The position numbers were made by a program, and so were the translations under genes. Below, one piece after another: positions 1 through 64,000 of a stretch of DNA of 64,000 nucleotides. The DNA is from an uncultured Nitrospiraceae bacterium (GTDB lineage Bacteria; Nitrospirota; UBA9217). The notes beneath the pieces were generated by a model that ran no database searches, had not been told where the DNA came from, and was given only the letters and a program-made list of their open reading frames with translations. The stretch lies in NCBI GenBank assembly GCA_964412455.1, contig CAYPOT010000009.1:5179-69178 (forward strand), read 5' to 3'. Within the stretch, counting starts at the first letter, position 1. Every line of letters begins with the position of its first letter.

Positions 1-440
1 CGCTAAAATGGGTCGAAAAGGCCGCCGCCGAGACCGCTGAGAACACCGGCATGGTCCTGAATCTTGCGCTCTCCTATGGCGGGCGCGGCGAGATATTGGA
101 GGCCGTCAGGCGCATGCAGGACTCCGGCGGTGTTCCCGGGGACCTCACGGAGGAGCGTTTCGCCTCCCATCTCGACACGGCGGGACTGCCCGATCCGGAC
201 CTGATCATCCGCACGAGCGGGGAGAAGCGGATCAGCAACTTTCTTCTGTGGCAGTCGGCCTACGCAGAGCTCTATTTCACGGACGTCCTGTGGCCGGATT
301 TCGATGAGAAAGAACTTCTCACGGCGTTCCTTGATTACCAGCGCCGGCAGCGCCGCTTTGGTCTCACCGAGGAGCAGCTTGGCGGAAATGCCGGGCATCC
401 TTCCGGGGTCCTGTCGTCCGCGAACAAATTACGGCAGTAA
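1..440 (+). CDS. uppS: Undecaprenyl-diphosphate synthase (isoprenyl transferase), 5'-truncated at window edge (reading phase from nt 3)
   Basis: Translation ...LNLALSYGGRGEI...RTSGEKRISNFLLWQSAYAELYFTDVLWPDF matches the UppS C-terminal consensus. It is followed by cdsA-dxr-rseP, the classic conserved cluster. Confidence 0.85.
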   Translation, partial: LKWVEKAAAETAENTGMVLNLALSYGGRGEILEAVRRMQDSGGVPGDLTEERFASHLDTAGLPDPDLIIRTSGEKRISNFLLWQSAYAELYFTDVLWPDFDEKELLTAFLDYQRRQRRFGLTEEQLGGNAGHPSGVLSSANKLRQ

Positions 441-452
441 CGGAGTCCTTCG

Positions 453-1259
453 ATGAGCTCTACCCGTGTACTGACCAGTATCGTGCTGGTCCCCGTTCTT
501 TTCGTTGTCGTCTGGTACCTGCCGTCAGGGTATTTCGCAGCGTTGGCGATCATCGCCGCCGCGATCGGTCAATACGAGCTGTACAAGATGGCGCGGGTGC
601 GGGGTGGGATCACACCGTTGGCGCTCCTTGGAATCTTGCTCGGGGCCCTTGTTGTCCTCAATGTCTACCGCCCCATCCTTACCTACCGCGGCGGGCCGTA
701 CGTCTGGATCGCCCTGTGTGTGATGGCGGTCATCGTGGCCCGTCTTTTTTCCCGGCGGCCGGTGGAAGGAGCCCTTGATGATATTGCGGTCACGGTATTC
801 GGCATCGTTTACGTGGCCTTGCTGTTCGCGTTTCAGGTCGCGATCCATGCCGGTCCCTCCGGGAAGAAGTGGCTGGTATTCCTCTATCTGGTGATCTGGG
901 CGTCGGACACCGGCGCCTACTATGTGGGCACGGCCTTCGGGAAGCACCGCCTCTACGAGAAGATCAGCCCGAAGAAGAGCGTCGAGGGGCTTCTCGGCGG
1001 GCTCCTCGCTTCGGTCCTCGTCGCGGTACTTGGTAAACTATGGCTCGTGCCTTCGCTCGGGATCATCGAGGCCGCTGTTCTCGGGGCCGTCCTTGCGCTG
1101 GCCGGGACCGCGGGCGACCTTGCGGAATCGCTTATCAAACGGAGCGCGGGCGTCAAGGACTCCGGGACGATCATTCCCGGCCACGGAGGCCTCCTGGACC
1201 GCATGGACAGTATGCTGTTTGCAGCGCCGGTGCTGTTCTTTTATTTACGAATGAGATGA
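453..1259 (+). CDS. cdsA: Phosphatidate cytidylyltransferase (CDP-diglyceride synthase)
   Basis: 268-aa polytopic membrane protein with a CdsA-like C-terminal region (GHGGLLDRMDS); conserved position between uppS and dxr. Confidence 0.85.
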   Translation: MSSTRVLTSIVLVPVLFVVVWYLPSGYFAALAIIAAAIGQYELYKMARVRGGITPLALLGILLGALVVLNVYRPILTYRGGPYVWIALCVMAVIVARLFSRRPVEGALDDIAVTVFGIVYVALLFAFQVAIHAGPSGKKWLVFLYLVIWASDTGAYYVGTAFGKHRLYEKISPKKSVEGLLGGLLASVLVAVLGKLWLVPSLGIIEAAVLGAVLALAGTAGDLAESLIKRSAGVKDSGTIIPGHGGLLDRMDSMLFAAPVLFFYLRMR

Positions 1260-1283
1260 ATAATTTCGGTTTCTGAATGAACC

Positions 1284-1342
1284 GTAGGGGCAACCCTATG
1301 TGGTTGCCCTGCTCCAGGGCGGCCACGCAGGGCCGCCCCTAC
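1284..1342. repeat. REP-A intergenic repeat, copy 1 (GTAGGGGCAACCCTATGTGGTTGCCC-N-GGGCGGCCACGCAGGGCCGCCCCTAC)
   Basis: Near-identical ~60-bp element also at 15530-15576, 34149-34213 and 52586-52644. It has terminal inverted repeats GTAGGGG/CCCCTAC and two internal hairpins. Confidence 0.8.
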
Positions 1343-1356
1343 CTGTTCCTGATCAT

Positions 1357-2517
1357 ATGATTAAAAGGATATCCATACTCGGCTCCACCGGCTCCATCGG
1401 CACTTCCACGCTTGCCGTGGTCGAACGATTCCCGGACCGATTCGCTGTCGTCGCGATCGCGGGAGGGAACAACAGCGAGCTGCTGGAGTCCCAGATCCGG
1501 AAGTTCAAACCCTCGATCGCCGCCATTGCGGGTGAGAAGGCCGCGGAAGAACTGCGGAAGCGGTGCGCGGACCTTCCGGTCACGATCCTCTCGGGCGTCG
1601 AGGGGACGATCCGGGTCGCCGCCGCGGAGAACGCGGACATCACGGTCTCTGCCATTGTCGGCACGGCCGGGCTGGTCCCGACGATGGCCGCGATCCAGGC
1701 AGGCAAGGACATCGCCCTGGCGAACAAAGAGGTGCTCGTCACCGCCGGCGAGCTGGTCATGGCCGAGTGCCGCAGCCGGAAAGTCAGGCTCTTTCCGGTG
1801 GACAGCGAGCACAGCGCCATATTCCAGTGCCTCCATTCCGGCGAACGGGGTGACGTCAGACGTCTCATCCTCACGGCGTCGGGCGGGCCTTTCCGGAACC
1901 ATACGAAGAAGGATCTCGCGAAGGCGACCCTGGCCCAGGCGCTGAAACATCCGAACTGGAACATGGGAAAAAAGATCACCATCGACTCGGCCACCCTGAT
2001 GAACAAAGGCCTCGAGGTGATCGAGGCGCACTGGCTTTTCGGCATGGGACCGGAACAGATCAACGTGCTGGTCCATCCGCAGAGCATTGTGCACTCGCTC
2101 GTCGAATACCAGGACGGCTCCGTCGTGGCCCAGCTCGGAATGCCCGACATGAAGGGGCCCATCGCGTACGCCCTTTCCTATCCGGACCGTCTTCCCGATG
2201 TTGCGCCGGGGCTCGACCTCGCGTCCATCGCAACGCTCACGTTCCAGGAGCCGGACCGCGACCTGTTCCCCTGCCTCGGCTTCGCCTATGACGCCCTCAG
2301 GGCAGGAGGCAGCATGCCGGCGGTGCTCTCCGCCGCGAATGAAGTTGCGGTCAGGTATTTTCTTGAAGAGAAGATCGGGTTCATGGACATCCCCCGCGTG
2401 CTCAAGGCGACCATGGACGCTCATACGCCGGTATCTTTCAAAAGCGTGGACGAGGCGCTCAAGGCGGACCTCTGGGCACGGCATGAAGCCGAGAAGATCA
2501 TTGCGGAGTGCGGGTAG
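1357..2517 (+). CDS. dxr: 1-deoxy-D-xylulose 5-phosphate reductoisomerase
   Basis: MIKRISILGSTGSIGTSTL N-terminus (NADPH-binding) and LANKEVLV motif. ATG at 1357 chosen over the upstream in-frame codon at 1300, which lies inside the REP-A repeat. Confidence 0.9.
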   Translation: MIKRISILGSTGSIGTSTLAVVERFPDRFAVVAIAGGNNSELLESQIRKFKPSIAAIAGEKAAEELRKRCADLPVTILSGVEGTIRVAAAENADITVSAIVGTAGLVPTMAAIQAGKDIALANKEVLVTAGELVMAECRSRKVRLFPVDSEHSAIFQCLHSGERGDVRRLILTASGGPFRNHTKKDLAKATLAQALKHPNWNMGKKITIDSATLMNKGLEVIEAHWLFGMGPEQINVLVHPQSIVHSLVEYQDGSVVAQLGMPDMKGPIAYALSYPDRLPDVAPGLDLASIATLTFQEPDRDLFPCLGFAYDALRAGGSMPAVLSAANEVAVRYFLEEKIGFMDIPRVLKATMDAHTPVSFKSVDEALKADLWARHEAEKIIAECG

Positions 2518-2518
2518 A

Positions 2519-2640
2519 CATGACCCTCACCCCTGCCCCTCTCCCCTGGAGGGAGAGGGAAAAAGGGAGAGGGGGCTTTTTCAACGCCGAGTGCGGAATG
2601 AAAGCCGTCATTCCCCCGAACGCGGGAATCCAGGGTTGTT
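2519..2640. repeat. Two REP-like hairpin repeats: R1 (CACCCCTGCCCCTCTCCCCTGGAGGGAGAGGG...) followed by R2 (GTCATTCCC-N-GGGAATCCAG)
   Basis: R1 is repeated almost exactly at 54903-54975, with variants at 23375-23410, 53213-53265, 57782-57815 and 58160-58192. R2 is repeated at 39673-39700, 39724-39752, 57107-57140, 57160-57195 and 63608-63640. Confidence 0.75.
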
Positions 2641-2759
2641 GCTTGAATATCACGCAGGGTCTTTGACGTATCCGCTTTTATCATAGCTTTTATCGGCTTC
2701 TATCCGTGTCAAAGATTTTGCTCTTAATCTGTGGTCACAACGGTATTTAAGGAGAGACA

Positions 2760-4043
2760 ATGACGCTTATCTATTTTTTGATCGTGATCGGCATCCTCGT
2801 GTTCGTGCACGAGTTCGGCCATTTCATCATGGCGAAGCGGGCCGGCGTGCGGGTGGAGAAGTTCTCCCTCGGCATGGGACCCCGGTTGTTCGGCTATAAG
2901 AAGGGCGACACGGACTACATCATTTCGGCGCTGCCGCTCGGCGGGTACGTGAAGATGGCGGGCGAGAACCCCGACGAGGAACCCACGGGCGCGGCGGACG
3001 AATTCCAGTCCAAGACCATCTGGCAGCGGGCGAAGATCGCGGCGGCCGGTTCCGTGACCAACATCGTCCTCGCGTTCCTGCTGATGCCGCTCGTGTTCAT
3101 GATCGGCACCTATACGTTGGGATCTTCGAGGGTAGGGGGTGTGGTCAAGGGATCTCCTGCTGAGCAGGCAGGGTTTTTGGCGGGGGATACGATCGAACGG
3201 ATAAGCGGCAAAGTGGTCACTGAATGGGAAAAGGTGGATATGTTGATCGCTGTGAATCCCAATACGGAAATCACGGTGGTGATCGATCGTAACGGGGAAA
3301 AAAAGACATTGACGCTCACGCCTCAGTTGGATGCGGAACGCAATATCGGCACTGCGGGCATATACCCTTCATTGTCAGCTGAAGTGGGACGACTTCGCCC
3401 GGGGCTGCCTGCGGAAAAGGCGGGCCTTAAGGTTAACGATAAGATCCTGGCTGTGGACGGCACGACCGTCTATTATTGGAATCAATTCTCCACCATGGTG
3501 AAAGAGAGCGGGGGAAAAAAGCTTTCCTTGCTGATCGAGCGGGAAGGAAAGCGCATGACGACTGCAATTACCCCGATCATGGACAGCGGCCGGCATGTCA
3601 TCGGCGTTGAGCCGTATGTTCGCCTGGATTTCAAGAAATATGGATTTTGGGAGTCCCTTCAGCTTGGTTTCATGAAGACCCTGGAGATCGCGGACCTGAC
3701 GTTCATCACCCTGAAGAAGCTGTTCTCGTTCTCGATCTCCATCAAGGCGCTGGGCGGGCCGGTGATGATCGCCCAGATGTCAGGACAGGCGGCGGCAGCG
3801 GGCCTGTCGGCCTTTATCGCGCTTATGGCCACCATCAGCCTGTCTCTCGGCATGCTGAACCTGCTGCCCATTCCGGTGCTGGACGGCGGCCTGCTCGTGT
3901 TTCTCGCCATCGAAGCGGTCCGGAAGAAACCCCTGAGCCAGAAGGTCATGGAAGTTTCCCAGAGCATCGGCGCCGCTTTGCTGATCACCCTGATCGCGGT
4001 GGTGTCGTACAACGATGTGATGAGGCTGTTCTTCAGTAAATAG
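2760..4043 (+). CDS. rseP: RIP zinc metalloprotease (site-2 protease) with PDZ domains
   Basis: HEFGHFIMAKRAGV (HExxH) near the N-terminus and PDZ-like internal region. Conserved position downstream of dxr. Confidence 0.85.
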   Translation: MTLIYFLIVIGILVFVHEFGHFIMAKRAGVRVEKFSLGMGPRLFGYKKGDTDYIISALPLGGYVKMAGENPDEEPTGAADEFQSKTIWQRAKIAAAGSVTNIVLAFLLMPLVFMIGTYTLGSSRVGGVVKGSPAEQAGFLAGDTIERISGKVVTEWEKVDMLIAVNPNTEITVVIDRNGEKKTLTLTPQLDAERNIGTAGIYPSLSAEVGRLRPGLPAEKAGLKVNDKILAVDGTTVYYWNQFSTMVKESGGKKLSLLIEREGKRMTTAITPIMDSGRHVIGVEPYVRLDFKKYGFWESLQLGFMKTLEIADLTFITLKKLFSFSISIKALGGPVMIAQMSGQAAAAGLSAFIALMATISLSLGMLNLLPIPVLDGGLLVFLAIEAVRKKPLSQKVMEVSQSIGAALLITLIAVVSYNDVMRLFFSK

Positions 4044-4160
4044 AGAAACACCAAATCTCAAACATCAAATAACAAATAATTTTCAATGACCGAAATTTTA
4101 AACATTGGTCATTGGAGTTTGGTGCTTATTTGATATTTGTATTTTGTAATTTGGAATTAA
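4044..4160. repeat. AT-rich imperfect hairpin repeat (arms of CAAAT / ATTTG motifs)
   Basis: Left arm caccaaatctcaaacatcaaataacaaataa, right arm ttatttgatatttgtattttgtaatttgg. A sister element lies at 51180-51300. Confidence 0.6.
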
Positions 4161-4164
4161 AGCA

Positions 4165-5262
4165 ATGAACCTTATCCCCCGCAAGAAGACTCGTTCGATC
4201 GCCCTCGGCAGCGTGAAGATCGGCTGGGGCTCGCCGGTTGCCGTCCAGTCCATGTGCAACACGGACACTCGGGACGCCGACACCACGCTCGTGCAGATCC
4301 GGCGTCTTGAAGCAGCCGGTTGCGAGATCGTCCGGCTTGCCGTGCCCGACACCGAGGCCGCGAAGGCCATCGGGAAGATCCGGAAAGGTACGACCGTTCC
4401 GCTCGTGGCCGATATCCACTTCGATCACCGGCTTGCCCTCGAAGCGGTGAAGCAGGGCGTTGATGGCCTTCGCATCAATCCGGGCAATATCGGAGGCAGG
4501 GACAAGGTCGCGGAAGTAGTGAGCGCCTGCAAGGACCGGCGTCTTCCCATTCGCATCGGGGTGAACGCGGGATCGCTCGAGAAGCACCTGCTAGAAAAGT
4601 ACGGCCACCCCACTCCTGAGGCTATCGTCGAGAGCGCGTTCGGCCATATTCGCATTCTTGAGGACCTGGATTACCGGGAGATCAAGGTCTCGCTCAAGGC
4701 GTCGGACGTTCTGACCACGGTCGAGGCCTACCGCCTGTTTGCGAAGCAGTCGGACTATCCTCTGCACATCGGCATCTCCGAGGCGGGCACGATCCACTCC
4801 GGCACGATCAAGTCGAGCGTCGGCCTCGGGATCCTGCTCGCCGAGGGCATCGGCGACACCATGCGGGTGTCGCTTACCGCGGACCCGGTCGAAGAGGTCC
4901 GCGTGGCCTACGGGATCCTTAAATCGCTCAAGATCCGTGAGCGGGGAGTGAATCTTATCTCCTGCCCCACCTGCGGCAGGACCGAGATCAATATCATCGG
5001 CCTTGCCGAAGAAGTGGAGCGCAGGCTCGGCCATATCACCGAGCCGCTCACCGTCGCGGTCATGGGCTGCGTGGTGAACGGGCCGGGCGAAGCGCGCGAG
5101 GCCGACATCGGCATCGCCGGCGGCAAAGGCGTGGGCATGCTGTTCAAGCACGGCGAGATCGTGAAAAGGTTCGACGAGAAAGAACTGGCGGATGTGCTGG
5201 TGAGGGAAGTTGAGAAGATGGTTCAATTACGTTCAAAGTTCAAGGTTCAAAGTTCAAAGTAG
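4165..5262 (+). CDS. ispG: 4-hydroxy-3-methylbut-2-enyl diphosphate synthase
   Basis: 365 aa; GcpE family features (RIGVNAGSLE, CPTCGRTE Fe-S cysteines). Confidence 0.9.
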   Translation: MNLIPRKKTRSIALGSVKIGWGSPVAVQSMCNTDTRDADTTLVQIRRLEAAGCEIVRLAVPDTEAAKAIGKIRKGTTVPLVADIHFDHRLALEAVKQGVDGLRINPGNIGGRDKVAEVVSACKDRRLPIRIGVNAGSLEKHLLEKYGHPTPEAIVESAFGHIRILEDLDYREIKVSLKASDVLTTVEAYRLFAKQSDYPLHIGISEAGTIHSGTIKSSVGLGILLAEGIGDTMRVSLTADPVEEVRVAYGILKSLKIRERGVNLISCPTCGRTEINIIGLAEEVERRLGHITEPLTVAVMGCVVNGPGEAREADIGIAGGKGVGMLFKHGEIVKRFDEKELADVLVREVEKMVQLRSKFKVQSSK

Positions 5263-5374
5263 GACTTCATTTTGCCGGATACCATTCCTTTTCGTTTGCA
5301 ATCAACGGGGTTCTCTGATAAATTAACACTATCGGCTGTAGGAGCGGTTAAAGCGCGCAGCCTGGAGGCATGCG

Positions 5375-5665
5375 ATGTCGACTATATCGATCAAAGGTGA
5401 TTCTTCGGAAACAGTCAGGTCACTCCTGACAAGTGCGTTGGACAGGGAAAAGCGCATTATTACTGACAGTTTGCGAACAACACGCGATAAGGTGAATGCC
5501 CTGGCAATAATGCTGTCGGTTGATGTTGAAAAGCTGATGCGGGGCGAGATCGAGCATGCTGAATCAAAGGACATGCAATTAATCGAACTCGAAGGGGAAG
5601 TCGAACTGCTCAGGCATCTTGAGACAGAGCTCAGGGAACTTGAAACCCTTGAAATATGCAGATAA
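5375..5665 (+). CDS. Small coiled-coil protein, putative antitoxin partner of the downstream DUF6516-like gene
   Basis: 96-aa ORF overlapping the next ORF by 10 nt, indicating translational coupling. Sits in an accessory-looking region of lower GC. Confidence 0.35.
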   Translation: MSTISIKGDSSETVRSLLTSALDREKRIITDSLRTTRDKVNALAIMLSVDVEKLMRGEIEHAESKDMQLIELEGEVELLRHLETELRELETLEICR

Positions 5666-6051
5666 AGGCATACCTTGACGGAATTCTCGATACACTTGCC
5701 GCGAATCCCCATGTGGAAGCCCAAAGTATTTCCTTTGAAGAACGCCCTCCCGATGCAGTCATCATAACAGGTATTGTCGCATTCATCGACGGCTCAAAAC
5801 TGCATATCAAAGAATTCCTGGTCCTGAAACCCGCTCATGCGGCTATCCTCAAGTATGGCTATCACTACGTGTCGAGTAAAGGTGAATTGATCTTCCGATA
5901 CGACAATGCGCTCGATCCCAAGGCGAGGGGATTGTCGACCTATCCGGAGCACAAACATGCTCCCGACGGATTAAAAGAAACCCGAAGACCATCGTGGCAG
6001 GATATTTTACGAGAAATTTCGAGCTCAATAGGCCAGTACATCAGGAAATAA
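5656..6051 (+). CDS. DUF6516 / TumE-family-like putative toxin
   Basis: 131 aa with ...IFRYDNALDPKARGLSTYPEHKHAPDG, resembling the RYDNAPHh..PHHKH signature I recall for DUF6516 (from memory, not searched). Confidence 0.4.
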   Translation: MQIKAYLDGILDTLAANPHVEAQSISFEERPPDAVIITGIVAFIDGSKLHIKEFLVLKPAHAAILKYGYHYVSSKGELIFRYDNALDPKARGLSTYPEHKHAPDGLKETRRPSWQDILREISSSIGQYIRK

Positions 6052-6069
6052 AACATTTTCGGAGACCCC

Positions 6070-6171
6070 ATGCGTTATTCCCGTTTGTTCATCCCCACCC
6101 TGAAAGAAGCCCCGACCGACGCCGAGGCGGTCTCGCACAAGCTCATGGTGCGCGCGGGCTTCGTGCGATAA
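6070..6171 (+). pseudogene. Displaced 5' fragment of proS (first 33 codons, then stop)
   Basis: atgcgttattcccgtttgttcatccccaccctgaaagaagccccgaccgacgccgaggcggtctcgcacaagctcatggtgcgcgcgggcttcgtgcg duplicates the start of intact proS at 13824. The GGAGA RBS is retained. Confidence 0.85.
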
Positions 6172-6210
6172 TCGGCGCCCTGCGGCAGCGTATGATGTAA
6201 ATAAATTTGA

Positions 6211-6239
6211 TTGACAATGGTTAGTATGAATATTATAAT
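6211..6239 (+). promoter_or_regulatory. Sigma70-like promoter TTGACA-N17-TATAAT upstream of the vapB-like gene
   Basis: Exact consensus hexamers at 6211-6216 and 6234-6239 with a 17-nt spacer, inside a short AT-rich block about 50 nt upstream of ATG 6289. Confidence 0.5.
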
Positions 6240-6288
6240 AAAGTATGATATATATTTTTGAATCGTATCTGATGGCAGGAGCGGGACA

Positions 6289-6534
6289 ATGAAAACGCTG
6301 ATGAGCGAGAGGGGTCAGGTGGTGATCCCGAAAAAGATCCGGGAGACCATTCACCTCCATAAAGGCGACGAACTGGAGATCGAGGTGCGCGATGAGACGA
6401 TCGTGCTGAAGCCGCTTCGCAGGTTCAAGGCCAAAAAATGGCAGGATTACGCCGGAATCGGTGAAGGCATCGTGGCTGCCCATCTCAAGGACAAGAAGAA
6501 GGAAAAAGCCGATGAAGATGCTTATTCTCGATAG
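6289..6534 (+). CDS. AbrB/MazE/SpoVT-domain antitoxin (VapB-like)
   Basis: MKTLMSERGQVVIPKKIRETIHLHKGDELEIEV is a swapped-hairpin AbrB-type DNA-binding motif. It overlaps the downstream PIN gene. Confidence 0.7.
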   Translation: MKTLMSERGQVVIPKKIRETIHLHKGDELEIEVRDETIVLKPLRRFKAKKWQDYAGIGEGIVAAHLKDKKKEKADEDAYSR

Positions 6535-6931
6535 CTACGCACTGCTCTGTCTTTTCGATAAAAAGCGCAGGACGGAGAAGGAAGCGATAATGTCCTATCT
6601 TGAGGATGCGGGCAAAGGCAAGGCGAAGCTTTATATCAGCAAGATCAACGAAGGTGAAGTGTTTTATAAGCTCTATAAGTATTTCGGCGCCGAGATCGCG
6701 ACCGGATTCAGGGCAGACCTCAAGCGGGGAATGTTCCCCCTGCATGTCGTGCCCGTGAATGATAAACGAATAGACGAAGCGTCCGTGATTAAGGCGAAAT
6801 ATCCGGTATCCTACGCCGACGCATTTTGCATAGAACTTGCCAGGGACATGAACCTGCCTGTGGTGACAGGTGATCCGGAATTCGAGGCTGTGAAGGACCT
6901 GATAAAGCTACAGCCGCTTGCGGAACAGTAG
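6512..6931 (+). CDS. PIN-domain toxin (VapC-like)
   Basis: MKMLILDSYALL... (conserved acidic D near the N-terminus) ...TGDPEF; ~140 aa, overlapping the antitoxin stop. Confidence 0.65.
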   Translation: MKMLILDSYALLCLFDKKRRTEKEAIMSYLEDAGKGKAKLYISKINEGEVFYKLYKYFGAEIATGFRADLKRGMFPLHVVPVNDKRIDEASVIKAKYPVSYADAFCIELARDMNLPVVTGDPEFEAVKDLIKLQPLAEQ

Positions 6932-6949
6932 CTCCTATGCGGACTTTCC

Positions 6950-7056
6950 GCACGGCGAGATCGTGAAGAAGTCCGATGAGAAGGAATTGGCCGATGTGCT
7001 GGTGAGGGAAGTGGAAGATTTAGTTCGGCAAAAAAATAAAAGGTAAGATCGTATTT
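6950..7056 (+). pseudogene. Displaced 3' fragment of ispG (last ~35 codons)
   Basis: cacggcgagatcgtgaagaagtccgatgagaaggaattggccgatgtgctggtgagggaagtggaag duplicates ispG 5150-5215. It encodes ...HGEIVKKSDEKELADVLVREVEDLVRQKNKR*. Confidence 0.8.
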
Positions 7057-7115
7057 CGTTTGGTGTCTCTTACATTGATAAAATGCACCAATGTTGTTTA
7101 AGAGAGATTTCAATT

Positions 7116-8435
7116 ATGAAAAAATATTATGATCCTTTATATGGTGAAATCAAGCTAGATGAGCTTGTCTTTAGTATTATTGAAAAATGTCCTGAAATAA
7201 AGCGGCTCAGATATGTCGGCCTCATGAATTTCAAATCTTTGAGCATGCTACCTTTAACAAGCATCACGAGGTTAGAACATACAATTGGTCTATCGTACCT
7301 AGCACAATTATTTGCCGACTCAAATTCTTTTTCAAAAACATCGAGGAACAATTTAATCGTCGCTTCACTTTTTCATGATGTTAACAGCGCGTCATTTGGA
7401 CATGCTATTGAATGGGCAGTGGATCGCTATACGCCTTATAACCACGAAAAGGAAACCGAGTGGTTAGCTGATAAAGAAAAGACCTCGTTTTTAAACAAAA
7501 AGCCAATATTTATTGAGCAATATGGTGTGACAAGATATGATTTGGAAAAAGAATATGGATTTAACTTGACTAAGGCTTATCAAATTATTAACGGAGTGGA
7601 TTCATTTACAATTAACAATAATGGAATAGATCTAGATAACGTTGACAACGTTTTTCGTATGGGTTTATACATGGGGCTGGAACCTTTCGAAAAGGGATGC
7701 CCTGTAAGGTTAGCCAAGAGTTTAAAGATAGTTGACGGGCGTGATAATTTTGTTATTAAAGAGGAAGCTATTGACTTAGTGATGACATGGTATCAATTAA
7801 GAGCGAATATTTACGGGAGATTTATTTACTCCGAAGAGTATATGGGTTATGAATATCTTTTATTTCAACTTATTGCTGAGTATGCAAAACACGTTGAGTT
7901 TGATAGCATAAGAAATCTTTTTAATTACACGGATGAAAATCTATTGTGGCATTTTTATGATAAGAAGAATTCGCTCCCGTCGGTAAGTAATATAGCGAGC
8001 ATGTTATTATTGCATGATATTCCTAAGACATACGCAATATTGCGCTCAGATGAATTTGACAAAAAAGAAAAACTAATTAAACCTGGAATTCTAGATGCTA
8101 TTGCCCAAAGTGTGAGTGAGTATTTGCACAATTCTAAAGAGGTTTCGAACACATCATCAGGGGAAATATTTTTGCATTTAACGACAGACGATAGAAAAAC
8201 CAACAGACAAATTGACTTTTATGTAGAGAAGAGTGGAGAAGTTGTTAAGCAATCTATAGGTTTCGATAAGAGATACATTGTTATTGGTGTATTGGGGAAA
8301 AAAAATCTGTCAGAAAAAGTAAAAACGCTAATCGCAGAAAAAACCATTGAAAAGCTTAGAAGCAGTAATTTGGGTAATTTCGATAATATTGAATTCGTCG
8401 AATCAAATGCGTTAAAGCAAAAAGTGCTATTCTAG
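7116..8435 (+). CDS. HD-domain phosphohydrolase, dGTPase/SAMHD1-like (dNTP triphosphohydrolase-like)
   Basis: DPLYGEIKL...IKRLRYVGLMNF...TRLEHTIGLSYLA...LIVASLFHDV, pattern of Dgt/SAMHD1 N-terminal HD region. First gene of the AT-rich operon. Alternative ATG at 7083. Confidence 0.55.
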   Translation: MKKYYDPLYGEIKLDELVFSIIEKCPEIKRLRYVGLMNFKSLSMLPLTSITRLEHTIGLSYLAQLFADSNSFSKTSRNNLIVASLFHDVNSASFGHAIEWAVDRYTPYNHEKETEWLADKEKTSFLNKKPIFIEQYGVTRYDLEKEYGFNLTKAYQIINGVDSFTINNNGIDLDNVDNVFRMGLYMGLEPFEKGCPVRLAKSLKIVDGRDNFVIKEEAIDLVMTWYQLRANIYGRFIYSEEYMGYEYLLFQLIAEYAKHVEFDSIRNLFNYTDENLLWHFYDKKNSLPSVSNIASMLLLHDIPKTYAILRSDEFDKKEKLIKPGILDAIAQSVSEYLHNSKEVSNTSSGEIFLHLTTDDRKTNRQIDFYVEKSGEVVKQSIGFDKRYIVIGVLGKKNLSEKVKTLIAEKTIEKLRSSNLGNFDNIEFVESNALKQKVLF

Positions 8436-8451
8436 CCGCACCTTTTAATTT

Positions 8452-9660
8452 ATGGAAAAGAAAAAAGATATTTCGCATTTTGATTTGCTTGATTGGAATT
8501 TTACTAGAGAAGATTCGAGACTCTACTTGCACAATTTCTGTTGGTATCCTTCAAGATTCATCCCAATAATCCCAGCCCACTTAATTCAAGCCCTAAGCAA
8601 GACCAATGAAACTGTGCTGGATCCGTTTTGCGGAATAGGGACTACGTTAGTCGAGGCTTTGAAGCAGAGGCGAAATGCAATTGGCGTTGATTTAAATCCA
8701 ATCGCATGCTTTGTCTCTAAAACTAAAGGAAAAATATTGACAGGTCATAAAGTAAACCTGTCTCTAATTGAAGGCTTGTTAGAAAACCTGGCGCCGTTGA
8801 GTGGTGATGATCTATTCACAAAAAAACGCACAGGTAGAGGTCATTATAATTTACGGGAGAAGTCAATCCCAAATTACGCTGTCAATGTGGAATGGTTTCA
8901 TCCCGAAACTTTAAAAATGCTTTCGCATATATACTATTCTGTCGAAGATCTTCCGAGAGGACTTACGAGGGATATATGCAAAATATTTTTTATTTCAATT
9001 CTCATGCAGTCCTCCGGGCACGATTTGAATAAGCCATACACTTATTATGCAGACAATGTGAAGCCTAAAAAAGAAAAATTGATTAAAGACGCCTACAAAC
9101 TATATGTGCAAAAATTGGATAAATTTTTATGTGAATATAAGCTCATAGAGTTACCCGAGAAAAACAGGCTGGATTTTGCCGTATACAACGAAGATGCGAG
9201 AGGGTTAGAAGGTTTGGTGGATAAAAAAGTTGACCTTATAGTTACTTCGCCTCCGTATTTAAATGTTACTGACTATACAACTGGCTTTAGGTTAGCTCAT
9301 CTGTGGTATAGCTTTCAAAAGGATATGCGTATTGAGGACATTAAAAGAAGAGAAATTGGTGCTCGATACAGGCGGAAGTCACGTAACAGTTTAAATGAAT
9401 ATGTCGGGGATATGCAGTCAGTCCTTTGCAAAATGGACAGCGTTTTAAAGACCAATGGGTATCTTTGCTTGATTCTTGGTGAATCACAAAAATACTCCAA
9501 GATTGTGAATAAGATAATAATGGACTTTATGTCGAACGAATTGCGGTTAGAATATATTGATTCTTTTAGTCGTGAGATAATAAAAAAATTCTTCATTCAT
9601 CCAAATGGTGGGGGTGTCAGTACAGAAGAAATTATTATTTACAGAAAAAAAAGAAAGTGA
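8452..9660 (+). CDS. DNA methyltransferase, N4/N6 family (motif I FxGxG then motif IV SPPY)
   Basis: VLDPFCGIGTTLVEA...IGVDLNP (AdoMet motifs I-III) and DLIVTSPPY (catalytic motif IV) about 200 aa later. SPPY is typical of N4-cytosine methyltransferases. Confidence 0.65.
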   Translation: MEKKKDISHFDLLDWNFTREDSRLYLHNFCWYPSRFIPIIPAHLIQALSKTNETVLDPFCGIGTTLVEALKQRRNAIGVDLNPIACFVSKTKGKILTGHKVNLSLIEGLLENLAPLSGDDLFTKKRTGRGHYNLREKSIPNYAVNVEWFHPETLKMLSHIYYSVEDLPRGLTRDICKIFFISILMQSSGHDLNKPYTYYADNVKPKKEKLIKDAYKLYVQKLDKFLCEYKLIELPEKNRLDFAVYNEDARGLEGLVDKKVDLIVTSPPYLNVTDYTTGFRLAHLWYSFQKDMRIEDIKRREIGARYRRKSRNSLNEYVGDMQSVLCKMDSVLKTNGYLCLILGESQKYSKIVNKIIMDFMSNELRLEYIDSFSREIIKKFFIHPNGGGVSTEEIIIYRKKRK

Positions 9661-10766
9661 GGTGTGTCTGCGCTATGGAAAATCACATCGTCATGATGCC
9701 TAATATGATAATACCATATGGCTACGAAATAGTGCCAATTATGGCTTATCCTGCTGGTTTTATCTACAGATTTAGATTTGATGAGGAATGGCTTTCAGAT
9801 AGGATAAAAGCCGATGTGTCTTCATTGTCAGCGAAAAAGGGTTATATCGTTTTCAGAGATCCAGAAAGCGCTACGTTTTACCCCATAAGGCATATCACAA
9901 TCAAGGTGGCGCAAAGAATAGGTAAATACTATTATTTTGAATATGAATTAAATGAAATATTTGACTTTGATTCTAACGAAACATGGAGGACAAAGCAAAT
10001 AACTCAATTTAATGACTCTTTTAAGAGTTTTCATGAATCAGAGTTTAAAGACAACATTCCTGGTAAAGATATGAAGCCCCTCGTATTTTTGACTAATTTT
10101 GCACCAACCATAAATAATGAACATGTCCAATTTACAAATCCATTGGAAAATGAGTTGGAGCGATGGGGAAATATAATTTCAATTATTAAAAATATAAAGT
10201 TTTATGAAAACGTAGAATTTATAAAAATCCTTGATATAGTGCCAATGAAAAAGCGAGACGAGGAAGTGCAAGTTAAAGAGAATTATTTATTTGTACAAGA
10301 AGACGGCGATTATAAGTTGAGGATATTTCAGCTTAAGCCTAAAGGATCGGTAGAAAGGATCGAACCGAAAGATATTGAAGTAAGATCAGACGACAAATAT
10401 ATTAGCGTCATAAGAAATAAACAACGCGCAGTAGGGAAGTATGATGTGCTAAGTTTCGTTTTCCGCGTGCATGCCGGCAGTGGAGGCCAGAGAAGTTATT
10501 TAGATGTTCTACATGCTCCCAAAACAGAAGCAGCCCAGTACATTGCGCCGACACTGTATCTTCCAGTAGCTATTCAAGGAAAAAGAAAGCTAATGGTTAT
10601 AAGAATTTTATTTGCCTTTGTCTTAGTCTCATTCTATCTTTTTCCTGAGGCTATAAGTTTCATATCTGATCACAGGATTGTGAAGGATTTTGCTATGGTC
10701 CTCTTCACTATTTCTGTGATAGATATTCTGAAAGAAATACGGGACCTGTTTAAGGCGAATAGATAA
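9657..10766 (+). CDS. Hypothetical protein with soluble N-domain and two C-terminal transmembrane helices
   Basis: No recognisable motif. C-terminus LMVIRILFAFVLVSFYLFPEAI...VKDFAMVLFTISVIDIL is strongly hydrophobic. Start overlaps the MTase stop (ATGA) and its stop overlaps the next start. Confidence 0.45.
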   Translation: MRCVCAMENHIVMMPNMIIPYGYEIVPIMAYPAGFIYRFRFDEEWLSDRIKADVSSLSAKKGYIVFRDPESATFYPIRHITIKVAQRIGKYYYFEYELNEIFDFDSNETWRTKQITQFNDSFKSFHESEFKDNIPGKDMKPLVFLTNFAPTINNEHVQFTNPLENELERWGNIISIIKNIKFYENVEFIKILDIVPMKKRDEEVQVKENYLFVQEDGDYKLRIFQLKPKGSVERIEPKDIEVRSDDKYISVIRNKQRAVGKYDVLSFVFRVHAGSGGQRSYLDVLHAPKTEAAQYIAPTLYLPVAIQGKRKLMVIRILFAFVLVSFYLFPEAISFISDHRIVKDFAMVLFTISVIDILKEIRDLFKANR

Positions 10767-12907
10767 TGGTTATCGTTGGCCTAAACCTTGGTTCAACAGA
10801 ATTTAATAAGAAATTACACGACGGAGGCATCTGTATTGTTGTTGATGGTAAAGTAAAATTCGCAGTGGCTGAAGAGCGTATTTCGCGCAGAAAGCGCTCA
10901 GGCGGATTCAGGGAATCACTGGACTATGCTCTTTCTTGTTTGAATTTAGATAGGAGTAATATCGATCTTGTTGTTTATTCAAGCTGTTGTGAGAGTATTA
11001 ACAATAGCATTAACATCGCAGAATTACAGAATATAAAATCAATTCCCTGTGACCATCATCTATCTCACGCTTTAAGTGTGTATCTGACATCTCCTTATGA
11101 AAAGGCACTTATTGCCGTTTTAGACGCAGGAGGAAATCTTCTCGGTAATGACAACCATAGTGACTGGTGGCTTCATTCCCGAGAGCAGCAATCATACTAT
11201 GTCGCAGAAGGGAACAATGTCACGCTAATTGATAGAGATTTTATCTTACCTGAAGCAGCAGGCATAGGGGAAATATATCGTGCCTTTACATATTATCTTG
11301 GGTGGGAATCTTCTCGATTTGCAGGCAAGACCATGGCGCTTGCCGCATATGGAGATCCTGGTGCATTTAAAGGTAACAACATATTTGACTTGGACATAAA
11401 TGGGAACATACGCTCACATATAAAAAATAATCCGATAGAGCCCTTGTCTATGGTTGAGCAGTTACTCGATAGATATGGGAGAAAAAATGTGCCTCCTCGG
11501 AAAGATGGTCAACCGATTCTACAAGTGCATAGTGATCTTGCTCGCTGGATACAAAATGAAACGGAGGACATAGTAACCGCAAAACTTAACTATTTAATGC
11601 GTAAGACAGGCATTTCTAATCTTTGTTTGGCAGGAGGAGTTGCCTATAATTGCTCGATGGTTGGAAAGATAATGAATAATACTATGGCAAATAATGTTTT
11701 TCTCCAGCCGGCATCGGGTGATCAAGGTCAATGTCTTGGCAATGCCATGTTTGGATACACTCAAATTAGAAATGCTTGGATAAGAGTTAATCCATTCAAT
11801 CCATATCTAGGATGCGGTATTGAAATAAACCATGATACAATTCGAGGCGCGTTAAAGAGTAATAATCAGGTTACAATTAATGCCCCGCGTGATATAGCAG
11901 TAACAACTGCAAAATTACTCTCGCAAGGAGAAATAGTGGCGTGGTTCCAAGATCGGAGTGAATTCGGTCCTCGTGCCTTGGGCAATCGAAGTATTCTTGC
12001 AAACCCCTGTCTTTCGAAGAGTAAGGAGAAATTGAATTCAATAAAGGGTCGTGAAGACTTTATGCCTTTTGCTCCGACTGTTCTATACGAAAGTGCAAAA
12101 GACTATTTTGTGATTTCCGATGAATGTCCTTTTATGACTGCAGCAGTTAAGGTGCGCCCAAACGTCAGAGAAACAATACCGGCAGCTGTCCATGTGGACG
12201 GAACATCTAGAGTCCAAACATTGAGAAAAGAAAATAATCCGCTATTTTACGATTTGATACATGAATTCTACAAGTTGACAAAAGTGCCATTAATTATTAA
12301 TACTTCATTCAATGCAGCTGGTGAGCCTATTGTTGAAACACTTAATAATGCAATAGACACTTTTATGAAATTAGACATAAGATTTATGGTAGCTGGTTCG
12401 TTCCTTCTGGAAAAGCCATTGGTTAGAACATCTATGCCTAGTGTCAAAGATGCAGGTCGGTTGTTGGATATTGTATTTGGGGCGGATCTGATCGTCAACG
12501 AGACGGAATTAAGTGCGCTGCTTAGTGAGCGCTTTCCGGGAATTAAATCCTTTCCTAGAGATAAATTTTTGCTCAATGAAAAATTTATTAATTGGTTAAA
12601 AAACGGCAGAAAAACGACAACCATTAGGTATAAGAAAGTGGGTATAGATTTCCCAGTGGCGACATGTTTGCCGCTAATTCCGACAAAAGATTTTTCAAAA
12701 AATCGAGGTGAAGCGCCAGTTGGCTTTTTGAAAATAAGAAAATATATAATAAAAAAATATCGGGATCTTAATGAAACAGATGCTCGTAATGATGGATTTA
12801 AAACTCTAACGGAGCTAAGAAGTGTTCTTTTCGATATCTATGGTGCTATACAAGAAGATGACTATGTTTCTATATACTATGTTCAAATAAAAAATAATCC
12901 AAGTTAA
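10766..12907 (+). CDS. NodU/CmcH-type carbamoyltransferase (Kae1/YgjD-like N-domain + carbamoyltransferase C-domain) with ~170-aa C-terminal extension, possibly ASCH/PUA-like
   Basis: MVIVGLNLGST...DGGICIVVDGKVKFAVAEERISRRKR...CDHHLSHALSVY (Carbam_trans_N) and RSILANPCLSKSKEKLNSIKGREDFMPFAPTV (Carbam_trans_C). Tail INWLKNGRKTTTIRYKKV is a weak ASCH-like motif. Confidence 0.6.
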   Translation: MVIVGLNLGSTEFNKKLHDGGICIVVDGKVKFAVAEERISRRKRSGGFRESLDYALSCLNLDRSNIDLVVYSSCCESINNSINIAELQNIKSIPCDHHLSHALSVYLTSPYEKALIAVLDAGGNLLGNDNHSDWWLHSREQQSYYVAEGNNVTLIDRDFILPEAAGIGEIYRAFTYYLGWESSRFAGKTMALAAYGDPGAFKGNNIFDLDINGNIRSHIKNNPIEPLSMVEQLLDRYGRKNVPPRKDGQPILQVHSDLARWIQNETEDIVTAKLNYLMRKTGISNLCLAGGVAYNCSMVGKIMNNTMANNVFLQPASGDQGQCLGNAMFGYTQIRNAWIRVNPFNPYLGCGIEINHDTIRGALKSNNQVTINAPRDIAVTTAKLLSQGEIVAWFQDRSEFGPRALGNRSILANPCLSKSKEKLNSIKGREDFMPFAPTVLYESAKDYFVISDECPFMTAAVKVRPNVRETIPAAVHVDGTSRVQTLRKENNPLFYDLIHEFYKLTKVPLIINTSFNAAGEPIVETLNNAIDTFMKLDIRFMVAGSFLLEKPLVRTSMPSVKDAGRLLDIVFGADLIVNETELSALLSERFPGIKSFPRDKFLLNEKFINWLKNGRKTTTIRYKKVGIDFPVATCLPLIPTKDFSKNRGEAPVGFLKIRKYIIKKYRDLNETDARNDGFKTLTELRSVLFDIYGAIQEDDYVSIYYVQIKNNPS

Positions 12908-12939
12908 TTAGTTGCTCTGCTAAACGACAAAACACAAAA

Positions 12940-13782
12940 ATGACGCAATTTTTGAAAGACTTGCTGCGAAACTATGGGCTCTTGTACATAACGCTTACGC
13001 AGCTTTTGAGTGAGCGACCAGGAAACAAGTATGCTTCGCTGGACGAGTACTATCACAGTCTGGGCATGCAGACGCCTGATAACCCAATGTTTTACGTGCA
13101 TCCGAGCTCGGATGGCAAAACGCGCTACTTAGACGAGGGAGAGCACGATATTGAAGCGCGTGATGATGCGGGTAACAAGGTTGGAAAAGTAGTTGGCGTT
13201 TTGGAACTTCCGGAAGACGAATTCTATTTTTTTCAAGCATTCCGTCCTGGCATGTTCGATTTAGAAAAGGATCTTCCTTCATTTCTTTTTGAAATGGCAT
13301 TAATTTATGCTAATTCTCTATTTGAAAATTACATATCTAGCATTATTCGTCTCAGGTTTCAAAAACACCCAGAACTGATGGGTGTCAATAAACAAGTGAC
13401 TTATGGTCAAGTAATTAAGAGCAATTCGAAACAAGATGTCATCGAGCACCTGATTAATCGAGAAGTCCAACAATTGATGTATGAGCCTATCGGTGCAGTA
13501 TTGGAACGAATGCGAGCAAAATACGGATTTCGAGATCTAACCACGAAGTACGACGAGGAAATAATTTATCTGTCACTTATAAGAAATTGCGTTATGCATA
13601 ATTCTCGGAAGGTTGATTCTAAGCTTGCCACCAATAAACCTAAGCTAGTATTAGGCGAAAGATTGCCTGTTGAAAAGAGTCTCGTGGACACAGCAATTCA
13701 TACTTACCGAAAATTTTGCTATGAAGTTGATATCATGTTAGAAGCTATTGGATCACTCAAACAAACAAGTGAGCCTCTATGA
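12940..13782 (+). CDS. Hypothetical protein with HEPN-like Rx4H motif (LIRNCVMHNSRK)
   Basis: 280 aa, last gene of the AT-rich operon. R-x4-H near the C-terminal third is compatible with a HEPN RNase motif. No other recognisable features. Confidence 0.35.
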   Translation: MTQFLKDLLRNYGLLYITLTQLLSERPGNKYASLDEYYHSLGMQTPDNPMFYVHPSSDGKTRYLDEGEHDIEARDDAGNKVGKVVGVLELPEDEFYFFQAFRPGMFDLEKDLPSFLFEMALIYANSLFENYISSIIRLRFQKHPELMGVNKQVTYGQVIKSNSKQDVIEHLINREVQQLMYEPIGAVLERMRAKYGFRDLTTKYDEEIIYLSLIRNCVMHNSRKVDSKLATNKPKLVLGERLPVEKSLVDTAIHTYRKFCYEVDIMLEAIGSLKQTSEPL

Positions 13783-13823
13783 GGAATGTCGGCATATAGA
13801 AATTGCATGCACAGGGGGTATTG

Positions 13824-15518
13824 ATGCGCTACTCGAAACTGTTCATTCCTACATTAAAAGAGGCGCCGACCGACGCCGAGGCGGTCTCGCACAAGCTCAT
13901 GGTGCGCGCCGGCTTCGTGCGCCAGCTCGCGGCGGGGCTCTATATCTACCTTCCGCTGGGCATCCGGGTGATGGAGAAGATCAACCGCATTATCCGCGAG
14001 GAAATGAACGCCATCGGCGGCCAGGAAGTGACCATGCCGGTGCTGAATCCCGCCGAGGTGTGGCAGCAGACCGGGCGGTGGGATGCCATCGGCGGCGAGA
14101 TGTTCCGTCTCAAGGACCGCGGCGGCAGGGACATGTGCCTGGCCATGACCCACGAGGAGACCATGACCTGGCTCGCGGCGCACGATATCCGTTCCTACCG
14201 GGAACTGCCCCAGATCTGGTACCAGGTGCAGACGAAATTACGGGACGAAGCGCGGCCCAAGAGCGGCGTACTCCGGACGCGCGAGTTCACCATGAAGGAC
14301 TCCTACAGCTTCGACGCCGATGAGGCCGGGCTCGACCGGTCCTATCAACTTCATCTCGAGGCCTACAAGAAGATCTACTCCCGCTGCGGAATTCGATTTC
14401 ACGTGGTCCAGAGCGACACGGGCATGATGGGCGGCAGCATGGCGCACGAGTACATGGCGCCTTCTCCGGCGGGCGAGGACGACGTGGCGCTCTGCGATGG
14501 CTGCGGGTACGCGGCGAACACGGAGCTCGCGCTGTCCGTGCCGAAGGCGGCTGCATCATCGAACGACAGTTACGAGGAGATCGCTACGCCGGAACGGCGA
14601 ACCATCGACGAGGTGACCCGCTTCCTGAAGGTCACGCCGGACCGTTTGCTCAAGTCCATCCTCGTCACGACCGACCAGGGACCGCTGCTGGCGCTGGTGC
14701 GCGGCGACCAGACCCTGCATGAGAAGAAGCTGGCCAAGCTTATCGGACCCCATCGGCCCGCGCAGAAGGACGAGGTGAAGGCCGCTCTCGGCGTGCCTGT
14801 CGGATTCATCGGCCCCATGGGCCACAAGATCCGGAAGATCGCTGACCTGGTGCTGAAACAGGGGACCCACATCGCCGGCGCGAACAAGGAAGGCTTCCAT
14901 GTGAAGGGTGTCTCCGCGGACAAGCATTTCAGCGACGCCGAGTTCGCGGACATCCACACCGCGGCGGAAGGCGACGCCTGCGCCCAGTGCGGCAAGCCGC
15001 TGCGCATCGAGCGGGTCATCGAGATCGGGAACATCTTCAAGCTGGGCACCAAGTACTCCGTCCCGCTCAAGGCGAACTACCTTGACGAACAGGGGAATGA
15101 GAAGCCCATCATCATGGGGAGCTACGGCATCGGCCCGGCGCGCATCGCCGCCGCGGCCATCGAGCAGGGGAACGACGAGAACGGCATCATCTGGCCGGCG
15201 GCGATCGCGCCCTACCAGGTCCTGATCGTGCCGGTGAACGTGAAAGACCAGCGCTCCATGGACGTGGCCGAGGAGATGCACACGGCCCTTGAGGAAAAAG
15301 GGTTCGAGGCGCTCATGGACGACCGCGACGAACGGGCCGGCGTCAAGTTCAAGGACGCGGACCTTATCGGCATTCCGTACCGGGTCGTCATCGGCGAGAA
15401 GAACCTGAAGGAAGACCTGGTGGAGCTTAAGGAGCGGAAGACCGGGGTCGTGGTCAAGGTGAAGGTCGCCGACGCGGTGGCGGCGATCGTGAAGAAGATC
15501 GTGATGGAGAACGCGTAA
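13824..15518 (+). CDS. proS: Proline--tRNA ligase
   Basis: [32 protein letters not shown]-terminus and class II aaRS motifs. ATG 13824 preferred over TTG 13803. The first ~45 nt are notably AT-richer than the displaced copy at 6070. Confidence 0.9.
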   Translation: MRYSKLFIPTLKEAPTDAEAVSHKLMVRAGFVRQLAAGLYIYLPLGIRVMEKINRIIREEMNAIGGQEVTMPVLNPAEVWQQTGRWDAIGGEMFRLKDRGGRDMCLAMTHEETMTWLAAHDIRSYRELPQIWYQVQTKLRDEARPKSGVLRTREFTMKDSYSFDADEAGLDRSYQLHLEAYKKIYSRCGIRFHVVQSDTGMMGGSMAHEYMAPSPAGEDDVALCDGCGYAANTELALSVPKAAASSNDSYEEIATPERRTIDEVTRFLKVTPDRLLKSILVTTDQGPLLALVRGDQTLHEKKLAKLIGPHRPAQKDEVKAALGVPVGFIGPMGHKIRKIADLVLKQGTHIAGANKEGFHVKGVSADKHFSDAEFADIHTAAEGDACAQCGKPLRIERVIEIGNIFKLGTKYSVPLKANYLDEQGNEKPIIMGSYGIGPARIAAAAIEQGNDENGIIWPAAIAPYQVLIVPVNVKDQRSMDVAEEMHTALEEKGFEALMDDRDERAGVKFKDADLIGIPYRVVIGEKNLKEDLVELKERKTGVVVKVKVADAVAAIVKKIVMENA

Positions 15519-15529
15519 TTGCAGGGGAA

Positions 15530-15576
15530 ACCCTATGTGGTTGCCCTGATCCGGGCGGCCACGCAGGGCCGCCCCT
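15530..15576. repeat. REP-A repeat, copy 2 (variant GCAGGGGAAACC...)
   Basis: aaccctatgtggttgccctgatccgggcggccacgcagggccgcccctac immediately after the proS stop. Confidence 0.8.
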
Positions 15577-15607
15577 ACATTAGATCAGGCGAGAGGGGCA
15601 AGGGGAA

Positions 15608-15871
15608 ATGCTAGAGCAGGACATCGACACAATCAAGGCGATCATCGCAAAAAAGGCGGAACGATTCAATGCCCGGGCGGGCGACGTGATCTTTGCGGGC
15701 GTCGAGGGCGGCACCGTCAAGATCGCTCCGTCGGGCTTCTGCTGGCGCTGACACGTGACCCGGATAGCCCTGGTCGAGGGCTTACAAAAGGAGCTCGCCG
15801 CGACGTTCCCCTGGGTGGAACAGGTTATCGTGGTACGGCCGGAGCAGGCGGAAACGGGAAAAAAGACTTGA
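15608..15871 (+). CDS. Nfu/NifU-like Fe-S scaffold domain protein with in-frame TGA (candidate selenocysteine, CxxU) at 15749-15751
   Basis: ...GDVIFAGVEGGTVKIAPSGFCWR-TGA-HVTRIALVEGLQKELAATFPWVEQVIVV. The TGA sits where the second Cys of the Nfu CxxC motif is expected, and the frame stays open 39 codons to a TGA at 15869. Good RBS AGGGGAAATG. Confidence 0.45.
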
Positions 15872-15920
15872 ATTCCCGCTGTGAAGTGCCTATAATTTGA
15901 ACCATGGAGGGCGCATACCA

Positions 15921-16151
15921 ATGGCCGATGATTCTTTTACGCTGACACTTACTCCTCAGCAGTGCGTCGAGATAAAGAAACAGATCGGTTTCGACCTCAC
16001 CGAGATCCATATTACCAAGCGGTCGCTGAACAAGCTCAGGGTCTTCCGGCTCCGGCTGAGCGAAGAGCAGCAGCAGACCATCGCCGATGCCTGGGGCCAG
16101 AAGGTGAAAGAGCTGACGGTGACGCGCTCGGTGGCGACGCGGATCATGTGA
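15921..16151 (+). CDS. Small hypothetical protein
   Basis: GGAGG RBS 7 nt upstream of ATG 15921; 76 aa, no recognisable motif. Confidence 0.4.
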   Translation: MADDSFTLTLTPQQCVEIKKQIGFDLTEIHITKRSLNKLRVFRLRLSEEQQQTIADAWGQKVKELTVTRSVATRIM

Positions 16152-16243
16152 TACCGGTCATTTGCGGGGAGGCCCGCAATTCTCTCAAATCAGTTAACCC
16201 GGTTCATTCAGCAACCATGCCATGAAAGAAGGAGGTGAACCCC

Positions 16244-16432
16244 TTGAAAAAACTGTTTGCTGTCATGCTTTCATTGCTTATCGTAGCGGCATTCGTCTTT
16301 ATCGGCTGCGAGAAGAAACCCGAACCGCCGAAGCCCGCACCGGCCCCGGCAGTAGCACCGCCGCCTCCGGCACCAGCACCGGCCCCGGCTCCGGCCCCGG
16401 CACCCACGCCTGCGAAGCCTGCAAAGAAGTAA
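16244..16432 (+). CDS. Small lipoprotein with Ala-Pro repeat tail
   Basis: LKKLFAVMLSLLIVAAFVFIGC (lipobox FIGC) then (PA)n repeat. TTG 16244 or GTG 16235 start after GGAGG. Confidence 0.5.
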   Translation: MKKLFAVMLSLLIVAAFVFIGCEKKPEPPKPAPAPAVAPPPPAPAPAPAPAPAPTPAKPAKK

Positions 16433-16467
16433 TGTACCGCGGGATCTATCAGCTTGTGACCCTATTG

Positions 16468-16494
16468 TGGCCCCCGTCAGGGGGCCTTTTCTTT
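16468..16494 (+). terminator. Rho-independent terminator
   Basis: ggcccccgtcagggggcc hairpin followed by a T-run. Confidence 0.6.
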
Positions 16495-16653
16495 GGAAAG
16501 TACGCCATCATTTTAAAAAGCATTTGGACACGGAAGCATTAGGATTAACGCCTGATAAGGGCGGATAAAAAAACAGGAGACTCTCGCTGACAAAAGTTAA
16601 AGTACCTTCCCCTGAAATATCCGTTTTTATCCGGTTATTATCAGATTTGAGCC

Positions 16654-18498
16654 GTGACAAAAGTCGTTAGTAGGATCATCAAGGAAGCAAGAGAAAACCC
16701 TATGACCAGGCTTACGACGGACATGCTCGGCGAGATTCTCCTGAAGGCGGGGAAGCTTACGCCTGAGCAGGCGAAAGAGATCAGGATCAAACAGGACCAT
16801 CAGCGGATGAAGATCCTGAAGTCACGGGGCGAGACGATCCACCGCGGCAGGGTCCACCTCGAGGACGAAGTGTCAGCGATCGAGGTCGCCGCTTCGCTGG
16901 AGTTCGAACAGGCCGGTGCGCCGGGAAAGGTCCTTACCGAGGACCTCATTACCGAGGCCGTCGCCCTGCACGTCGGCATGCCCTTTAGAAAGATCGATCC
17001 CTTGAAGCTCAATCCGGAGATCGTCACCCAGATCCTGCCGCGGGCCTTTGCCCGCAGGAACGGCGCAGTGCCGATCGGTCGGGGTGAGGACAAGCTCACG
17101 GTCGCCGTATCGGACCCCTTCAACCTCGAGGTCGTGGAAAACATCGAGCGGATGGGATTCAAGGTTTCCCGGGTCCTCTCCCCCCGGACGGACATCCTGA
17201 AGATCATTACCGAGTTCTACGGGTTCCGCTCATCGGTGAGCGCCGCGGCCAAGGAATTGGGCTCCGAGGTGGATCTCGGGAACCTCGAACAGTTCGTCAA
17301 GATGAAGGCCGTGTCCGAGATCGAGGCCACGGACAAGCACATCGTGACCGCCGTGGAGTTCCTGTTCCGCTACGCCTTCGACCAGCGGGCCAGCGATATC
17401 CACATCGAGCCCAAGCGCGACGTTTCCGAGATCCGGTTTCGGATCGACGGCATGCTCCATGTGATCAACAAGGTCCCCAAACAGGTCCATCCCGCCTTCG
17501 TGTCCCGCATCAAAATGCTCTCCCGCATGGATATCGCCGAGAAGCGCCGGCCCCAGGATGGCCGTATCAAGACCGAATACAAGGGGCGTGAGGTCGAGTT
17601 TCGCGTGTCCACGATGCCGGTCGCGTTCGGTGAGAAAGTGGTGCTCAGGATCTTCGACCCCGATATCATCCTGCAGGACCTGGAGGAACTGGGTTTCTCG
17701 AAGCGGGAGTATGAGCTCTTTCGTTCCTTCATCGCCCGGCCTCATGGCATTGTTCTTGTCACGGGCCCCACGGGAAGCGGCAAGACCACCACGCTCTATT
17801 CCGCGCTCAAGACCGTCTCGACTCCCGAAGTGAACGTGATCACTGTCGAGGACCCCATCGAAATGGTCTACGACCGTTTTAATCAGGTGGCCGTCCAGCC
17901 GCAGATCGGCGTCACGTTCGGCACGACGCTTCGCACGATCCTCCGCCAGGACCCGGACATCATCATGGTGGGCGAGGTACGGGACCTTGATACCGCGGAG
18001 AACGCCGTCCAGGCGTCCCTGACCGGTCATCTGGTCTTTTCGACCCTGCACACCAACGACGCGCCGAGCTCCATCACGCGTCTCCTGGACCTGGGACTCC
18101 CCGCCTTCCTTATCGCGTCGACCGTGGTGGGGATCATGGCCCAGCGGCTGCTGCGGAAAGTCTGCAAGAACTGCGAACGGACGTACCAGCTTCTGCCCGA
18201 GGAGGCCGCGGCCGTCGGCCTTTCGTCCGATCTGAACCAGAAGATCATGGTAAAGTACGGCGAGGGCTGCGGTCAGTGCCGGGGCACCGGTTATCTCGGA
18301 AGGACCGGGATCTTTGAGGTCATGGAAGTGAACGAGAAGATCCGGCCGCTCATCACCGAGAAGGCGGACTCCGAGTTCATCAAGCGCACGGCCATCGGCG
18401 ACGGAATGGTGACGCTCCGCGAAGGCGCGGTGCGGAAGATGCTGAGCGGTGAGACCACCTTTGACGAGGTCATCCGCGTAACGGGGGAAAAAATCTAG
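16654..18498 (+). CDS. GspE/PilB-family secretion ATPase (orphan, with N-terminal GspE_N-type domains)
   Basis: LGEILLKAGKLTPEQAKEI (T2SSE_N), Walker A GPTGSGKTTTLY, tetracysteine CKNCER...CGQCRG. GTG 16654 or ATG 16702 start. Confidence 0.8.
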   Translation: MTKVVSRIIKEARENPMTRLTTDMLGEILLKAGKLTPEQAKEIRIKQDHQRMKILKSRGETIHRGRVHLEDEVSAIEVAASLEFEQAGAPGKVLTEDLITEAVALHVGMPFRKIDPLKLNPEIVTQILPRAFARRNGAVPIGRGEDKLTVAVSDPFNLEVVENIERMGFKVSRVLSPRTDILKIITEFYGFRSSVSAAAKELGSEVDLGNLEQFVKMKAVSEIEATDKHIVTAVEFLFRYAFDQRASDIHIEPKRDVSEIRFRIDGMLHVINKVPKQVHPAFVSRIKMLSRMDIAEKRRPQDGRIKTEYKGREVEFRVSTMPVAFGEKVVLRIFDPDIILQDLEELGFSKREYELFRSFIARPHGIVLVTGPTGSGKTTTLYSALKTVSTPEVNVITVEDPIEMVYDRFNQVAVQPQIGVTFGTTLRTILRQDPDIIMVGEVRDLDTAENAVQASLTGHLVFSTLHTNDAPSSITRLLDLGLPAFLIASTVVGIMAQRLLRKVCKNCERTYQLLPEEAAAVGLSSDLNQKIMVKYGEGCGQCRGTGYLGRTGIFEVMEVNEKIRPLITEKADSEFIKRTAIGDGMVTLREGAVRKMLSGETTFDEVIRVTGEKI

Positions 18499-18581
18499 AA
18501 CGTAAGGTGATAGGTCATAGGGCACGGCAACTGGTTTTGCGGCCCTAACCTTTCACCTTTGACCTCTGACCTGGAATCATT

Positions 18582-19862
18582 ATGGACACCATCATCACAT
18601 TCCTCTCCGACAACTGGCTGCTTTTCTGCGGCGTATTCACCAGCATCCTGCTCGCGGCGTTCTTCGCCGCCTCGGAGACGGCCATGCTGTTCGCGAACAA
18701 GGCGCGTCTGCACCAGCTTGCCGATGAGGGCAACGTGCAGGCCGAAGCGGCGCTCGGACTGGCATTGGAGCGGAACCGCCTCCACAGCAGCCTGCTGCTG
18801 GTGGAGAACTTCTTTCTGGTCCTCGCGGTGGTCCAGTGCACCGTTATTGCCCTCATTCTCTTCAACGAAACGCTGCCAGCGGTCGCGGCCACCTCGGTCG
18901 TAATGAGCATCGTGGTGGTGGTGTTTGCCAAGCTCGCGCCCAAGGGCCTTGCCGCGCGGGACCCTGACCGCTTCGCGCTGGTGGTCGCGCGTCCGATGCG
19001 GTTCCTTCTGAAGCTGATCTCCCCGGTGTCCCGTGTCGTTACCGCCACGGCCGACTTTTTCTCCGGCTCTGCGTCATCCAGGGGCCTGTCGTGCACCGCG
19101 GTGGTCACGGAAGAGGACATCAAGGCGATGATCAACCTTGGTGAGGAGGAAGGGACGCTGGAGGAGGAGGAGAAAGAGCTTCTGCACAAGGTCTTCGAGT
19201 TCGGCGATACCCTGGCTGCGGAGGCCATGCGCCCGCGGACGGAGGTCGTCAGCATACCTGCCGCCGCGGCCATCAAGGACGTGCTCGCGCTTGTCTCCGG
19301 GTTTGGCTATTCCCGATACCCGGTCATTGAAAACACCGTGGACACGGTTATCGGAATCCTGTACGTGAAGGACATTCTCATCGCGATGTCCGCGGGTGAC
19401 GTGAAAGGCGACGATCCTATCCAGCGCTTCATTCGCCCGGCTAACTTCATTCCCGAAAACAAGCGCGTGAGCGAGCTCCTGGCCGAGATGCAGAGGGACA
19501 AGTTCCAGATAGCCATCGTCATCGACGAGTTCGGCGGCACTGCCGGTCTGGTGACCCTGGAGGACCTTATCGAGGAGATCGTCGGCAATATCCACGATGA
19601 GCTGGACTCGGTGGACAAGGACGTGGAGATCGTCGACGAGAAGAACTTCATGGTCTCCGGCCAGTCCGAGATCGACGAGGTGAACGAGCTCCTGGATGTC
19701 CGTCTCCAGACGAAGGATTTCAACACCATCGGAGGGTTCGTCTTCGGCCTTTTCGGCAGGATGCCCCGGGTGGGCGAGCAGCTCAAGTACAAGGACCTCA
19801 AGTTCGAGATCCTGGAGCTGGACGGCAGGAAGATCGACAAGATGAAAATTACAAAACTATAA
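18582..19862 (+). CDS. CNNM/HlyC-CorC family transporter (DUF21-CBS pair-CorC_HlyC)
   Basis: N-terminal four TM helices, then CBS region and C-terminal transporter-associated domain. Confidence 0.8.
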   Translation: MDTIITFLSDNWLLFCGVFTSILLAAFFAASETAMLFANKARLHQLADEGNVQAEAALGLALERNRLHSSLLLVENFFLVLAVVQCTVIALILFNETLPAVAATSVVMSIVVVVFAKLAPKGLAARDPDRFALVVARPMRFLLKLISPVSRVVTATADFFSGSASSRGLSCTAVVTEEDIKAMINLGEEEGTLEEEEKELLHKVFEFGDTLAAEAMRPRTEVVSIPAAAAIKDVLALVSGFGYSRYPVIENTVDTVIGILYVKDILIAMSAGDVKGDDPIQRFIRPANFIPENKRVSELLAEMQRDKFQIAIVIDEFGGTAGLVTLEDLIEEIVGNIHDELDSVDKDVEIVDEKNFMVSGQSEIDEVNELLDVRLQTKDFNTIGGFVFGLFGRMPRVGEQLKYKDLKFEILELDGRKIDKMKITKL

Positions 19863-19867
19863 AGATT

Positions 19868-20020
19868 TACCACGGAGGCACGGAGACACGGAGGAAAGCA
19901 GTAGGGGGCAAGATCAAATAATTCAAGCTTAAGAAAAAGCGTTGTCTTTATACGTTTGGATCTAACGCGTATTTATTGATTTTCTTCTGGTGTTCTCCGT
20001 GCCTCCGTGTCTCCGTGGTA
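19868..20020. repeat. Long inverted repeat: 25-bp arms (ACCACGGAGGCACGGAGACACGGAG / CTCCGTGCCTCCGTGTCTCCGTGGT) around a ~100-bp AT-rich spacer
   Basis: Arms at 19869-19893 and 19995-20019 are complementary except for two swapped positions, and each arm is built of CACGGAG-like heptamer repeats. Confidence 0.75.
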
Positions 20021-20051
20021 GATTACATGTTGTTATTTTGGGAGGTGTATC

Positions 20052-20975
20052 GTGCGGAAGAAAGTAACGGTGGTCGGTGCAGGACATGTCGGGGCAACGC
20101 TCGCGCAGCGGATCGCGGAGATGGACCTCGCGGACGTGGTGCTTGTGGACGTGGCGGAGGGCGTTCCCCAGGGAAAGGCCCTGGACCTCATGGAGTGCGG
20201 TCCAATCCTGGGCTATGACTCGACGGTGACCGGCTCGAACGGGTATGACGAGACGGCCAACTCGGACGTGATCATTATCACGGCCGGCCTGGCAAGGAAG
20301 CCGGGTATGAGCCGGGACGACCTCCTGGCGGCGAACGGCGATATTGTCAAGGTCTGCGCAGCGAAATCCGGGAAGCGGTCGCCCAACGCGGTCATGATCG
20401 TCGTGACCAATCCCATGGATGTCATGGCGTTCGTGGCCATGAAGGCGACGGGATTTCCGCGGGAGCGGGTCTTCGGTATGGGCGGAGTGCTTGACTCGGC
20501 CCGGTTCCGGACGTTCATCGCCATGGAACTGAAGGTGTCGGTCGAGAACACCCATGCCTTCGTGCTCGGCGGCCACGGGGACACCATGGTCCCGCTGCCG
20601 CGCTATTCCACGGTGGCCGGGATACCGATCACGGAGCTCCTGAGCGCCGACCAGATCAACCGGCTCGTGGACCGGACGCGGAACGGAGGCGCCGAGATCG
20701 TCGCCCTGCTCAAGACCGGGAGCGCGTACTATGCACCTTCGGCCGCCGCGGCAGAAATGGTGGAGGCGATCCTGCTGGACAAAAAGAAGATCCTGCCCTG
20801 CTCGGTGCTCCTGGAGGGTGAGTACGGGGTCAAGAGCGTGTTCGCCGGGATCCCGGTGAAGCTGGGCGCGAAAGGGATCGAGCAGTTCGTTGAGGTGAAG
20901 CTCAATGCCGAGGAGACGTCTGCGTTCATGAAGTCCGTGGAGGCGGTAAAATCGGGATGCGCGAAATTCATGTAG
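20052..20975 (+). CDS. mdh: Malate dehydrogenase (LDH-like family)
   Basis: [19 protein letters not shown] Rossmann N-terminus. GTG start after GGGAGGTG. Confidence 0.85.
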
Positions 20976-21796
20976 ACGAGATACGGGACAACGTCGCGCA
21001 GATCTGCATTGACGCGGCGTACGATCTCAGCCAGGATGTCCTGACGGCCTTCGACCGGGCGCAGGAGGCAGAGACCTCGCCAGCGGCGAAGGAGGTCATC
21101 GGCCTCCTGAAGGAGAACGCGGCCGTCGCCCGCGAGGACCGCATTCCCATCTGCCAGGATACGGGCATCGCGGTCTTCTTCATAGAGATCGGCCAGGACC
21201 TTCGCATCAAGAACGGTTTCCTTATCGACGCTGTCAACGAGGGTGTGCGGAAGGGCTACAAGGAAGGGTATCTCAGGCGGTCCGTGGTGGACCCGCTTAC
21301 GCGGAAGAACACGGGCGATAACACTCCGGCGATCATCTACACGGAGCTGGTGCCCGGCGACAAGCTCAGGATATCCTTCATGCCCAAGGGCGCGGGAAGC
21401 GAGAACATGAGCGCCATCAGGATGCTTCGCCCCACTGAGGGTATCGAGGGCGTCAGGGCGTTCGTCCTGGAGTGCGTGAAAAACGCGGGTGCCAATCCCT
21501 GCCCGCCGATCGTCGTTGGCGTCGGCATCGGCGGCACGTTCGAGAAGGCCGCGGTCATGGCCAAAAAGTCGCTGCTCCGTCACATCGGTAGTCCCAATCC
21601 GAAACTGGAGCTCGCCTCGCTCGAAGAGGAACTGCTCAAGGCCGTGAACCGGACCGGCATCGGGCCTGCGGGGCTCGGCGGCAAGGTGACGGCAATGGCC
21701 GTGCATGTGGAGACCCACCCGTGCCACATCGCGAGCCTGCCGGTGGCGGTGAACATCAACTGTCACGCGGCGCGGCATAAAACAATAATTCTATAA
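20957..21796 (+). CDS. fumA: Class I (Fe-S) fumarate hydratase / tartrate dehydratase alpha subunit
   Basis: Fe-S hydro-lyase alpha-type N-terminal region (IPICQDTG). Overlaps the mdh stop. Confidence 0.75.
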
Positions 21797-21804
21797 ACGC
21801 TTTC

Positions 21805-21977
21805 ACCGCAGAGGACGCAGAGGAAAGCGAAAAGAACGTCATTGAAAAAAAGCAGCCAGATATATAGGTTGAAATCTCTAAAACCAAATGGCGTTGCTCC
21901 CTTGAATGCTGTTAAATACCAAATGAATAGTTTGTCAGATTTCCGGTTGTTAAGGTGTCCTCTGCGTCCTCTGCGGT
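21805..21977. repeat. Long inverted repeat: perfect 20-bp arms (ACCGCAGAGGACGCAGAGGA / TCCTCTGCGTCCTCTGCGGT) around a ~130-bp AT-rich spacer
   Basis: Arms at 21805-21824 and 21958-21977; same architecture as the element at 19868-20020. Confidence 0.75.
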
Positions 21978-21991
21978 AAAAAAGGTGAATT

Positions 21992-22561
21992 ATGAGCGTT
22001 CCCATCAAATTGACTCCTCCCCTGACTGACGAGGTCATCCTCAAGCTCAAGGCCGGCGACCGCGTCCTGATCACCGGGGTGATCTACACTGGCAGGGACA
22101 TGGCGCATAAATACATGGTCGAAGGACATGGAAAGGGCCAGGCATTTCCTTTCGACCTCAAGGGCCAGATCCTCTACTACACGGGCCCCACGCCGGCGCC
22201 GCCGGGAAGGCCCATCGGCGCTGCCGGACCGACCACGAGCTATCGGATGGACAAATACGCGCCCTATCTGCTTGAGCACGGTCTCAAGGCCATGATCGGA
22301 AAAGGCCCGCGCGGTGCGGAAGTTAAGGAATCCATCAAAAAGAACACAGCCGTCTATTTCGCCGCCATCGGCGGGGCCGGCGCTCTCATCTCCAAGGCCA
22401 TTAAAAAGGCTGAGGTCATCGCCTACCCGGAACTCGGCACCGAGGCAGTGATGCGGCTTGAGGTGGAGGATTTTCCGGTCTTCGTGGTGAACGATATCCA
22501 TGGCGGCGACCTGTACGAGAAGGGTGTGGCGGAGTACGGTGAAGAAAAAAACTACAAGTAA
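21992..22561 (+). CDS. fumB: Class I fumarate hydratase beta subunit
   Basis: 189 aa with KAGDRVLITGVIYTGRDMAHK...Fe-S hydro-lyase beta-type domain. Confidence 0.75.
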   Translation: MSVPIKLTPPLTDEVILKLKAGDRVLITGVIYTGRDMAHKYMVEGHGKGQAFPFDLKGQILYYTGPTPAPPGRPIGAAGPTTSYRMDKYAPYLLEHGLKAMIGKGPRGAEVKESIKKNTAVYFAAIGGAGALISKAIKKAEVIAYPELGTEAVMRLEVEDFPVFVVNDIHGGDLYEKGVAEYGEEKNYK

Positions 22562-22720
22562 CCACAGGCGGCTTTGCCGCACACGGTAAAGCGTTTTGTA
22601 AATAAATCAAAAAGTCTTTGTTTTAACCCGAATCCATCTGTGTGTCGCGTACACGCGACCCGTGGTTATGAGGTATTAATCCGAGTAGTTTTAAGGATTT
22701 TTGATATTCCTGGAGGATAA

Positions 22721-23254
22721 ATGACGATCAAGTCGAGGATCAGGACCGTGCCCGATTACCCCAAGAAAGGCATCATGTTCCGTGACATCACCACGCTCAT
22801 CAAGGACCCGGTTGGGTTCCGGCTGGTGATCGACACCATCACCCAGCGGTACATCACGGGCGACCATGACTTTAATGTCATCGTGGGCATCGAATCCCGG
22901 GGCTTCATCATCGGCGGCGCGCTTGCCTACACGCTCGGGAGGGGGTTCGTGCCCATCCGGAAGAAAGGGAAACTGCCCGGCGAGGTCGAGTTCCAGGAGT
23001 ATGAGCTCGAATACGGCACGGACCGCATCGAGATACACAAGGACGCGTTAAAGAAGGGCGACCGGGTGCTTCTGATCGACGACCTCCTCGCCACCGGCGG
23101 TACGGCCCTGGCCGCGGCGGCCCTGATAGAAAAGCTCGGCGGTACGGTCGTTGAAATGGCATTCATCGTGGACCTGCCGGACGTGGGCGGGAAGAAAAAA
23201 CTTCTGGACAAGGGCTACAGGGTCTTTGCGCTCACGGAGTTCGAAGGGGATTAA
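22721..23254 (+). CDS. apt: Adenine phosphoribosyltransferase
   Basis: IRTVPDYPKKGIMFRDIT...VLLIDDLLATGGT PRPP-binding motif. Confidence 0.85.
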   Translation: MTIKSRIRTVPDYPKKGIMFRDITTLIKDPVGFRLVIDTITQRYITGDHDFNVIVGIESRGFIIGGALAYTLGRGFVPIRKKGKLPGEVEFQEYELEYGTDRIEIHKDALKKGDRVLLIDDLLATGGTALAAAALIEKLGGTVVEMAFIVDLPDVGGKKKLLDKGYRVFALTEFEGD

Positions 23255-23321
23255 GTGGCGTAGCAAAGGCAATTGGACGCGGATGTACGCGGATTTGCGC
23301 GGATTGAACGTCAAGATAACA

Positions 23322-23368
23322 ACAAAGCGGAGCAGGGTCATCATGCTCCGCTTTGTTGCGTTTTCATT
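23322..23368 (+). terminator. Rho-independent terminator of apt
   Basis: caaagcggagcagggtcatcatgctccgctttg hairpin then ttgcgttttcattt. Confidence 0.6.
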
Positions 23369-23430
23369 TGCCTCTCCCCTCGCGGGAGAGGGCAGGGTGA
23401 GGGGGCATGGTTAGATAATCATACACTATA

Positions 23431-23459
23431 TTGACAGAATATCGTACACATGGTAATAT
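23431..23459 (+). promoter_or_regulatory. Sigma70-like promoter TTGACA-N17-TAATAT for the XRE-Panacea gene
   Basis: TTGACA at 23431-36 and TAATAT at 23454-59; GAGGGAGGG RBS before ATG 23484. Confidence 0.45.
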
Positions 23460-23483
23460 GGTGCCACAGAGGGAGGGTTTACC

Positions 23484-24272
23484 ATGAGTGTGTCCAGTAA
23501 AATAGGGCTCCGGATCAAAGAGCTGCGGGAAAAGGCCGATATGAGCCAGGAGTCATTGGCGCAGAAGATGAAGATGTCCCGCCCTGCCATAACGCAGATC
23601 GAGAAAGGTACGAGAAAGGTCTCTGCCGAAGAACTGGTGAACTTTTCGCAAATGTTCCACGTACCTGTTGATGGCATTTTGAATCAGGGAAAAGAGCCGG
23701 AAGTCTTTCTTCAGGAGGAAAGGGCTGCAAAGGCGGCCAAGCCGCAGATGCGTATCAGCGTTCCGCAGAAGAACCTTCAAAAGTTCAAGGAGGTGCTGTT
23801 GTACATCCTGAACAAGGTGGGCGCAAAGGAGAACATCGGCGAGACCGTCGTCTACAAGCTGCTCTACTTCATAGATTTCGATTTCTACGAGAAATATGAG
23901 GACCAGCTGGTCGGCGCCACGTACATCAAGAACAAATATGGTCCTACACCGGTCGAGTTTGCTAAGATCGTCGAGAAGATGATCAAGGACGGTGAGATCG
24001 AGAAGGTCAAGAGCGAATACTTCAAGCTCCAGCAGACCAAGTACCTGCCCCGCCGGAAGCCGGACCTCACGAAGCTCCAGGCGACCGAGATCGAGGTGAT
24101 CGACGACGTGCTGAACCGGCTCTCGGAAATGAACGCCAACCAGATCAGCGCGTACTCGCACAGCGATGTTCCCTGGATGTCGACGAAGGACGGCGAAACC
24201 ATCGATTACGAATCGGTCTTTTACCGCACGCCGCCCTATTCCGTGCGGGCCTACACGGATGAGAACGGATGA
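23484..24272 (+). CDS. XRE-family HTH fused to Panacea (DUF4065) domain antitoxin
   Basis: N-terminal HTH_XRE (IKELREKADMSQESLAQKMKMSRPAITQIEKG). C-terminal KLLYFIDFDFYEKYEDQLVGATYIKNKYGPTPVEF matches the Panacea/SocA-like signature. Confidence 0.65.
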   Translation: MSVSSKIGLRIKELREKADMSQESLAQKMKMSRPAITQIEKGTRKVSAEELVNFSQMFHVPVDGILNQGKEPEVFLQEERAAKAAKPQMRISVPQKNLQKFKEVLLYILNKVGAKENIGETVVYKLLYFIDFDFYEKYEDQLVGATYIKNKYGPTPVEFAKIVEKMIKDGEIEKVKSEYFKLQQTKYLPRRKPDLTKLQATEIEVIDDVLNRLSEMNANQISAYSHSDVPWMSTKDGETIDYESVFYRTPPYSVRAYTDENG

Positions 24273-24784
24273 GCCGATCGTTCTACAGTGAATTCGACGG
24301 GACGCTGTTTGAAAAGATCACTCATGTCCCGGAGTTCGAGAAAGATCTAAAAAAGCTCTCCAAGCGATTCTCTTCGCTCGAAAAGGACCTGCAGACCTTC
24401 ATCAAGGTCGCGATGCATCTATTTCACAAGCAGAAGATCGACAGCAATGCGATCTTTCATATATCCGATCTCGGGATCAAGTCTCCGAATATATACAAGG
24501 CCAAGAAGTTTGCGTGCCGGGCGTTGAAGGGCAAAGGAGCGCAATCGGGAATCAGGGTTATTTATGCATATCATGAGGAAGCGGATTGGGTAGAGTTTGT
24601 CGAGATTTATTATAAGGGCGATAAGGAGAGCGAGGGCAGGGAGAGGATAGCTCGAATATATGGTAAACCTCGACAGGTAGGCGGACCGCTTGCGAGCCGC
24701 AAGGCCTTGAGAGAATCGCTCCGCGCCAAAGGAAAAGCGCCGTCCGAAGTCGTGATCGCATCGAGAAAACAGGAGAGGGATTAG
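24269..24784 (+). CDS. RelE/ParE-superfamily-like toxin partner (4-bp ATGA overlap with antitoxin)
   Basis: ...ACRALKGKGAQSGIRVIYAYHEEADWVEFVEIYYKGDKE resembles the RelE/HigB core (sGiRviY...v.fl.i..K.d); basic tail. Confidence 0.45.
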   Translation: MSRSFYSEFDGTLFEKITHVPEFEKDLKKLSKRFSSLEKDLQTFIKVAMHLFHKQKIDSNAIFHISDLGIKSPNIYKAKKFACRALKGKGAQSGIRVIYAYHEEADWVEFVEIYYKGDKESEGRERIARIYGKPRQVGGPLASRKALRESLRAKGKAPSEVVIASRKQERD

Positions 24785-24839
24785 ATGCCCTCCCTATACG
24801 TTGACACGGCGTCGCGCAGAAATTATGCTGCCAACACCC

Positions 24840-24874
24840 TTGACAATGGCTTCAAGGCTGTTGTATTATAAATA
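24840..24874 (+). promoter_or_regulatory. Promoter (TTGACA-N18-TATTAT) overlapping a perfect palindrome TTGTATTATAAATACAA, likely operator
   Basis: TTGACA 24840-45; the 17-bp palindrome at 24858-24874 lies immediately upstream of the HTH gene at 24893. Confidence 0.45.
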
Positions 24875-24892
24875 CAACAGTAAGTAAGGGAG

Positions 24893-25276
24893 GTGCTCAC
24901 CATGTCAACCAAAGCGACTTTCGGGGAATTCTTCAAACAAAAAAGGATCGAGCAGAAAAAGACCTTGCGGCAATTCTGTGCGGAGAACAAGCTGGACCCC
25001 GGCAATATCAGCAAGCTCGAACGGGGGCTCATGCAACCGCCGCAGGGGAAAGACAAACTCGAAGAGTATGCCAGGTATCTTACAATCAAAAAAGGAACCG
25101 ACGACTGGTATAAGTTCTTCGATCTGGCCGCTATTGAGGCCGGCCGGATACCTGAGGAGCTGCTGAGCGATGCTAAGATGGCCGCAAATCTGCCGATCCT
25201 GTTCCGGACCTTGCGGGGAAAGAAAATATCGGAAAAGAAACTCGACGAACTGGTGGAGATGATTCGCAAGGCATAG
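24893..25276 (+). CDS. Small XRE-like HTH DNA-binding protein
   Basis: LRQFCAENKLDPGNISKLERG helix-turn-helix; 127 aa. Confidence 0.5.
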   Translation: MLTMSTKATFGEFFKQKRIEQKKTLRQFCAENKLDPGNISKLERGLMQPPQGKDKLEEYARYLTIKKGTDDWYKFFDLAAIEAGRIPEELLSDAKMAANLPILFRTLRGKKISEKKLDELVEMIRKA

Positions 25277-25487
25277 CCTATCCATTTCTCAGTCTGTTTA
25301 ATTAGGTTTTCGAAAGAATGCGTATATCCAAGTAATGACATGGCAAACCAAGCGAAAAAGACAGAGCACTCAGGATCGAAGAAAGGTTGCGGCTCATACT
25401 GGGGACGAAAGAAGGACGCAAAGACAGAAAGCAACCGCAAGCGCCGCGAAGACGGCAAGAGATTGATTCGAGAGACAGCGAGAGTAT

Positions 25488-25751
25488 ATGAACCGAAGAA
25501 ATAAATCCAGACCACAACGCACCGCTGATGCTCTTTGCCAGAAACACAAGGTCAGCGTCACGGGGAAATCCCATGACGTTGTACTCCATGCCGATACAGA
25601 AGACGGCGGCTTCTGGGTCGAGTGCCCCTCGCTTCCCGGCTGCGACTCGCAGGGCGACGCGGTAGAGGATGCGCTAAAGATGGTGAAGGACGCCATCAAG
25701 GGACATCTGGAGGTCGCGGCAGAGCGGAAGAAGAAGAGGGCGGCCGCGTAA
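25488..25751 (+). CDS. HicB-like (UPF0150) antitoxin-domain protein
   Basis: VVLHADTEDGGFWVECPSLPGCDSQGDAVEDALKMVKDAIKGHLE matches the HicB N-domain consensus. Its stop directly abuts the DUF3800 start (TAAATG). Confidence 0.6.
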   Translation: MNRRNKSRPQRTADALCQKHKVSVTGKSHDVVLHADTEDGGFWVECPSLPGCDSQGDAVEDALKMVKDAIKGHLEVAAERKKKRAAA

Positions 25752-26387
25752 ATGCCCTATATTTTCATGGACGAGTCAGGCGACCTTGGATTTGATTTCA
25801 CCAAGAAAGGGACTTCGCAATATTTTCTGATTACGTTCCTGTTCAGCAACAATAAGAGGGACATTGACAAATGCGTCAAAAAGGTCCATGCGGGCTTGCG
25901 CAAACGGTATAAGAGAGTTGGCGTACTGCATGCATATAAGGATGAACCGGTAACCAAAAAGCGATTACTTTCGCTACTTGCGGAGAAGGATTGCACTATC
26001 ATGGCAATCGTGCTGAACAAGAGAAAGGTCTACACAAACCTTCAGGATGAGAAGCCGGTCCTTTACAATTACGTGACCAATATCTTGCTCGACAGGATAT
26101 TCTCAAAAAAACTGCTGCGCGGCAACGAACCAATCGAGATCATCGCCTCGCGTAAGGACACGAGCAGGTTCCTGAATTTGAACTTCAAATCCTACCTGCA
26201 GTCGCAATTGGCCAAGAATCACAATGTGACGGTAAGCGTTACGATCAAGACCCCGGCGGAAGAGAAAGCACTTCAGGCGGTGGATTTCGTGAGCTGGGCG
26301 ATATTCAGGAAGTATGAGTCGAAGGACGAAGAGTACTACAGGATCATCAAAGGGCTGATCGTCGAAGAGAAACCGTTGTTCCCCTAG
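25752..26387 (+). CDS. DUF3800-domain protein
   Basis: MPYIFMDESGDLGFDF... is the characteristic DUF3800 N-terminus (iy.DESG). Confidence 0.6.
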   Translation: MPYIFMDESGDLGFDFTKKGTSQYFLITFLFSNNKRDIDKCVKKVHAGLRKRYKRVGVLHAYKDEPVTKKRLLSLLAEKDCTIMAIVLNKRKVYTNLQDEKPVLYNYVTNILLDRIFSKKLLRGNEPIEIIASRKDTSRFLNLNFKSYLQSQLAKNHNVTVSVTIKTPAEEKALQAVDFVSWAIFRKYESKDEEYYRIIKGLIVEEKPLFP

Positions 26388-26484
26388 AAACAACAAAGCC
26401 CCGTTCGCTAGTTTCGAGGCGCCCTGCGGTACCCCACGAACGAGGACTTACTTGTTGCTATTATGATAATGCAGGGGCGGAAGT

Positions 26485-26692
26485 ATGTCAAGGGTTTTGA
26501 GCAGTTTAATTCTCGGTCCGAGTGCAGCATAAAGGCTGGCGCGGCAGTCATGTGAAGCTGATGAAACCGGGTAATCCCGTCATTTTGTCGATCCCCCTGC
26601 ACAAGGGGAAACCGGTCAAGAAAGGCTTGCTGGTTGCTCAGGTCAAGAAGGCGGGGATGACGGTGGAGGAGTTCTTAAAATTGTACAAATAA
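26485..26692 (+). pseudogene. Degenerate HicA-like toxin (frameshifted, with internal stops)
   Basis: Frame 1 MSRVLSSLILGPSAA* (stop 26530). Frame 2 continues ...GWRGSHVKLMKPGNPVILSIPLHKGKPVKKGLLVAQVKKAGMTVEEFLKLYK*, the HicA GSH..KL...P.H.GK...GtL..I.KqAG signature, with TGA/TAA just upstream in that frame. Confidence 0.55.
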
Positions 26693-26734
26693 GCAATATG
26701 GTATCCAGTAAGATGTTGAAAATGAGTAGGCAAT

Positions 26735-27682
26735 TTGTTGATGACAGTTGGATTCTTACGAGCGAATGAAAATATGCCGATAGTAACTGATTCTAGACTG
26801 AACTCTGAAGCAGATATTAAATTCGAGACGTATCGCGGTTACCTCGATGCTGTCAGAAGGCACATATATCAAACATACGGATCTTGGAAGCACTTCGGAC
26901 GGACCTGCATTGATCAAACGCTACATATGCAAGGGATAGGTGTCTTTGATCAACCCTGGGTAGAACGGTTTCTCAAAATAGCATGGAATACTGAATTCAT
27001 TTTGTCTGACGGAGCCAAAGATGTAGAATTGGTCCGCATCAATAATCAGTGGTCACCGATTCAGGCGTATTATGCAATATATGCATGCGGGGAAGCCTTG
27101 GCCTATGTTCTTGACGGAAATAAAGCAGACGGCCATCAGAAAACTCTAACGAAGCTGACAGATTATTTTGAAAAAAACAGTCTCTCACCATGGAATCTAT
27201 CCTACGAGGGGCCACGAGGAAGGACTTGCCAGGACCACAAGCCTCATAATTTTTCTGCTGACATAAGAATACCGCATAACTTGCAGAGAAGCGACGTGAC
27301 ACCGCAGGAGTTGATTGCAAAGTGCCTTAAGGCAGAGCATGCCAACCGTGTTGATGATACATGGCAAAAAAGAAGGTGTCAGTTCAAATACAACTTCGAC
27401 CCGGGTCGGACCAGCCTATTGCACTTCATGTATAGACTCCGGATCAAATCCAACTACAAAGAGATTGATCTTTTCGTATCGCAGGCCCCGGCAGCTAAGA
27501 TCCTCAATTTCAACACATCTTTACAGTATATTTGTTTTTATACGCTTCTGTATATGGAGGTCGCGCTGGCCAGAAAATGTAAAAAGAGTTTTCTTCTTGC
27601 TCTGGGGGATAAGTATTTGACTGTGAATCCAAGAGCGCATAAATTAAAGCGTCGACTGGAATTCTATAATTCCCAGATATAA
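26735..27682 (+). CDS. Hypothetical protein (315 aa), accessory region
   Basis: No confident motif. Lower GC than the core. Immediately upstream of the nuclease-helicase gene. Confidence 0.4.
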   Translation: MLMTVGFLRANENMPIVTDSRLNSEADIKFETYRGYLDAVRRHIYQTYGSWKHFGRTCIDQTLHMQGIGVFDQPWVERFLKIAWNTEFILSDGAKDVELVRINNQWSPIQAYYAIYACGEALAYVLDGNKADGHQKTLTKLTDYFEKNSLSPWNLSYEGPRGRTCQDHKPHNFSADIRIPHNLQRSDVTPQELIAKCLKAEHANRVDDTWQKRRCQFKYNFDPGRTSLLHFMYRLRIKSNYKEIDLFVSQAPAAKILNFNTSLQYICFYTLLYMEVALARKCKKSFLLALGDKYLTVNPRAHKLKRRLEFYNSQI

Positions 27683-27722
27683 ATCTACCCGAGGTCAACG
27701 TCCTTCAAAGAGCACATTAACC

Positions 27723-30569
27723 ATGTCAAAGATGGACATCGCACGGAGCATTTCCGCATGTAACTGCTGGCAGGACTTCAAAGAAGCAATGCAGCCCTTG
27801 TCGAAGAAGGAAAAGGGTGACTGCTTTGAAGAACTGACCAAACAGTATTTGCTTATCGAGCCGAAGTATCAGACCCAGTTGCGTCACGTTTGGCGGCTCG
27901 AAGAAGTACCATCGAAGACCAGAAAGCATCTCAATCTCCCCGATTTAGATGAAGGGACCGACCTTGTAGCAGAAACAGTAGATGGAGGTTATTGGGCGAT
28001 CCAATCCAAGTATCGTGAAGACGAAACAACCTCCCTCACTCGCCGCGAACTCAGCACATTCACCGACCTGGCTTTCTCCATCTGTAAGAACATCGAACTT
28101 GGCCTGATATGTACCACCGCGGACCGCTTCAGCCACAAGCTGCGGCTTCATGGAGAGCGGCTCTCCTTCTGTGCCGGCGATGTCTGGTCAGCTCTTGATA
28201 AAGAGTTTTTCGGTCGTCTGCACGCTGTCCTTAAAGGCAGGGAAGTAAAGCTACGCCCCAAACATCCACGGGACCATCAAAAAAGCGCCATTCAGAACGC
28301 CTTTGATCATTTCATCCAGAATGGCAATGACCGCGGCAAGCTGATCATGCCATGCGGAACTGGGAAAAGTCTGGCCGCATACTGGATAGCCGAAAAACTG
28401 AACGCCCATTCGATCCTCATTGCGGTCCCGAGCCTTTCCCTTATCAAACAGACTCTGGAGGTCTGGGCGCGGGAATCGGTTGCTAATGGTCGGGCCATTC
28501 ACTGGATGGCTGTCTGCAGCGATGAAACCGTCGCGAAAAGCGAGAAAAAGGATATTGCAGTGCTGACCCAGGATCTTGGCGTCCTTGTGCATACAGACCC
28601 GGTGGAGATAGCCGACTGGCTCAGGAAAAAGGAGAAGGGAACGACGGTCGTATTCAGCACGTACCAAAGCGGAAAGGCCATAGCCGAAGCGGCCAAGATA
28701 GCGAAAGTCACCTTTGACATCGCGATCCTCGATGAAGCGCATAAAACAGTAGGCAAAAAGCAGGGATTGTTCAGTTATCTTCTGCATGATGAGAATATCC
28801 CGATCCGGAAGCGGATATTCATGACTGCGACTGAAAGGCGCTACCGGGGGCAGAGCGACGACATTGTCAGTATGGATGACATATCCCTGTACGGAGAGAC
28901 CTTTGAGCTGCTGAGTTTTAAGAGAGCGCTCGAATACAAAGAACCTATCCTGAGCGATTATAAGATCGTGACCGTAGCCGTTTCGCGACAAGAGATAGCC
29001 GACATGGTTAAGCGCAATGTCTTCGTAAGGCCGGACAAGGGTGAATGGGACGAGGATGTTGAAGCGGAATCGCTTGCGGCTCTGGTTGCCCTGCGAAAGG
29101 CCATGAACTCATATCCCATCCGTCACGCAATCTCCTACCACAGCAGTATTGCCCGCGCAAAGATGTTTAAAACAAATCAAGAGCAGTTCTCAGATACATT
29201 TTCTGAATATAACCGTATAAACACCTACCATGTTTCCGGAAAAACGCCCACTGCAGTCCGTGCCCGAGAGATCAGAGATTTTGCAAGCGCAGACCGCGCA
29301 CTTATAACGAATGCTCGTTGTATGGTCGAGGGAGTGGATATTCCTAATGTTGACTGTGTTCTTTTTGCCGATCCGAAGAACAGTATAGTGGATATTGTGC
29401 AAGCGGTTGGGCGTGCATTGAGACCGGCAATAGGAAAAGACTATGGCTATGTGATTGTTCCTGTCCTTCTGGAAAGAAACGACGGTACGGATGTATCAAT
29501 GCCCCAGAGCGCATACGCTACGATCATCACAGTCCTGCGAGCGCTGGCCGAGAATGACGAGAGGATTATAGAATATTTCAGAGGGATTTCGCAGGGAGCA
29601 CGGCGCGAGGGCAAGGAAAATGTATTTGAGATCAACATTCCAGAAAGTTTGCATATCAACCTGCCGGATTTCGTCCAATCTGTAGAACTTCAAGTCTGGT
29701 CTCGCATTGCACGTCTGGCATGGCGGCCGTTTGAAGAGGCCCGCGCTTTCGCCCGGTCGTTGGCACTAAGAAACCAAGATGATTGGAAATCCTATTATAA
29801 AGGCTACTTGTCACGCATGTATAAAAAGCCAGTGGATATTCCTGCAGCTCCCAATGAAGTGTATAAGTACAATGGCTGGAAGAGTTGGGTAGACTGGTTA
29901 TGGATAGAAGGCCTCGCGCCAAGTGATTATGCATGGCGGTCGTTTGAAGATGCCCGTGCTTTTGTACATTCATTGGGGCTCAGAGGTATAAATGACTGGA
30001 GGCTTTATTGTACGGATAAGCTGCCAGATAAAGGTAGTAAACCAGCGGACATACACGCAGACCCATATAAAGTATATAAAGACAAGGGCTGGAAGAATTG
30101 GGGGGATTGGCTAGGGCTTGGCGCGGGAACTATTGAACCCAGAAAACAATTATATCGGTCGTTTGAAGAAGCTCGTTCTTTTGTGCGATCGTTGGGGCTC
30201 TCTGGCCAAACGGAATGGACTCTCTACTGTAAAGGTCAATTGCCCGGCAGGGATAAGAAGCCGGATGATATACACTCTAATCCCTATAATACTTATAATA
30301 ACATATGCTGGAAGAGCTGGGATGACTGGCTTGGAACGGAAACCATAGCACCACAAAATCGAGTATTTCGGCTTTTTGAGGAAGCCCGCACTTTTGCGCG
30401 TTCGTTGGGGCTTCCAAGCGAAAAAGAATGGCGTCTCTACTGTAAGGGTGAGTTACCTGGTAAGGGAAAGAAACCTGATGACATACCGTCTGCTCCATGG
30501 TTAACTTATAAGGACGATGGCTGGAAGAGTTGGGGTGACTGGCTTGGAACTAGACGCGTTAAGAAGTAA
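27723..30569 (+). CDS. Mrr-like restriction endonuclease domain + SF2 (DEAH) helicase + four C-terminal ~70-aa tandem repeats
   Basis: DLVAETVDGGYWAIQSKY (Mrr_cat-like PD-(D/E)xK), Walker A MPCGTGKSLAAYW, DEAHK. C-terminal repeats share the pattern RSFEEARAFVRSLGL..EW.LYCKG.LPGK.KKPDDIPS.PY..YKD.GWKSWGDWLG. Confidence 0.65.
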   Translation: MSKMDIARSISACNCWQDFKEAMQPLSKKEKGDCFEELTKQYLLIEPKYQTQLRHVWRLEEVPSKTRKHLNLPDLDEGTDLVAETVDGGYWAIQSKYREDETTSLTRRELSTFTDLAFSICKNIELGLICTTADRFSHKLRLHGERLSFCAGDVWSALDKEFFGRLHAVLKGREVKLRPKHPRDHQKSAIQNAFDHFIQNGNDRGKLIMPCGTGKSLAAYWIAEKLNAHSILIAVPSLSLIKQTLEVWARESVANGRAIHWMAVCSDETVAKSEKKDIAVLTQDLGVLVHTDPVEIADWLRKKEKGTTVVFSTYQSGKAIAEAAKIAKVTFDIAILDEAHKTVGKKQGLFSYLLHDENIPIRKRIFMTATERRYRGQSDDIVSMDDISLYGETFELLSFKRALEYKEPILSDYKIVTVAVSRQEIADMVKRNVFVRPDKGEWDEDVEAESLAALVALRKAMNSYPIRHAISYHSSIARAKMFKTNQEQFSDTFSEYNRINTYHVSGKTPTAVRAREIRDFASADRALITNARCMVEGVDIPNVDCVLFADPKNSIVDIVQAVGRALRPAIGKDYGYVIVPVLLERNDGTDVSMPQSAYATIITVLRALAENDERIIEYFRGISQGARREGKENVFEINIPESLHINLPDFVQSVELQVWSRIARLAWRPFEEARAFARSLALRNQDDWKSYYKGYLSRMYKKPVDIPAAPNEVYKYNGWKSWVDWLWIEGLAPSDYAWRSFEDARAFVHSLGLRGINDWRLYCTDKLPDKGSKPADIHADPYKVYKDKGWKNWGDWLGLGAGTIEPRKQLYRSFEEARSFVRSLGLSGQTEWTLYCKGQLPGRDKKPDDIHSNPYNTYNNICWKSWDDWLGTETIAPQNRVFRLFEEARTFARSLGLPSEKEWRLYCKGELPGKGKKPDDIPSAPWLTYKDDGWKSWGDWLGTRRVKK

Positions 30570-30607
30570 TAGTAATATCAATAGACGAAAGGTTAAACAG
30601 ATACGAA

Positions 30608-31408
30608 ATGAAAATCGAAGGTAATGGGTTTTTGACCACTCTTTTGCCAGACATATCGCAGACGGTTCCCGGCGTCAATAAGGCTTTATTTTGCTTACTG
30701 CAAGATGTCATCAATTATGCAGAGAGCCTAAAAGAATCATTGCAGGTCGCCAAACAGGAAACAGATCAAGAAAAGCAGAAAATTATCGCGACAGTTACTT
30801 ACATTCGACTTTTAGAAGTCGTTGAAGCGGCGTTCATCCTTTCCGCTTATGGAATTAGAGAAGAGTTGCAGTCGCTATTTCGCATATTCTTAGACGCTTA
30901 TTTTGTGCATGCCAACTGCTGTAGCAGCCCAGAATTTATCCCTGCCTATATTCTTAGTGACGAACAGTCACGTCTTAAAATGCTTAATGTGGCGACGAAG
31001 TATGATAGCGAGATGTTCAAAGCGACAAAAGAATATGCAACAGCCGAATTGAAAAACCAACTTGAAAACAAGATACGCGAGGAAAAAATTGAAGCATTCA
31101 ACTCGTACCTCTATGCGAAAAATGTTAATTGCGAACAAATATACGATTCTCTATACAGGCTGATGAGCGCCTCAGTGCATACAACTCCCAGATGTTTAAG
31201 CAATTATATAGAAACTGACGAACATGGGGTCATATTGCAAGTCTTGCATGGCTCTAGGCCGGAAGACACCAACCACGCATTGTTTGATATGTCGTGGTTT
31301 TTCTTAAAGGCTATACGCGGGATCTGTGAATTGTTCCAGCTCCCCATGGGGACGTTAGATTGTTTTGACAAACGGATAAAGGAATATGAAACCGAAAGAA
31401 AAGATTGA
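30608..31408 (+). CDS. Hypothetical protein (266 aa), downstream of the nuclease-helicase
   Basis: 39-nt gap after the helicase stop; no recognisable motif. Confidence 0.4.
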   Translation: MKIEGNGFLTTLLPDISQTVPGVNKALFCLLQDVINYAESLKESLQVAKQETDQEKQKIIATVTYIRLLEVVEAAFILSAYGIREELQSLFRIFLDAYFVHANCCSSPEFIPAYILSDEQSRLKMLNVATKYDSEMFKATKEYATAELKNQLENKIREEKIEAFNSYLYAKNVNCEQIYDSLYRLMSASVHTTPRCLSNYIETDEHGVILQVLHGSRPEDTNHALFDMSWFFLKAIRGICELFQLPMGTLDCFDKRIKEYETERKD

Positions 31409-31578
31409 GAATGAGAGTCGAATATTGAATGTAATTTCGTTCATGGTCAGCCGAAAATTAGGCGCGAACGGATCCTGTATTTATTGATTCATGATGCGGA
31501 CTGAAAGCACTTATACTGAACTAAAAATAAGCGGCAGGCCATCTGGCCTGCCTTTGTCGTCTTCCGCATGCGCATCGC

Positions 31579-31827
31579 TCAATGCACCGAGCACGATATG
31601 CAAAGGTCGTAGGAGCGCACGAGCATCTGGGCGAGGAGCTCGATGTCCCGGTCCTTTTTCCCTTCCCGGGCATACTGCTCGGCAAGCGCCATCAGGTCGT
31701 GCTGAATATTGGCATGGTTCTGGCTCGTGGGGATCACGCAGTCGCTCTTGACGATCCCGCCTTCCTTGTCGAACTCGTAGCAATGATATAAGATCCCCCG
31801 GAGTATGCCTTGATTCTCGTATTGCAA
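31579..31827 (-). pseudogene. Displaced 3' fragment of the [NiFe] hydrogenase large-subunit gene (last ~75 codons plus terminator)
   Basis: Encodes ...GILYHCYEFDKEGGIVKSDCVIPTSQNHANIQHDLMALAEQYAREGKKDRDIELLAQMLVRSYDLCISCSVH, ~90% nt identical to hydA 32775-33000. The direct repeat spans ~31500-31800 vs ~32702-33003. Confidence 0.8.
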
Positions 31828-31943
31828 ATTTGCCGCTAATCGGCTAAATTTCTGCCATGTTCTGAATCTACGTGTGTCATTTCAACTCTGGAAACTGAAA
31901 TTATTGATAGATGCGTAAAAATGAAATGGGGTGAATCGACGTC

Positions 31944-32276
31944 ATGATCAACCGATCAATTCTGGTAGTCAGGGCGAAAGAGCCGTTCGTGCAATGGATC
32001 AACTCCCTTCCCGATCCTGCTGGAGTCTCCCGGAAGCAGGTCGATCTCGATAATACAGCCTATCTTCTGCCGGAATACGCGTATGACGAAGAAAAAGAGG
32101 AGCTTCTCGCTCAGTTCTTCGATCTGATCTTTCAGGAACAATTGAGCGGCTGGTGGACTGATGAGAGTGGCTGGCCGCAGAAGCGGGACATTGCCATGTT
32201 CAACAAGTGGTTCGAAGTAGATTTTCATTCGGCAGTGCTCGATCTTGTTGATACGCCGCTGGAAGAGGACGAATAG
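31944..32276 (+). CDS. Hypothetical acidic protein (110 aa) within the hydA-3' duplicated insert
   Basis: No recognised motif. Paired with the downstream wHTH gene. Confidence 0.4.
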   Translation: MINRSILVVRAKEPFVQWINSLPDPAGVSRKQVDLDNTAYLLPEYAYDEEKEELLAQFFDLIFQEQLSGWWTDESGWPQKRDIAMFNKWFEVDFHSAVLDLVDTPLEEDE

Positions 32277-32315
32277 CGGTTAGTCAGTCCCGCTTGCTAC
32301 TGAGAGAGGTGAGTT

Positions 32316-32690
32316 ATGAAAGTGAAAAAGATCAACATAGGCATCAAAGATCTAGCGGAAAGCTTGAAGGATTTTGCCGCGACGTGGAAAAAGTCGGAAT
32401 CCGGCAAGAAGACGAGGAAAGAGGAGGGCATTTACTTTGACTCCATCGATTCGATGCGGTCTGTGTTGACGAACAACCGGCTGCTTATCCTGAAAACGAT
32501 CCGGGACCGCAATCCGGGCTCCGTCTACGAGTTGGCAAAAATACTGGAACGGGACCTAAAAAACGTTAACCAGGACCTGAAGCTCCTAGCCGACATCGGC
32601 CTGGTTACTCTGGTGAAGACGGACGCCGATAAGAAGCGTGTTGTGCCCCATGTTGATTACGGTAAGATCATGCTTGAAATACCGGTGTAA
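32316..32690 (+). CDS. Winged-helix DNA-binding protein (MarR/ArsR-like)
   Basis: NRLLILKTIRDRNPGSVYELAKILERDLKNVNQDLKLLADIGLV wHTH. Confidence 0.45.
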   Translation: MKVKKINIGIKDLAESLKDFAATWKKSESGKKTRKEEGIYFDSIDSMRSVLTNNRLLILKTIRDRNPGSVYELAKILERDLKNVNQDLKLLADIGLVTLVKTDADKKRVVPHVDYGKIMLEIPV

Positions 32691-32719
32691 TGACTTTCAT
32701 GGAAGCACTCATACTGAAC

Positions 32720-32750
32720 TAAAAAAGAGGCAGGCCATGTGGCCTGCCTC
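32720..32750 (-). terminator. Rho-independent terminator of hydA (minus strand)
   Basis: gaggcaggccacatggcctgcctc hairpin followed by a T-run on the minus strand. A degenerate copy at 31527-31556 lies in the duplicated fragment. Confidence 0.6.
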
Positions 32751-32774
32751 TTCTGTTCATGTGATGTTTGACGC

Positions 32775-34049
32775 TCAATGCACAGAACATGATATGCAGG
32801 GGTCGTAGGACCTGACAAGCATCTGGGCGAGGAGTTCGATGTCCCTGTCCTTCTTGCCTTCCCGGGCATACTGCTCCGCCAGCGCCATCAGATCGTGCTG
32901 GATGTTGGCGTGGTTCTGGCTCGTGGGGATCACGCAGTCGCTTTTGACGATCCTGCCTTCCTTGTCGAACTCGTAGTAATGATATAAGATGCCCCGCGGT
33001 ACTTCTACCGCTCCGACGCCGATCCCTTCCCGCGGCACCACCTTCTGTCGTGGCTCCTGCCATGCCCCATCCAACATTCCGTTGATCAGGTCGATCGAGT
33101 CCATCACCACATGCACGCATTCCACTAACTGGGCGACATTGTTCATGAAGGGATTGTGGTTCACCGGCTTGAGCCCGAAGCTTAGGGAGAGCTCTTTCGC
33201 GGCAGGATGCAGGAAGGCGAAGTTGTTGTTCAGGCGGGCGAGCGCGCCGACTGCCAGCGACGACCGCGAGAGCTTGCTCCACTTGGACGTGGACTGTCCG
33301 ACCATATACTCGTTCGTCATCAACCGGTACTCGTGCTCTTTCCTGACCACGCCGTCCGTCGAGACCAGGTCTCCGCCGATGAAAGGATAACTCCCCTTGC
33401 CCTTGAGCGAAACGAATTCGGTCTCCCGCTTGAAGTCAGGAACAACAAATTGCCGGAACAGGTCCGCGGTGAGGGTGAGGTCATCCACGACATCCTGCAG
33501 GCGGTACTTGAACTTCACCAGTTCATTTTTTTCCGGCAGCATGGTGAACCCGCCGATCACGGTCCGCGTGGGATGCATCCTCCGGCCGCCGACGCAGTCG
33601 CACATATCGTTCGCGAGCAGCTTGATCTTGGCCGCGCGTTTTATTACATCGGGATGGGAATCGATGAGCGGGAACACGCTTCCGACGTTCAGGAAGTCCG
33701 GGGCAGCCAGGAAATACAGGTGCAGGATATGGCTCTGGAGCGTTTCCATGTGCTTCAGCAGGAGCCGCAGTTTCCCCGTTTGCTCCGTGGGAACGATGCC
33801 GAAGGCGTTCTCGACCGCCCGGATGCTGGCCAGCGTATGGCCGATGGAGCAGATGCCGCAGATCCTGCCGCAGATCCAGGGAGCGTTCTCCCATTTCTTC
33901 CCGACCAGCATCGCCTCGAAGAAGCGCGGCGTCTCCACGACCTCCCAGGTCGCGTCTTCGACCTTTCCGTCTTTGATGGAGATCTTGATGTTGCCGTGGC
34001 CTTCCACCCGGGTGAGGTGGCGTATGTCGATGGACTGCGATAGCTTCAT
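32775..34049 (-). CDS. hydA: [NiFe] hydrogenase large (alpha) subunit, group 3-type (sulfhydrogenase/Mvh-like)
   Basis: N-terminal RICGICSIGH and C-terminal DPCISCSVH Ni-binding cysteine pairs. Cys, not Sec, is used. Confidence 0.85.
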   Translation of the reverse strand: MKLSQSIDIRHLTRVEGHGNIKISIKDGKVEDATWEVVETPRFFEAMLVGKKWENAPWICGRICGICSIGHTLASIRAVENAFGIVPTEQTGKLRLLLKHMETLQSHILHLYFLAAPDFLNVGSVFPLIDSHPDVIKRAAKIKLLANDMCDCVGGRRMHPTRTVIGGFTMLPEKNELVKFKYRLQDVVDDLTLTADLFRQFVVPDFKRETEFVSLKGKGSYPFIGGDLVSTDGVVRKEHEYRLMTNEYMVGQSTSKWSKLSRSSLAVGALARLNNNFAFLHPAAKELSLSFGLKPVNHNPFMNNVAQLVECVHVVMDSIDLINGMLDGAWQEPRQKVVPREGIGVGAVEVPRGILYHYYEFDKEGRIVKSDCVIPTSQNHANIQHDLMALAEQYAREGKKDRDIELLAQMLVRSYDPCISCSVH

Positions 34050-34148
34050 TGCTGCCTCTCGGTTGTACGTATATCGTCAGATCTATTTACTGAATATCAT
34101 GCATTGCGGATTTCGGATTCCGGAATGAAGACCGTTCATACCGTTGTC

Positions 34149-34213
34149 GTAGGGGCAACCCTATGTGGTTGCCCTCATTCGGCGTTCGGGCGGCCACGCA
34201 GGGCCGCCCCTAC
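34149..34213. repeat. REP-A repeat, copy 3, overlapping the 3' end of hydD
   Basis: gtaggggcaaccctatgtggttgccctcattcggcgttcgggcggccacgcagggccgcccctac. The last ~13 codons of hydD (...VGAALRGRPNAE*) are encoded by the repeat. Confidence 0.8.
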
Positions 34214-35017
34214 TGTCTTCCGCATTTCCGAAGCGTGCCCCGCGAACCCGCCGAAGCACTCCAGCCGGTCGAGCATGGTCTCCTCGGAGAACCCGTACTT
34301 CTTCATGATCTCTTGCATCTGCTCCACATTGGCGTCCACGGTCGGGCCGCGGCAGCCCCAGCAGCCGAAGCGGCTGTTCGGGCACCAGGAGTCGCACCCG
34401 CCGCGGGTGATGGGGCCGAGACAGGGTTCGCCCAGGTCGAAGAGGCAGGTATTCTCGTTCGCCTTGCATTCCATGCAGACGGGATACTTGGGCTGGACGA
34501 TGGACTTGCCGAGCACTACGTTCGTGACGATCTTCTCGACCTCTTCCTTCTTCACCGGGCAGCCGAAGATCTGGAGATCCACTTTCACGAAGTCCTCGAG
34601 CGGCCTTGCGGTGTCGTTGGTCTCGATGGGGTGGGCGCCGTACACCTCTTTTTTCACCCAGGCGGGGTCCTTGAAGCGGTTCTTGAGCTGGTTCACGCCG
34701 CCGAAGCAGGCACAGGACCCGAAGGCTACGAGTACCTTGGCCCTTTCCCGTATTGTCTTCAGCCGCTCGATCTCGTCGGCGCGGGTGACGCTCCCCTCCA
34801 CAAAGGCGATCGCGTAGTCGTCTTTCTCCTCGGTCATGGCCTCACGGAATGTCCGCACGTCGACGAGGGAAAGAAAGTCGAGAAGCGTGGCTTCGTTGTT
34901 CACGAGCTGGAGCTGGCAGCCCTCGCAGGACGAGAGCTCGAAGAAAGCGACCTTCGGACGGGGGATGGGAATGCCGAGATAGGTCCGTTGTGTCGGTTCG
35001 CTCTTATTCACGATCAT
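34175..35017 (-). CDS. hydD: [NiFe] hydrogenase small (delta) subunit
   Basis: FELSSCEGCQ N-terminal cluster-binding motif and further Cys clusters. Confidence 0.8.
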   Translation of the reverse strand: MIVNKSEPTQRTYLGIPIPRPKVAFFELSSCEGCQLQLVNNEATLLDFLSLVDVRTFREAMTEEKDDYAIAFVEGSVTRADEIERLKTIRERAKVLVAFGSCACFGGVNQLKNRFKDPAWVKKEVYGAHPIETNDTARPLEDFVKVDLQIFGCPVKKEEVEKIVTNVVLGKSIVQPKYPVCMECKANENTCLFDLGEPCLGPITRGGCDSWCPNSRFGCWGCRGPTVDANVEQMQEIMKKYGFSEETMLDRLECFGGFAGHASEMRKTVGAALRGRPNAE

Positions 35018-35334
35018 CGCTCCTATAAAGCGGCACTATGAGCTTCAGATTTTCTCCAAGAAGCTGTGAATCAAGTCTTTGACACTGACCAACAGTAGGC
35101 GCTTCTAAGCGAGACCCTGAGAACGGCTATGATAACTGCGGATACAGCAAGAACTCTAAATATTTTATTTGAGAGTATTACAGAAAAAAGATCCGATGCC
35201 AGCGGGCACTATGCCTCATCCTGTTGATCCTGCAATCTTGTCTAATCCTGCTTCTTCAGGATTTTCATCCGCTTCTTCTGTGTCAAAGGTTCAATCTGTG
35301 TCCTCAGTGTCCAAAAAACGCAGTTCTGGTTGTA

Positions 35335-36240
35335 TCAAATGGCCTCTTTCAGGTTCAACACGCTCCAGTAATCGAACACCGGACCGGACAGACAGGTATA
35401 GGTCGAACCCACGTTGCAGCGGCAGCACTTGCCCATGCCGCAGTGCATTCTCCGTTCGAGGGAAACGAACATCTTTTGCATGGGGATGCCGAGCTCAGCG
35501 AGCAACGTGCAGACCGATTTGAACATGATCGGCGGGCCGCAGACGATGGCGAACGTATTGTCGATGAACGAGGCGGAGCGGTCCTTGCTGATGTCCCCGA
35601 GGACCCTGGTGGTGAACCCGACCGGGCCGGTCCACGCCGCGTCCGCCTTCTCGACAATGACATGAAGGTCGATGTCGTCTTTTTTCCACATCTCATACTG
35701 GTATTTGAACAGGAGTTTCGCCGGGTTCTTGGTGCCGTACACAATGTCCACGTGGTCGAACATGCTCCGGTGTTCCTGCACATGGGCAATGGGCGAACGC
35801 AATGGCACCAGTCCGAGCCCCCCGGCGATCAGCAGGATGTTCCCGCCGTGCATGCGCTCCATGGGGAAGCTGGTGCCGAAGGGGCCGCGGATGCCCACGC
35901 GCGTTCCCCGCTGGGCGCGCGCGAGGACACCGGTGAGATTTCCCACCACGCGGATGCAGAGCTCGATGTCCTCGTGGTTGCTCGACGAGGACGAGATGGA
36001 GAACGGCGCCTCGCCCACCCCGGGGATCTCGAGCATGATGAACTGGCCCGGACTGAAGGAAAAGTGCTTCCGGTCCTCGGCGTCCATGATCCGGACCCGG
36101 TAGAGGTTTTCCTGCTCCGTCAGGGCGTATACGCTGGTGATCTCGGCCTTGTAGGTGAACTCGAAGCTGTCGAGGTCGCCCTTCCGGTGGAACTTGTGGC
36201 GGTGCGGGGTCACGCTATGGAACGCGAGACGGTGGTCCAT
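35335..36240 (-). CDS. hydG: Hydrogenase gamma subunit: FAD/NAD(P)-binding oxidoreductase with C-terminal [2Fe-2S] (HydG/AsrB-like)
   Basis: Ferredoxin-reductase-type fold ([25 protein letters not shown]) and [11 protein letters not shown] cluster motif. Confidence 0.75.
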
Positions 36241-36241
36241 A

Positions 36242-37285
36242 TCACTGCTCCTCTCCCCGGACGCTTGCGATCACCTCGGGGACCGTGATGCCGGCAAGAC
36301 AGGCCTCGCCGCAGCGTCCGCAGCCCACGCAGAGGGACTCTTCATAGGCCTCGACGAACCCGCGGTGCTTGTGATAATAGCGGTACTTGAGCCGGGAACT
36401 GCGCTCCGGCCGGAAATTGTGGCCCCCGGCCACCTCGGCGAAGTCCACGACGTTGCAGGAATAGAGCGTTTTGGTCTTCCGCGCCGTTTTCAGGTCCGAG
36501 GCCACGGTCTCTTCGACGCCGTAGCAATAGCAGGTGGGGCAGACGTTGGCGCAGGTCCCGCAGCCCAGGCACTTGTCGCCCCACTGCTTCCAGACCGGGG
36601 ACTGGAACTCCATGTCCAGGATCTTGGTGAGGTCCGTGGTGTCCACGTGCGTCGTGAACAGCTTGTTCTTCTCCGCCACGGTCCTCATGTACTGCAGGTG
36701 GTCCGCTTCTTTCGGCGTTTCCGTTTTCAGGTCCTTGCTGATCGCGTAGGCCTCGGCTGACAGGATCTCGATGAAATATTTGTCGCCCATATCAGTGAGG
36801 AAGAGGTCGAACCCGTGGAGCACGGTGTCGGCGCCCATGGAACGGCAGAAGCAGAAGGGCTGGGGCCGGCAGTCCATGCCGATGATGAACATGTTCTTCC
36901 GCTTGGCGGCATAGTAGGGCATGGGATAGACGGAGCCCATCAGCACCTTGTCGAGCTTGTTGAGGGCGTTGATGTCGCAGGCATGAAGACCGAAGAACAC
37001 ATAGGGCCGGTCGATATGATAGTCTCTGTCCTTGGTCCAGTCCCTGCCGGAGATCTTGAAGGTCGCGAGGTCCTCGCGGAAGGGGAGGAAGTACCGTTTC
37101 GCGGGAAGCCTGGTCGCGGTGTAGCCCAGGTCGAGTTTCCGGTAGTCCGCGACCTGCTCGAAGGCGTAAAGGGGCGCGCCGTTCCGGTCCACGCCTGTCC
37201 GCACCGGCCCGACGACCGGGTTCTTTTCGGCGAGCAGGTCAAAGAGGGCTTTCATCTCTGTTTTTTCTGCAATGCGGAACAACAT
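36242..37285 (-). CDS. hydB: Hydrogenase beta subunit: 4Fe-4S protein (HydB/AsrA-like)
   Basis: [14 protein letters not shown] and [11 protein letters not shown] ferredoxin motifs. ATG at 37285 preferred (MLFRIAEK...) with AAGGA upstream. Confidence 0.75.
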
Positions 37286-37606
37286 GGCCGGTGTCCTTGT
37301 GTCGCTGTGACGATGGAGATGGTCCGGAATGACTGTATTGACCTGACCCGGACAAGCCGGAACCAAATATGCCACGAAGTCGCTAAGGCACAAAGAATGC
37401 AAAATCTATTAGCCGCAAAGAGGCACAAAAAGCACAAAAAAGCCCATTCCTATTTTTGCGTCTCTTGCGCTTTTTTGCGGCAAAGATTCTTGCCCTTTTG
37501 ACTAGAATTTGATTCCTTAGTTCCTAAGTATAGCACAGGCAGGCAGGGGGATGCCGGTGATGGTTGCAGGATCATGATTTCAAGGGAAGGATGACGGCGG
37601 CAGCGG

Positions 37607-39556
37607 TCAGGACAGGCTCTGGACGAGATCGTAGAGGACCGGATAATCTCCGCGCGCGTTTCCGGTCTCCGACCGGAGCAGCCGGAGCGCCTCGGGAACG
37701 TACTTCAGGAAGTACTTCTTGCCCTTCTCGACAGAAAGGAACCCGTAGGCGCCGAGGGCCTGCATGTGGCGCTGGAGGCGGCAGGGGAGGAGCGTGTCAA
37801 GGAACGCGATCTCATCGAACTCCCGGGCCTCCTTGTTCATCCCCTCAATATAGTGCGCGACCAGCCGTTCACGCATGGTGTCGTCAAGCCGGTGGTAGGG
37901 GTCCCAGAGGATGGACGCGATATCGTAGGCAGGCGGGGCCATGCGCGCGCCCTGGAAATCGATAACATGAGGAGCGCCCCGCCGGACCATGATGTTCTGG
38001 CTCTGGAAGTCGCGATGAATGATCACCGGCAGGAAGGAATTGACGGTCTTCGCGAGAAGGTGGAGTTCCTCGTCCAGGGCCTTGCGATCGGAGATCTTCG
38101 CTTTTCGCAGACCCGTGACGAACCGTTCAAGAAAATAGGACGTCTCCCATCTCAGGTGGTCGTAGTCGAATATTCGCGACGCCAGGATCGGGCAGTCGAC
38201 CACATGTTCCGAGGCCCGGCTGTGGAGCTTGACCAGGATGTCGAGAACGCGGCGATACAGTGCCTCGACCACCTCGGCATCGTGAGGAAATCTGAGGTAG
38301 GAGTGCAGGGAAAGGTCGCCGAGGTCCTCGAAGAGCGCCCGCCTGCCCGGCTCATCCGTTCCGAGCAGCTGCGGGACCGGGATCCCCTGGGCATGGAAGA
38401 ACTTGGCGTAAAGGAGATGGCGCTCATAGTCGGGGTCGTCGCGTTTGCACTCCATCATGACCGCCGTCATTTCGCCTTTCAGCACGCGGAAATACCGGCG
38501 GTCCGAACCGCCGAGGCCGATGAGGACCGCTTTCGCGATGCTTCCCTTTCCCGCAGCCGGCGCTTCGAAGAAGGAGAAAAGGGGGCCTGCGAGGCCGACG
38601 TCCTTTCTCATCGCCGCCTGCGTCGATGGCTGCATCTCGACCTCCGTGAGCGGGAGCTCATAGCCGGGCCCGATGATGCAGTTCTCGTGGGCGCCCGTGA
38701 CCTCCGCGCCCGGCATGACGACGCAGTTCCGGAGGCGGCTGCCGCCCCGTACGGAACTGTTCTGTTCGATCACGGCATAGCCGTCCACGTCGATCTCGCC
38801 GACCCGCGCCGAGTGGGAGCAAAAGACCGTTTCACCGATCATCCCGAGCGTGTCAAGGACGGCGGCGGTGTAGCTCGCGGGCGTGCCGATATCGCTCCAG
38901 TAGGAGCCGGTGAAGTCCAGGGTCTTCACCTTGTAGCCGGCCTTCGACGCTGCGATCCATGCTTCCGTGGCGTGGGAGACACCGGGTGACAGGAACCGGA
39001 GGATGTCGGGCGAATAGACCGCGACGCCGGTGTAGGCGACCTTCCTCGCGATGCGCGCCGGATCGGGCCGCGAGGCGCCGGGATTCTCCACGTCGATCAC
39101 GCAGTCATTATCGTCGATGACGACATTGCTCAGGTCGGGATGCCGGTGGGTCACGAGCGTGGCGATGTTGCCCGAGGCGAAATGGTCCTCCACGAGCTTG
39201 TTGAACGAGATGTCCAGCAGGATGTCCGCGTTATGGACGATAAAATGTCCGCCGGCGAGAAATGATTCGGCGTTCTTGAGCGCGCCGCCGGTGCCCAGAA
39301 TGGTATTTTCCTGAAAGAACGTGACCTGATCCGCATAGGGCGAGCCCTGGAACCATTCGCGGATCATCTCCGGCTTGTGATGGAGGTTGACGCCGATCTG
39401 CCCCTCGCAGATGGAGGTGAGCTTTCCGAGGATTATCCCGATGAGGGGCCTGCCGAGAAGCGGCAGCAGCGGCTTCGGGATGTGGTTCGTGACCGGCCTG
39501 AGCCGTTCGCCGAGGCCGGCCGCGGGGAGGAATATGTTAAGAGGTATTTTCGGCAT
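37607..39556 (-). CDS. Bifunctional sugar-1-phosphate nucleotidyltransferase (MurU-like, with LbH) / phosphotransferase-family kinase (AmgK/APH-like)
   Basis: N-terminal LPAAGLGERLRPVTNHIPKPLLPLLGRPLI (NTP_transferase G-x-G-x-R) and C-terminal APH-like kinase region (HRDFQSQNIMV). Adjacent to namZ. Confidence 0.6.
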   Translation of the reverse strand: MPKIPLNIFLPAAGLGERLRPVTNHIPKPLLPLLGRPLIGIILGKLTSICEGQIGVNLHHKPEMIREWFQGSPYADQVTFFQENTILGTGGALKNAESFLAGGHFIVHNADILLDISFNKLVEDHFASGNIATLVTHRHPDLSNVVIDDNDCVIDVENPGASRPDPARIARKVAYTGVAVYSPDILRFLSPGVSHATEAWIAASKAGYKVKTLDFTGSYWSDIGTPASYTAAVLDTLGMIGETVFCSHSARVGEIDVDGYAVIEQNSSVRGGSRLRNCVVMPGAEVTGAHENCIIGPGYELPLTEVEMQPSTQAAMRKDVGLAGPLFSFFEAPAAGKGSIAKAVLIGLGGSDRRYFRVLKGEMTAVMMECKRDDPDYERHLLYAKFFHAQGIPVPQLLGTDEPGRRALFEDLGDLSLHSYLRFPHDAEVVEALYRRVLDILVKLHSRASEHVVDCPILASRIFDYDHLRWETSYFLERFVTGLRKAKISDRKALDEELHLLAKTVNSFLPVIIHRDFQSQNIMVRRGAPHVIDFQGARMAPPAYDIASILWDPYHRLDDTMRERLVAHYIEGMNKEAREFDEIAFLDTLLPCRLQRHMQALGAYGFLSVEKGKKYFLKYVPEALRLLRSETGNARGDYPVLYDLVQSLS

Positions 39557-39659
39557 AGGTCTTTACTTCAGGAGACAGGAGCCAGGAGTCAGGAGTCCAG
39601 AAGAAAAGCGGGTACCGGCCTTCCTCCTGCATTCAGAATCTCGATTACGTATGATTGTT

Positions 39660-39760
39660 CAGTAAAAAAAGTCGTCATACCCGCGAAAGCGGGTATCCAG
39701 GGAGCAAGAATATGCTAGAGAATACTGGATTCCCGTTTACACGGGAATGACGGAATATAC
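39660..39760. repeat. Pair of R2 REP hairpins in opposite orientation (BIME-like)
   Basis: gtcatacccgcgaaagcgggtatccag and ctggattcccgtttacacgggaatgac. Confidence 0.7.
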
Positions 39761-39787
39761 AAGAAGTCGACTTTTTTTGCGAGTTCA

Positions 39788-40972
39788 TCACGTATACAAT
39801 AAGTATTTTTTCCTGATCTTCTCGAACTCCTTCAGCTCGTCCTTCCACCACACTTCCATGTCCCTGATGTCCTTCCAGGATTCGATGTCCGTCCGGAGCT
39901 GCCCGCTGCCGGCAAGGATATCGATCGGCATCTTTATCTCTTCATATTCATAGGGAGGTTGTTTCCAGGCGAAGTCCCTCGGCCAGGTATTATGGACCGC
40001 CTTCAGGATGGCAACGCCGGTCTTGAAGGGCTTGAACTTTTCCCGGTCCGTTACGTGGATCTGGGCGCCGCCGCAGAGGATGCCTGTGTGCTTCTGAAAG
40101 GTCGGCTCGAAAAAAAGCGGACGGAACATCACGCCGGGAAGCTTGAACTCCCGGAGCTGGTCCACAAGGGTCTGCGGGTGGATGAAGGGAGCGCCGAAGA
40201 TCTCGAAGGGGCGCGTCGTGCCGCGACCTTCGGACAGGTTCGTTCCCTCCAGGAGGCACATCCCGGGATAGACGAGCGCCGCGTCCAACGTCGGCATGTT
40301 GGGCGAAGGCATGACCCAGGGGAGCAGGGTCTGGTCGAACCATGACTTCCGCTTCCAGCCCTGCATGGGGACCACGCGGTAGTGGATGCCGGGATGGAAG
40401 GTGTCCTCAAGGTAATGACCGATCTCCCCGATGGTCATGCCGTGCCGGACGGGGAGCGGTCTGAGGCCGACAAAGGAATGGTAGCCCTGCCGCAGGACCG
40501 GTCCTTCGGTGATATGCCCGCCGATGGGGTTCGGCCGATCCAGAACAACGACCGTTTTCCCCGCCTCGCGGCAGGCCTGCATGCAGAGGTCGAGGGTCCA
40601 GATGAAGGTGTAATAGCGGGTGCCCACGTCCTGGAGGTCGATGGCCAGGACGTCGATGTTCTCGAGCATGGCGGCAGTTGGTTTGCGTACGGACCCATAA
40701 AGGCTGGCGACCGGCAGGTCCGTGGCCGTATCGCGGAAGCCCTCCCATTCGACCATATTGTCCTGGGTCTGGCCGTAGATCCCGTGCTGCGGGCCGAAGA
40801 GTGCGGCGAGCCGGAACTTCTTCGAGCGGCGGAAAACGTCCACTGCGTGCCCGATCTTCCGGTCCACACTGGCGGGATGCGCCACGAGACCGACGCGCGC
40901 GCCTTTCAGGTCCCTGGGCCAGAGCTTCTCGACGAGGTCGAGGCCGGTGAGTGTTGCTTTCTTGACGGCCAT
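39788..40972 (-). CDS. namZ: DUF1343 protein, exo-beta-N-acetylmuramidase NamZ-like
   Basis: 394 aa; VGLVAHPASVD...LFGPQHG N-terminal signature of the DUF1343 family. Confidence 0.65.
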   Translation of the reverse strand: MAVKKATLTGLDLVEKLWPRDLKGARVGLVAHPASVDRKIGHAVDVFRRSKKFRLAALFGPQHGIYGQTQDNMVEWEGFRDTATDLPVASLYGSVRKPTAAMLENIDVLAIDLQDVGTRYYTFIWTLDLCMQACREAGKTVVVLDRPNPIGGHITEGPVLRQGYHSFVGLRPLPVRHGMTIGEIGHYLEDTFHPGIHYRVVPMQGWKRKSWFDQTLLPWVMPSPNMPTLDAALVYPGMCLLEGTNLSEGRGTTRPFEIFGAPFIHPQTLVDQLREFKLPGVMFRPLFFEPTFQKHTGILCGGAQIHVTDREKFKPFKTGVAILKAVHNTWPRDFAWKQPPYEYEEIKMPIDILAGSGQLRTDIESWKDIRDMEVWWKDELKEFEKIRKKYLLYT

Positions 40973-41061
40973 GAGCGGATTATAGGTTGGATCAGTCCGG
41001 ATGGCAACAGAAATTTCCCCGCCCGGTTGAAAAAAGCGGAAGTATCCTCTATAATGCCGCC

Positions 41062-41268
41062 ATGATATACAAGGTTGTGGAGACGTGCACCGTCACGGAC
41101 GTCGAGATCGAACGCATTCTGAACGAGTGGACCGGGCGGGGGTACTCGTTCGCCAGCATTCAATTCGTCAGCACCGAGGCTTCGCGCAGGCCGGGGATGG
41201 CCTTTGTCTTCTTCACGCAACGGGAAGAGGGCGATCCCGCGGGCACGGCAGGGAGGACGGCCACGTGA
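41062..41268 (+). CDS. Small DUF4177-like protein
   Basis: MIYKVVETCTVTDVEIERILNEWTGRGYSFASIQFV. Confidence 0.4.
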   Translation: MIYKVVETCTVTDVEIERILNEWTGRGYSFASIQFVSTEASRRPGMAFVFFTQREEGDPAGTAGRTAT

Positions 41269-41448
41269 CCGTTCACCCTGTTCTCACTGCGTTTTGACAG
41301 GACATGCGGCACCTTCCTCTTGCCAAGAGCGGGGGAAGTATCGTATACTGTGCATGCCTTGTTTCTCCCTTCTCCGTTCAGGGAGCATCTCGCACAGGGA
41401 CGTAATTTCGCCCGCGCCGGTATGGCGGAAGTAAAGGACATCTTATCT

Positions 41449-42108
41449 ATGAAACGAAGTACGATCGCTCTCGCTCTTATCTTGTCGCTGCTGTCCCTTG
41501 CCGCCGTGGGCTTCAATGGCTGCGGGAAAGGGAACACCATCACCTCGATCACCGTGACGCCGGCAGCGCCGTTCATTGTCAAGGACACGGCGCTGCAGCT
41601 TTCCGTTACCGCTCATTTCTCCGACGGGATGACTTTGTCCTCGTGGACCCAGGTAACATGGCAATCATCGGACACCGCTGTCGCGACCGTCAGCGGCGCC
41701 GGGCTTGTCACCGCGGGTACAGCTACAACAGGTACGGTCGTTATCACGGCGATCGATAAAGCCCACCCGGAGATCACGGCCAGCGTTACTGCCACCATTG
41801 TTGATCTTACTTCTATAGAAATAAAGCCATTGAGTGCGGATGCATTCATCAGCGCCGGGACATCAACGCAATTTACCGCAACGGGGACGTACTCAGCCGG
41901 GACTACCGGGCCGTCAAACCTGACGGAGTTGGTCTCCTGGGCTTCGTCGAGCACCAATATCGCGGTGATCAGCAATGTTACGGAATCGAAGGGGATCGCC
42001 ACTGCAGGAACAACGACAGGAACAACGACGATCACGGCAAAAGTTTTGGCGACAAGCATAACGGGAACACCCATAATAGGAACCGAGACATTGACAGTCG
42101 TTCCCTAG
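41449..42108 (+). CDS. Lipoprotein with bacterial Ig-like (Big_2-type) domains
   Basis: MKRSTIALALILSLLSLAAVGFNGC lipobox, then repeated ITSITVTPAAP.../IEIKP... Ig-like units. Confidence 0.65.
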   Translation: MKRSTIALALILSLLSLAAVGFNGCGKGNTITSITVTPAAPFIVKDTALQLSVTAHFSDGMTLSSWTQVTWQSSDTAVATVSGAGLVTAGTATTGTVVITAIDKAHPEITASVTATIVDLTSIEIKPLSADAFISAGTSTQFTATGTYSAGTTGPSNLTELVSWASSSTNIAVISNVTESKGIATAGTTTGTTTITAKVLATSITGTPIIGTETLTVVP

Positions 42109-42134
42109 GAGCGTTCCGCTGCGGCAGGTGATCC

Positions 42135-42815
42135 ATGAACGTCCTCATCATCCAGAACGTGACGTCCGAGGGTCCCGGCACCATCGCGGACCACCTACAT
42201 ACGACGAATACTCCCTTTACCTGCATCGACCTCGAACAAGGTCAATCCCTCCCGCCTATCGACGCATTCACCCACCTCACTATCATGGGCGGTCCCATGG
42301 CGGTCTATGAGATGGACCGCACGCCCTACCTCAAGGACGAGGCTGCTTTCATCGAGAAGGCGATCAAAGCGGGCACGCATGTGCTCGGCGTCTGCCTGGG
42401 AGCGCAGCTGCTCGCCCATGTCCTCGGCGCCCGCGTCTATCCCGGCGGCACGCAAGAGGTCGGCTGGGGAGAGGTGACGCTCACCGGCGAGGGCATGGGG
42501 GACCGGTGCATGCGGTACCTCGCTGTTGACGGAAGGAATATCTCGCAGGTCTTCCAGTGGCATGGTGACACCTTCGACCTGCCCGAGGGCGCGGTGAGGC
42601 TCGCGTCATCGGACGTCTATCCAAACCAGGCATTTCGTTATGGCGACCGCGTCTACGCGCTCCAGTTCCACATCGAGGTCACGCCGGCTATCGTGAGCGG
42701 CTGGCTCAGGAATGAACAAGGGATCGATCTTCCCGTGATCGACAAACGGTCGCAGGAGATCTACGGCCCTTATCGCGAACGGGCAGAGGGTTTTTACAAG
42801 AGTTTTTTCCAGTAG
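42135..42815 (+). CDS. Class I glutamine amidotransferase-like protein
   Basis: GVCLGAQLL catalytic Cys context and a C-terminal His/Glu region. Confidence 0.7.
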   Translation: MNVLIIQNVTSEGPGTIADHLHTTNTPFTCIDLEQGQSLPPIDAFTHLTIMGGPMAVYEMDRTPYLKDEAAFIEKAIKAGTHVLGVCLGAQLLAHVLGARVYPGGTQEVGWGEVTLTGEGMGDRCMRYLAVDGRNISQVFQWHGDTFDLPEGAVRLASSDVYPNQAFRYGDRVYALQFHIEVTPAIVSGWLRNEQGIDLPVIDKRSQEIYGPYRERAEGFYKSFFQ

Positions 42816-42977
42816 ACCGCCTGCGCGCAATTCCCTGTCCGTCATCGCGCCGATTGCATTCACACTATTATTTGGCGGATATTGTTTTGTTTGACAGCGC
42901 CGGGATTAGTTGCTATACTTTTAAAACCGTTAAGGGATTATCGGTGAGACCAATTCGGCGATCATAAGGAGGAGAAG

Positions 42978-45566
42978 ATGAAAAGCATCAAATGGCTCTT
43001 TGCAGGTGTGCTGCTTCTGGGTATTTCGTTCGTCCTTGCGGCATGCGGAGGAGGCGGAGGTGGAGGAAGCGCCCCACCGGCGACGTACACCATTTCGGGC
43101 GTGGTAAGCGGCGCCACCACGACGGGGGTGACGATCAACCTGACCGGCGCGTCAACGGCGACTACGACCACCGCTACGGACGGGAGCTACAGTTTCACGG
43201 GGCTCGCGAACGGTAGTTATACGGTGACACCATCCAAGTCCTTGTTTACCTTCAATCCAACAAGTTTGGCTGTAAGCGTGAGCGGTGCGAACGTGACCGG
43301 CAGGAACTTTACGGCCATATCCAACCCAACTGGTATAACCTACAGCATTTCCGGTACGGTAAGCGGGGCCAGCGGTGTGACGATCAACCTGAGCGGCGAC
43401 AACACCGGATCCGTGGTAACGGGCGGGACATACACTTTCTCCGGCCTTGTGGCAGGGAGCTACACGGTGACACCTTCCCTCTCCGGTTATACATTCAGCC
43501 CCACAAATAGAGCCATAACGTTGTCAGCGGATTCAACGGCGAATGATTTCGTTGCGATGGCGATACCGGTGGCCTACAGCATCTCCGGCAATGTCAGCGG
43601 CACAACGGGCGTGACAATCACTGTGACCGGCGGCACGGCCAATACGGGCGCCATCACTGACGGTTCTGGCAACTACACCGTCACGGGCCTCTATGACGGA
43701 AACTACACGGTCACGCCGTCCAAGACGGGATTTACGTTCAACCCAATTAGTACCGCCGTACCCATTAGCGGTGCGAACGTGACCGGCAAGAACTTTACGG
43801 CTACGGCCAATACCGCGCCCACCTACACCCTTTCCGGCGCGGTAAGCGGTCCTTATTTCGAGGGCGTGACGATCACGATGACCGGTGACGGGACCGGGAC
43901 GACGACCACCAACGCGAGCGGAAATTACAGCTTTGCGAACCTGCCGGCGGGGACGTATACCCTTACCCCGTCTCTGGCGGGCTACACCTACAGCCCTGCC
44001 GCTCCGGCGGTTGCTGTCAGCGCAAACACGGTACAGAACTTCACTGCTTCGTCAGCGGTAGTTTCCTATAGCATCTCCGGCACGGTGAGCGAGACCACCG
44101 CGAAGACCGGCCGTATCTATATCCAGGCGTACTGGAGCACCTGCCCGGATTGCGGTCCCGTCGCGGGAACGAGCCTTGCCTCCGCGGGGACGTACACGAT
44201 CAGAGGCCTCCAGTCCGGAGACTATGTGGTGGTTGCGGGAATGGATTATATGGACACGGGAGCAATAAATGCCACTAACCCGGCTGGGGGTCCGGTTGCG
44301 GCTACTATTGCATCGGCCAATCTTGCCGGTGTCAACATTACTGTCGCCGACCGGACGCTCCCTGCGCCGGTAACCCCGACCGGGCTGATGATCTTTCCGT
44401 CAAGCGGCGCGGCATTTGTTGTCTGGGATACGCCTTGGAATGCTAACTACGAAGAGATCGCTACATCGTATAAGATTTACTGGGGCACGGACACTGCCGC
44501 ATCGAACGGCGGTACCATAACCGTCGCCGCGCGTGACGATGCCCACTATCTCCAGGCCGGCCTCACCAACGGTGCCATGTATTACAAGATAACCGCGCTG
44601 GTGGACGCCACGGAAAGCACGGCGTCTACGGTAGTAGCGGTGACCATCGGCGCCACGACCGGAGCCAACACCGTGTCCGGCACGGTCACTTTCCCCGGAA
44701 CGGCCACGGGACCGATGGTGGTCGGCGTATACAGCGATACCATCGGTATTTATTTCACCACCATCGCGAGTCCCGTGAGCCCCCAGTCGTACAGCGTTGC
44801 CGGGGTCACTGACGGGAGCTACGATGTTTTCGCCGTCATTGACATGAACAGCAACGGAGTGTTTGGCAGCGGGGATATAGGCAGCACGGAGGACAATCCG
44901 GTTACGGTGAGCGGCAACACCAACACAACGAAGAACCTCACCCTCTCCTCGGCCAGCGCGAGCGCCAAAGTCACCACGGACCACCAGTTCGATGGGACGA
45001 ACCACAACTACCAGGTCCAGTCCGAAGTGGAGGATGGGGTCAAACGCGCTGTTGCCGTGACGCTGGTCTCGGGTCTGAACGTGGCCGTGCCGTCCGACAT
45101 GGGCAAGGAATGGAACTTCCAGATGAATCAGTGGCTTGGCGCCACAAGCCCGACCGTGGGGGATAGCTATGTATTCAAGGTGACCTACTCCGACGCGACC
45201 ACTGAGACCCTATCGGGCAGCGTGACCGCGGTGCTCGGAACGACTGCTATGGCGCAGAACCTGGCAGCCGTGACAGATGGGACGGGTGGCAGCAGCGCTT
45301 CGGTTCCGTTGTTCACCTGGGCCGCGCCCGCATCTCCCCCGGCGACCTACACTTATAGAGTGAATCTCTATGGCAATGACGCTAACTGGTGGTACCCGCA
45401 GGATAACGGTCTGCCGAGCACGACGACTCCGCTTCAAGTGCTGTATAATGCGGATGGCCGGGCTTCCAAAGCAAGCCTGACGCAGGGGACCACGTACACC
45501 TGGCAAGTTAAAGTTCAAGACGCCGCTAGGAATAGCGCGACGCGTCAAGCCACCTACAGTTATTAG
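42978..45566 (+). CDS. Large surface lipoprotein with ~6 carboxypeptidase-regulatory-like/Ig-like repeats and fibronectin-III-like region
   Basis: Lipobox LAACGGG, then repeated TYTISGVVSG...GSYTVTPSKSLFTFNP...VSGANVTGRNFTA modules. Confidence 0.7.
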   Translation: MKSIKWLFAGVLLLGISFVLAACGGGGGGGSAPPATYTISGVVSGATTTGVTINLTGASTATTTTATDGSYSFTGLANGSYTVTPSKSLFTFNPTSLAVSVSGANVTGRNFTAISNPTGITYSISGTVSGASGVTINLSGDNTGSVVTGGTYTFSGLVAGSYTVTPSLSGYTFSPTNRAITLSADSTANDFVAMAIPVAYSISGNVSGTTGVTITVTGGTANTGAITDGSGNYTVTGLYDGNYTVTPSKTGFTFNPISTAVPISGANVTGKNFTATANTAPTYTLSGAVSGPYFEGVTITMTGDGTGTTTTNASGNYSFANLPAGTYTLTPSLAGYTYSPAAPAVAVSANTVQNFTASSAVVSYSISGTVSETTAKTGRIYIQAYWSTCPDCGPVAGTSLASAGTYTIRGLQSGDYVVVAGMDYMDTGAINATNPAGGPVAATIASANLAGVNITVADRTLPAPVTPTGLMIFPSSGAAFVVWDTPWNANYEEIATSYKIYWGTDTAASNGGTITVAARDDAHYLQAGLTNGAMYYKITALVDATESTASTVVAVTIGATTGANTVSGTVTFPGTATGPMVVGVYSDTIGIYFTTIASPVSPQSYSVAGVTDGSYDVFAVIDMNSNGVFGSGDIGSTEDNPVTVSGNTNTTKNLTLSSASASAKVTTDHQFDGTNHNYQVQSEVEDGVKRAVAVTLVSGLNVAVPSDMGKEWNFQMNQWLGATSPTVGDSYVFKVTYSDATTETLSGSVTAVLGTTAMAQNLAAVTDGTGGSSASVPLFTWAAPASPPATYTYRVNLYGNDANWWYPQDNGLPSTTTPLQVLYNADGRASKASLTQGTTYTWQVKVQDAARNSATRQATYSY

Positions 45567-45593
45567 CGAATCTGTGATAAAGCCGTAAATATA

Positions 45594-45620
45594 AAAGGGG
45601 CCTTCGGGCCCCTTTTTTTT
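45594..45620 (+). terminator. Rho-independent terminator
   Basis: aaaaggggccttcgggcccctttttttt. Confidence 0.7.
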
Positions 45621-45861
45621 GGTATGCCAGGCATGACGCTCTGTACTTCGATACAGGCCGGTCAGGTGTGGCGCCTGACTGGCGACTTGGAGGTGCAAAT
45701 CCTCTACGGACCTTGATGGGAGGAACCGTTAGCCGAACAGCAAGGGTGTCCGGGGCGACCCGGAATCTGAAGGAAGCTGTAAGCAAAGTCCCGGCCTGAC
45801 GAACAGAAATCGCCTATCCGCCCATTGCACAGCGGACCTTAAAGCTATGCGGGGGAGGTCA

Positions 45862-45890
45862 TTGACATCCTGCTCGCCGGTCCGTATACT
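45862..45890 (+). promoter_or_regulatory. Sigma70-like promoter TTGACA-N17-TATACT upstream of the T2SS operon
   Basis: TTGACA at 45862-67 and TATACT at 45885-90, ~40 nt before gspC ATG 45929. Confidence 0.45.
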
Positions 45891-45928
45891 GCTTTCGGAA
45901 AGGCGGTATAGCGCGCTGCCGGTGCCTG

Positions 45929-46486
45929 ATGAAGATCGACAATGACAGGATGCACAAAGTATTCGCAGCTCTTCTATTCATAGCGGGGAGCATGCTCGCC
46001 GCCATGGCCGCGCCTGTACCGGTCTGCCATGCGCAGACATCGGCGTACCGCCTGGTCGGAACGGTCGAGAGCGGGCCGTTCACCGGCGCGGTGCTGGACG
46101 ACTCCACGGACGGCCAGACCTTTTACCGGTTGAACGAGAAACTGGCTGACGAATCGCGGATCGTGAAAGTGAAGAGCGATCATGTCGTCCTGAAATGGCC
46201 GGACGGCGCAACGACCGAGCTTTACGTATCACAGGGAAGTGCGGTCAGTGCGGCCGGAGCTGCGCAACCGCGATCAACGCCGGACGTTCGGAACAGAGTG
46301 AAGCCTGTTCAGCCGCCATCGGTCCGTCCGGAGCCGAGCCCGGGCGGCGACGCCTTGGAGGAAAGACGCGCAAGGATAGAGCAAAACCGCAGGGATCTGG
46401 ATGCCAGGTTTGACAAGCAGAAAGGCCCGAGACAGGGAAGCAGCAGAAAGAGGAGCCGCTCCTCCGGCACAGACGAGGGGGACTGA
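45929..46486 (+). CDS. GspC-like protein 1 (GspC N/HR domain only, no PDZ)
   Basis: Signal-anchor plus YRLVGTVESGPFTGAVLDDSTDGQTFYRLNEKLADESRIVKVKSDHVVLKWPDG, paralogous to the next gene's HR domain. Confidence 0.55.
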   Translation: MKIDNDRMHKVFAALLFIAGSMLAAMAAPVPVCHAQTSAYRLVGTVESGPFTGAVLDDSTDGQTFYRLNEKLADESRIVKVKSDHVVLKWPDGATTELYVSQGSAVSAAGAAQPRSTPDVRNRVKPVQPPSVRPEPSPGGDALEERRARIEQNRRDLDARFDKQKGPRQGSSRKRSRSSGTDEGD

Positions 46487-46593
46487 CGACGCCTTGTGCG
46501 GCAAGCAAAAAACACCCGTTTTTCCATGATGTTCCGCACCAAAAAAATTGACAATGCAGGAGCATGAGAGTATAATTTTTCAGGTGGCTTATT

Positions 46594-47427
46594 ATGAAGG
46601 AAGGCAGCAAACTATACACATTGGCCCTGCTCGCGCTCCTGACGCTGTCGGCGTACCTGCTTGCCGATACGGTGGACGCCATGATCGGCAGAAGCCTTGA
46701 CGCGTCCGCGAAGGTTTCGACGCCGGTCAACCAGGAGCGGGCGGGCATCGAGCCGCGCAAGGAACTATCCGATTATTCTTCGATCCTGGAGCGGGGGCTG
46801 TTCGGCGACGGCAAAGGGCCCTCGAGCGGTCCCGCGGCGGCGGAAACGTACACCACCCATACCCTCATCGGCACGGTCGAGGGCGACAGCTTTGCCGGCG
46901 CCGTGCTTGCCGATGCGGCGAACCTGCAGGCCTTCTACCGCCGGGGCCAGAAACTGCCCGACGGCGCTCAACTCGTCAAGGTGAACCGCGACCATGTCTC
47001 GCTCAAGCGGCCCGACGGCGTGATCGTCGAGATCCAGCTCGTCGACGATACGAAGATCGTGAACATTGCGAAGGCGGTCCCGGACAGCGGCGTCAGGAAA
47101 CTATCCGAGGGCAAGTACGTGGTCGATCAGCGCGAGGTCGCGTCCAGCACGGAGAACCTGAGCCAGCTCCTGACGCAGGCCCGCGCCCTTCCTTTTATCG
47201 AACAGGGAAAGACCGTGGGGTTCCGCATCAGCGAGATCGTACCCGGCAGCCTTTACGAGAAGATCGGACTGGTGAACGGCGACGTCATCCAGCGGGTGAA
47301 CTCGCAGGATGTGGACGATCCGGGCAAATTTTTCCAGATGTATCAGGGGCTGAAGGACGAGAGGCAGGTTTCCATCGATCTGCTCAGGAACGGCCAGCGG
47401 CAGACCGTGAACTACGATATCCGGTAA
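46594..47427 (+). CDS. gspC: Type II secretion system protein C (HR domain + PDZ)
   Basis: HTLIGTVEGDSFAGAVLADAANLQAFYRRGQKLPDGAQLVKVNRDHVSLKRPDG plus C-terminal PDZ (GFRISEIVPGSLYEKIGLVNGDVIQRVN). Confidence 0.7.
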   Translation: MKEGSKLYTLALLALLTLSAYLLADTVDAMIGRSLDASAKVSTPVNQERAGIEPRKELSDYSSILERGLFGDGKGPSSGPAAAETYTTHTLIGTVEGDSFAGAVLADAANLQAFYRRGQKLPDGAQLVKVNRDHVSLKRPDGVIVEIQLVDDTKIVNIAKAVPDSGVRKLSEGKYVVDQREVASSTENLSQLLTQARALPFIEQGKTVGFRISEIVPGSLYEKIGLVNGDVIQRVNSQDVDDPGKFFQMYQGLKDERQVSIDLLRNGQRQTVNYDIR

Positions 47428-47527
47428 TAACTGCCGAAACGGGGAACAGAACGACCGTTTCTTTCCTGCTCCCCTGCTCCCCGGTCCTGATCTTCCAGCA
47501 GTTTCAGTAATTACGGAGGCCCATTAC

Positions 47528-49489
47528 GTGAAAATGATCCCGGCCCTGCTCCTCGCAGGGCTTCTTAGCATTAGTGTGACCTACGCGCAGGCCCCCGATC
47601 CCCCGGCGGCCGACCAGCAGGACCTTCCGAAGATCACCCGGACCAGGGATGATTATATCACGCTGAACTTTTCGAACATCGACATCGCCGCGCTGGTGAA
47701 GGTCATGAGCGAATTCACGCGCAAGAACTTCATTCTCGACGAAAAGGTCGCCGGGAAGGTGACGCTGATGACACCGACCAAGATATCACCGGAGGAGGCT
47801 TACCAGATATTTCTCTCGGCGCTTGAGATCAAGGGTTTCACCGCCGTGGAGGACGGCAGTATCATCCGTATCGTTCCCACTGCCCAGGCCCGGCAGAGCG
47901 GCCTCAGGGTGATGCTGGAAGGTGATATGCAGGGCGAGGGCTACGTCACCAAGATCATCCGCCTGTCCTATGTGAACCCCCAGGAGCTCGTCCGGACGCT
48001 TACGCCGCTCATCACCAGGGACGGCAACCTCATCGCCTCTCCCTCCACGAATTCGCTCATTATCACCGACTCCGTGTCCGCCATCAGGAAGATCGAGCAG
48101 CTGGTCGCCGCCCTGGACGTCCAGACCCCCACGGGCCAGGGCAAGATCAATGTGTATTACCTCAAACACGCGAGCGCGGAGGACATCTCCAAGGTGATGC
48201 AGGCGCTGGTGTCCCGGCTGCCGGTGCCGCCGCCGGGCGGCGCGGCCCAGCCCGCGGGCCCGGCAACGATCCTGGAGGGCGCGGTCACCATCACCGCGGA
48301 CAAGCTTACCAACTCGCTTATTGTCGTCGCCTCGCCCATCGACTACGAGACCATGAAGGACGTTATACAGAAGCTCGATATACGGCGGCGGCAGGTGTAC
48401 GTCGAGGCCGCCATCGTCGAGATGGGGCTCTCCAAATCGCGCGAGCTGGGATTCGAGTTCCAGGCGGCGAACCTCAACAAGCTCGAGGGAAGCAACCAGA
48501 CCAGCATCATTGGCGGCACGAACTTCGGCAATATCGCTACTGCGGCAAGCGGCCCGGTAGGCCTCGCGATGCTGCCCGGATTGAACGTAGGCGCCGTGAA
48601 GGGTACCTTCACGTACGATGGCCGGCAATTCCTGAACATCGGCGCGCTGCTGCACGCTCTCCAGTCCGACGGTGATGTGAACGTGCTGTCCACGCCCAAC
48701 ATCCTGACGAGCGACAACCAGAAGGCAGAGATCATGGTGGGCGAGAACGTGCCGTTCAAGACCGGCCAGTCCCAGAACGCGGCGACAGGCGGCAGTTCGA
48801 TCCTGACCACCATCGAGCGGAAGGACGTGGGCATCAGCCTCAAGATCACGCCCCAGATCACCTCCGAGGACAACGTGCGGCTCGAGATATACCAGGAGAT
48901 ATCGAACGTGGTCGAGAGCGCGACGCCTAACGCCGACGGCCCCACCACGAGCAAGCGCTCGGCGAGCACCACGGTGGTGATCAAGGACCGTGAGACCATG
49001 ATCATCGGCGGACTGATCCGCGACAACGTGACCACATCGGAGCGCAAGGTGCCGTTCCTGGGAGACATCCCTCTTCTCGGCTGGCTCTTCAAGTATAAGA
49101 GCACCAGGGTCGAGAAGGTCAATCTCATGATCTTCATCACGCCCTACATCATCAAAAACGAACAGGATGCCGCCGAGATCACGCGCCGGCAGAACGCGAC
49201 ACAGGAGGACTTCCGGAAGGACCAGCGCTTCGAGAAGAAGGGCATGGAGCCGGTCATGCCTGCACCTGATAAGCAGGACAGGGAAAAGAAGGATGCCGAA
49301 AAGAAGGCCCTCGTGACGCCGCCGGCGGCGGAACAACCGGTCGCTGTTGAAAGTGCGCCTGTCCCTGCGCCGAAAGCGGCGGAGGCCGGGAAAGAGGAGC
49401 CCGCCGCGACATCTGCTTCCCCCGCTTCTGCGGAACAGCCGGCAGCGCCTGCCGGGAATATCCCTGTCCCTGCCGAGGGCGCGCGGTGA
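47528..49489 (+). CDS. gspD: Type II secretion system secretin
   Basis: N0/N1 domains and C-terminal secretin domain (VPFLGDIPLLGWLFKYKS). Confidence 0.85.
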   Translation: MKMIPALLLAGLLSISVTYAQAPDPPAADQQDLPKITRTRDDYITLNFSNIDIAALVKVMSEFTRKNFILDEKVAGKVTLMTPTKISPEEAYQIFLSALEIKGFTAVEDGSIIRIVPTAQARQSGLRVMLEGDMQGEGYVTKIIRLSYVNPQELVRTLTPLITRDGNLIASPSTNSLIITDSVSAIRKIEQLVAALDVQTPTGQGKINVYYLKHASAEDISKVMQALVSRLPVPPPGGAAQPAGPATILEGAVTITADKLTNSLIVVASPIDYETMKDVIQKLDIRRRQVYVEAAIVEMGLSKSRELGFEFQAANLNKLEGSNQTSIIGGTNFGNIATAASGPVGLAMLPGLNVGAVKGTFTYDGRQFLNIGALLHALQSDGDVNVLSTPNILTSDNQKAEIMVGENVPFKTGQSQNAATGGSSILTTIERKDVGISLKITPQITSEDNVRLEIYQEISNVVESATPNADGPTTSKRSASTTVVIKDRETMIIGGLIRDNVTTSERKVPFLGDIPLLGWLFKYKSTRVEKVNLMIFITPYIIKNEQDAAEITRRQNATQEDFRKDQRFEKKGMEPVMPAPDKQDREKKDAEKKALVTPPAAEQPVAVESAPVPAPKAAEAGKEEPAATSASPASAEQPAAPAGNIPVPAEGAR

Positions 49490-51174
49490 GACGCCTGCTC
49501 GGCGAGATACTCGTTGAGTCAGGACTTTCCCCCGAACGGCTCAATAAGACCCTTGAACTCCAGAAAAAACGGGGTGGCCGCATCGGCACGCTCCTCATGC
49601 GGCTGAACTTCGCCACCGAGGCCGAGGTGCTCACGGCCCTGGGCGCCCAGCTCGGCCTTCCCTTCCAGCCAACGATCGGCGAGCTCGACCGCGAGCTTGC
49701 TCTCAAACTTCCCATCACCTACGCCAAGAAAGCCGTTGTCATTCCCCTTCGCCGGGAGGACGGGACCGTCCTCGCCGCGACGGCGGAGCCGCTCCTCCTG
49801 TCCACGGTGGACGACCTTGCCGTGCTGTTCGCTTCGCCTGTCGAACTTTGCCTCGCTCCGTCCGATGCGATCCTTGACAATCTGAACCGGCTGCACAGCG
49901 AGGGGCTGAACAAGGCCGAGGACACGGCGCAGGAAATGGAGGAGGAAGACCTGTCGTTCCTGGCCGCGGAGCTCGAAGAGCCTACGGACCTTCTTGAGGC
50001 GACCGACGACGCGCCGATCATCCGGCTCGTGAACTCGCTCCTGTCCCAGGCCATTCGCGAGCGGGCCAGTGATATTCACATCGAACCGTTCGAGAAGGAG
50101 GTCGTGGCGCGGTTCCGCATCGACGGCATCCTGTACAACATCCTGACCATCCAGAAGCGCTTCCAGGTCAGCATCGCCTCGCGCGTCAAGATCATGTCGG
50201 GGCTGAATATCGCCGAGAAACGGCTGCCCCAGGACGGCGGCATGCGGATCAAGATCGGCGGCAAGGACGTGGACATCCGCGTTTCCATCGTGCCCACGGC
50301 CTTCGGCGAGCGCATCGTGCTGCGCCTCCTGTATCGGGAAAGCGCGCTCCTGCCGCTGGACCAGATCGGTTTCACCGGCGAGACCCTCCGGCGGTTCGAA
50401 GAGTTCATCACCAAGCCGCACGGCATCATCCTCGTCACCGGTCCGACCGGCAGCGGCAAGACCACGACGCTCTATGGCGCGCTCTCCAAGATCAACTCGC
50501 CGGACAAGAACATCATCACCATTGAAGATCCCGTGGAATACCAGCTCAAGGGCATCGGCCAGATCCAGGTGAACGCCAAGATCCAGCTGACCTTCGCCGC
50601 CGGCCTCCGGTCCGTGCTGCGCCAGGACCCGGACGTGATCCTCGTGGGCGAGATACGGGACTCCGAGACCGCCGAGATCGCGATCCAGGCGGCGCTCACC
50701 GGTCACCTCGTCTTCTCCACGCTCCACACGAACGACGCGGCCGGGTCCATAACGCGCCTCCTGGACATGAAGGTCGAACCGTTCCTTATTTCCTCATCGG
50801 TCATGGCCATTCTGGCCCAGCGGCTGGTGCGCGTGCTCTGTACGCAATGCCGCGAGATCTATGAGCTGACGCCGCTGGAGATGAAGGAGCTCGAGGTCGT
50901 CCCGACCGGCCAGAACCCCATGGCGTACCGCGCCAAGGGATGTCCGGTGTGCTTTCAGACCGGGTATCTGGGACGGTCCGCCATATATGAACTGCTGGAG
51001 ATCGACGACGAGGTCCGCCAGCTCATCATGAAGAACGCCGACGCGTCGACGATCAAGGCCCTGGCGGTGAAGAAGGGGATGACGACCCTCCGCCAGGACG
51101 GCGCCGACAAGGTGCTGAAAGGCATCACGTCGGTGGACGAGGTCGTGCGGGTGACGCAGAAAGAAACGCAATAA
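49486..51174 (+). CDS. gspE: Type II secretion system ATPase
   Basis: Walker A GPTGSGKTTTLY, Asp/His boxes and a tetracysteine zinc motif. Overlaps the gspD stop. Confidence 0.9.
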   Translation: MRRLLGEILVESGLSPERLNKTLELQKKRGGRIGTLLMRLNFATEAEVLTALGAQLGLPFQPTIGELDRELALKLPITYAKKAVVIPLRREDGTVLAATAEPLLLSTVDDLAVLFASPVELCLAPSDAILDNLNRLHSEGLNKAEDTAQEMEEEDLSFLAAELEEPTDLLEATDDAPIIRLVNSLLSQAIRERASDIHIEPFEKEVVARFRIDGILYNILTIQKRFQVSIASRVKIMSGLNIAEKRLPQDGGMRIKIGGKDVDIRVSIVPTAFGERIVLRLLYRESALLPLDQIGFTGETLRRFEEFITKPHGIILVTGPTGSGKTTTLYGALSKINSPDKNIITIEDPVEYQLKGIGQIQVNAKIQLTFAAGLRSVLRQDPDVILVGEIRDSETAEIAIQAALTGHLVFSTLHTNDAAGSITRLLDMKVEPFLISSSVMAILAQRLVRVLCTQCREIYELTPLEMKELEVVPTGQNPMAYRAKGCPVCFQTGYLGRSAIYELLEIDDEVRQLIMKNADASTIKALAVKKGMTTLRQDGADKVLKGITSVDEVVRVTQKETQ

Positions 51175-51179
51175 TAAGC

Positions 51180-51300
51180 GCCAAATGACAAGAATCAAAT
51201 CACAAATAAATTTCAATTTTCAAACGCCAAATTCCAACCGTTTGGGATATTGATATTTGAATTTTGGAGCTTATTTGAGATTTGCTATTTGTAATTTGGA
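51180..51300. repeat. AT-rich CAAAT/ATTTG hairpin repeat (sister of 4044-4160)
   Basis: caaatgacaagaatcaaatcacaaataaatttc ... atttgaattttggagcttatttgagatttgctatttgtaatttgg. Confidence 0.6.
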
Positions 51301-51314
51301 GCTTGTACCAATCC

Positions 51315-52532
51315 ATGCCCATCTACGAATACAAAGGCGTCAACGCAATCGGCAAGAGCATCTCCGGCGTCCTGGACGGCGAGAGCCTGAAGACCGTGAA
51401 GGCGAAGCTCAGGAAGGACGGCATCGTCGTTCTTGAGGTCCGTGAGGGCAGCGCGGTGCGGGCGGCGCGCTCACGGGAGTTCCACTTCGGCGGGGGAAGG
51501 GTCAAGGCCGGTGACCTCGCCAATGCCACGCGCCAGCTTGCCACGCTCCTTTCGGCCGGCCTCCCGCTCATGGAGGCGCTGAACGTGCTTGTGGACCAGG
51601 AGGAGGGCCAGGCGCTCAAAGGAGCGCTCGCGTCGGTGCGCGATTCGGTGCGCGGCGGATCCTCCCTCGCCGACGCCCTCAAGACGAACGCAAAGGTCTT
51701 CTCCCCGCTCTATGGGAACATGGTGACGGCCGGCGAGGCGAGCGGGACCCTCGAGATCACGCTGGACCGGCTCGCCGATTTTCTCGAGGAGCAGGTCCGT
51801 TTCCAGGGCAGGCTCACGGCGGCGCTGGCGTATCCCGCGCTCATGACCGTCATCGGCATCGGCGTTCTGTTCTTCCTGTTCAGCTTTGTCCTGCCCCGGG
51901 TCGTCGGGATGTTCGAGGATATGCGGCAGCAGCTCCCGTTCATTACCGTGGTCCTTCTGGCGGTGGTGCGGGTCCTGTCGGGATTCTGGTGGCTGATCCT
52001 GCTTACGGTGGGTGGCGCGGGTTGGTACGTGCAGCGGTATTTCAGCACGGCCGCGGGCAAGGTGAACCTGGACGGTTGGCTGCTACGCATGCCGGTGTTC
52101 GGGACGCTCATCCGGATGATCGCCGTGTCGCGGTTCACCCGGACCCTGGGGACGCTGCTGCAGAGCGGGGTGCCGACGCTCACGGCGCTGGACATCGTGC
52201 AGAACGTCATCGGGAACACGGTGCTTGCCGAGGCGGTCCGGAAGGCGCGCGAGAACGTGCGCGAGGGCGAATCCATCGCCGATCCCCTGCGGCGGAGCCG
52301 CCTCTTCCCGCCCGTGGTGGTCCAGATGATCTCGGTCGGTGAAAAGAGCGGCGAACTGGAAAAAATGCTCCTTAAAGTGTCGGATTCCTTCGACCGGACC
52401 GTGGAGTCGCGCATCGCCGCACTGATGTCCCTCGTGGAACCGGCGATCATCCTGGTGATGGGGCTCATTATCGGATTCATCGTCATCGCCATCCTGCTGC
52501 CGATCCTGCAGATGAGCTCGGCGGTGAGATAA
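51315..52532 (+). CDS. gspF: Type II secretion system inner-membrane platform protein
   Basis: MPIYEYKGVNAIGKSISG N-terminus, two GspF repeats. ATG 51315 preferred over 51282. Confidence 0.85.
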   Translation: MPIYEYKGVNAIGKSISGVLDGESLKTVKAKLRKDGIVVLEVREGSAVRAARSREFHFGGGRVKAGDLANATRQLATLLSAGLPLMEALNVLVDQEEGQALKGALASVRDSVRGGSSLADALKTNAKVFSPLYGNMVTAGEASGTLEITLDRLADFLEEQVRFQGRLTAALAYPALMTVIGIGVLFFLFSFVLPRVVGMFEDMRQQLPFITVVLLAVVRVLSGFWWLILLTVGGAGWYVQRYFSTAAGKVNLDGWLLRMPVFGTLIRMIAVSRFTRTLGTLLQSGVPTLTALDIVQNVIGNTVLAEAVRKARENVREGESIADPLRRSRLFPPVVVQMISVGEKSGELEKMLLKVSDSFDRTVESRIAALMSLVEPAIILVMGLIIGFIVIAILLPILQMSSAVR

Positions 52533-52585
52533 GTCGATTGCGGATTGCGGAGTGCGGAACGAGAACAGCCGATCCTGCGGTAAAC

Positions 52586-52644
52586 CGTAGGGGCAACCCC
52601 ATGTGGTTGCCCCCGGGCGGGCGGCCACGCAGGACCGCCCCTAC
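52586..52644. repeat. REP-A repeat, copy 4
   Basis: gtaggggcaaccccatgtggttgcccccgggcgggcggccacgcaggaccgcccctac between gspF and gspG, preceded by GATTGCG heptamer repeats. Confidence 0.8.
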
Positions 52645-52700
52645 GAATAGGGTTTCACCCGTGTCCATCTGTCGTTACTAAGGTTGTCAGGAGGTTCTTC

Positions 52701-53135
52701 ATGAAAAACCAGAAAGGTTTCACCCTCATCGAGATCATGGTCGTGGTGATCATTCTCGGGCTCCTGGCGGGTCTCGTCCTGCCGAAGATCCTCGGCCGCG
52801 AGGAAGAGGCGCGTGTCAGCTCTGCCAGGCTGCAGATCAAGTCCCTGGAGAACGCCCTCGACGGGTACAAGCTGGACAATGGTTTCTATCCGACGACGGA
52901 CCAGGGGCTCGAGGCGCTCATCAAAAAACCGGAGGCCGGCCGAATTCCGAACAAGTGGCGCGAGGGAGGATACCTGAAGCCGGCGCGCATTCCCAAGGAC
53001 CCCTGGGGCATTGACTTCCACTACTATTCCCCCGGCAACGAGAACCGTGAGTACGAGATCATTTCGTACGGTCCCGACGGCGAGCCGGGCGGCGAGGGCA
53101 AGAGCGCCGATGTTGAGAGCTGGAAGATAGAATAA
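52701..53135 (+). CDS. gspG: Type II secretion major pseudopilin
   Basis: MKNQKG|FTLIEIMVVVIILGLLAGLV prepilin motif. Confidence 0.9.
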   Translation: MKNQKGFTLIEIMVVVIILGLLAGLVLPKILGREEEARVSSARLQIKSLENALDGYKLDNGFYPTTDQGLEALIKKPEAGRIPNKWREGGYLKPARIPKDPWGIDFHYYSPGNENREYEIISYGPDGEPGGEGKSADVESWKIE

Positions 53136-53139
53136 AGAA

Positions 53140-53757
53140 ATGGGGATTGCGGATGGTTCGACGGGGCTCACCATCATGAGTGTGTCGACTGATTGCGGAT
53201 TGCGGAATGCCCCCTCACCCTGCCCTCTCCCCTCAGGGGAGAGGATTAAGGTGAGGGGTGGTGTTTCTTCCGGCTTCACGCTCATCGAGCTGGCGATGGT
53301 GATCGTGGTGCTGGGTGTCATGATCTCGCTCGTGATCCCGACCCTGGGCGAGATGACCGGGGCGAACCTGAAACGGAGCGCCCGGCACCTGACCGGCATG
53401 ATCCGTTTCCTGCGGGACGAGGCCGAGGCGAAAAAAACCGTGTACCGGCTCCGGTTCGATGTCACCGGCGGACACTACTGGGCCGAGACCCTGACCGTGA
53501 CCTCTGACCGGACCGCCGAGTTCAAACGGCTGTCGTCGGCCATTTCCACAGAAGGGAGCCTTTCGGGCAATACCACGTTCAAGGACGTCAAAGCCGGGAG
53601 CCATCCAGACGACCCGTATATCCTGTTCACCCCCGACGGCTGGGTGGAGAAGACCTTCATCCACCTGCGGGACGGCAATGGGAAGGATTTCACACTCCTC
53701 GTCCAGCCGCTCACCGGAGAAACCGAGCTCCGCGAGGGAGAGGTGGAGGAGAGATGA
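53140..53757 (+). CDS. gspH: Minor pseudopilin GspH-like (start uncertain: ATG 53140 or GTG 53251)
   Basis: ...GVSSG|FTLIELAMVIVVLGV prepilin motif. Sequence upstream of GTG 53251 is built from R1/GATTGCG repeats. Confidence 0.65.
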   Translation: MGIADGSTGLTIMSVSTDCGLRNAPSPCPLPSGERIKVRGGVSSGFTLIELAMVIVVLGVMISLVIPTLGEMTGANLKRSARHLTGMIRFLRDEAEAKKTVYRLRFDVTGGHYWAETLTVTSDRTAEFKRLSSAISTEGSLSGNTTFKDVKAGSHPDDPYILFTPDGWVEKTFIHLRDGNGKDFTLLVQPLTGETELREGEVEER

Positions 53758-54185
53758 GGCATTGCGGATTGCGAATTGCGGATTGCGAATTGCAAAAGAC
53801 GGATTTAAATCCACAATCCGCAATTCGCAATCCGCAATTAAATGGTTTTACCCTCCTTGAAGTGATGCTGGCGGTGGCGATCTTGTCCCTCGTGGTCGTT
53901 TCGCTGATGGGACTGAGCAGCCGAAGCACGCAGGATGTGATGCTTGCCGAACACATCACGACGGCGACGCTTCTGGCGAAGCGGGTCATGACCGAGACGC
54001 TCTTGATCCGCATCCAGCTTCCCCGGGAGGATGAGGGCGAGTTCGAAGAGGAGGAGTTCGGGGACTATGCCTGGAAGATGATCGTCGCTCCCACACCGGT
54101 GCCGCTTATCATGGAGGTGCGGGTGGCGGTCCTCTGGAAGGAAGGGGAGCGGGAAGAGAAAGTTGAGCTGGTGAGCTATGAATAG
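53754..54185 (+). CDS. gspI: Minor pseudopilin GspI-like with a 31-aa repeat-encoded leader
   Basis: ATG overlaps the gspH stop (ATGA). Leader MRHCGLRIADCELQKTDLNPQSAIRNPQLNG|FTLLEVMLAVAIL. Confidence 0.65.
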   Translation: MRHCGLRIADCELQKTDLNPQSAIRNPQLNGFTLLEVMLAVAILSLVVVSLMGLSSRSTQDVMLAEHITTATLLAKRVMTETLLIRIQLPREDEGEFEEEEFGDYAWKMIVAPTPVPLIMEVRVAVLWKEGEREEKVELVSYE

Positions 54186-54879
54186 GACCAGTTCGGAGTT
54201 CGGAGTTCGGAGTGCGGAATGGAACAACAGGTGCTCTGGCGATCATGATCATACTCCGCAATCCGCAATCCGCAATCCGCACTCGAGTGGCTTCACGCTT
54301 CTCGAAGTGCTCCTGGCGCTGTCGATCCTGGCGGTCATCGCGACCACGATCTACAGCAGCTTTTCGACCGCTGGAAGGAATGTGGAGAGCGCCGAAGAAG
54401 TCCGTGACGGGACGGACCGGGCGCGGACCCTGCTTGCCCGGCTGACAAACGACATTGCGAACGCTTACGTCGGAATGAGCGGGACTTTCCTTTACGGCAA
54501 GAAGGTCGAGACGGAGGAGGACAAACTGCGTTTCGACAGCATCTATCTCACGACGCTGACGAACTGGCGGAAGCCGGACTCGAAAGAGATGGAGCTCTGG
54601 GAAGTCGGATATTTCTTCCAGGAGAGGCCCGACGGCAGCGGCCGCGTTCTGATGCGCAAGGAAAAGCGGGAGCTATCCAGCGACGTTCCTCCCCGCGAGG
54701 GCGGCATTGACTACGAGTTAACGGATACTGTTGCGGGTCTTCAACTTCGATATTCCTCTGACGGCGCGAAGTGGACCGATGAGTGGACCCAGGGTGGTCT
54801 GCCCAAGGCAGTGGACATCGTCCTGACCCTTGATGACGGCAGGGTCTACGCGACGAAGGTCGACATCGGGCATCAATAA
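54178..54879 (+). CDS. gspJ: Minor pseudopilin GspJ-like with a 38-aa repeat-encoded leader
   Basis: ATG overlaps the gspI 3' end. Leader ...HTPQSAIRNPHSSG|FTLLEVLLALSIL. Confidence 0.65.
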   Translation: MNRTSSEFGVRSAEWNNRCSGDHDHTPQSAIRNPHSSGFTLLEVLLALSILAVIATTIYSSFSTAGRNVESAEEVRDGTDRARTLLARLTNDIANAYVGMSGTFLYGKKVETEEDKLRFDSIYLTTLTNWRKPDSKEMELWEVGYFFQERPDGSGRVLMRKEKRELSSDVPPREGGIDYELTDTVAGLQLRYSSDGAKWTDEWTQGGLPKAVDIVLTLDDGRVYATKVDIGHQ

Positions 54880-54902
54880 AAAGAAAGTGCGGAGTGCGCG
54901 TA

Positions 54903-54975
54903 GACATGACCCTCACCCCTGCCCCTCTCCCCTGGAGGGAGAGGGAAAAAGGGAGAGGGGGGCTTTTTCAATGCG
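54903..54975. repeat. R1 REP-like hairpin repeat (near-identical to 2519-2590)
   Basis: gacatgaccctcacccctgcccctctcccctggagggagagggaaaaagggagaggggggctttttcaa. Confidence 0.8.
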
Positions 54976-55777
54976 GAGTGCGGAAGGACGAAATATAAGC
55001 AATAACAACCGCGGGGTAGCGCTTCTGATCGCGCTGCTGGTCACGACGCTGCTCATGGCGCTCATTGTCGAGTTTGCCTACGGGACGCGGGTGAGCCTCC
55101 GCGCGGCGGTGAATTTCCGGGACAGCCAGCGGGCCTACTTTCTTGCGCGGTCCGGCGTGAACTTCGCGGGTAAGATCCTCGCCGAGAACCTGAAAAATGG
55201 AAAGCTCCAGGACAACCTGGAACAACGCGAGTGGCAGGTGGTGCCTATCGTGAGCGAAGGCGACACCGAGCTCCGGGTGCGCTGGGAGGACGAGGCAGGA
55301 AAGATCAATATTGCGCCCCCGTTCTACAATAACAACCAGGATTGGTTCGGGGAACTATTGTTCAATACGGTCGTCAGTCAGGAGGTCGTCGATAAGATCA
55401 AGGACGCAACAGGAAACAAGGTCTATCTTCTCGGCCAGCTTCATCAGGTCATGAGTGACGAGGAATACGGCAAAGTGCAGGATTTCCTGACAACGTACTC
55501 TGCCGGAGCGATCAACGTCAATACCGCAACGGAAACGGTCCTCAGGAGCGTGTTGAAAGGCAAGATAGCAACTCCGGACTTTATCATGATGAAGCGGAAA
55601 GATAAACCTATCCCCGATCTGGGCGGCATGGACATAAATAACGAGAGGTACTCGACGACAAGCAACACGTTCTTTGTCCAGTCCTACGCGACAGTCGGCG
55701 GGTATACGAAGAAGGCGGAAGCCATGATAACAAGGCACAGCGGGGGATTCACCGTTCAGTACTGGAAAATATTATGA
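54971..55777 (+). CDS. gspK: Type II secretion minor pseudopilin GspK
   Basis: MRSAEGRNISNNNRGVALLIALLVTTLLMALIVEF. ATG 54971 preferred over ORF-track start 54830, which overlaps gspJ and runs through the R1 repeat. Confidence 0.7.
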   Translation: MRSAEGRNISNNNRGVALLIALLVTTLLMALIVEFAYGTRVSLRAAVNFRDSQRAYFLARSGVNFAGKILAENLKNGKLQDNLEQREWQVVPIVSEGDTELRVRWEDEAGKINIAPPFYNNNQDWFGELLFNTVVSQEVVDKIKDATGNKVYLLGQLHQVMSDEEYGKVQDFLTTYSAGAINVNTATETVLRSVLKGKIATPDFIMMKRKDKPIPDLGGMDINNERYSTTSNTFFVQSYATVGGYTKKAEAMITRHSGGFTVQYWKIL

Positions 55778-57099
55778 AAGTTGTTGGCTTGAACATAGAC
55801 ACGGGGCGGCTTGCGGTCTCCGTGGTGCAGCGAAAGTTCGGCAAGTCCGAGCTGATGGATTCGTTCATCCGCTCCTTCGTCACCGACGCCGAACTGGTTG
55901 AGGTCCTCCGGGAGCAGTCTGCGGTCTGGGCAGGGGCGAAGATCGTCCTTGCCATCCCCGGCCGGTTCTTCAGCCAGCGCGTGCTCACGCTCCCTTTTGC
56001 CGACAGGAAACGCGTCGAGAAGGCCCTGCCTTTCGAGGTCGAGGACATCATACCTTTTGATCTCGAAGACGTCGTGCTTGATCATCTCGTGCTGGGGAGC
56101 GCGGGGGTCGGGAAGGAATCGGAAACGCAGGTGCTCTGCATGATGCTGCCGAAGGCGGTCCTGCGTCAACACCTGGACCTGCTGGCGGGCGCGGGGATCG
56201 ACCCCCAGGCCGTTGTGCCGTCCTATGCCGGGCTCTTTTCCATCGCGAACATGATGCCTATAGAGTCCGGCACGCTCCTGCTCTGCGGTTCCGACGCCTG
56301 CCTCAGGTCCCCGGTCGCGCTGAAGGCCCTCCGGAGCTTCTCCGGCAGCCAGTCCACCGGTGGTCTCCGTCATGTTCTGCAGGCGCTCGTGACCGAGCAT
56401 CGGGAGCCAGTGGAGAAGGCGGCGCTGCTGATCGACAATGAGGCTGCGCTGGCGGTCCTTGTCGAGGCCGGTGTTGCGGCGGAGCCGGTGACGCCGGAGA
56501 TCAACGGGAAGAAGGCGCAGGACCCGGTCAGCCTGGGGATCGCGCTCCTGGACGAGTTGAACTTCCGCAGGGGCGAGTTTGCGTATCGTGCGGCGGACGA
56601 AGGTACACGCCGCAAGAGGCGCATGCTCATCATCGCCGGGGCGGTCGCTGCCGTCCTGTTCACCGTGAATGTCGCGGTGAAACTGTCCATCGTCCGTTCC
56701 GGCTATGGAAAGCTCGACGCCGAGATCAAGGAGCTCTATCGTCAGACCTTTCCCGACGGCAGGCCGGCTGACGATCCAGTGAGGCAGATGCAGGACAAAA
56801 TGAACGAGGCGAAGAAGCGTTTCGGGGTTTTGGGCTCCGGGACATCGGCGCTGGACGTGATGAAGACGGTCACCGACGGCATCCCGAAAGAGGTCCGGGT
56901 CAATTTTACCGAATTCGTCCTGGAGAGCGAACGGCTGAAGCTCCAGGGAGAGGCGTCCTCGTTCGAGGCCGTGGACAAGATCAAGGCCGAGCTCCAGAAA
57001 TCGCCGCTCTTTGCCGATGTCGCGGTGCAGGATACCCGCATGGGTGTTGATAACAAGGTGAAGTTCCGGTTCGAGATGAAGTTGAAGCAGGGGATGTGA
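55774..57099 (+). CDS. gspL: Type II secretion system protein L
   Basis: 441 aa, PilM/actin-like N-domain, central TM segment (MLIIAGAVAAVLFTVNVAV). Overlaps the gspK stop. Confidence 0.7.
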   Translation: MKVVGLNIDTGRLAVSVVQRKFGKSELMDSFIRSFVTDAELVEVLREQSAVWAGAKIVLAIPGRFFSQRVLTLPFADRKRVEKALPFEVEDIIPFDLEDVVLDHLVLGSAGVGKESETQVLCMMLPKAVLRQHLDLLAGAGIDPQAVVPSYAGLFSIANMMPIESGTLLLCGSDACLRSPVALKALRSFSGSQSTGGLRHVLQALVTEHREPVEKAALLIDNEAALAVLVEAGVAAEPVTPEINGKKAQDPVSLGIALLDELNFRRGEFAYRAADEGTRRKRRMLIIAGAVAAVLFTVNVAVKLSIVRSGYGKLDAEIKELYRQTFPDGRPADDPVRQMQDKMNEAKKRFGVLGSGTSALDVMKTVTDGIPKEVRVNFTEFVLESERLKLQGEASSFEAVDKIKAELQKSPLFADVAVQDTRMGVDNKVKFRFEMKLKQGM

Positions 57100-57106
57100 A
57101 CTCTTT

Positions 57107-57195
57107 CGTCATTCCAGTGGAAACGGGAATCCAGTCTTTGCATGCTGTTCCTTGGGTCCTGGGTACCCGCTGTCGCGGGTATGACGACATATAGT
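57107..57195. repeat. Pair of R2 REP hairpins
   Basis: gtcattccagtggaaacgggaatccag and ggtacccgctgtcgcgggtatgacgac. Confidence 0.7.
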
Positions 57196-57259
57196 GAGTA
57201 CATTGCAGTTCGAAAGAAGGCTGACCGTGTTCATCCGTGGTTGCCCTTAGAGGTTTTAT

Positions 57260-57763
57260 TTGAAGCTGGAATCGAAGGATAAAAAGACACTCATCATCGG
57301 CGGATCGATCGCGGCGGCGATCCTGCTGTACGCGTTCGTCCTGTCTCCGTTCATGGAGGACCTTGGCCGGAAGCGCGACCTCATTCCGAAAAAGCAGCGC
57401 GACCTCGAGGACATGAAGAAGCTCCGCGACGAGTACGGGGAGATCCAGAAACAGCTGCAGCTGGTCCAGGACGCGGCTGCCAAGCGCGGCCCGCTCCTGA
57501 CGGAGATCGAGAACATCACGAAGCGAGCTAACCTGAACAGCAAGATCGTATCCCTCAAACCCCAGCCAGGGGCCCAGACCGACGGTTTCAAGGAGAGCAT
57601 CGTCGAGATCAAGCTCGACAACATCACGCTCTACGACGTGGTGAACTATGTCTACCTCCTGGAGAAAGCGACAGTCCGCGTCCGGAAGCTCTCGTTCAAA
57701 CCCCGGTATGATAACCCGAAGATCCTGAACGCCACGCTGCTCGTATCAAGCGCCGGTTTATGA
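57260..57763 (+). CDS. gspM: Type II secretion system protein M
   Basis: TTG start; N-terminal TM (LIIGGSIAAAILLYAFVL) then a GspM-like periplasmic domain. Confidence 0.6.
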   Translation: MKLESKDKKTLIIGGSIAAAILLYAFVLSPFMEDLGRKRDLIPKKQRDLEDMKKLRDEYGEIQKQLQLVQDAAAKRGPLLTEIENITKRANLNSKIVSLKPQPGAQTDGFKESIVEIKLDNITLYDVVNYVYLLEKATVRVRKLSFKPRYDNPKILNATLLVSSAGL

Positions 57764-57823
57764 TGGGTCAGTATTTTTTCACCTCCCCCTTGAGGGGGGA
57801 GGGTAGGGTGAGGGTGAAGAGAT

Positions 57824-58204
57824 TTGAAGAATAATCTTTTAGTACTCGCCAAAGACCTCAGGAAAAACTCAACTGACGCAGAACGACTATTGTGGAAACA
57901 TCTTCGAGGCAAGCAATTTGACAGGATGAAATTCAGAAGACAACAGCCGATTGGCAGGTATATTGTTGATTTCGTCTGTTTCGAAAGGAAAATAGTCGTT
58001 GAAGTCGATGGTGGTCAGCATACAGATGCGAAAGATCAGGATGCAATCCGGGATTCCTGGTTGCATGGTCAAGGGTACACGGTGTTTCGCTTCTGGAACC
58101 ATGATGTTTTGCAAAATATCGAAGGTGCGTTAATCAAAATCCTGAATCACCCTCCCCAAACCCCTCCCCTCAAGGGAGGGGATAATTATTATCATGATCG
58201 ATAG
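57824..58204 (+). CDS. DUF559 (Vsr-like endonuclease fold) protein inserted in the T2SS operon
   Basis: LAKDLRKNSTDAERLLWKHLRGKQF...VDFVCFERKIVVEVDGGQH...RFWNHDV is the DUF559 signature. Flanked by R1-variant hairpins at 57782-57815 and 58160-58192. Confidence 0.65.
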   Translation: MKNNLLVLAKDLRKNSTDAERLLWKHLRGKQFDRMKFRRQQPIGRYIVDFVCFERKIVVEVDGGQHTDAKDQDAIRDSWLHGQGYTVFRFWNHDVLQNIEGALIKILNHPPQTPPLKGGDNYYHDR

Positions 58205-59024
58205 AACAACGCTCATTCGCAGGCTTTCCTTTGCCCTCTACTTCGTCATTGCCTTTCTGACGTTCCTTGTATTCCTGTTCCCTTTTGAGCGGATCAAAAC
58301 CAGGCTGGAATCAGAGGTCCGGTCGCGAACTCCGCTGGAACTGAGCATTACGCGCATTTCGCCGCTGTTTATAAACCGGTTCGTGCTCTCGGAGGTGGTT
58401 GTGGCCGACCGAACCGGCAGGGTGCTGTTCGAGAGCCCGTCGGTCCGCACGCATGTGTCGCTTTTCAGATTCCTCCGGGGCCTCCTGACCGTGAACATCA
58501 AGGCGAAGGCCTACGGCGGGGCCGTGTCCCTGAGAACGGAGCAGGGCGCGAAACGCCAGTACATCGCCCTGGACGCTGAAGGGCTGGACATCGGCTCGTA
58601 TACGCTCTTAAAGAACCTCGGCATCACGTTGTCGGGAAGGCTGGGCGGATCGTATGAGGCGACCGGAGATGCGGGCAAAGGACGTCTGGTGATCAAGAAC
58701 CTGGCGAGCCGCGAGCTCAAGATCATGGGGTTCCCGGTGCCGGACCTGGATTTCGATCAGGCGTGGCTCGAAGGCGAGGTCAAGGGGGACCGTTTCACCA
58801 TCCGGAAGCTGGAGCTCGACGGAAAAGAACTGAAGGTCCGGATCACGGGTGACCTGGTGATGCGGGAGCGGGGGACCCTCAATCTGGTGGTGAAGTTAAA
58901 GCCGTCGGAGCGTCTCGCAACGGAACAGGCAGGGCTTCTTTCATTCCTCAAGAACAGGGACGCCGAGGGGTTCTACCAGTTCACGCTCGGGGGAACGGTG
59001 ACTGAACCGATGCCGCGGCTGTGA
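58194..59024 (+). CDS. gspN: Type II secretion system protein N
   Basis: N-terminal TM (LSFALYFVIAFLTFLVFLF) and GspN-like periplasmic domain at the end of the gsp operon. Confidence 0.6.
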   Translation: MIDRTTLIRRLSFALYFVIAFLTFLVFLFPFERIKTRLESEVRSRTPLELSITRISPLFINRFVLSEVVVADRTGRVLFESPSVRTHVSLFRFLRGLLTVNIKAKAYGGAVSLRTEQGAKRQYIALDAEGLDIGSYTLLKNLGITLSGRLGGSYEATGDAGKGRLVIKNLASRELKIMGFPVPDLDFDQAWLEGEVKGDRFTIRKLELDGKELKVRITGDLVMRERGTLNLVVKLKPSERLATEQAGLLSFLKNRDAEGFYQFTLGGTVTEPMPRL

Positions 59025-59069
59025 TCTTTTCGCACCCCTGTCCTGTCGTTCTACCGCATCTCTTTCCGC

Positions 59070-59870
59070 TCAGAATTTCAGGATGAACTTTACGCCGATC
59101 TCGGTAGAGTTGTTGTCCGGTTCGACCAGGCCCCAACCGGTGGGTGCTCCATAGTAGGTGAGGGGCTTCATATTCGATCTGTCGATCTTCCAATACTTGT
59201 AGAAGGGTTCGATGATGATGTCTTGTTTGCCGGACCGAACGAACCGGAGGGAGACGCGATAGCCGTGGCCCGTTGACTGCTGGTTCTCAACGTCATTGAA
59301 GCCTTGATCCGCGTCGCTCAGGTAGCTCTTTTGTGTCCCCGAGATGAATAGATCGTACTCGAGGGTATACCCGAAGCTCCAGTCGTCGCGGCTCTTTGGG
59401 GCGCCTTCAATGCCGATCGGGATGTAGAGATAGGTCGATTCCCGCCTATAGCCGCCGGGACCCTTGTTCGCTCCGTCGAACAGGTACCGGTAACCGAATC
59501 CTATATAGGGAAGGTAGTATTCCGACAGGTACACGAAATCAGTCGGACCGATAACCCCACGGGTCTCGAACATCGTGTCGCTGATGCCCTTCACGGTGAG
59601 CGATGTGCCATCCTGGTAGGAACCGACATAATCCACCTTGCCGGTGGTCAGAGTGCCATCGACCTTCCACATCAGCGCTTTGCCGATCCTGGCATAAGAG
59701 GCGTTTACCCCGTACATGTATCCGCTTTCCCGCATGAGGCCCGGCTCTTTGTAAGTTATGTGCGAGAGCTGTATCCCGGCGTCGAACATCTCGGGTTTCA
59801 AGGTGAGCGCTGATGCTTCGGACATCCCGGTCAGGACGAGGCATGCAACGAGCAGGACCGATCTTTTCAT
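59070..59870 (-). CDS. Outer-membrane beta-barrel protein (MipA/OmpV-like?)
   Basis: Signal peptide MKRSVLLVACLVLTGMSEASA, alternating amphipathic strands, C-terminal ...KFILKF. GGAGGAGAGA RBS. Confidence 0.55.
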   Translation of the reverse strand: MKRSVLLVACLVLTGMSEASALTLKPEMFDAGIQLSHITYKEPGLMRESGYMYGVNASYARIGKALMWKVDGTLTTGKVDYVGSYQDGTSLTVKGISDTMFETRGVIGPTDFVYLSEYYLPYIGFGYRYLFDGANKGPGGYRRESTYLYIPIGIEGAPKSRDDWSFGYTLEYDLFISGTQKSYLSDADQGFNDVENQQSTGHGYRVSLRFVRSGKQDIIIEPFYKYWKIDRSNMKPLTYYGAPTGWGLVEPDNNSTEIGVKFILKF

Positions 59871-60130
59871 TCTCTCCTCCGCGTACATGTTGGGGTTTCA
59901 GAAAACGATCAGGCGATGGCCGATCCGGTGCCATGCTGTTCATGAGAGCAGGTCATGAAAAAATGTCAAGAATGGCCCGCCCGTCAGGCAGGACAATGCC
60001 CCCGTCGCGTCATAGGCACTGACATGGTAGAGCGTGCTTCCGTTCATGTAGCCCAGTCCGAAGCCGAACAGGCCTTCACCCGACATAACCTTCGCCGGGC
60101 GAGTGTTGTTTTCCTGTGTCGTCGAAAACT

Positions 60131-61330
60131 TCAGAACCTTAACGCCAGACTCGCCGAGGCCTGCGCTTCCTGTTCCTCGAAGTCGTACGCACCAGCAAGG
60201 TCGAAGCGCAGGAAGAACACGCGCAGACCCAGCCCGGCCGTATAAACGACATTGGCGAGGTCGTTCGCTGTGTTCTTGTAGGCGCCTGCCCGAAGGCTCA
60301 GGATCTCGTTCAACACGGTGAGCTCGATTCCGCCCGCGATGGTCTGGTCCTCGGTGCTTTCCGTGAAGGACTTGTTCTTGGACAGGTCGAAGTCCGCCGA
60401 CAGCGTCAGGTTGTCGATGGGCTTCCAGGCCACGCCCGCCCGGTACTGGGGCTTGATCTCGATCTCGCCTGCCGCCACCGCCGCGAGTGACACGTCGCCC
60501 GTCCCGTTCTTCACCGCGGCAACTCCGGCGATTGGGAACGAAGGCGAATTGAGATACCGGCCCACGACGCCGATGTCGAGGCCGGCAACGGGCTTATACA
60601 GGATGCCCGCGTCGACCGAAGCCTTGCTGCTCGTCGTCTCGCTGTTATTCATGGTGTCGCTGAAGGTGTCATAATTGCCCGTGCGGATGCTTTCCGAATG
60701 GAGGAAGGTGCTGGCATAGATCATCTTGGCGTTGGCGCCGATCAGGACGTGGTCTCCCAGCGGGGTCGCAAAGGAGATGGCCGGTTCCACCAGGACGACG
60801 CCGACCGCGGTGACCGCCGAGTTGTTGTTCTGGATGGACGGCGTTGGCAGCGCAGTGCCCAGGTTCAGTGTGTCGATGGTTGGGAATATCTCCGCGTAGC
60901 CTATGCCGATCGCACTGAACGCCAGCGCTGAACTGGAAACGGGGAACGACACGAGCAGCCCTCCCGACACATCAGCGTTCGTGACGGCGTTCGGGCGGTC
61001 CAGGTCGAGGAGAAACGCCTTCAGTTCGTTCACGGCCGAATAGTTTAAGGCGTTCATCTCGTCGTAGATGACATTAATGCGGTCCCAGTTGTTGCTGAGG
61101 TCCATGTAGTCCCGGAGCGCCACGCCGACCGGGATGCGTATGTCCACCTTCCGGAAGTTGGCCAGCGCGGCCGGGTTCCAGTATACAGCTGTCGAGTCGT
61201 TCACCGCGGCCACCGACGCGCCGCCCATCCCGAGGGCCCGCGGGCCGAGGACGGCGAACTGCGCCGCCTGCGCCAGGACCGGGACTAGGACCAGTGAAAG
61301 TGCAAGCAGGACCGAACAATATCTTTTCAT
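60131..61330 (-). CDS. Outer-membrane transport protein, FadL/TodX/PorV-like
   Basis: Signal peptide MKRYCSVLLALSLVLVPVLAQA, then LGPRALGMGGASVAAVNDSTAVYWNPAALA (FadL-family N-terminal pattern); C-terminal ...ALRF. Confidence 0.5.
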   Translation of the reverse strand: MKRYCSVLLALSLVLVPVLAQAAQFAVLGPRALGMGGASVAAVNDSTAVYWNPAALANFRKVDIRIPVGVALRDYMDLSNNWDRINVIYDEMNALNYSAVNELKAFLLDLDRPNAVTNADVSGGLLVSFPVSSSALAFSAIGIGYAEIFPTIDTLNLGTALPTPSIQNNNSAVTAVGVVLVEPAISFATPLGDHVLIGANAKMIYASTFLHSESIRTGNYDTFSDTMNNSETTSSKASVDAGILYKPVAGLDIGVVGRYLNSPSFPIAGVAAVKNGTGDVSLAAVAAGEIEIKPQYRAGVAWKPIDNLTLSADFDLSKNKSFTESTEDQTIAGGIELTVLNEILSLRAGAYKNTANDLANVVYTAGLGLRVFFLRFDLAGAYDFEEQEAQASASLALRF

Positions 61331-61454
61331 GACCATACCTCCCCTATCGAATATTGAGTGATGGAAGCATATCACGGAAGCTTTCATAAATCAAGGTTCC
61401 GGTTGGGAAATAGAATTTGACAACCCCTATGGTAAGCAATAGAATGACCGCACC

Positions 61455-62825
61455 ATGAAAGCAAAGGTCAAAACGGTCTATGTATGCCAGTCCTGCGGCT
61501 CGCAGTCGCCGCGGTGGATGGGAAAATGCCCCGACTGCAACCAGTGGAACACGCTGGTCGAGGAGCGGGTCGAGAAGCAGAAGGACATCGGGGCCGCCAA
61601 GCGCGGCAAGGGGTCGGAGCCGCTCTCCCTGAACGAGATCACGATCGGCGACGAGGACCGGTTCGTCACGAAGATCGGCGAGCTCGACCGGGTGCTGGGC
61701 GGCGGTATCGTGACCGGGTCCGTCGTGCTGATCGGCGGCGACCCGGGCATAGGAAAATCCACGCTGGTGCTTCAGATGCTCAGGCAGGTGTCGGAGCTTC
61801 GCGGCAAGGCGCTCTACGTATCGGGCGAGGAATCACCCGCCCAGATCAAGATGCGCGCGCAGCGCCTGGGCGTCAAGGCGGAGAACCTTTACGTACTGGC
61901 CGAGACGTCGCTCGACGAGATCCTGCGCGCTGCCGATGAGCTTCAGCCCCAGGTCATCGTTATCGACTCGGTCCAGACGGTCTATACGTCGGAGTTGCCG
62001 TCAGCTCCCGGGAGCGTGGGCCAGGTGCGCGAAGTGTCCGGCAGGCTCATGATCCATGCCAAGAAGACGGGCATCCCGACCTTCCTCATCGGCCACGTGA
62101 CCAAGGACGGCGCCATCGCCGGTCCACGCGTGCTCGAACATATCGTGGATACGGTTCTCTATTTCGAGGGCGACCGGGGCCATGCCTTCCGCATCCTGCG
62201 GGCCGTTAAGAACCGCTTCGGGTCCACGAACGAGATCGGCGTGTTCGAGATGAAGGAATCAGGTCTCGCCGAAGTGGCGAATCCGTCGGAGATGTTCCTT
62301 GCCGAGCGGCCGAAGGACGCAACGGGTTCCGTGGTCGTCTCGTCCCTCGAAGGCACGCGGCCCATCCTGGCCGAGCTCCAAGCGCTCGTAACCCCCACCA
62401 AGATGACCATGCCGCGCAGGACCAGCATCGGCGTGGACTACAACCGCGTATCGCTGCTCATCGCCGTGCTCGAAAAACGGGTCGGCATGCATCTCATGGG
62501 TATGGACGTGTTCGTGAACGTGGTCGGCGGCCTCAAGATCGACGAGCCCGCCGTGGACCTCGGCATTATCGCTGCTGTTGCTTCGAGCTTCCGTGATAAG
62601 CCTATCAACGCCAATACCGTCGTGATGGGCGAGGTGGGCCTTGCCGGAGAGGTCCGCGCCATCAGCCAGGCTGAGGTGCGGTTGAAGGACGCGGCGAAGC
62701 TCGGATTCACGCGGTGCATCCTGCCCGCAGTGAACGTGGAAAAGCTGGACAAGGCCGCGGGCCTCGGGAAGATGCAGCTCATGGGAGTGCGGACCGTGGA
62801 TGAAGCGATGGAGAGGTTGTTTTGA
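61455..62825 (+). CDS. radA: DNA repair protein RadA/Sms
   Basis: N-terminal C4 zinc finger CQSCGSQSPRWMGKCPDCNQW, Walker A GDPGIGKST, KNRFG motif, Lon-like C-domain. Confidence 0.9.
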   Translation: MKAKVKTVYVCQSCGSQSPRWMGKCPDCNQWNTLVEERVEKQKDIGAAKRGKGSEPLSLNEITIGDEDRFVTKIGELDRVLGGGIVTGSVVLIGGDPGIGKSTLVLQMLRQVSELRGKALYVSGEESPAQIKMRAQRLGVKAENLYVLAETSLDEILRAADELQPQVIVIDSVQTVYTSELPSAPGSVGQVREVSGRLMIHAKKTGIPTFLIGHVTKDGAIAGPRVLEHIVDTVLYFEGDRGHAFRILRAVKNRFGSTNEIGVFEMKESGLAEVANPSEMFLAERPKDATGSVVVSSLEGTRPILAELQALVTPTKMTMPRRTSIGVDYNRVSLLIAVLEKRVGMHLMGMDVFVNVVGGLKIDEPAVDLGIIAAVASSFRDKPINANTVVMGEVGLAGEVRAISQAEVRLKDAAKLGFTRCILPAVNVEKLDKAAGLGKMQLMGVRTVDEAMERLF

Positions 62826-62939
62826 GGGACGGGTCGACAAGTTCCCAGGATTCGCGAAAATTGCCGATGAATGGTGTTGGATGTCGATGCAATTTGGTAT
62901 AGTATAAAAGAGAACGATCGTAATGCGGAGGTGTCAGAC

Positions 62940-63161
62940 ATGAAATTTACGAGAATAACCGTTGATCCTGAGGTAATGTTCGGAAAACCATGCATACGCG
63001 GTTTGCGGTTTCCCGTGTCCCGTGTTCTCGGGTTGCTTTCAGCCGGAGAATCAAAAGATTCAATTCTAAAAGCCTACCCCTACCTTGAGCCGCAGGATAT
63101 CGATGAAACGCTTGCATACGCGGCGGCGTTCGCGGATGAGGAAATCATGGAGTTTGCGTGA
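62940..63161 (+). CDS. DUF433 antitoxin-like protein
   Basis: MKFTRITVDPEVMFGKPCIRGLRFPVSRVL is the typical DUF433 N-terminus; GGAGG RBS. Confidence 0.6.
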   Translation: MKFTRITVDPEVMFGKPCIRGLRFPVSRVLGLLSAGESKDSILKAYPYLEPQDIDETLAYAAAFADEEIMEFA

Positions 63162-63481
63162 GATTTCTCATTGACATGCCGCTTTCACCGGGACTTGCAA
63201 CATGGCTCAGGGAACGCGGCCACGAGGCTGATCATGCGTCTGCTGTCGGTCTTCATAACGCAAAGGACCAGCGGATCATCGAGGTCGCGCGAGAACAGAA
63301 CCGCATCATTGTTACAGCCGACCTTGACTATCCTCAACTTCTTGCCGTTAGCCGCGCCAAAGATCCGGGTGTCTTTTGTTCCGAGGCGGAAACTACAATG
63401 AGCAAGAGATGCTGCGGCTTCTGGAACGAGTTCTTGAACGCTCTCCCGAAGAGAAGCTTCGCAATACTGTTACGGTTGTAG
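63158..63481 (+). CDS. DUF5615 (PIN-like) putative toxin
   Basis: MRFLIDMPLSPGLATWLRERGHEADHA... resembles the DUF5615 N-terminus (MkfLlDenls...l...G.d). Overlaps DUF433 by 4 nt. Confidence 0.55.
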   Translation: MRFLIDMPLSPGLATWLRERGHEADHASAVGLHNAKDQRIIEVAREQNRIIVTADLDYPQLLAVSRAKDPGVFCSEAETTMSKRCCGFWNEFLNALPKRSFAILLRL

Positions 63482-63515
63482 ATAAAGTCCGGATCAGGCG
63501 TTGTCCGTTGCCGAT

Positions 63516-63682
63516 AGACTAGTACAGTGTAAATTTAATTCCTGATGGTGTCGCGCCCTTTTTCTCGTCACCCCGGCATGATTTTAGCCGGGGTCCAGAG
63601 GTTTAAATCCCTGGATTCCGGCTTAGAACGTGCCGGAATGACGGCGTTGAACCATTAACAACTATGTTTACAGTGTACTAGA
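63516..63682. repeat. REP hairpin cluster bounded by imperfect 15-bp inverted repeats CTAGTACAGTGTAAA / TTTACAGTGTACTAG
   Basis: Contains an R2-family copy (cctggattccggcttagaacgtgccggaatgac) and a further hairpin ccccggcatgattttagccgggg. Confidence 0.5.
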
Positions 63683-63843
63683 GTTGTCGAAAATCGCCTG
63701 ATACGATGCTCATGTCACCGCTTGCTGGCCGACATCCGGACCGTGGACGAAACGAGGGCGCGGCTGTTTTGAGAGGAAACTGCTCGACGAAGGCGCACCG
63801 AGTGAAAAGGCATGGTCAATTGTCGGTTCAGGAGGAAAAAGCC

Positions 63844-64000
63844 ATGAAGTGCGTTTTTTGCGATGGTGAAACGAAGAAACAGGCGGTGACGTTCAGTTAC
63901 GAAGAGGGCGACAGATACTTTCTTGTTGAACATGTTCCCGCCGAGGTATGCGAGCGGTGCGGTGAAAAGACATATTCGCCCGATGTCGCGGATGAGATGC
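63844..64000 (+). CDS. YgiT/MqsA-type zinc-ribbon antitoxin-like protein, 3'-truncated at window edge
   Basis: MKCVFCDGETKKQAVTFSYEEGDRYFLVEHVPAEVCERCGEKTYSPDV (CxxC...CxxC zinc ribbon). Confidence 0.5.
   Translation, partial: MKCVFCDGETKKQAVTFSYEEGDRYFLVEHVPAEVCERCGEKTYSPDVADEM

What the first reader, a model, noticed from the sequence alone, without database searches (positions are those of the whole stretch)
10766..12907. Carbamoyltransferase with a possible C-terminal ASCH/PUA-like reader domain: hypothesis of nucleobase N-carbamoylation
The first ~540 aa match the NodU/CmcH bipartite architecture (Kae1-like domain plus carbamoyl-adenylate-forming C-domain; motifs DHHLSHA and RSIL.NP...REDFMPFAP). 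The final ~170 aa contain FINWLKNGRKTTTIRYKKVGIDF, reminiscent of the ASCH beta-barrel start (G.K..E.R). ASCH/PUA/EVE domains read or process modified nucleic-acid bases (for example N4-acylcytidine amidohydrolases). Fusion to a carbamoyltransferase, next to an SPPY-type (N4-C-like) DNA MTase, raises the possibility of an N4-carbamoyl or related cytosine or adenine modification pathway. This is inference from weak motifs.
Basis: inference. Interest (0 to 1): 0.7.

Follow-up and report, generated by a model that had tools for sequence, protein, structure and literature searches.

The report
Carbamoyltransferase–ASCH enzyme in conserved defence-island cassette
The gene really encodes a carbamoyl-transferring enzyme fused to a small domain built like the E. 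coli enzyme that strips acyl groups off the N4 amine of cytidine. It is the hallmark of a conserved gene cassette for which I found no description, which sits among anti-phage genes and probably carbamoylates a cytosine nucleotide or nucleic acid.

Summary
ORF 10766-12907 (713 aa) has Carbam_trans_N, Carbam_trans_C and a C-terminal ASCH domain above Pfam's cut-off. The tail model (pLDDT 94) is closest to YqfB, the N4-acetylcytidine amidohydrolase. YqfB's Lys/Thr/Arg/Tyr residues are nearly invariant in 72 homologues.

The enzyme belongs to an obligate module. A 360-aa protein with no Pfam match ("X") lies directly upstream in all 36 loci where both genes can be read. X has a soluble part and a C-terminal helical hairpin. 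ASCH can be fused C-terminally, fused N-terminally or encoded separately.

About half the loci, including this window, add a SAMHD1-like HD hydrolase and an amino-methyltransferase with invariant TSPPY. Two loci carry a NUDIX gene directly upstream instead. Neighbours are restriction, Lamassu, Hachiman, Thoeris-like and toxin-antitoxin genes, never biosynthetic clusters. X and the tail are absent from the phage and plasmid collections searched.

Best reading: a cytosine-directed carbamoylation module of a defence-type system I could not find described. Substrate, atom modified and biological output are inferred, not shown.

The parts
7116..8435 (+). SAMHD1-like HD-domain hydrolase. The ORF opens at 7083; the likely start is ATG 7116, which gives 439 aa.
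   Evidence: Pfam HD, E 1e-5. The best PDB matches are all SAMHD1 dNTP triphosphohydrolases (phmmer E 4e-7; family profile E 4e-10). RLEH, HD and GIDLDNxDN are invariant in six orthologues and align with SAMHD1's metal-site motifs. Close homologues (about 48 clusters) sit on the same contigs as the cassette.
8452..9660 (+). Amino-methyltransferase of the N6_N4_Mtase family, 402 aa. Motif I is DPFCGIGTT at about aa 57 and motif IV is TSPPY at about aa 266.
   Evidence: Pfam PF01555, E 3.7e-20. Full-length match to PADLOC Type II MTase model PDLC03364, E 2.3e-37. TSPPY is invariant in ten orthologues. The nearest solved chains include a DNA cytosine-N4 methyltransferase, but only over motif I.
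9675..10766 (+). Protein X, the obligate partner. It is 363 aa from ATG 9675 (369 aa from GTG 9657). It has no Pfam family. Layout: soluble alpha/beta domain, then beta-sandwich, then a C-terminal two-helix hydrophobic hairpin.
10766..11749 (+). Carbamoyltransferase N-terminal (Kae1/ASKHA-like) transfer domain, aa 1-328.
   Evidence: Pfam Carbam_trans_N, E 1.8e-38. HHxxxH (DHHLSHA), VLDAGGN and GDQGQ are kept in homologues. Nearest solved chains are NovN, GdmN and TobZ.
11909..12415 (+). Carbamoyltransferase C-terminal (YrdC-like) domain, aa 382-550. In this family it forms carbamoyl-adenylate.
   Evidence: Pfam Carbam_trans_C, E 4.8e-64, full profile 1-170.
12578..12865 (+). YqfB-type ASCH domain, aa 605-700. 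The octapeptide G614-R-K616-T-T-T619-I-R621 is at nt 12605-12628. Also D672, D676 and Y692.
   Evidence: Pfam ASCH above cut-off. Family profile's best PDB hit is YqfB, E 0.025. AF2 pLDDT 94, with YqfB crystal structures as top Foldseek hits. At the position of YqfB Thr24, 67 homologues have T and 2 have S. D-x3-DGF is present in 70 of 72.
12940..13782 (+). 280-aa ORF in the same low-GC island. It is specific to this window and is probably not part of the conserved module.
   Evidence: No hit in Pfam, PADLOC, NCBIfam, PHROGs or PDB. It is next to the cassette only in contigs that carry the identical cassette. The clustering of neighbours found no relative in other loci.
6070..6167 (+). Remnant copy of the 5' end of proS. 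It marks the insertion hotspot.
   Evidence: 98 nt, 85% identical to 13824-13921.
6950..7026 (+). Remnant copy of the 3' end of ispG, immediately before the low-GC cassette.
   Evidence: 77 nt, 83% identical to 5148-5224. GC falls from about 0.60 to 0.36-0.42 across 6-14 kb.

Best explanation
ORF 10766-12907 is an intact three-domain enzyme. It is a NodU/TobZ-type carbamoyltransferase: a YrdC-like domain makes carbamoyl-AMP from carbamoyl phosphate and ATP, and a Kae1-like domain transfers the carbamoyl group. This is fused to a YqfB-type ASCH domain, whose pocket in YqfB holds the N4-acylated face of cytidine.

It is the signature gene of a conserved module for which I found no description: X plus carbamoyltransferase plus ASCH. 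In this window the module is in its four-gene form: SAMHD1-like HD hydrolase, TSPPY amino-methyltransferase, X, CT-ASCH. It was acquired horizontally into a toxin-antitoxin and defence hotspot between ispG and proS.

Most likely mechanism (all of this paragraph is inferred):
- The ASCH domain captures a cytosine nucleotide, or a flipped-out cytosine in a nucleic acid, by its N4 side.
- The transferase carbamoylates it. My preferred acceptor is the N4 amine, or an N4-methyl amine written by the methyltransferase, which would give a ureido-cytosine. A hydroxyl on the same nucleotide is the main alternative.
- The retained Lys/Thr/Arg set lets the ASCH domain hydrolyse the mark again, or hand it over.
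- X, anchored in the membrane and translationally coupled to the enzyme, is its reader or effector partner.
- HD here, and NUDIX in other versions, hydrolyses the corresponding (d)NTPs.
- The whole is a conflict or anti-phage system, not a metabolic or antibiotic pathway.

Shown: the domain identities, the conservation of catalytic-type residues, the gene linkage, the variable architectures, and the defence-island context.

Inferred: the substrate, the atom modified, the roles of X, HD and MTase, and the defence phenotype.
For: Domains:
- Pfam and PDB matches.
- ASCH fold closest to YqfB.
- Residues equivalent to YqfB K21, T24, R26 and Y89 are nearly invariant, and E74 is replaced by an invariant Asp. 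The roles of these residues are from PMC6972931. The GKTR versus GKER subtypes are from 10.64898/2026.02.27.708502.
- YqfB also cleaves an N4-carbamate, capecitabine (PMC10688628).

Functional link between CT and ASCH:
- C-terminal fusion in 72 of 120 homologues.
- N-terminal fusion in P0072/L023.
- Separate adjacent ASCH genes in L021 and L022.

Linkage with the other genes:
- X sits directly upstream in 36 of 36 non-redundant loci where both genes are readable, and the stop and start codons overlap.
- HD and MTase are always found together, in 9-11 loci. Close HD homologues lie on cassette contigs, including two that were picked blind.
- NUDIX lies directly upstream of X in L022 and L023, and about 2 kb away on the opposite strand in L005.

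Context:
- Defence neighbours scored with PADLOC: Type IIG R-M, ThsB, LmuA/LmuB, HamA, PD-Lambda-3_B.
- Also integrase, prophage and toxin-antitoxin genes.

Precedent: a NodU-type enzyme carbamoylates 5hmC in ssDNA, RNA and 5hmdCTP (PMC8670742).
Against: - There is no experimental or direct computational evidence for the substrate.
- Every characterised NodU/CmcH/TobZ-family enzyme O-carbamoylates (my own knowledge of the family). An N4 acceptor would be new for this family; only the distant Kae1/TsaD relatives make N-carbamoyl links.
- A writer and an eraser of the same mark in one module looks futile unless it is regulated.
- At least ten two-gene loci have no MTase, HD or nuclease, so those genes are accessory.
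- None of the four proteins except the MTase matches a PADLOC model. Defence is inferred from neighbours only, and locus L007 has housekeeping flanks.
- YqfB similarity at sequence level is marginal (E 0.025).
Confidence: 0.5

Rival explanations
1. The cassette is an R-M-like epigenetic system that marks the host's own DNA with N4-carbamoyl (or N4-methyl-N4-carbamoyl) cytosine. The HD protein acts as nuclease or as pool sanitiser.
For: A DNA-MTase-like gene with invariant TSPPY sits in the operon. The ASCH domain is of the N4-acyl-cytosine type. The cassette sits among R-M systems. PUA-like domains read modified DNA bases (PMC7641849).
Against: About half of the loci lack both MTase and HD. 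No recognisable endonuclease is present. SAMHD1-like proteins are dNTPases. YqfB-type ASCH is a small nucleoside-level enzyme. X's membrane hairpin has no role in this scheme.
Confidence: 0.18
2. A nucleotide-based abortive-infection system. CT-ASCH binds a cytidine nucleotide and carbamoylates it, on N4 or on a sugar hydroxyl. The product is a signal or a poison. X binds it through its soluble domains and damages or depolarises the membrane through its hairpin. HD or NUDIX degrade the signal or deplete the pool.
For: The minimal system is an enzyme plus a membrane-anchored protein with a possible PUA-like ligand domain. This is the same layout as cyclase plus TM-effector systems. The accessory genes are alternative NTP hydrolases. 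NodU-family enzymes typically act on sugar hydroxyls of small molecules. A PUA-like domain has been shown to sense a modified mononucleotide in PUA-Cal-HAD (10.64898/2026.01.15.699771).
Against: No evidence that X oligomerises or forms pores. Its second helix is short and carries charged residues. The MTase is unexplained, unless it supplies methylome-derived m4-dCMP as a trigger. The conserved catalytic Thr/Lys/Arg of ASCH would not be needed for mere binding.
Confidence: 0.15
3. A defence aimed at phages with hydroxymethylated bases. Like the phage enzyme, the transferase O-carbamoylates 5hmC in entering phage DNA or in 5hmdCTP. This blocks glucosylation or use of the nucleotide. X and ASCH read the modified cytosine, and HD or NUDIX destroy 5hm-dCTP.
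For: The only nucleic-acid substrate known for this enzyme family is 5hmC (PMC8670742). The strongest profile match of the CT part is the phage family PHROG 1601 (E 1.5e-109). O-carbamoylation fits the family's chemistry. EVE-type domains read 5mC and 5hmC.
Against: Phage enzymes are only about 31% identical and never carry the tail. The ASCH pocket type is N4-directed. Many carrier taxa (Actinomycetota, Nitrospirota MAGs) are not known hosts of hmC phages. The MTase is unexplained.
Confidence: 0.1
4. An RNA-directed function. The enzyme edits tRNA or rRNA cytidines, for example by removing ac4C and/or adding a carbamoyl group, as stress regulation or as a toxin acting on translation.
For: All 19 ASCH proteins tested removed ac4C from tRNA (10.64898/2026.02.27.708502). 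The Kae1/TsaD relatives of the transfer domain act on tRNA A37. The MTase also gives weak matches to RNA m2G methyltransferase models (UPF0020, Trm14).
Against: The genes are patchily distributed, horizontally moved and embedded in defence islands, unlike housekeeping RNA-modification genes. The HD and NUDIX partners point to (d)NTPs. The MTase aligns over its full length with DNA MTase models.
Confidence: 0.07
5. A tailoring step for a nucleoside-type secondary metabolite or a cell-surface sugar.
For: Most characterised family members are antibiotic or Nod-factor tailoring enzymes. X is membrane-anchored.
Against: No biosynthetic genes recur near the module. Clustering of neighbours finds only X, CT, MTase and HD. 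Neighbours are defence, toxin-antitoxin and mobile-element genes.
Confidence: 0.04

Closest known systems
Phage 5-hydroxymethylcytosine carbamoyltransferase (Yang et al. 2021, eLife, PMC8670742)
   Same: Same two-domain NodU/TobZ-type enzyme. It is the only family member shown to modify a cytosine in DNA, RNA and dNTPs, using carbamoyl phosphate and ATP.
   Different: The phage enzyme is about 63 kDa with no ASCH domain. It is phage-encoded next to a thymidylate-synthase-like hydroxymethylase and acts on a hydroxyl group. The window's enzyme is cellular, only about 31% identical to phage enzymes, carries an N4-type ASCH domain, and is always paired with X.
YqfB, E. coli N4-acetylcytidine amidohydrolase (ASCH, 'GKTR' subtype; PDB 9kyf/9kyh/1te7)
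   Same: Best structural and profile match of the tail. Shares the G-x-K-x-x-T-x-R octapeptide, the Tyr of the IY(G/P) motif and an acidic residue at the E74 position.
   Different: YqfB is a free-standing 103-aa salvage enzyme. Here the domain is fused or adjacent to a carbamoyltransferase. Asp replaces Glu74, Asp replaces His70, and YqfB's Asp27 is not kept.
TobZ / NovN / GdmN O-carbamoyltransferases of antibiotic pathways
   Same: Closest solved structures for aa 89-555 (E 1e-72 to 1e-48). Same Kae1-like plus YrdC-like architecture and metal-site motifs.
   Different: Those enzymes lie in biosynthetic clusters and act on sugar or macrolactam hydroxyls. They have no ASCH domain and no X partner.
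(PIN)-GNAT-EVE operons with an ASCH protein (Iyer et al. 2013; Bell, Wolf and Koonin 2020, PMC7641849)
   Same: Same logic of an acyl-group transferase combined with two PUA-superfamily modules in conflict or toxin-antitoxin-like loci. Those authors predicted acylation of a nucleic-acid base.
   Different: The transferase there is a GNAT acetyltransferase, not a carbamoyltransferase. The EVE domain is fused to it. There is no membrane anchor, and neither system has been characterised.
PUA-Cal-HAD defence system (bioRxiv 10.64898/2026.01.15.699771) and SAMHD1-like dGTPase defence genes
   Same: A PUA-superfamily domain, a link to a methyltransferase, and a dNTP-hydrolysing enzyme together in a defence locus. 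There a methylome-derived modified mononucleotide is the trigger and dNTP depletion is the output.
   Different: No calcineurin-like or HAD enzymes here. A carbamoyltransferase and X are present instead. The HD and MTase are missing from half of the loci.

Membership tests
NodU/CmcH/TobZ-type carbamoyltransferase | N-terminal Kae1/ASKHA-like domain (Pfam Carbam_trans_N) with HxxxH, D and D metal-site motifs | tested here: met
   PF02543, E 1.8e-38. DHHLSHA, VLDAGGN and GDQGQ are present and conserved in homologues. Mapping these motifs onto TobZ's ligands was done by inspection only.
NodU/CmcH/TobZ-type carbamoyltransferase | C-terminal YrdC-like domain (Pfam Carbam_trans_C) | tested here: met
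   PF16861, E 4.8e-64, covering the whole profile. PDB matches to NovN, GdmN and TobZ.
NodU/CmcH/TobZ-type carbamoyltransferase | Carbamoyl transfer dependent on carbamoyl phosphate and ATP | not testable with these tools
   Needs an enzyme assay.
ASCH domain, YqfB-type (GKTR) amidohydrolase subgroup | Pfam ASCH match above the gathering score, and a PUA-like beta-barrel fold | tested here: met
   27.6 bits against a cut-off of 21.2. AF2 pLDDT 94. Foldseek top hits are YqfB 9kyh/9kyf (E 3e-6), then ASCH structures 3s9x, 1t62 and 5y6b.
ASCH domain, YqfB-type (GKTR) amidohydrolase subgroup | Octapeptide G-x-K-x-x-T-x-R (equivalents of Lys21, Thr24 and Arg26) | tested here: met
   GRKTTTIR at aa 614-621. 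69 of 72 homologues are canonical: T in 67 and S in 2. Alignment with YqfB.
ASCH domain, YqfB-type (GKTR) amidohydrolase subgroup | Glu74 acid, His70 and Asp27, as conserved in YqfB-like proteins | tested here: inconclusive
   Asp676 aligns with Glu74 and is invariant. Asp672 replaces His70. The Asp27 position is Tyr, Phe or Leu. Tyr89 is kept. Glu-to-Asp substitution was tolerated in another ASCH enzyme.
ASCH domain, YqfB-type (GKTR) amidohydrolase subgroup | Hydrolysis of N4-acylated cytidine | not testable with these tools
   Needs an assay with ac4C or N4-carbamoyl-C.
Phage 5hmC carbamoyltransferase system | Encoded in a phage genome beside a thymidylate-synthase-like dCMP hydroxymethylase | tested here: not met
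   No X or tail in IMG/VR or INPHARED. Phage CT hits are about 31% identical and lack the tail. No thymidylate-synthase-like family recurs among neighbours.
Restriction-modification system | A methyltransferase paired with a restriction endonuclease of matching specificity | tested here: not met
   The MTase is present. No protein of the cassette matches any nuclease or REase model in Pfam or PADLOC. The HD protein matches dNTPases.
SAMHD1/dGTPase-like dNTP triphosphohydrolase (the HD gene of the cassette) | HD-domain metal ligands H...HD...D in SAMHD1-like motifs | tested here: met
   RLEH, HD and GIDLDNxDN are invariant in six orthologues and are collinear with SAMHD1. Only the first 100 or so residues and one later motif align; the remainder was not tested.
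N4-cytosine DNA methyltransferase (the MTase gene of the cassette) | S-P-P-Y/F motif IV plus proven m4C product | tested here: inconclusive
   TSPPY is invariant in 10 orthologues and the protein aligns full-length to a Type II MTase model. Base specificity cannot be read from the sequence with certainty.
EVE/PUA-like reader (N-terminal domain of X) | PUA-like pseudo-barrel fold with a base-binding pocket | tested here: inconclusive
Known anti-phage defence systems (PADLOC-DB v2) | Match of the component proteins to a defence-system model | tested here: not met
   Only the MTase hits generic MTase models. HD, X, CT-ASCH and the 280-aa ORF have no hit.

The most novel reading that the evidence does not exclude
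X plus CT-ASCH is a new kind of immune module built on carbamoyl chemistry. On infection, the enzyme turns a cytidine nucleotide into a carbamoylated nucleotide. This nucleotide may be an N4-methylated one released from MTase-marked host DNA. The site would be an N4-ureido group or a sugar O-carbamoyl group. The product acts as a second messenger or a replication poison. It is read by the PUA-like domain of the membrane-anchored X, which then arrests or kills the cell. The ASCH hydrolase, and HD or NUDIX, reset or limit the signal. If the product instead stays in DNA, it would be a new natural base, N4-carbamoylcytosine.
Probability: 0.15. Interest if true: 0.9.

Novelty: new variant of a known kind. 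Interest (0 to 1): 0.72.

Why it matters
Carbamoylation of nucleic-acid bases is known from a single phage enzyme, which acts on 5hmC. Here, a cellular enzyme of that family is permanently tied to two other modules. One is a domain built like the only known class of N4-acyl-cytidine hydrolases. The other is a family with no Pfam match, found in hundreds of sequence clusters.

In one lineage the module is also tied to a SAMHD1-like hydrolase and an N4-type methyltransferase, and it sits inside defence islands. That is a compact, testable candidate for one of three things:
- a new cytosine modification;
- a writer-eraser pair for such a mark;
- a new nucleotide-based defence mechanism.

It would also give a first function to the X family and to fused ASCH domains. 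The genes are few and small, and the predicted chemistry leaves a precise mass signature (+43.006 Da), so the question can be settled quickly at the bench.

Tried and rejected
Searches that found nothing:
- PADLOC, NCBIfam and PHROGs gave no system-level match. Only generic MTase models and 'Nol-like carbamoyltransferase' models hit.
- A single-sequence search of the tail against PDB found nothing. Only the family profile and the fold search reached YqfB.
- The first attempt to scan genomes with a 24-sequence tail alignment failed because no stretch was conserved enough. A 7-sequence alignment worked.
- Scans of IMG/VR with the tail and with X found no relatives. tblastn of X against PLSDB plasmids and INPHARED phages found no match.
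- X has no Pfam signal in any of 25 members, even at E<=10, and no profile similarity to the ASCH tail.
- The AFDB fold library was unavailable.
- Foldseek on X returned only beta-sandwich hits.
- Seven literature searches for carbamoyltransferase with ASCH, defence, DNA modification or N4/N6-carbamoyl bases found no description of this fusion or cassette. Iyer et al. 2013 is not in the library.

Ideas rejected:
- The 280-aa downstream ORF as a fifth component. It is not conserved elsewhere.
- A secondary-metabolite context. No such neighbours were found.
- Phage origin.
- P0228 as an informative fusion of X to another domain. Its C-terminal half looks like a decayed or mis-called sequence, and no transferase follows it.

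Full report
**What is at the coordinates**

The ORF 10766-12907 on the + strand encodes 713 aa. Pfam finds three domains:
- Carbam_trans_N, aa 95-328, E 1.8e-38.
- Carbam_trans_C, aa 382-550, E 4.8e-64.
- ASCH, aa 605-700, E 4.9e-6, 27.6 bits against a gathering score of 21.2.

The closest solved structures for aa 89-555 are the antibiotic O-carbamoyltransferases NovN, GdmN and TobZ.

**The tail is a YqfB-type ASCH domain**

A single-sequence PDB search found nothing for the tail. A profile built from 24 homologous tails gave YqfB (1te7, 9kyf) as its best hit over the whole domain, but only at E 0.025.

An AlphaFold2 model of aa 592-713 has mean pLDDT 94. Its best Foldseek matches are the crystal structures of E. 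coli ac4C amidohydrolase YqfB, including the ac4C complex (E 3e-6, target-normalised TM 0.79). Other ASCH proteins follow.

The residues line up as follows in the alignment with YqfB:

| YqfB residue | Window residue | Conservation in the family |
|---|---|---|
| Lys21 | K616 | kept |
| Thr24 | T619 | T in 67, S in 2 of 72 homologues |
| Arg26 | R621 | kept |
| His70 | D672 | Asp replaces His |
| Glu74 | D676 | invariant Asp, in D-x3-DGF (70 of 72) |
| Tyr89 | Y692 | kept |

In YqfB, Lys21, Thr24 and Arg26 are essential, and Thr24Ser is active (PMC6972931). A 2026 preprint splits ASCH enzymes into GKER and GKTR octapeptide types, and this tail is GKTR. YqfB also hydrolyses capecitabine, which is an N4-carbamate of a cytidine analogue (PMC10688628). 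A carbamoyl-type group on N4 is therefore within reach of this kind of pocket.

Fold and residue conservation are shown. Activity is inferred.

**The fusion is a family, and the link between transferase and ASCH is flexible but constant**

Of the 120 best database homologues, 72 carry the tail. One protein, P0072, has the ASCH domain at the N-terminus instead. The closest homologues without a tail (about 557 aa, up to 54% identical) are followed by a separate ASCH gene of 167-172 aa in both loci examined (L021 and L022).

Fusion in two orders, plus fission, is strong evidence that the two activities work together.

**The obligate partner X**

The gene just upstream (9657/9675-10766) has no Pfam, PADLOC, NCBIfam or PHROG match. 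Its stop codon overlaps the transferase start codon (TAATG).

I collected loci three ways:
- through the transferase;
- through the tail in species-representative genomes;
- through X itself in metagenomes.

Scoring them with my own profiles and by all-against-all clustering covered 43 non-redundant loci, counting the window. In all 36 where both genes can be read, X lies directly upstream of the carbamoyltransferase. The other seven stop at a contig end or are decayed. There is no counter-example.

An exhaustive profile search finds 773 clusters at 50% identity (133 at E<=1e-30). Almost all are 350-400 aa long.

The AF2 model of X (pLDDT 89, pTM 0.81) shows three parts:
- an alpha/beta domain, aa 1-175;
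- a beta-sandwich, aa 182-301;
- two C-terminal helices that are hydrophobic in all members.

**Accessory genes**

Clustering of all neighbours found only four recurrent families: X, the transferase, the methyltransferase (11 loci) and the HD protein (9 loci). HD and MTase always occur together and always in the order HD-MTase-X-CT.

*The HD protein.*
- It matches only SAMHD1-type dNTP triphosphohydrolases in PDB.
- It keeps RLEH, HD and GIDLDNxDN, which align with SAMHD1's metal-site motifs.
- Its close homologues (about 48 clusters, after which scores drop sharply) share contig lengths with the transferase or X lists in about 30 cases.
- Two long contigs that I picked because they did not match those lists also turned out to carry the full cassette.
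- So this HD subfamily appears specific to the cassette.

*The MTase.*
- It has motif I before motif IV.
- TSPPY is invariant in ten orthologues.
- It aligns over its full length to a Type II DNA MTase model.
- S-P-P-Y is the usual N4-cytosine signature (established knowledge), but specificity is not proven.

*Loci without HD and MTase.* At least ten loci with 2.5 kb or more upstream of X have neither gene. These are mostly Actinomycetota, Rhodobacteraceae and Acidobacteriaceae. Their neighbours vary: HTH regulators, a GHKL ATPase, a NB-ARC/TPR protein, an IS66 transposase.

*NUDIX.* In L022 and L023 a NUDIX (NUDIX_4-type) gene sits directly upstream of X. In L005 one lies about 2 kb away on the opposite strand.

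So the core is X plus CT plus ASCH. The add-ons are a methyltransferase and one of two unrelated kinds of nucleotide hydrolase.

**Context**

In the window the cassette lies in a stretch of 36-42% GC inside a genome of about 60% GC. The flanks are:
- upstream, ispG followed by two toxin-antitoxin pairs (TumE-like and MazE/PIN);
- downstream, proS.

Remnant copies of the proS 5' end (6070-6167, 85% identical) and of the ispG 3' end (6950-7026, 83% identical) show repeated insertion at this spot.

Elsewhere the cassette lies beside:
- Type IIG R-M genes (L001, L006), ThsB (L006), Lamassu LmuA/LmuB and Hachiman HamA (L022), and PD-Lambda-3_B (L051), all scored with PADLOC;
- a Type I R-M system and prophage structural genes (L051);
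- an integrase and conjugation genes (L003);
- a PIN toxin-antitoxin pair (L052).

One locus, L007, has housekeeping flanks. No biosynthetic cluster was seen. X and the tail are absent from IMG/VR (pattern scan), INPHARED and PLSDB. Phage carbamoyltransferases are about 31% identical and lack the tail.

The window itself comes from a metagenome contig. The same five genes are found on two other assemblies.

**How it most likely works**

Shown:
- an intact carbamoyltransferase;
- a YqfB-type pocket under purifying selection on its catalytic-type residues;
- obligate coupling to a membrane-anchored partner;
- optional coupling to an N4-type MTase plus a dNTPase-like HD, or to NUDIX;
- a defence-island setting.

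Inferred: the common denominator of the ASCH type, the MTase motif, and the HD and NUDIX enzymes is a cytosine nucleotide recognised on its N4 side. I therefore propose that the module carbamoylates a cytosine-containing nucleotide or nucleic acid. In this proposal ASCH supplies substrate capture and probably hydrolytic reversal or hand-over. X acts as reader or effector at the membrane. HD or NUDIX act on the corresponding triphosphates.

My rough estimates:
- about 0.6 that a cytosine nucleotide or nucleic acid is the substrate;
- about 0.35 that N4 is the atom modified;
- about 0.6 that the biological role is defence or conflict.

The main difficulty for N4 is that every characterised NodU-family enzyme makes O-carbamates (my own knowledge of the family). 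The phage precedent acts on the hydroxyl of 5hmC, and on ssDNA, RNA and 5hmdCTP alike (PMC8670742). Only the distant Kae1/TsaD relatives form N-carbamoyl bonds (established knowledge).

**Rivals**

1. *Strict self-DNA marking, as in an R-M system.* It fits the MTase. It fails for the two-gene loci and lacks a nuclease.
2. *A nucleotide signal or poison with X as membrane effector.* It fits the minimal enzyme-plus-TM-protein layout and the alternative NTP hydrolases. It echoes PUA-Cal-HAD, where a PUA-like domain senses methylome-derived m6-dAMP and dNTPs are depleted. It has no direct support.
3. *O-carbamoylation of 5hmC from hypermodified phages.* It fits the family's chemistry but not the N4-type pocket or the MTase.
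4. *An RNA target.* It is suggested by ASCH tRNA deacetylases. It fits poorly with the mobile, patchy, defence-linked distribution.
5. *Metabolite or glycan tailoring.* It is not supported by any neighbour.

**Comparison with known systems**

The enzyme is a member of the NodU/TobZ family, and the tail is a member of the ASCH family, YqfB subtype, by every sequence and fold criterion I could test. The cassette as a whole matches no PADLOC model and no paper in seven searches.

The nearest conceptual relatives are:
- the phage 5hmC carbamoyltransferase;
- the predicted (PIN)-GNAT-EVE plus ASCH base-acylation operons (PMC7641849);
- PUA-Cal-HAD.

I therefore class it as a new variant of a known kind (nucleic-acid or nucleotide modification modules of conflict systems). 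It could turn out to be categorically new if the signalling reading or the new-base reading holds.

**Verdict**

The finding is more interesting than stated, because the fusion protein marks a widespread, tightly conserved module for which I found no description. Its chemistry can be tested directly. What remains unknown is exactly what matters most: substrate, product and phenotype.

Noticed in passing
window 6070-6167 and 6950-7026 (with 13824-13921 and 5148-5224): A 98-nt copy (85% identical) of the proS 5' end and a 77-nt copy (83% identical) of the ispG 3' end lie between ispG and proS. They bracket toxin-antitoxin genes and the low-GC cassette. This is a signature of repeated insertion or exchange at an ispG-proS hotspot.
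   Followed up: partly
window 5375-6051 and 6289-6931: Two toxin-antitoxin-like pairs lie just upstream of the cassette. One is a TumE-family toxin (5656-6051) with a small upstream ORF. The other is a MazE-type antitoxin (6289-6534) with a PIN toxin (6461-6931). Locus L052 likewise has a PIN/RHH pair directly upstream of its cassette.
   Followed up: partly
window 12940-13782 (+): A 280-aa ORF lies 33 nt after the carbamoyltransferase, with the same low GC. It has no match in any library. It contains 'IRNCVMHN', an Rx4H pattern reminiscent of HEPN RNases, which I saw by eye only. It is not found next to the cassette in other, non-identical loci.
   Followed up: partly
window about 23400-31400: A second lower-GC (0.45-0.51) island with defence-type genes: an HTH plus SocA/Panacea antitoxin (23484-24272) with a 171-aa partner (24269-24784), DUF3800 (25752-26387), a 948-aa Mrr_cat_2 plus ResIII helicase (27723-30569) and DUF5677 (30608-31408).
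   Followed up: partly
L053 6006-7703 (protein P0228): An X-like protein whose first 280 or so residues align with X. It lacks the membrane hairpin and has no carbamoyltransferase next to it. It sits between a RES-Xre toxin-antitoxin pair, GmrSD and an integrase. Its C-terminal half looks like decayed or mis-called sequence.
   Followed up: partly
L016 4995-7064; L017 11477-13948; L013 2332-3042: In two-gene loci the immediate neighbours include a 689-aa GHKL/HATPase_c_3 protein on the same strand as X, a NB-ARC plus TPR (STAND-like) protein, and a 5-formyltetrahydrofolate cyclo-ligase directly upstream of X. Each was seen once.
   Followed up: no
L019 9860-10285 and L020 2117-2437: Free-standing ASCH proteins with the same GRKxTTIR-type octapeptide occur in Streptomyces hilarionis (141 aa) and a Sulfolobales MAG (106 aa), without a carbamoyltransferase.
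   Followed up: no

Follow-up and report, generated by a model that had tools for sequence, protein, structure and literature searches.

The locus at 15608-15871 raises the question of whether an in-frame UGA ends a small protein, marks a decaying gene or specifies selenocysteine (Sec). Within the window, meaning the whole 64-kb stretch of DNA that was analysed, a short open reading frame resembling the beginning of an Nfu domain runs into TGA at the place where the second cysteine of the CxxC motif would be expected. A sequence-only reading had proposed a CxxU selenoprotein and had named a nonsense-mutated gene as the alternative. We consider it very probable that the locus is a genuine selenoprotein gene, in which UGA 15749 would be decoded as Sec through SelB acting at 15766-15782, yielding an 87-residue Nfu-like protein with the motif Cys45-Trp-Arg-Sec48. 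Three lines of evidence support that proposal: the TGA is conserved, purifying selection continues downstream of it, and a hairpin with a GGUC loop is conserved behind it.

Gene structure and coordinates

The interval 15608-15871 (+) is a single 87-codon frame whose sole interruption is the TGA at 15749-15751. An ATG at 15608 opens 47 codons that end in IAPSGFCWR directly before this TGA, and the frame then continues for 39 further sense codons (HVTRIALVEGLQKELAATFPWVEQVIVVRPEQAETGKKT) to a TGA at 15869-15871. The 47-codon open reading frame, the in-frame TGA and the 39 codons leading to a second stop were all found in position and sequence as first described. The features of the locus are as follows.

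15593-15598 (+): Shine-Dalgarno-like GAGGGG, 9 nt 5' of the ATG, read from the sequence
15608-15748 (+): codons 1-47 (MLEQDID...GFCWR), the coding sequence up to the UGA; in the Nfu fold, helix 1 and strands 1-2
15740-15742 (+): TGC codon of the first motif cysteine, Cys45, part of a CxxC-type motif
15749-15751 (+): in-frame UGA, proposed Sec codon for residue 48, at the second Cys of the Nfu CxxC
15752-15868 (+): codons 49-87 (HVTRIALVEGLQKELAATFPWVEQVIVV...), the coding sequence beyond the UGA; in the Nfu fold, helix 2 and strand 3
15766-15782 (+): candidate bacterial SECIS hairpin, conserved and recovered as the RNAalifold consensus
15869-15871 (+): true stop TGA, with no SECIS-like hairpin after it

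The gene order gcpE, proS, Nfu-like gene, 76-residue open reading frame and Pro/Ala-rich lipoprotein, onward to CNNM, is conserved in all loci collected in this study, among which ProS identity is 79-93%. An MshEN/T2SSE ATPase gene usually lies between the lipoprotein and CNNM genes and is absent from at least locus L004. The neighbouring genes give no functional clue, and the gene content makes it plausible that the host is an anaerobe. A promoter-like site of the next gene, TTGAAT-17-TATAAT, lies at 15868-15896, and its -35 hexamer contains the stop codon of the Nfu-like gene.

The frame read through the UGA encodes an Nfu-type protein

When the stop is replaced by Cys, the 87-residue read-through product scores 32.2 bits against the Pfam NifU model PF01106, above the gathering cut-off of 27 bits. 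The match covers residues 17-74 and crosses the TGA, and the 47-residue fragment by itself reaches only 14.2 bits. In a sequence search of all PDB chains, the read-through product matched five Nfu domains, namely mouse HIRIP5 (1VEH), the C-terminal domain of human NFU1 (2M5O), a NifU-like protein of S. epidermidis (1XHJ), a rice NifU-like protein (2JNV) and Arabidopsis CnfU (2Z51); the phmmer matches to 1VEH and 2M5O had E = 7e-5. In all five solved domains, the residue opposite the TGA is the second Cys of CxxC, which bears out the placement originally proposed for it. Alignments were printed for four of the five; three are free of gaps, the other has a single gap well away from the motif, and in these alignments GFCWR-(TGA)-HVTRIALVEGLQ pairs with GSCTSCPSSIITLKNGIQ.

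The fold was assessed on the full-length homologue P0001 (64% identical to the window protein), which served as a stand-in. Its AlphaFold model has a pLDDT of 76 and shows a helix at residues 10-34, strands at 42-48 and 51-56, the motif loop, a helix at 64-81 and a strand at 87-90. The top PDB matches of this model in Foldseek are the NFU1 C-terminal domain (2M5O), the rice protein (2JNV) and Arabidopsis CnfU (2Z51). The interval 15608-15871 is one gene for an 87-residue single-domain protein of the Nfu type, that is, the type of the NifU C-terminal domain. It shares with the Nfu/NifU C-terminal domain proteins (PF01106; 2M5O, 1XHJ, 2Z51) the domain itself, its length, the helix-strand-strand-helix-strand order and the location of the motif in the loop preceding helix 2. 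It differs from them in that a UGA codon takes the place of the second Cys of CxxC and in that the family is restricted to one Nitrospirota clade.

The canonical CxxC motif is altered in this family to a CxxU variant, as the first Cys is invariant and the second position is occupied by UGA in its members. The motif reads C-W-R-U-H here, compared with C-(G/T)-(S/G)-C-P-S-S in canonical Nfu proteins; the residues between the pair are an invariant W and R (Q in a few), and the residue after it is H or Q.

Conservation of the UGA among relatives

A search of 5.8 billion predicted proteins gave 49 homologous clusters with 66-100% identity, and 48 of these end exactly at ...CWR, irrespective of how far they extend at the N terminus. 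P0001 was the query of an exhaustive phmmer search against 1.84 billion representatives, which returned 12 matches. Eight end at ...CWR or ...CWQ, the gene caller having stopped at the TGA; P0053 aligns as far as ...CWR and then continues with unrelated residues; one is a 38-residue C-terminal piece called as a separate open reading frame; and two are repetitive junk. The 1.84 billion representatives contained no closely related full-length orthologue with Cys. Canonical Nfu proteins fell below significance in this whole-database search, the query family being too diverged, and the pairing of Sec with Cys is known only against these distant proteins, at superfamily distance.

We collected 31 related loci as DNA. 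Five are from genomes, all titled as Nitrospirota, Nitrospirae or Nitrospiraceae MAGs, and 18 are from metagenomes; the collection also includes three more distant loci reached via truncated proteins, two with frame disruptions and one low-coverage contig. The TGA stands at the same codon in 30 of the 31 loci, including members that are only about 49% identical in the N-terminal part, and it is invariant in all 18 distinct aligned sequences. The sequence after it is conserved as well, with the consensus H/Q-(V/I/A/M)-T-R-(I/V/M)-A-L-V-(E/Q/R)-G-(L/I)-(Q/E)...F-P-W-V..V-(I/V)-V. An alignment with homologues had been suggested as a check on the selenoprotein proposal, and its outcome was favourable: the TGA is conserved and aligns with the Cys of distant Nfu proteins, and the downstream sequence is conserved. 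The opposite pattern, homologues with a sense codon and no conservation downstream, did not appear.

The sole homologue with a sense codon at the site is P0001 (locus L027), which reads FWWRG-PVS in place of FCWRU. As a Gly variant it was deemed unreliable, because it comes from a contig with 0.47x coverage and carries four clustered substitutions, and its hairpin is intact. The frame is disrupted in four loci. In L005 one base is deleted 5' of the motif, and in L031 a seven-base deletion removes part of the 5' arm of the hairpin; both belong to a sub-lineage reading CWQ-TGA, and their disruptions may be assembly errors or local decay. L020 and L023 carry frameshifts, and both come from one low-quality sample. 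All relatives belong to one fairly narrow Nitrospirota clade with conserved synteny, so that there are fewer independent observations than sequences, and the Nfu-like family as sampled is restricted to this clade.

Coding selection on both sides of the UGA

Selection was analysed in the 18 distinct sequences, using 42 codons before the TGA and 27 after it. The dN/dS ratio is 0.20 upstream and 0.17 downstream, with a mean dS of about 0.85. Substitutions are concentrated at third positions on both sides, the pairwise differences at the three codon positions being 0.19/0.18/0.41 upstream of the TGA and 0.19/0.09/0.35 downstream. Downstream residues that never vary are encoded by several synonymous codons (Thr by 2, Arg by 4, two Leu positions by 4 and 5, Gln by 2, Phe by 2, Pro by 3 and Val by 3-4), and apart from the four disrupted loci the frame after the TGA is open across the relatives. 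By these substitutions, the sequence after the TGA bears the signature of translation, and a simple nonsense pseudogene is excluded. The synonymous divergence shows that there was ample opportunity to lose the TGA or the frame downstream of it.

The possibility of a new start behind the TGA was also considered. Codon +2 is GTG in the window, and it is ATC, ATA, ATT, GCG or GTA in 7 of the 18 sequences. No start codon or ribosome-binding site after the TGA is conserved in the 18 distinct sequences, and re-initiation is therefore unsupported.

A conserved hairpin downstream of the UGA

A small GC hairpin had been noticed about 15 nt after the TGA, as a possible bacterial SECIS. The hairpin (gccctggtcgagggc) is present, with a 6-bp stem formed by 15766-15771 and 15777-15782 (AGCCCU/AGGGCU) and a 5-nt loop at 15772-15776 (GGUCG), and the stem begins 14 nt past the UGA. 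Its stability did not set it apart, as the free energy of -10 kcal/mol corresponds to z = -1.0, and 30 of 200 shuffles of this GC-rich sequence fold equally well. Folding energies in longer sequence contexts are also no different from those of shuffles, and the window sequence can alternatively fold as another, non-conserved hairpin. The support for the hairpin lies in its conservation, with synonymous sites that are almost frozen, and not in its folding energy.

The RNAalifold consensus of the 18 sequences is exactly the 6-bp hairpin (alignment columns 18-23 and 29-34), and 96.3% of the hairpin cells in these sequences form standard pairs. Three of the six pairs are constant, and at the closing pair U-A alternates with U-G. 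One stem pair changes from A-U to G-C in two sequences and to G-U in one, and is broken in four. Covariation is weak, with a double change at one pair, in two sequences, and the shuffle controls were not decisive. The loop begins with GGU in all 18 aligned sequences (GGUC in 17 and GGUG in one); its forms are GGUCG, GGUCC, GGUUC and, once, GGUGC.

The codons that make up the hairpin are constrained beyond the protein sequence. In the 5' arm and loop, GCC and CTG are each present in 18 of 18 sequences and GTC in 17 of 18, while the Gly codon of the 3' arm is GGC in 16 and GGU in two, the latter retaining a G-U pair. The third positions of this Ala-Leu-Val-Gly set are near-invariant, compared with a mean third-position entropy of 0.93 bit at the other invariant residues; only 41 of 23,751 four-codon sets of invariant residues are as low. 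Where codon +9 encodes Arg or Gln, the stem can be extended to 7 bp with a GUC loop, and the more distant loci L028-L030 retain the hairpin.

An Rfam scan of 15000-16600, with E values up to 10, found no SECIS and no other credible RNA family. Bacterial SECIS models in Rfam are generally gene-specific, and the lack of a match is therefore unsurprising. The program bSECISearch reportedly uses a spacing of 16-37 nt between the UGA and the loop as a criterion. For comparison with a known element we used the E. coli fdhF SECIS, whose sequence was confirmed by matches of 100% identity in 5,419 genomes of E. coli. It likewise lies within the coding sequence just past the UGA, and the UGA is followed by C in both cases. 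Counted from the U of UGA, the apical GGUC loop of the folded fdhF element occupies nucleotides 22-25 and the loop here 24-27, a shift of 2 nt. Unlike the fdhF element, the stem here has only 6-7 bp, without the bulged U and without the long lower stem.

Sec machinery and the use of UGA

The window contains no tRNA gene, including tRNA-Sec or selC*. SelA, SelB and SelD were not found among its 30 open reading frames of at least 185 residues (Pfam) or in the annotation of 5.6-25.7 kb, and the flanking DNA examined likewise contained no selA/B/C/D. A scan of the window for a further TGA followed by a hairpin with a GGU loop in a real coding frame returned only the Nfu-like site. The NiFe hydrogenase large subunit encoded in the window was considered as a possible NiFeSe enzyme and rejected, as it ends in DPCISCSVH followed by a stop (TGA) and is of the Cys type. 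Many Pfam-supported genes of the window end in TGA, including those for a CDP-diglyceride synthase-type protein, the hydrogenase large subunit, NamZ and a secretin. TGA is an ordinary stop elsewhere, therefore, and is not generally a sense codon in this genome.

In the literature, a complete selA/B/C/D set has been reported for Thermodesulfovibrio among the genomes bearing selC* (PMC5389517), and an overlap of selB and selC has been reported in a groundwater Nitrospirae lineage (PMC8124441). The literature supports the use of Sec at the level of the phylum only.

Proposed decoding and alternative readings

According to the established bacterial pathway, the UGA at 15749 would not act as a terminator and Sec would be inserted as residue 48. 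The hairpin at 15766-15782, exposing GGU in its loop, would recruit SelB·GTP·Sec-tRNA(Sec) to the ribosome, and after insertion translation would run to the TGA at 15869. By analogy with known systems, we infer both that the inserted residue is Sec and that SelB binds to the hairpin.

An unlikely alternative is that the UGA is read as Cys, always or at low selenium, by a selC* tRNA(Cys) with a UCA anticodon and a SelB-type factor, in which case the product would be an ordinary CxxC Nfu. Such tRNAs have been reported in anaerobes including Thermodesulfovibrio and in Nitrospirae-like contigs, and in E. coli one of them inserted Cys at a Sec UGA (PMC5389517). Every selC* genome in that study also had the full Sec apparatus, however, and the window has neither selC* nor any other tRNA gene. 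TGC or TGT would be the simpler way to encode Cys, yet neither occurs at the site among about 60 sequences, and this reading is rated low because no relative has adopted a Cys codon. Less probable still is that the UGA terminates translation to give a 47-residue peptide, and that what follows is a separate 38-residue peptide, making a split Nfu, or conservation of a non-coding kind. Gene callers do give 47-residue products and once a 38-residue product starting VTRIALV..., and the GTG two codons past the TGA in the window could serve this reading. The DNA past the true stop is also conserved, through the promoter-like site of the next gene, so that conservation alone is no proof of coding. Nevertheless, the downstream substitutions are coding-like and in the same frame as those upstream (dN/dS 0.17), the GTG is replaced in 7 of the 18 distinct sequences with no other start or ribosome-binding site conserved, and the stop falls exactly at a catalytic Cys position, midway through one small domain.

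The nonsense-mutated gene that had been named as the alternative, a decaying nfu pseudogene, is the least probable of these readings and is very hard to sustain. The extra frame disruptions in a few relatives (L005, L031, L020 and L023) and the lack of Sec machinery in the window would fit it. Two of the disrupted copies come from the same low-quality sample, however, and the single-base deletion in another may be an assembly error. The TGA has been kept at a mean dS of about 0.85 and at N-terminal identities down to about 49%, and selection downstream (dN/dS 0.17) is undiminished. The synonymous divergence also speaks against very recent shared descent as the source of the downstream conservation. 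The gene is not a pseudogene in our assessment, because the TGA is retained and purifying selection downstream equals that upstream.

Possible function of the Cys45/Sec48 pair

In canonical Nfu dimers, the two CxxC motifs jointly bind a bridging [4Fe-4S] cluster. We infer from the alignments that the Cys45/Sec48 pair occupies the loop before helix 2, which is the cluster site of Nfu dimers. Its most likely role would be to ligate or hand over an Fe-S cluster, with a selenolate replacing a thiolate. The role as an Fe-S scaffold or carrier is uncertain, as cluster-binding Nfu proteins have small residues in a CxxC-P-S-S motif, which C-W-R-U with its following His does not resemble.

Nearly as likely as a cluster role is a redox-active selenenylsulfide. 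If the protein is a selenoprotein, there is a substantial though lesser chance that Cys45-x-x-Sec48 forms such a bond on an Nfu fold that holds no Fe-S cluster, and the protein might then act as a thiol/selenol oxidoreductase, a persulfide or perselenide reductase, or a sulfur/selenium relay. Among catalogued prokaryotic selenoproteins, which are mostly presumed to be redox proteins, the motifs CxxU and UxxC are the most frequent (PMC13188914), and the bulky invariant W-R inside the pair, with H/Q after it, contrasts with the small residues and P-S-S of canonical Nfu. The whole domain and the position of the motif, however, match the cluster-binding Nfu domain, and the HesB-like/IscA-type selenoprotein offers a carrier precedent in which Sec stands at a cluster-ligand position by the reading of its UxGP motif. 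We regard one specific version as less likely than not, namely that Sec48, as a selenolate, directly ligates an Fe-S cluster bridging two protomers, making the protein an Nfu-class carrier in which selenium would tune the uptake and release of the cluster, or else that the protein is a dedicated relay of selenium itself, to SelD or Fe-Se species for instance.

Relation to known selenoproteins and significance

Sec usually occupies redox-active sites or serves as a Mo/W or Ni ligand. A 2026 inventory lists 119 prokaryotic selenoprotein families, among which there is no PF01106 or NifU/Nfu-named entry (PMC13188914 Table 1). In NCBIfam release 20, which has many selenoprotein models, the protein gave only a sub-threshold match to NifU_proper and none to a selenoprotein model. 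The deep-Sep supplements contain no NifU/Nfu entry, the string 'nfu' occurring only inside other protein sequences; neither the deep-Sep paper nor the BSepDB paper mentions a NifU/Nfu family in its main text, and a full-text literature search combining NifU/Nfu and selenoprotein terms gave nothing relevant. Within the literature searched, the CxxU Nfu-like protein represents a selenoprotein family that no catalogue lists. Neither the way of decoding nor the domain is new; the new element is an Nfu with CxxU.

Two groups of known selenoproteins come close. The HesB-like (IscA/A-type carrier) selenoprotein, TIGR01911, is of the Fe-S carrier type, with Sec apparently replacing a cluster-ligand Cys, and is listed as experimentally verified (PMC13188914). 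It would share the general pathway with the Nfu-like protein and differs in its unrelated fold and family, in its UxGP motif as opposed to CxxU, and in its occurrence in archaea and other bacteria. The read-through product showed no homology to A-type carriers (HesB-like) in Pfam/NCBIfam at E values up to 10. The small CxxU redox selenoproteins (SelW-like, AhpD-like, GrdA, DUF1858 and CC/Se-motif) share the CxxU motif and a length of about 90 residues (PMC13188914 Table 1), but the product does not match their NCBIfam/Pfam models, and its fold is Nfu and not thioredoxin-like or AhpD-like.

In every public source consulted, the gene is called as a 47-residue protein that is unnamed or 'hypothetical'. 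This is a systematic annotation error, and the 47-residue call makes the family invisible to protein-level searches. The short candidate SECIS with its fdhF-like GGUC loop would provide a further data point for models of bacterial SECIS elements. If the Sec-containing Nfu is real, it would place a second class of Fe-S carrier in the selenoproteome beside the HesB-like protein, and it would offer a compact model of 87 residues for comparing selenolate and thiolate in Fe-S ligation or transfer. From the sequences collected, the family appears to exist in the Sec form only, without Cys orthologues, which would imply a function that cysteine cannot serve. A real Sec-containing Nfu would also enlarge the known selenoproteome of uncultured anaerobic Nitrospirota.

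Disrupted and divergent relatives of the Nfu-like gene

A CWQ-TGA motif was found in two of the Nitrospirota loci carrying the Nfu-like gene, L005 (3001-3230) and L031 (2834-3100), and the frame is disrupted in both; L005 has a 1-nt deletion upstream of the motif, and L031 has a 7-nt deletion that removes part of the 5' arm of the hairpin, the candidate SECIS. These disruptions may reflect local gene decay or, alternatively, assembly errors. The sole full-length homologue with a sense reading, the protein P0001 (locus L027, 677-985), carries FWWRG-PVS in place of FCWRU-HVT, and the hairpin of this locus is intact despite that reading. The coverage of the L027 contig is 0.47x, and the differences are therefore probably sequencing errors.

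Immediate surroundings of the Nfu-like gene

The following features lie around the gene or recur in the window:

1317-1342, 15553-15578, 34188-34213 and 52619-52644, +: 26-nt GC-rich palindromic element GGGCGGCCACGCAGGGCCGCCCCTAC
15868-15896: promoter-like site of the 76-residue ORF, TTGAAT-17-TATAAT, near-consensus
15921-16151, +: 76-residue ORF, invariably next after the Nfu-like gene
16235-16432, +: small ORF resembling a lipoprotein gene, with a long tract rich in Pro and Ala, PKPAPAPAVAPPPPAPAPAPAPAPAPTPAKPAKK
16654-18498, +: MshEN/T2SSE ATPase, lying two genes downstream from the Nfu-like gene and separate from the type II secretion-like cluster at 46594-57099

The 76-residue ORF gave no match in the family search, and its sequence, 72-96% identical among relatives, is more conserved than the Nfu-like gene itself. 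Its promoter-like site overlaps the stop codon of the Nfu-like gene. The position of the lipoprotein-like ORF is kept across all relatives. The four copies of the palindromic element, all in the same orientation, compare with a chance expectation of none; the second is located between proS and the Nfu-like gene, and some relatives likewise carry the element upstream of their copy of the gene. The element looks like a REP-type repeat.

Wider gene content of the window

Farther from the gene, two stretches have the appearance of defence or mobile islands, and there are a secretion-like cluster and a hydrogenase operon:

5375-12907: first island-like stretch, with TumE, MazE/PIN, an HD protein, an N6/N4 methyltransferase and a carbamoyltransferase with ASCH
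23484-31408: second island-like stretch, with HTH-SocA/Panacea, HicB-like, DUF3800, Mrr/ResIII helicase and DUF5677
32775-37402, -: [NiFe]-hydrogenase operon of four genes
46594-57099, +: type II secretion-like cluster, with GspC, secretin, T2SSE ATPase, T2SSF, pseudopilin J and GspL/PilN-like

The hydrogenase operon encodes a Fer4_22 protein, a 301-aa ORF without family assignment, a 280-aa ORF that we take, from its sequence, for the small subunit, and the large subunit. The large subunit ends in DPCISCSVH followed by TGA; it is therefore of the Cys type, and a NiFeSe identity was rejected. The operon bears a resemblance to NAD(P)-coupled enzymes of group 3.

Follow-up and report, generated by a model that had tools for sequence, protein, structure and literature searches.

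An Mrr nuclease-SF2 motor protein related to Type ISP restriction enzymes carries an INT_rpt array in a mosaic island of an uncultured Nitrospiraceae bacterium

The 948-aa protein encoded within the window (the whole 64,000-nucleotide stretch of DNA analysed, from an uncultured Nitrospiraceae bacterium) combines an Mrr-family nuclease, an SF2 motor and a C-terminal array of INT_rpt repeats, and is, on sequence grounds, a member of a large, unstudied, stand-alone gene family. It is probably, though far from securely, a single-polypeptide ATP-dependent nuclease-translocase that acts alone and derives from that half of a Type ISP enzyme which holds the nuclease and the motor, with the coupler, methyltransferase and target-recognition half replaced by the repeat array. 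A restriction-like or antiphage role appears reasonable for such a protein.

The original prediction described three consecutive open reading frames, and all three are present on the plus strand at the positions given in Table 1, separated by intergenic gaps of 40 bp and 38 bp. The longest is 100% identical to the 945-aa database protein P0001, which begins at Met4, an alternative start of this frame. The proposed fusion of a nuclease and a helicase with a repeat tail is borne out by Pfam for the two enzymatic parts (Mrr_cat_2, E 2e-14; ResIII/DEAD at residues 181-370, E 1e-16; Helicase_C at residues 480-567, E 2.5e-12) and by a repeat HMM for the tail. The quoted nuclease motif, DLVAETVDGGYWAIQSKY, was found at residues 80-97 of the translation, and the helicase motifs MPCGTGKS and DEAHK at residues 209-216 and 337-341, respectively. 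Within the nuclease, motif I (F35-E36) lies just upstream of the Mrr_cat_2 span and is nearly invariant among 20 homologues, in which every named residue of motif II (D76-x-G78-x-D80) and motif III (Q94-x-K96) is invariant. The motor contains Walker A (PCGTGKS, 210-216), motif II (DEAH, 337-340), motif III (TAT, 368-370), the motif V arginine (R532) and motif VI (QAVGRALR, 560-567), and these residues are invariant across the aligned homologues.

Table 1. Features of the 948-aa gene and its surroundings, in window positions
Feature	Positions	Strand	Basis
948-aa Mrr nuclease / SF2 motor / INT_rpt-array gene	27723-30569	+	ORF, Pfam domains
Mrr-family PD-(D/E)xK nuclease domain, aa 45-140	27855-28142	+	Pfam Mrr_cat_2
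SF2 helicase-like ATPase motor, aa 181-567	28263-29423	+	Pfam ResIII, DEAD, Helicase_C; LlaBIII alignment
Linker of ~50 aa between motor and repeats, aa 617-666	29571-29720	+	LlaBIII alignment stops at query residue 616
INT_rpt repeat 1, aa 667-737	29721-29933	+	Repeat alignment, HMMs
INT_rpt repeat 2, aa 738-810 (2-aa insertion)	29934-30152	+	Repeat alignment, HMMs
INT_rpt repeat 3, aa 811-881	30153-30365	+	Repeat alignment, HMMs, AlphaFold2
INT_rpt repeat 4, aa 882-948	30366-30566	+	Repeat alignment, HMM, AlphaFold2
315-aa ORF, HEPN-fold, small unannotated family	26735-27682	+	Fold match
266-aa DUF5677 protein	30608-31408	+	Pfam PF18928, E 3e-20
Conserved 217-bp junction	25310-25525	+	blastn, 91% to L001 9589-9805
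Insertion of ~2.2 kb relative to closest relative	25526-27711	+	blastn, Pfam
GC-rich hairpin, T tracts on both sides	31533-31552	.	Consensus scan

The closest characterised relatives of the enzymatic part are the Type ISP enzymes. Residues 28-616 align to residues 30-649 of LlaBIII (4xqk; phmmer E 2e-65), and the homology to LlaGI (5ffj; E 8e-54) is likewise confined to nuclease and motor. As in LlaGI and LlaBIII, a single polypeptide begins with an Mrr-family nuclease that shares their D-x-G-x-D and Q-x-K motifs and continues into an SF2 motor, at ~33% identity over ~600 residues. Furthermore, the nuclease motif matches the residues by which the LlaGI nuclease pattern was defined and mutated (E38, D74, D78, Q92 and K94; PMC2790908). 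The differences all lie beyond the motor. Homology ends at LlaBIII residue 649 and is followed by a 50-aa linker, which is conserved with the homologue P0003, in the position where Type ISP enzymes carry their coupler domain; a Pfam search of approximately residues 593-667 gave no match, and the coupler is missing. Also missing from the polypeptide are the N6-adenine methyltransferase, with no methyltransferase family of Pfam, NCBIfam or PADLOC found in it, and the target-recognition domain, the C-terminus being filled instead by the INT_rpt array. The 120 closest homologues and the 80 helicase loci that we retrieved all have a Type ISP nuclease-motor without a methylase, and no methylase occurs among the recurrent neighbours in those loci. 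With neither a methyltransferase domain nor a conserved methylase neighbour, the host-protection logic of a restriction-modification enzyme is missing.

Comparison with PADLOC-DB v2.0.0, proposed as a check on the predicted antiphage function, did not assign the protein to a known system: it returned no system-specific full-length match, only the N-terminal half of REase_MTase_IIG/I and weak matches to the helicase core. The best of these, to the Type IIG REase-MTase model, extends over positions 15-643 out of 1646. SauUSI is a single-chain nuclease-helicase-reader enzyme of Type IV, and the SauUSI-type Type IV enzymes, ZorD, Hachiman HamAB, PbeA and Cas3 resemble the present protein in their nuclease plus SF2 ATPase logic, their C-terminal recognition part and their lack of a methylase; however, homology to this set is limited to the generic helicase core. 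The mREase_IV match is weak (E 1e-6, ~80 residues), those to PbeA and Cas3 cover the helicase core only, and the ZorD and HamB models gave no match at E 0.01 or better. Literature searches on INT_rpt/PF14882, Mrr_cat_2, and Type ISP enzymes and defence yielded neither a description of the architecture nor an experiment on a member of the family.

The distribution of the family is not that of a housekeeping repair helicase with a conserved chromosomal context, the assignment that would have spoken against the original prediction. Confirmed relatives were found by exact-pattern scan in 353 of 185,579 species genomes, scattered patchily over many phyla and mainly in Verrucomicrobiota (including Akkermansia), Lentisphaerota, Planctomycetota, Bacteroidota and Campylobacterota, which are poorly studied, and each neighbour family is confined to at most 6 of the 80 helicase loci. 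Likewise, the NCBIfam models for RadD, XPB, RecQ and UvrB all score far under their cutoffs, the best being RadD with 40.5 bits against a cutoff of 720. The neighbours that do occur include SoFic, PDC-S04/S24, BrxL, DpdE, ZorD, PIN, integrases and IS200; some 15-20 of 135 immediate neighbours match PADLOC models, a link to defence islands that is a small, unnormalised count.

The four C-terminal repeats described in the original prediction are real, with 45-58% pairwise identity and 24 invariant columns, and measure 67-73 aa in this protein against a strict period of 71 aa in the family. They are conserved at the protein level only and are too diverged as DNA, Tandem Repeats Finder having found none in the corresponding nucleotides. 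Repeat 1 is the most divergent copy, with V, W and I in place of the conserved G57, G61 and T62, and repeat 4 forms the C-terminal end of the protein, as it does in homologues. An HMM built from the four repeats recovered 1026 repeats in 121 proteins. The family name that the original prediction had withheld came by way of the homologues, whose repeats match Pfam INT_rpt (PF14882), also PHINT_rpt or 'Integrase repeat unit', a model that represents 55 positions of the 71-aa unit. The homologues P0003 (80% identical; 49.8 bits) and P0004 (102.7 bits) exceed the INT_rpt cutoff of 26.5, and the window protein and its own repeats give no match to the Pfam model even at E 10. Since the homologues pass Pfam and a family HMM from which the window protein had been left out gives each window repeat 84-105 bits, values inside the range of the family, we place the window repeats in INT_rpt by transitive homology; they are 43-62% identical to the INT_rpt repeats of the homologues.

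An earlier contact-based structure model of INT_rpt was poor (PMC8078820), and a sequence search of solved structures with our repeat profile returned nothing significant. AlphaFold2 predicts repeats 3-4 (pLDDT 88) to be independent, small four-helix units with lower-confidence linkers between them. Arrays of INT_rpt are present in 6986 cluster representatives recovered by profile search, and outside the present family their fusion partners are Integrase_2, GIY-YIG, DUF723 zinc fingers, and other ResIII/SNF2 helicases that come with a methyltransferase. All identifiable catalytic partners act on DNA, and the helicase, integrase and GIY-YIG nuclease fusions suggest that the array serves in DNA anchoring.

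These features enabled us to propose a mechanism in which the INT_rpt array would hold the enzyme on DNA, the SF2 motor would hydrolyse ATP and translocate on double-stranded DNA as in LlaGI and LlaBIII, and the Mrr-type nuclease would nick or cut the DNA when translocation stalls or when two enzymes collide. Translocation is expected because of the extent of identity to LlaBIII and because all motor motifs are intact, and nuclease activity because the catalytic residues are intact. As there is no cognate methylase, discrimination between self and non-self would have to come from what the repeat array recognises, which could be DNA modification, the ends of DNA or some other property of incoming DNA, and this would make the enzyme a Type IV-like or methylase-independent restriction system. 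A translocating nuclease without a methylase should endanger its host, which counts against our explanation. The protein might instead act outside immunity, in recombination, repair, or integration and excision, whether for the host or for a mobile element, using its array as the INT_rpt-bearing integrases do. The lack of a methylase to protect the host is in keeping with such a role. Moreover, the name INT_rpt comes from integrases, P0263 carries the repeat fused to Integrase_2, a tyrosine integrase is encoded no more than 8 kb from the gene in 5 of the 80 loci, and a few relatives are on contigs classed as viral. Nevertheless, we think this role unlikely, as the kin of the nuclease-motor are specifically restriction enzymes and not repair helicases, most loci have no integrase, and both the patchy distribution and the variable context speak against it. 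Moreover, no full-length family protein was found on 72,556 plasmids, which contain Type ISP-like cores only, and the repeat region is matched in just 3 of 50,697 phage genomes, all three of them jumbo phages.

Another difficulty for a stand-alone nuclease-translocase concerns the window copy itself. Arrays contain 4-14 copies among the 120 closest homologues, with a median of 8 over the 121 proteins, and have a mean net charge of +4.8 per repeat and ~+41 per array; the window array has the fewest copies of the 121 proteins (4) and is only weakly basic (+10). In addition, of the 21 most conserved positions, 3 are substituted in repeat 1 and likewise 3 in repeat 3, compared with a family mean of 0.8. 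So short and weakly basic an array, with substituted repeats, means that the window copy may be weakened, and this may count against our explanation. Taken further, the same observations would make the gene a non-functional, decaying remnant with a truncated array. This we consider very unlikely, as the open reading frame is unbroken and encodes every catalytic motif, every repeat still scores inside the family range, and the core shows strong purifying selection when compared with that of the closest relative (L001; 91% identical core, dN 0.046, dS 0.55, dN/dS ~0.08). The repeats of this relative are only 54% identical to those of the window (pS 0.70) and have no positional orthology with them; set against the conserved core, this indicates that the array has been swapped or shuffled in the manner of specificity modules.

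Comparison with the same relative, which occupies the same slot between apt and the NiFe-hydrogenase operon, also clarifies the genomic setting. The gene lies, as predicted, in an accessory stretch of lower GC content (44-52% between 26 and 32 kb, against ~58-63% in the flanks), which is part of a mosaic island without a detectable tRNA gene to mark it. Its description as packed with toxin-antitoxin modules was roughly right, in that Pfam identifies an HTH-SocA/Panacea antitoxin, a HicB-like protein and several HTH proteins; PADLOC returned only generic HTH matches for the other genes of the island and none for either flanking ORF. In the closest relative the helicase gene has a Peptidase_M78 gene on its upstream side and is followed by an unrelated 306-aa ORF, and the 217-bp junction, which may be a promoter or leader region, directly precedes the helicase gene. 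In the window this junction is separated from the helicase gene by the 2.2-kb insertion, which contains most of the HicB-like gene (25488-25751, its start lying inside the conserved junction), a DUF3800 gene (25752-26387) and the 315-aa ORF, and homology resumes at window position 27712, which matches L001 from 9837 onward by blastn.

These comparisons bear directly on the suggestion that the helicase gene and its two neighbours constitute one three-gene defence module. The genes lie on one strand with short gaps, and a consensus scan detected no terminator-like site between them; the hairpin that follows the third gene is the sole plus-strand terminator-like site downstream of the three, although the total number of such sites, like the result of the promoter scan, is not above shuffled expectation. 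Co-transcription in this genome may therefore occur. The arrangement also seems to recur on an independent 5.4-kb assembly, as P0001 and P0121, the latter identical to the product of the 315-aa ORF, are each encoded on a single 5398-bp contig, presumably the same one. However, tblastn detected a homologue of the 315-aa ORF or of the DUF5677 gene in none of the 80 helicase loci, which have no conserved neighbour family, and in 11 contexts of the 315-aa family neither an INT_rpt helicase nor a DUF5677 gene lies close by. Given, too, that the 315-aa ORF arrived with the insertion and that the closest relative has different genes on both sides in the same slot, a three-gene module is highly improbable and appears to be largely refuted by comparative genomics already. 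The 266-aa ORF had been called unknown, but Pfam identifies DUF5677 at residues 59-206 (73.5 bits against a cutoff of 27.1); a sequence search of this domain against solved structures gave nothing significant. Its gene fills the slot of the unrelated 306-aa ORF of the closest relative and is, judging from that replacement and from its absence from the helicase loci, independent cargo. The nuclease-motor gene is accessory cargo in a mosaic island, beside two genes that are not its partners but cargo in their own right.

The 315-aa ORF, which probably starts at Met14 (26774) to give the 302 aa of P0121, defines an unannotated family whose predicted fold matches several HEPN domains and HEPN toxins, with the HEPN four-helix fold. 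There was no sequence match to the HEPN families of Pfam or NCBIfam, and the family profile found nothing significant in a sequence search of solved structures. At ~300 aa its members have double the length of one HEPN domain. In place of the canonical Rx4-6H the family has the conserved motif YRLRIKSNY (Y-R221-L-R223-I-K-S-N227-Y228), in which no histidine stands at the expected spacing and an invariant tyrosine or asparagine is found there; the invariant H121, E188-H189 and R192 might stand in for the catalytic histidine. The family often occurs in Type I restriction-modification or DISARM-like operons (5 of 11 contexts), a setting reminiscent of PrrC/RloC-type HEPN nucleases, and in L083 and L125 its gene lies 30-35 bp upstream of hsdR, a spacing similar to the 40 bp between the 315-aa ORF and the motor gene downstream of it in the window. 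The other 6 contexts are housekeeping or other settings, including one DUF4143/RT island and one conjugative element. As a candidate shared partner of the family, the ~200-aa neighbour genes were rejected, being unrelated to each other and to the window DUF3800.

The anticodon nuclease PrrC is kept latent by the Type I enzyme EcoprrI. By analogy, the HEPN-fold protein could be a facultatively coupled back-up guard toxin that would fire when a phage inhibits the restriction motor beside it, be this HsdR, a DISARM helicase or, in the window, the Type ISP-like motor, all of them ATP-dependent. Both the restriction-associated contexts and the spacing from hsdR are in keeping with this idea. Nonetheless, it is doubtful, since the canonical motif is replaced by RxRxKSNY, there is no ATPase/NTPase domain as in PrrC, the remaining contexts lie outside such operons, and any physical interaction with the motor is pure speculation. 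A broader proposal joins this guard function to the variability of the arrays: INT_rpt arrays would be exchangeable DNA-recognition cassettes that retarget the nuclease-motor, with repeat number and surface residues setting the DNA engaged, the family would be a widespread and so far unrecognised single-gene defence system, and the HEPN-fold neighbour family would guard restriction motors. Such methylase-free diversification of specificity would be analogous to hsdS/TRD shuffling, built from tandem 71-aa units. We consider this proposal quite unlikely.

Returning to the stand-alone nuclease-translocase that we favour, its interest lies in the separation of two components that usually go together, as a methylase normally makes a Type ISP motor safe and the present family carries the motor without one. 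If its role is in defence, the family would represent a defence system of one gene, with its main occurrence in phyla that have been little studied, and would raise the question of how a translocating nuclease can distinguish self from non-self without methylation. INT_rpt is itself a small helical domain, so far uncharacterised and without a relative of solved structure, and since its identified catalytic partners are DNA enzymes, a function found for it here would annotate many proteins.

The original prediction took a nuclease-helicase protein with four C-terminal tandem repeats, together with its two neighbouring ORFs, for a possible defence module. The three ORFs lie at the predicted coordinates, all on the forward strand with gaps of 40 and 38 bp, in a region of lower GC (44-52%, against about 60% in the flanks), and the 948-aa translation contains the nuclease, Walker A and DEAH strings given in the prediction. 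In a search of PDB sequences, residues 28-616 of this protein align with residues 30-649 of LlaBIII (4xqk; E 2e-65) and LlaGI (5ffj) is also matched (E 8e-54), these being the two Type ISP restriction-modification enzymes with structural characterisation. The top PADLOC match covers positions 15-643 of the 1646-position Type IIG/ISP REase-MTase model. Mutagenesis of LlaGI identified the nuclease residues E38, D74-x-G-x-D78 and Q92-x-K94 (PMC2790908), which correspond to E36, D76-x-G78-x-D80 and Q94-x-K96 in the 948-aa protein; both these residues and the helicase motifs vary little or not at all across 20 homologues. NCBIfam matches to repair helicases fall far under their cutoffs. The homology to LlaBIII and LlaGI, the PADLOC match, the retained catalytic residues and the low repair-helicase scores together identify the core as an intact Type ISP-type nuclease-motor.

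Features of the 948-aa protein, its locus and related loci
Feature	Position	Content	Source
Mrr_cat_2	aa 45-140		Pfam
ResIII/DEAD	aa 181-370		Pfam
Helicase_C	aa 480-567		Pfam
Four repeats	aa 667-737, 738-810, 811-881, 882-948
Second island	window 7083-13782
SocA/Panacea pair	window 23484-24784
Segment compared with HTH-M78 pair	window 25277-25310
HicB-like and DUF3800 genes	window 25488-26387
Insertion relative to closest relative	window 25526-27711	HicB-like gene, DUF3800, 315-aa ORF	blastn
315-aa ORF	window 26735-27682(+)
948-aa protein	window 27723-30569(+)
DUF5677 gene (266-aa ORF)	window 30608-31408(+)
Hydrogenase duplicate	window 31579-31800(-)	ORF 31579-31827
HVO_A0114-type HTH gene	window 31944-32690
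Intact hydrogenase gene	window 32775-34049(-)
SocA/Panacea pair, relative	L001 7228-8438
HTH-M78 pair, relative	L001 8877-9518
306-aa ORF, relative	L001 13607-14527; L002 6416-7336
Viral INT_rpt proteins	L111 3383-7612; L119 3212-7108; L123 3785-8116

In Type ISP enzymes, as described in PMC7049714 and PMC4666363, the domain order is Mrr-family nuclease, SF2 motor, coupler, methyltransferase and target-recognition domain, and the enzymes act by site recognition, translocation of the motor on dsDNA, collision of two enzymes and cutting by the nuclease. In the 948-aa protein, however, the LlaBIII/LlaGI homology ends at residue 616, methyltransferase and target-recognition domains are absent, and an array of INT_rpt repeats stands in their place. 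It is best described as an ATP-dependent restriction enzyme variant, new among such enzymes, in which an exchangeable basic INT_rpt array replaces the methylase-target recognition half.

The four predicted repeats lie back to back and are 45-58% identical pairwise with 24 invariant columns, and Tandem Repeats Finder detected none in the underlying DNA, where the copies are too diverged. Their family, which the original prediction could not name with confidence, can be assigned through homologues, well over threshold, to Pfam INT_rpt (PF14882; 'Integrase repeat unit', formerly PHINT_rpt); the Pfam model gives no match to the window protein itself. Across the window protein and the 120 homologues closest to it, an HMM built from the four repeats counted 1026 units, with a strict period of 71 aa and 4-14 copies per protein (median 8), the window protein lying at the minimum. 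Conserved positions include aromatic, Gly and Pro residues (F4, W22, Y48, G52-W53, G57-D-W-L-G-T62) and basic residues (R2, R8, K17, K27, K33, R70), and a repeat carries on average a net charge of +4.8 and an array +41, the window array reaching only +10. Since the window array is thus exceptionally short and has little basic charge, a homologue with a longer array would be the better experimental subject.

Among 1.84 billion cluster representatives, profile searching returned 6986 proteins with INT_rpt arrays (E <= 1e-3). In the architectures sampled, arrays are fused to other ResIII/SNF2 helicases with a Methyltransf_8 domain (on large viral contigs and in proteins P0275 and P0323), to Integrase_2, GIY-YIG or DUF723 treble-clef fingers, or to nothing, and DNA is the substrate of every identifiable catalytic partner. 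Given these partners and the basic charge, DNA anchoring is the most likely role of the array. Three viral contigs of giant-virus or jumbo-phage size (154-379 kb) encode 1300-1440-aa proteins with N-terminal arrays of 6-9 repeats at a 66-aa period; the two that were scanned, L111 and L119, combine the array with a ResIII/SNF2 helicase and, at the C-terminus, a Methyltransf_8 domain, differing from the 948-aa type in carrying a methyltransferase.

The 948-aa protein has thousands of database relatives, the best 120 of which (945-1656 aa) have the same core and more repeats, and are annotated merely as 'DEAD/DEAH box helicase', 'restriction endonuclease' or 'integrase repeat-containing protein'. 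When a single genome of each species was scanned, relatives were confirmed at 353 sites. The 80 loci retrieved belong to Verrucomicrobiota (including Akkermansia MAGs), Lentisphaerota, Planctomycetota, Bacteroidota, Campylobacterota, Desulfobacterota, Acidobacteriota and Melainabacteria. The proposed three-gene module found no support here: tblastn detected homologues of the 315-aa ORF and DUF5677, as of DUF3800 and other island genes, in none of the 80 loci. Clustering of 912 neighbouring ORFs gave no family in more than six loci, the commonest being SoFic (6), tyrosine integrases (5), ABC transporters (4) and DUF559 (3), with no methylase among the top recurrent families. Immediate neighbours mix housekeeping genes with defence or mobile-element genes (SoFic, PDC-S04, PDC-S24, BrxL, DpdE, ZorD, PIN, IS200). 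Full-length relatives were absent from plasmids (none among 72,556) and occur, at roughly 40% identity, on eight short IMG/VR contigs. An accessory, probably defensive role for the 948-aa gene is plausible. The SoFic-type Fic protein (about 400 aa) adjoins the helicase homologue at L013, L017, L021, L023 and two more loci, all those checked being from Verrucomicrobiota; it is the one neighbour to recur in this position, and could reflect lineage synteny or local association.

The 315-aa ORF (start probably Met14) has no Pfam, NCBIfam or PADLOC match; its family counts 63 database proteins. Its AlphaFold2 model, from 50 homologues, is all-helical (pLDDT 92, pTM 0.91) with a HEPN fold; the family shows no evident canonical Rx4-6H motif, and YRLRIKSNY is conserved instead. 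Three of 11 genomic contexts are Type I R-M operons, two of them with the gene 30-35 bp upstream of hsdR (in one, L125, it also follows a DISARM-type DEAD/MZB helicase); two are DISARM-like loci, one a DUF4143/reverse-transcriptase island, one a conjugative element, and the remainder other or housekeeping settings. Since these contexts are often Type I R-M or DISARM-like, the family is a separate one, probably linked to defence. In the window its member lies just upstream of another restriction-type motor, which hints at a possible guard role like that of PrrC.

According to one preprint (PMC12632615), DUF5677 is enriched near serine-recombinase defence islands and, when tested, was not among the genes protecting against the phage panel used. 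In type VII retrons, DUF3800 is the RNase H2-like accessory (PMC7736814); no reverse transcriptase lies near the window gene. The DUF3800 protein (211 aa) abuts an 87-aa HicB-like antitoxin domain protein, and the 2.2-kb insertion that brought these two genes also brought the HEPN-fold ORF. Further upstream, an HTH-SocA/Panacea antitoxin gene overlaps by 4 bp a 171-aa gene lacking Pfam, NCBIfam or PADLOC matches; the pair looks like a Panacea-type toxin-antitoxin with an unclassified toxin. A second island of much lower GC (35-44%), with all genes on the forward strand, encodes an HD-domain protein, an N6/N4 DNA methylase, a 713-aa carbamoyltransferase-ASCH fusion, and 369-aa and 280-aa ORFs of unknown kind. 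PADLOC matched none of the HD protein, the 369-aa ORF and the fusion, and the island is possibly a cassette for DNA modification or defence.

The closest relative (P0003; 1229 aa, eight repeats), found on two metagenome contigs (L001, L002), occupies the same chromosomal slot, with apt on one side and the NiFe-hydrogenase large-subunit gene on the other, likewise with a SocA/Panacea-HTH gene upstream; in L001 both genes of that pair are about 83% identical to those of the window. Its helicase is flanked by a Peptidase_M78 gene and an unrelated 306-aa ORF. The former belongs to an upstream HTH and Peptidase_M78 (ImmA/IrrE-like) pair, of which the window keeps the HTH (60% identical) and has lost the peptidase gene. 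The 306-aa ORF, unannotated and just downstream of the helicase, has no Pfam match and no similarity to DUF5677 or the 315-aa ORF; by blastn, DUF5677 replaces it in the window. Because the 217 bp directly preceding the relative's helicase match window 25310-25525, the segment that follows is an insertion. Downstream, a 222-bp duplicate of the 3' end of the hydrogenase large-subunit gene is 89% identical to the relative's gene, and a 110-aa ORF and an HVO_A0114-type HTH gene lie between it and the intact copy, an arrangement resembling the insertion of a small cassette that duplicated the end of the gene.

The two helicase cores are 91% identical (dN 0.046, dS 0.55), whereas the repeat regions are about 54% identical (pS 0.70, dN 0.35) and their repeats lack positional correspondence. 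By this far greater divergence, the array has a history different from that of the core, and array recombination or replacement is the pattern expected for a specificity module.
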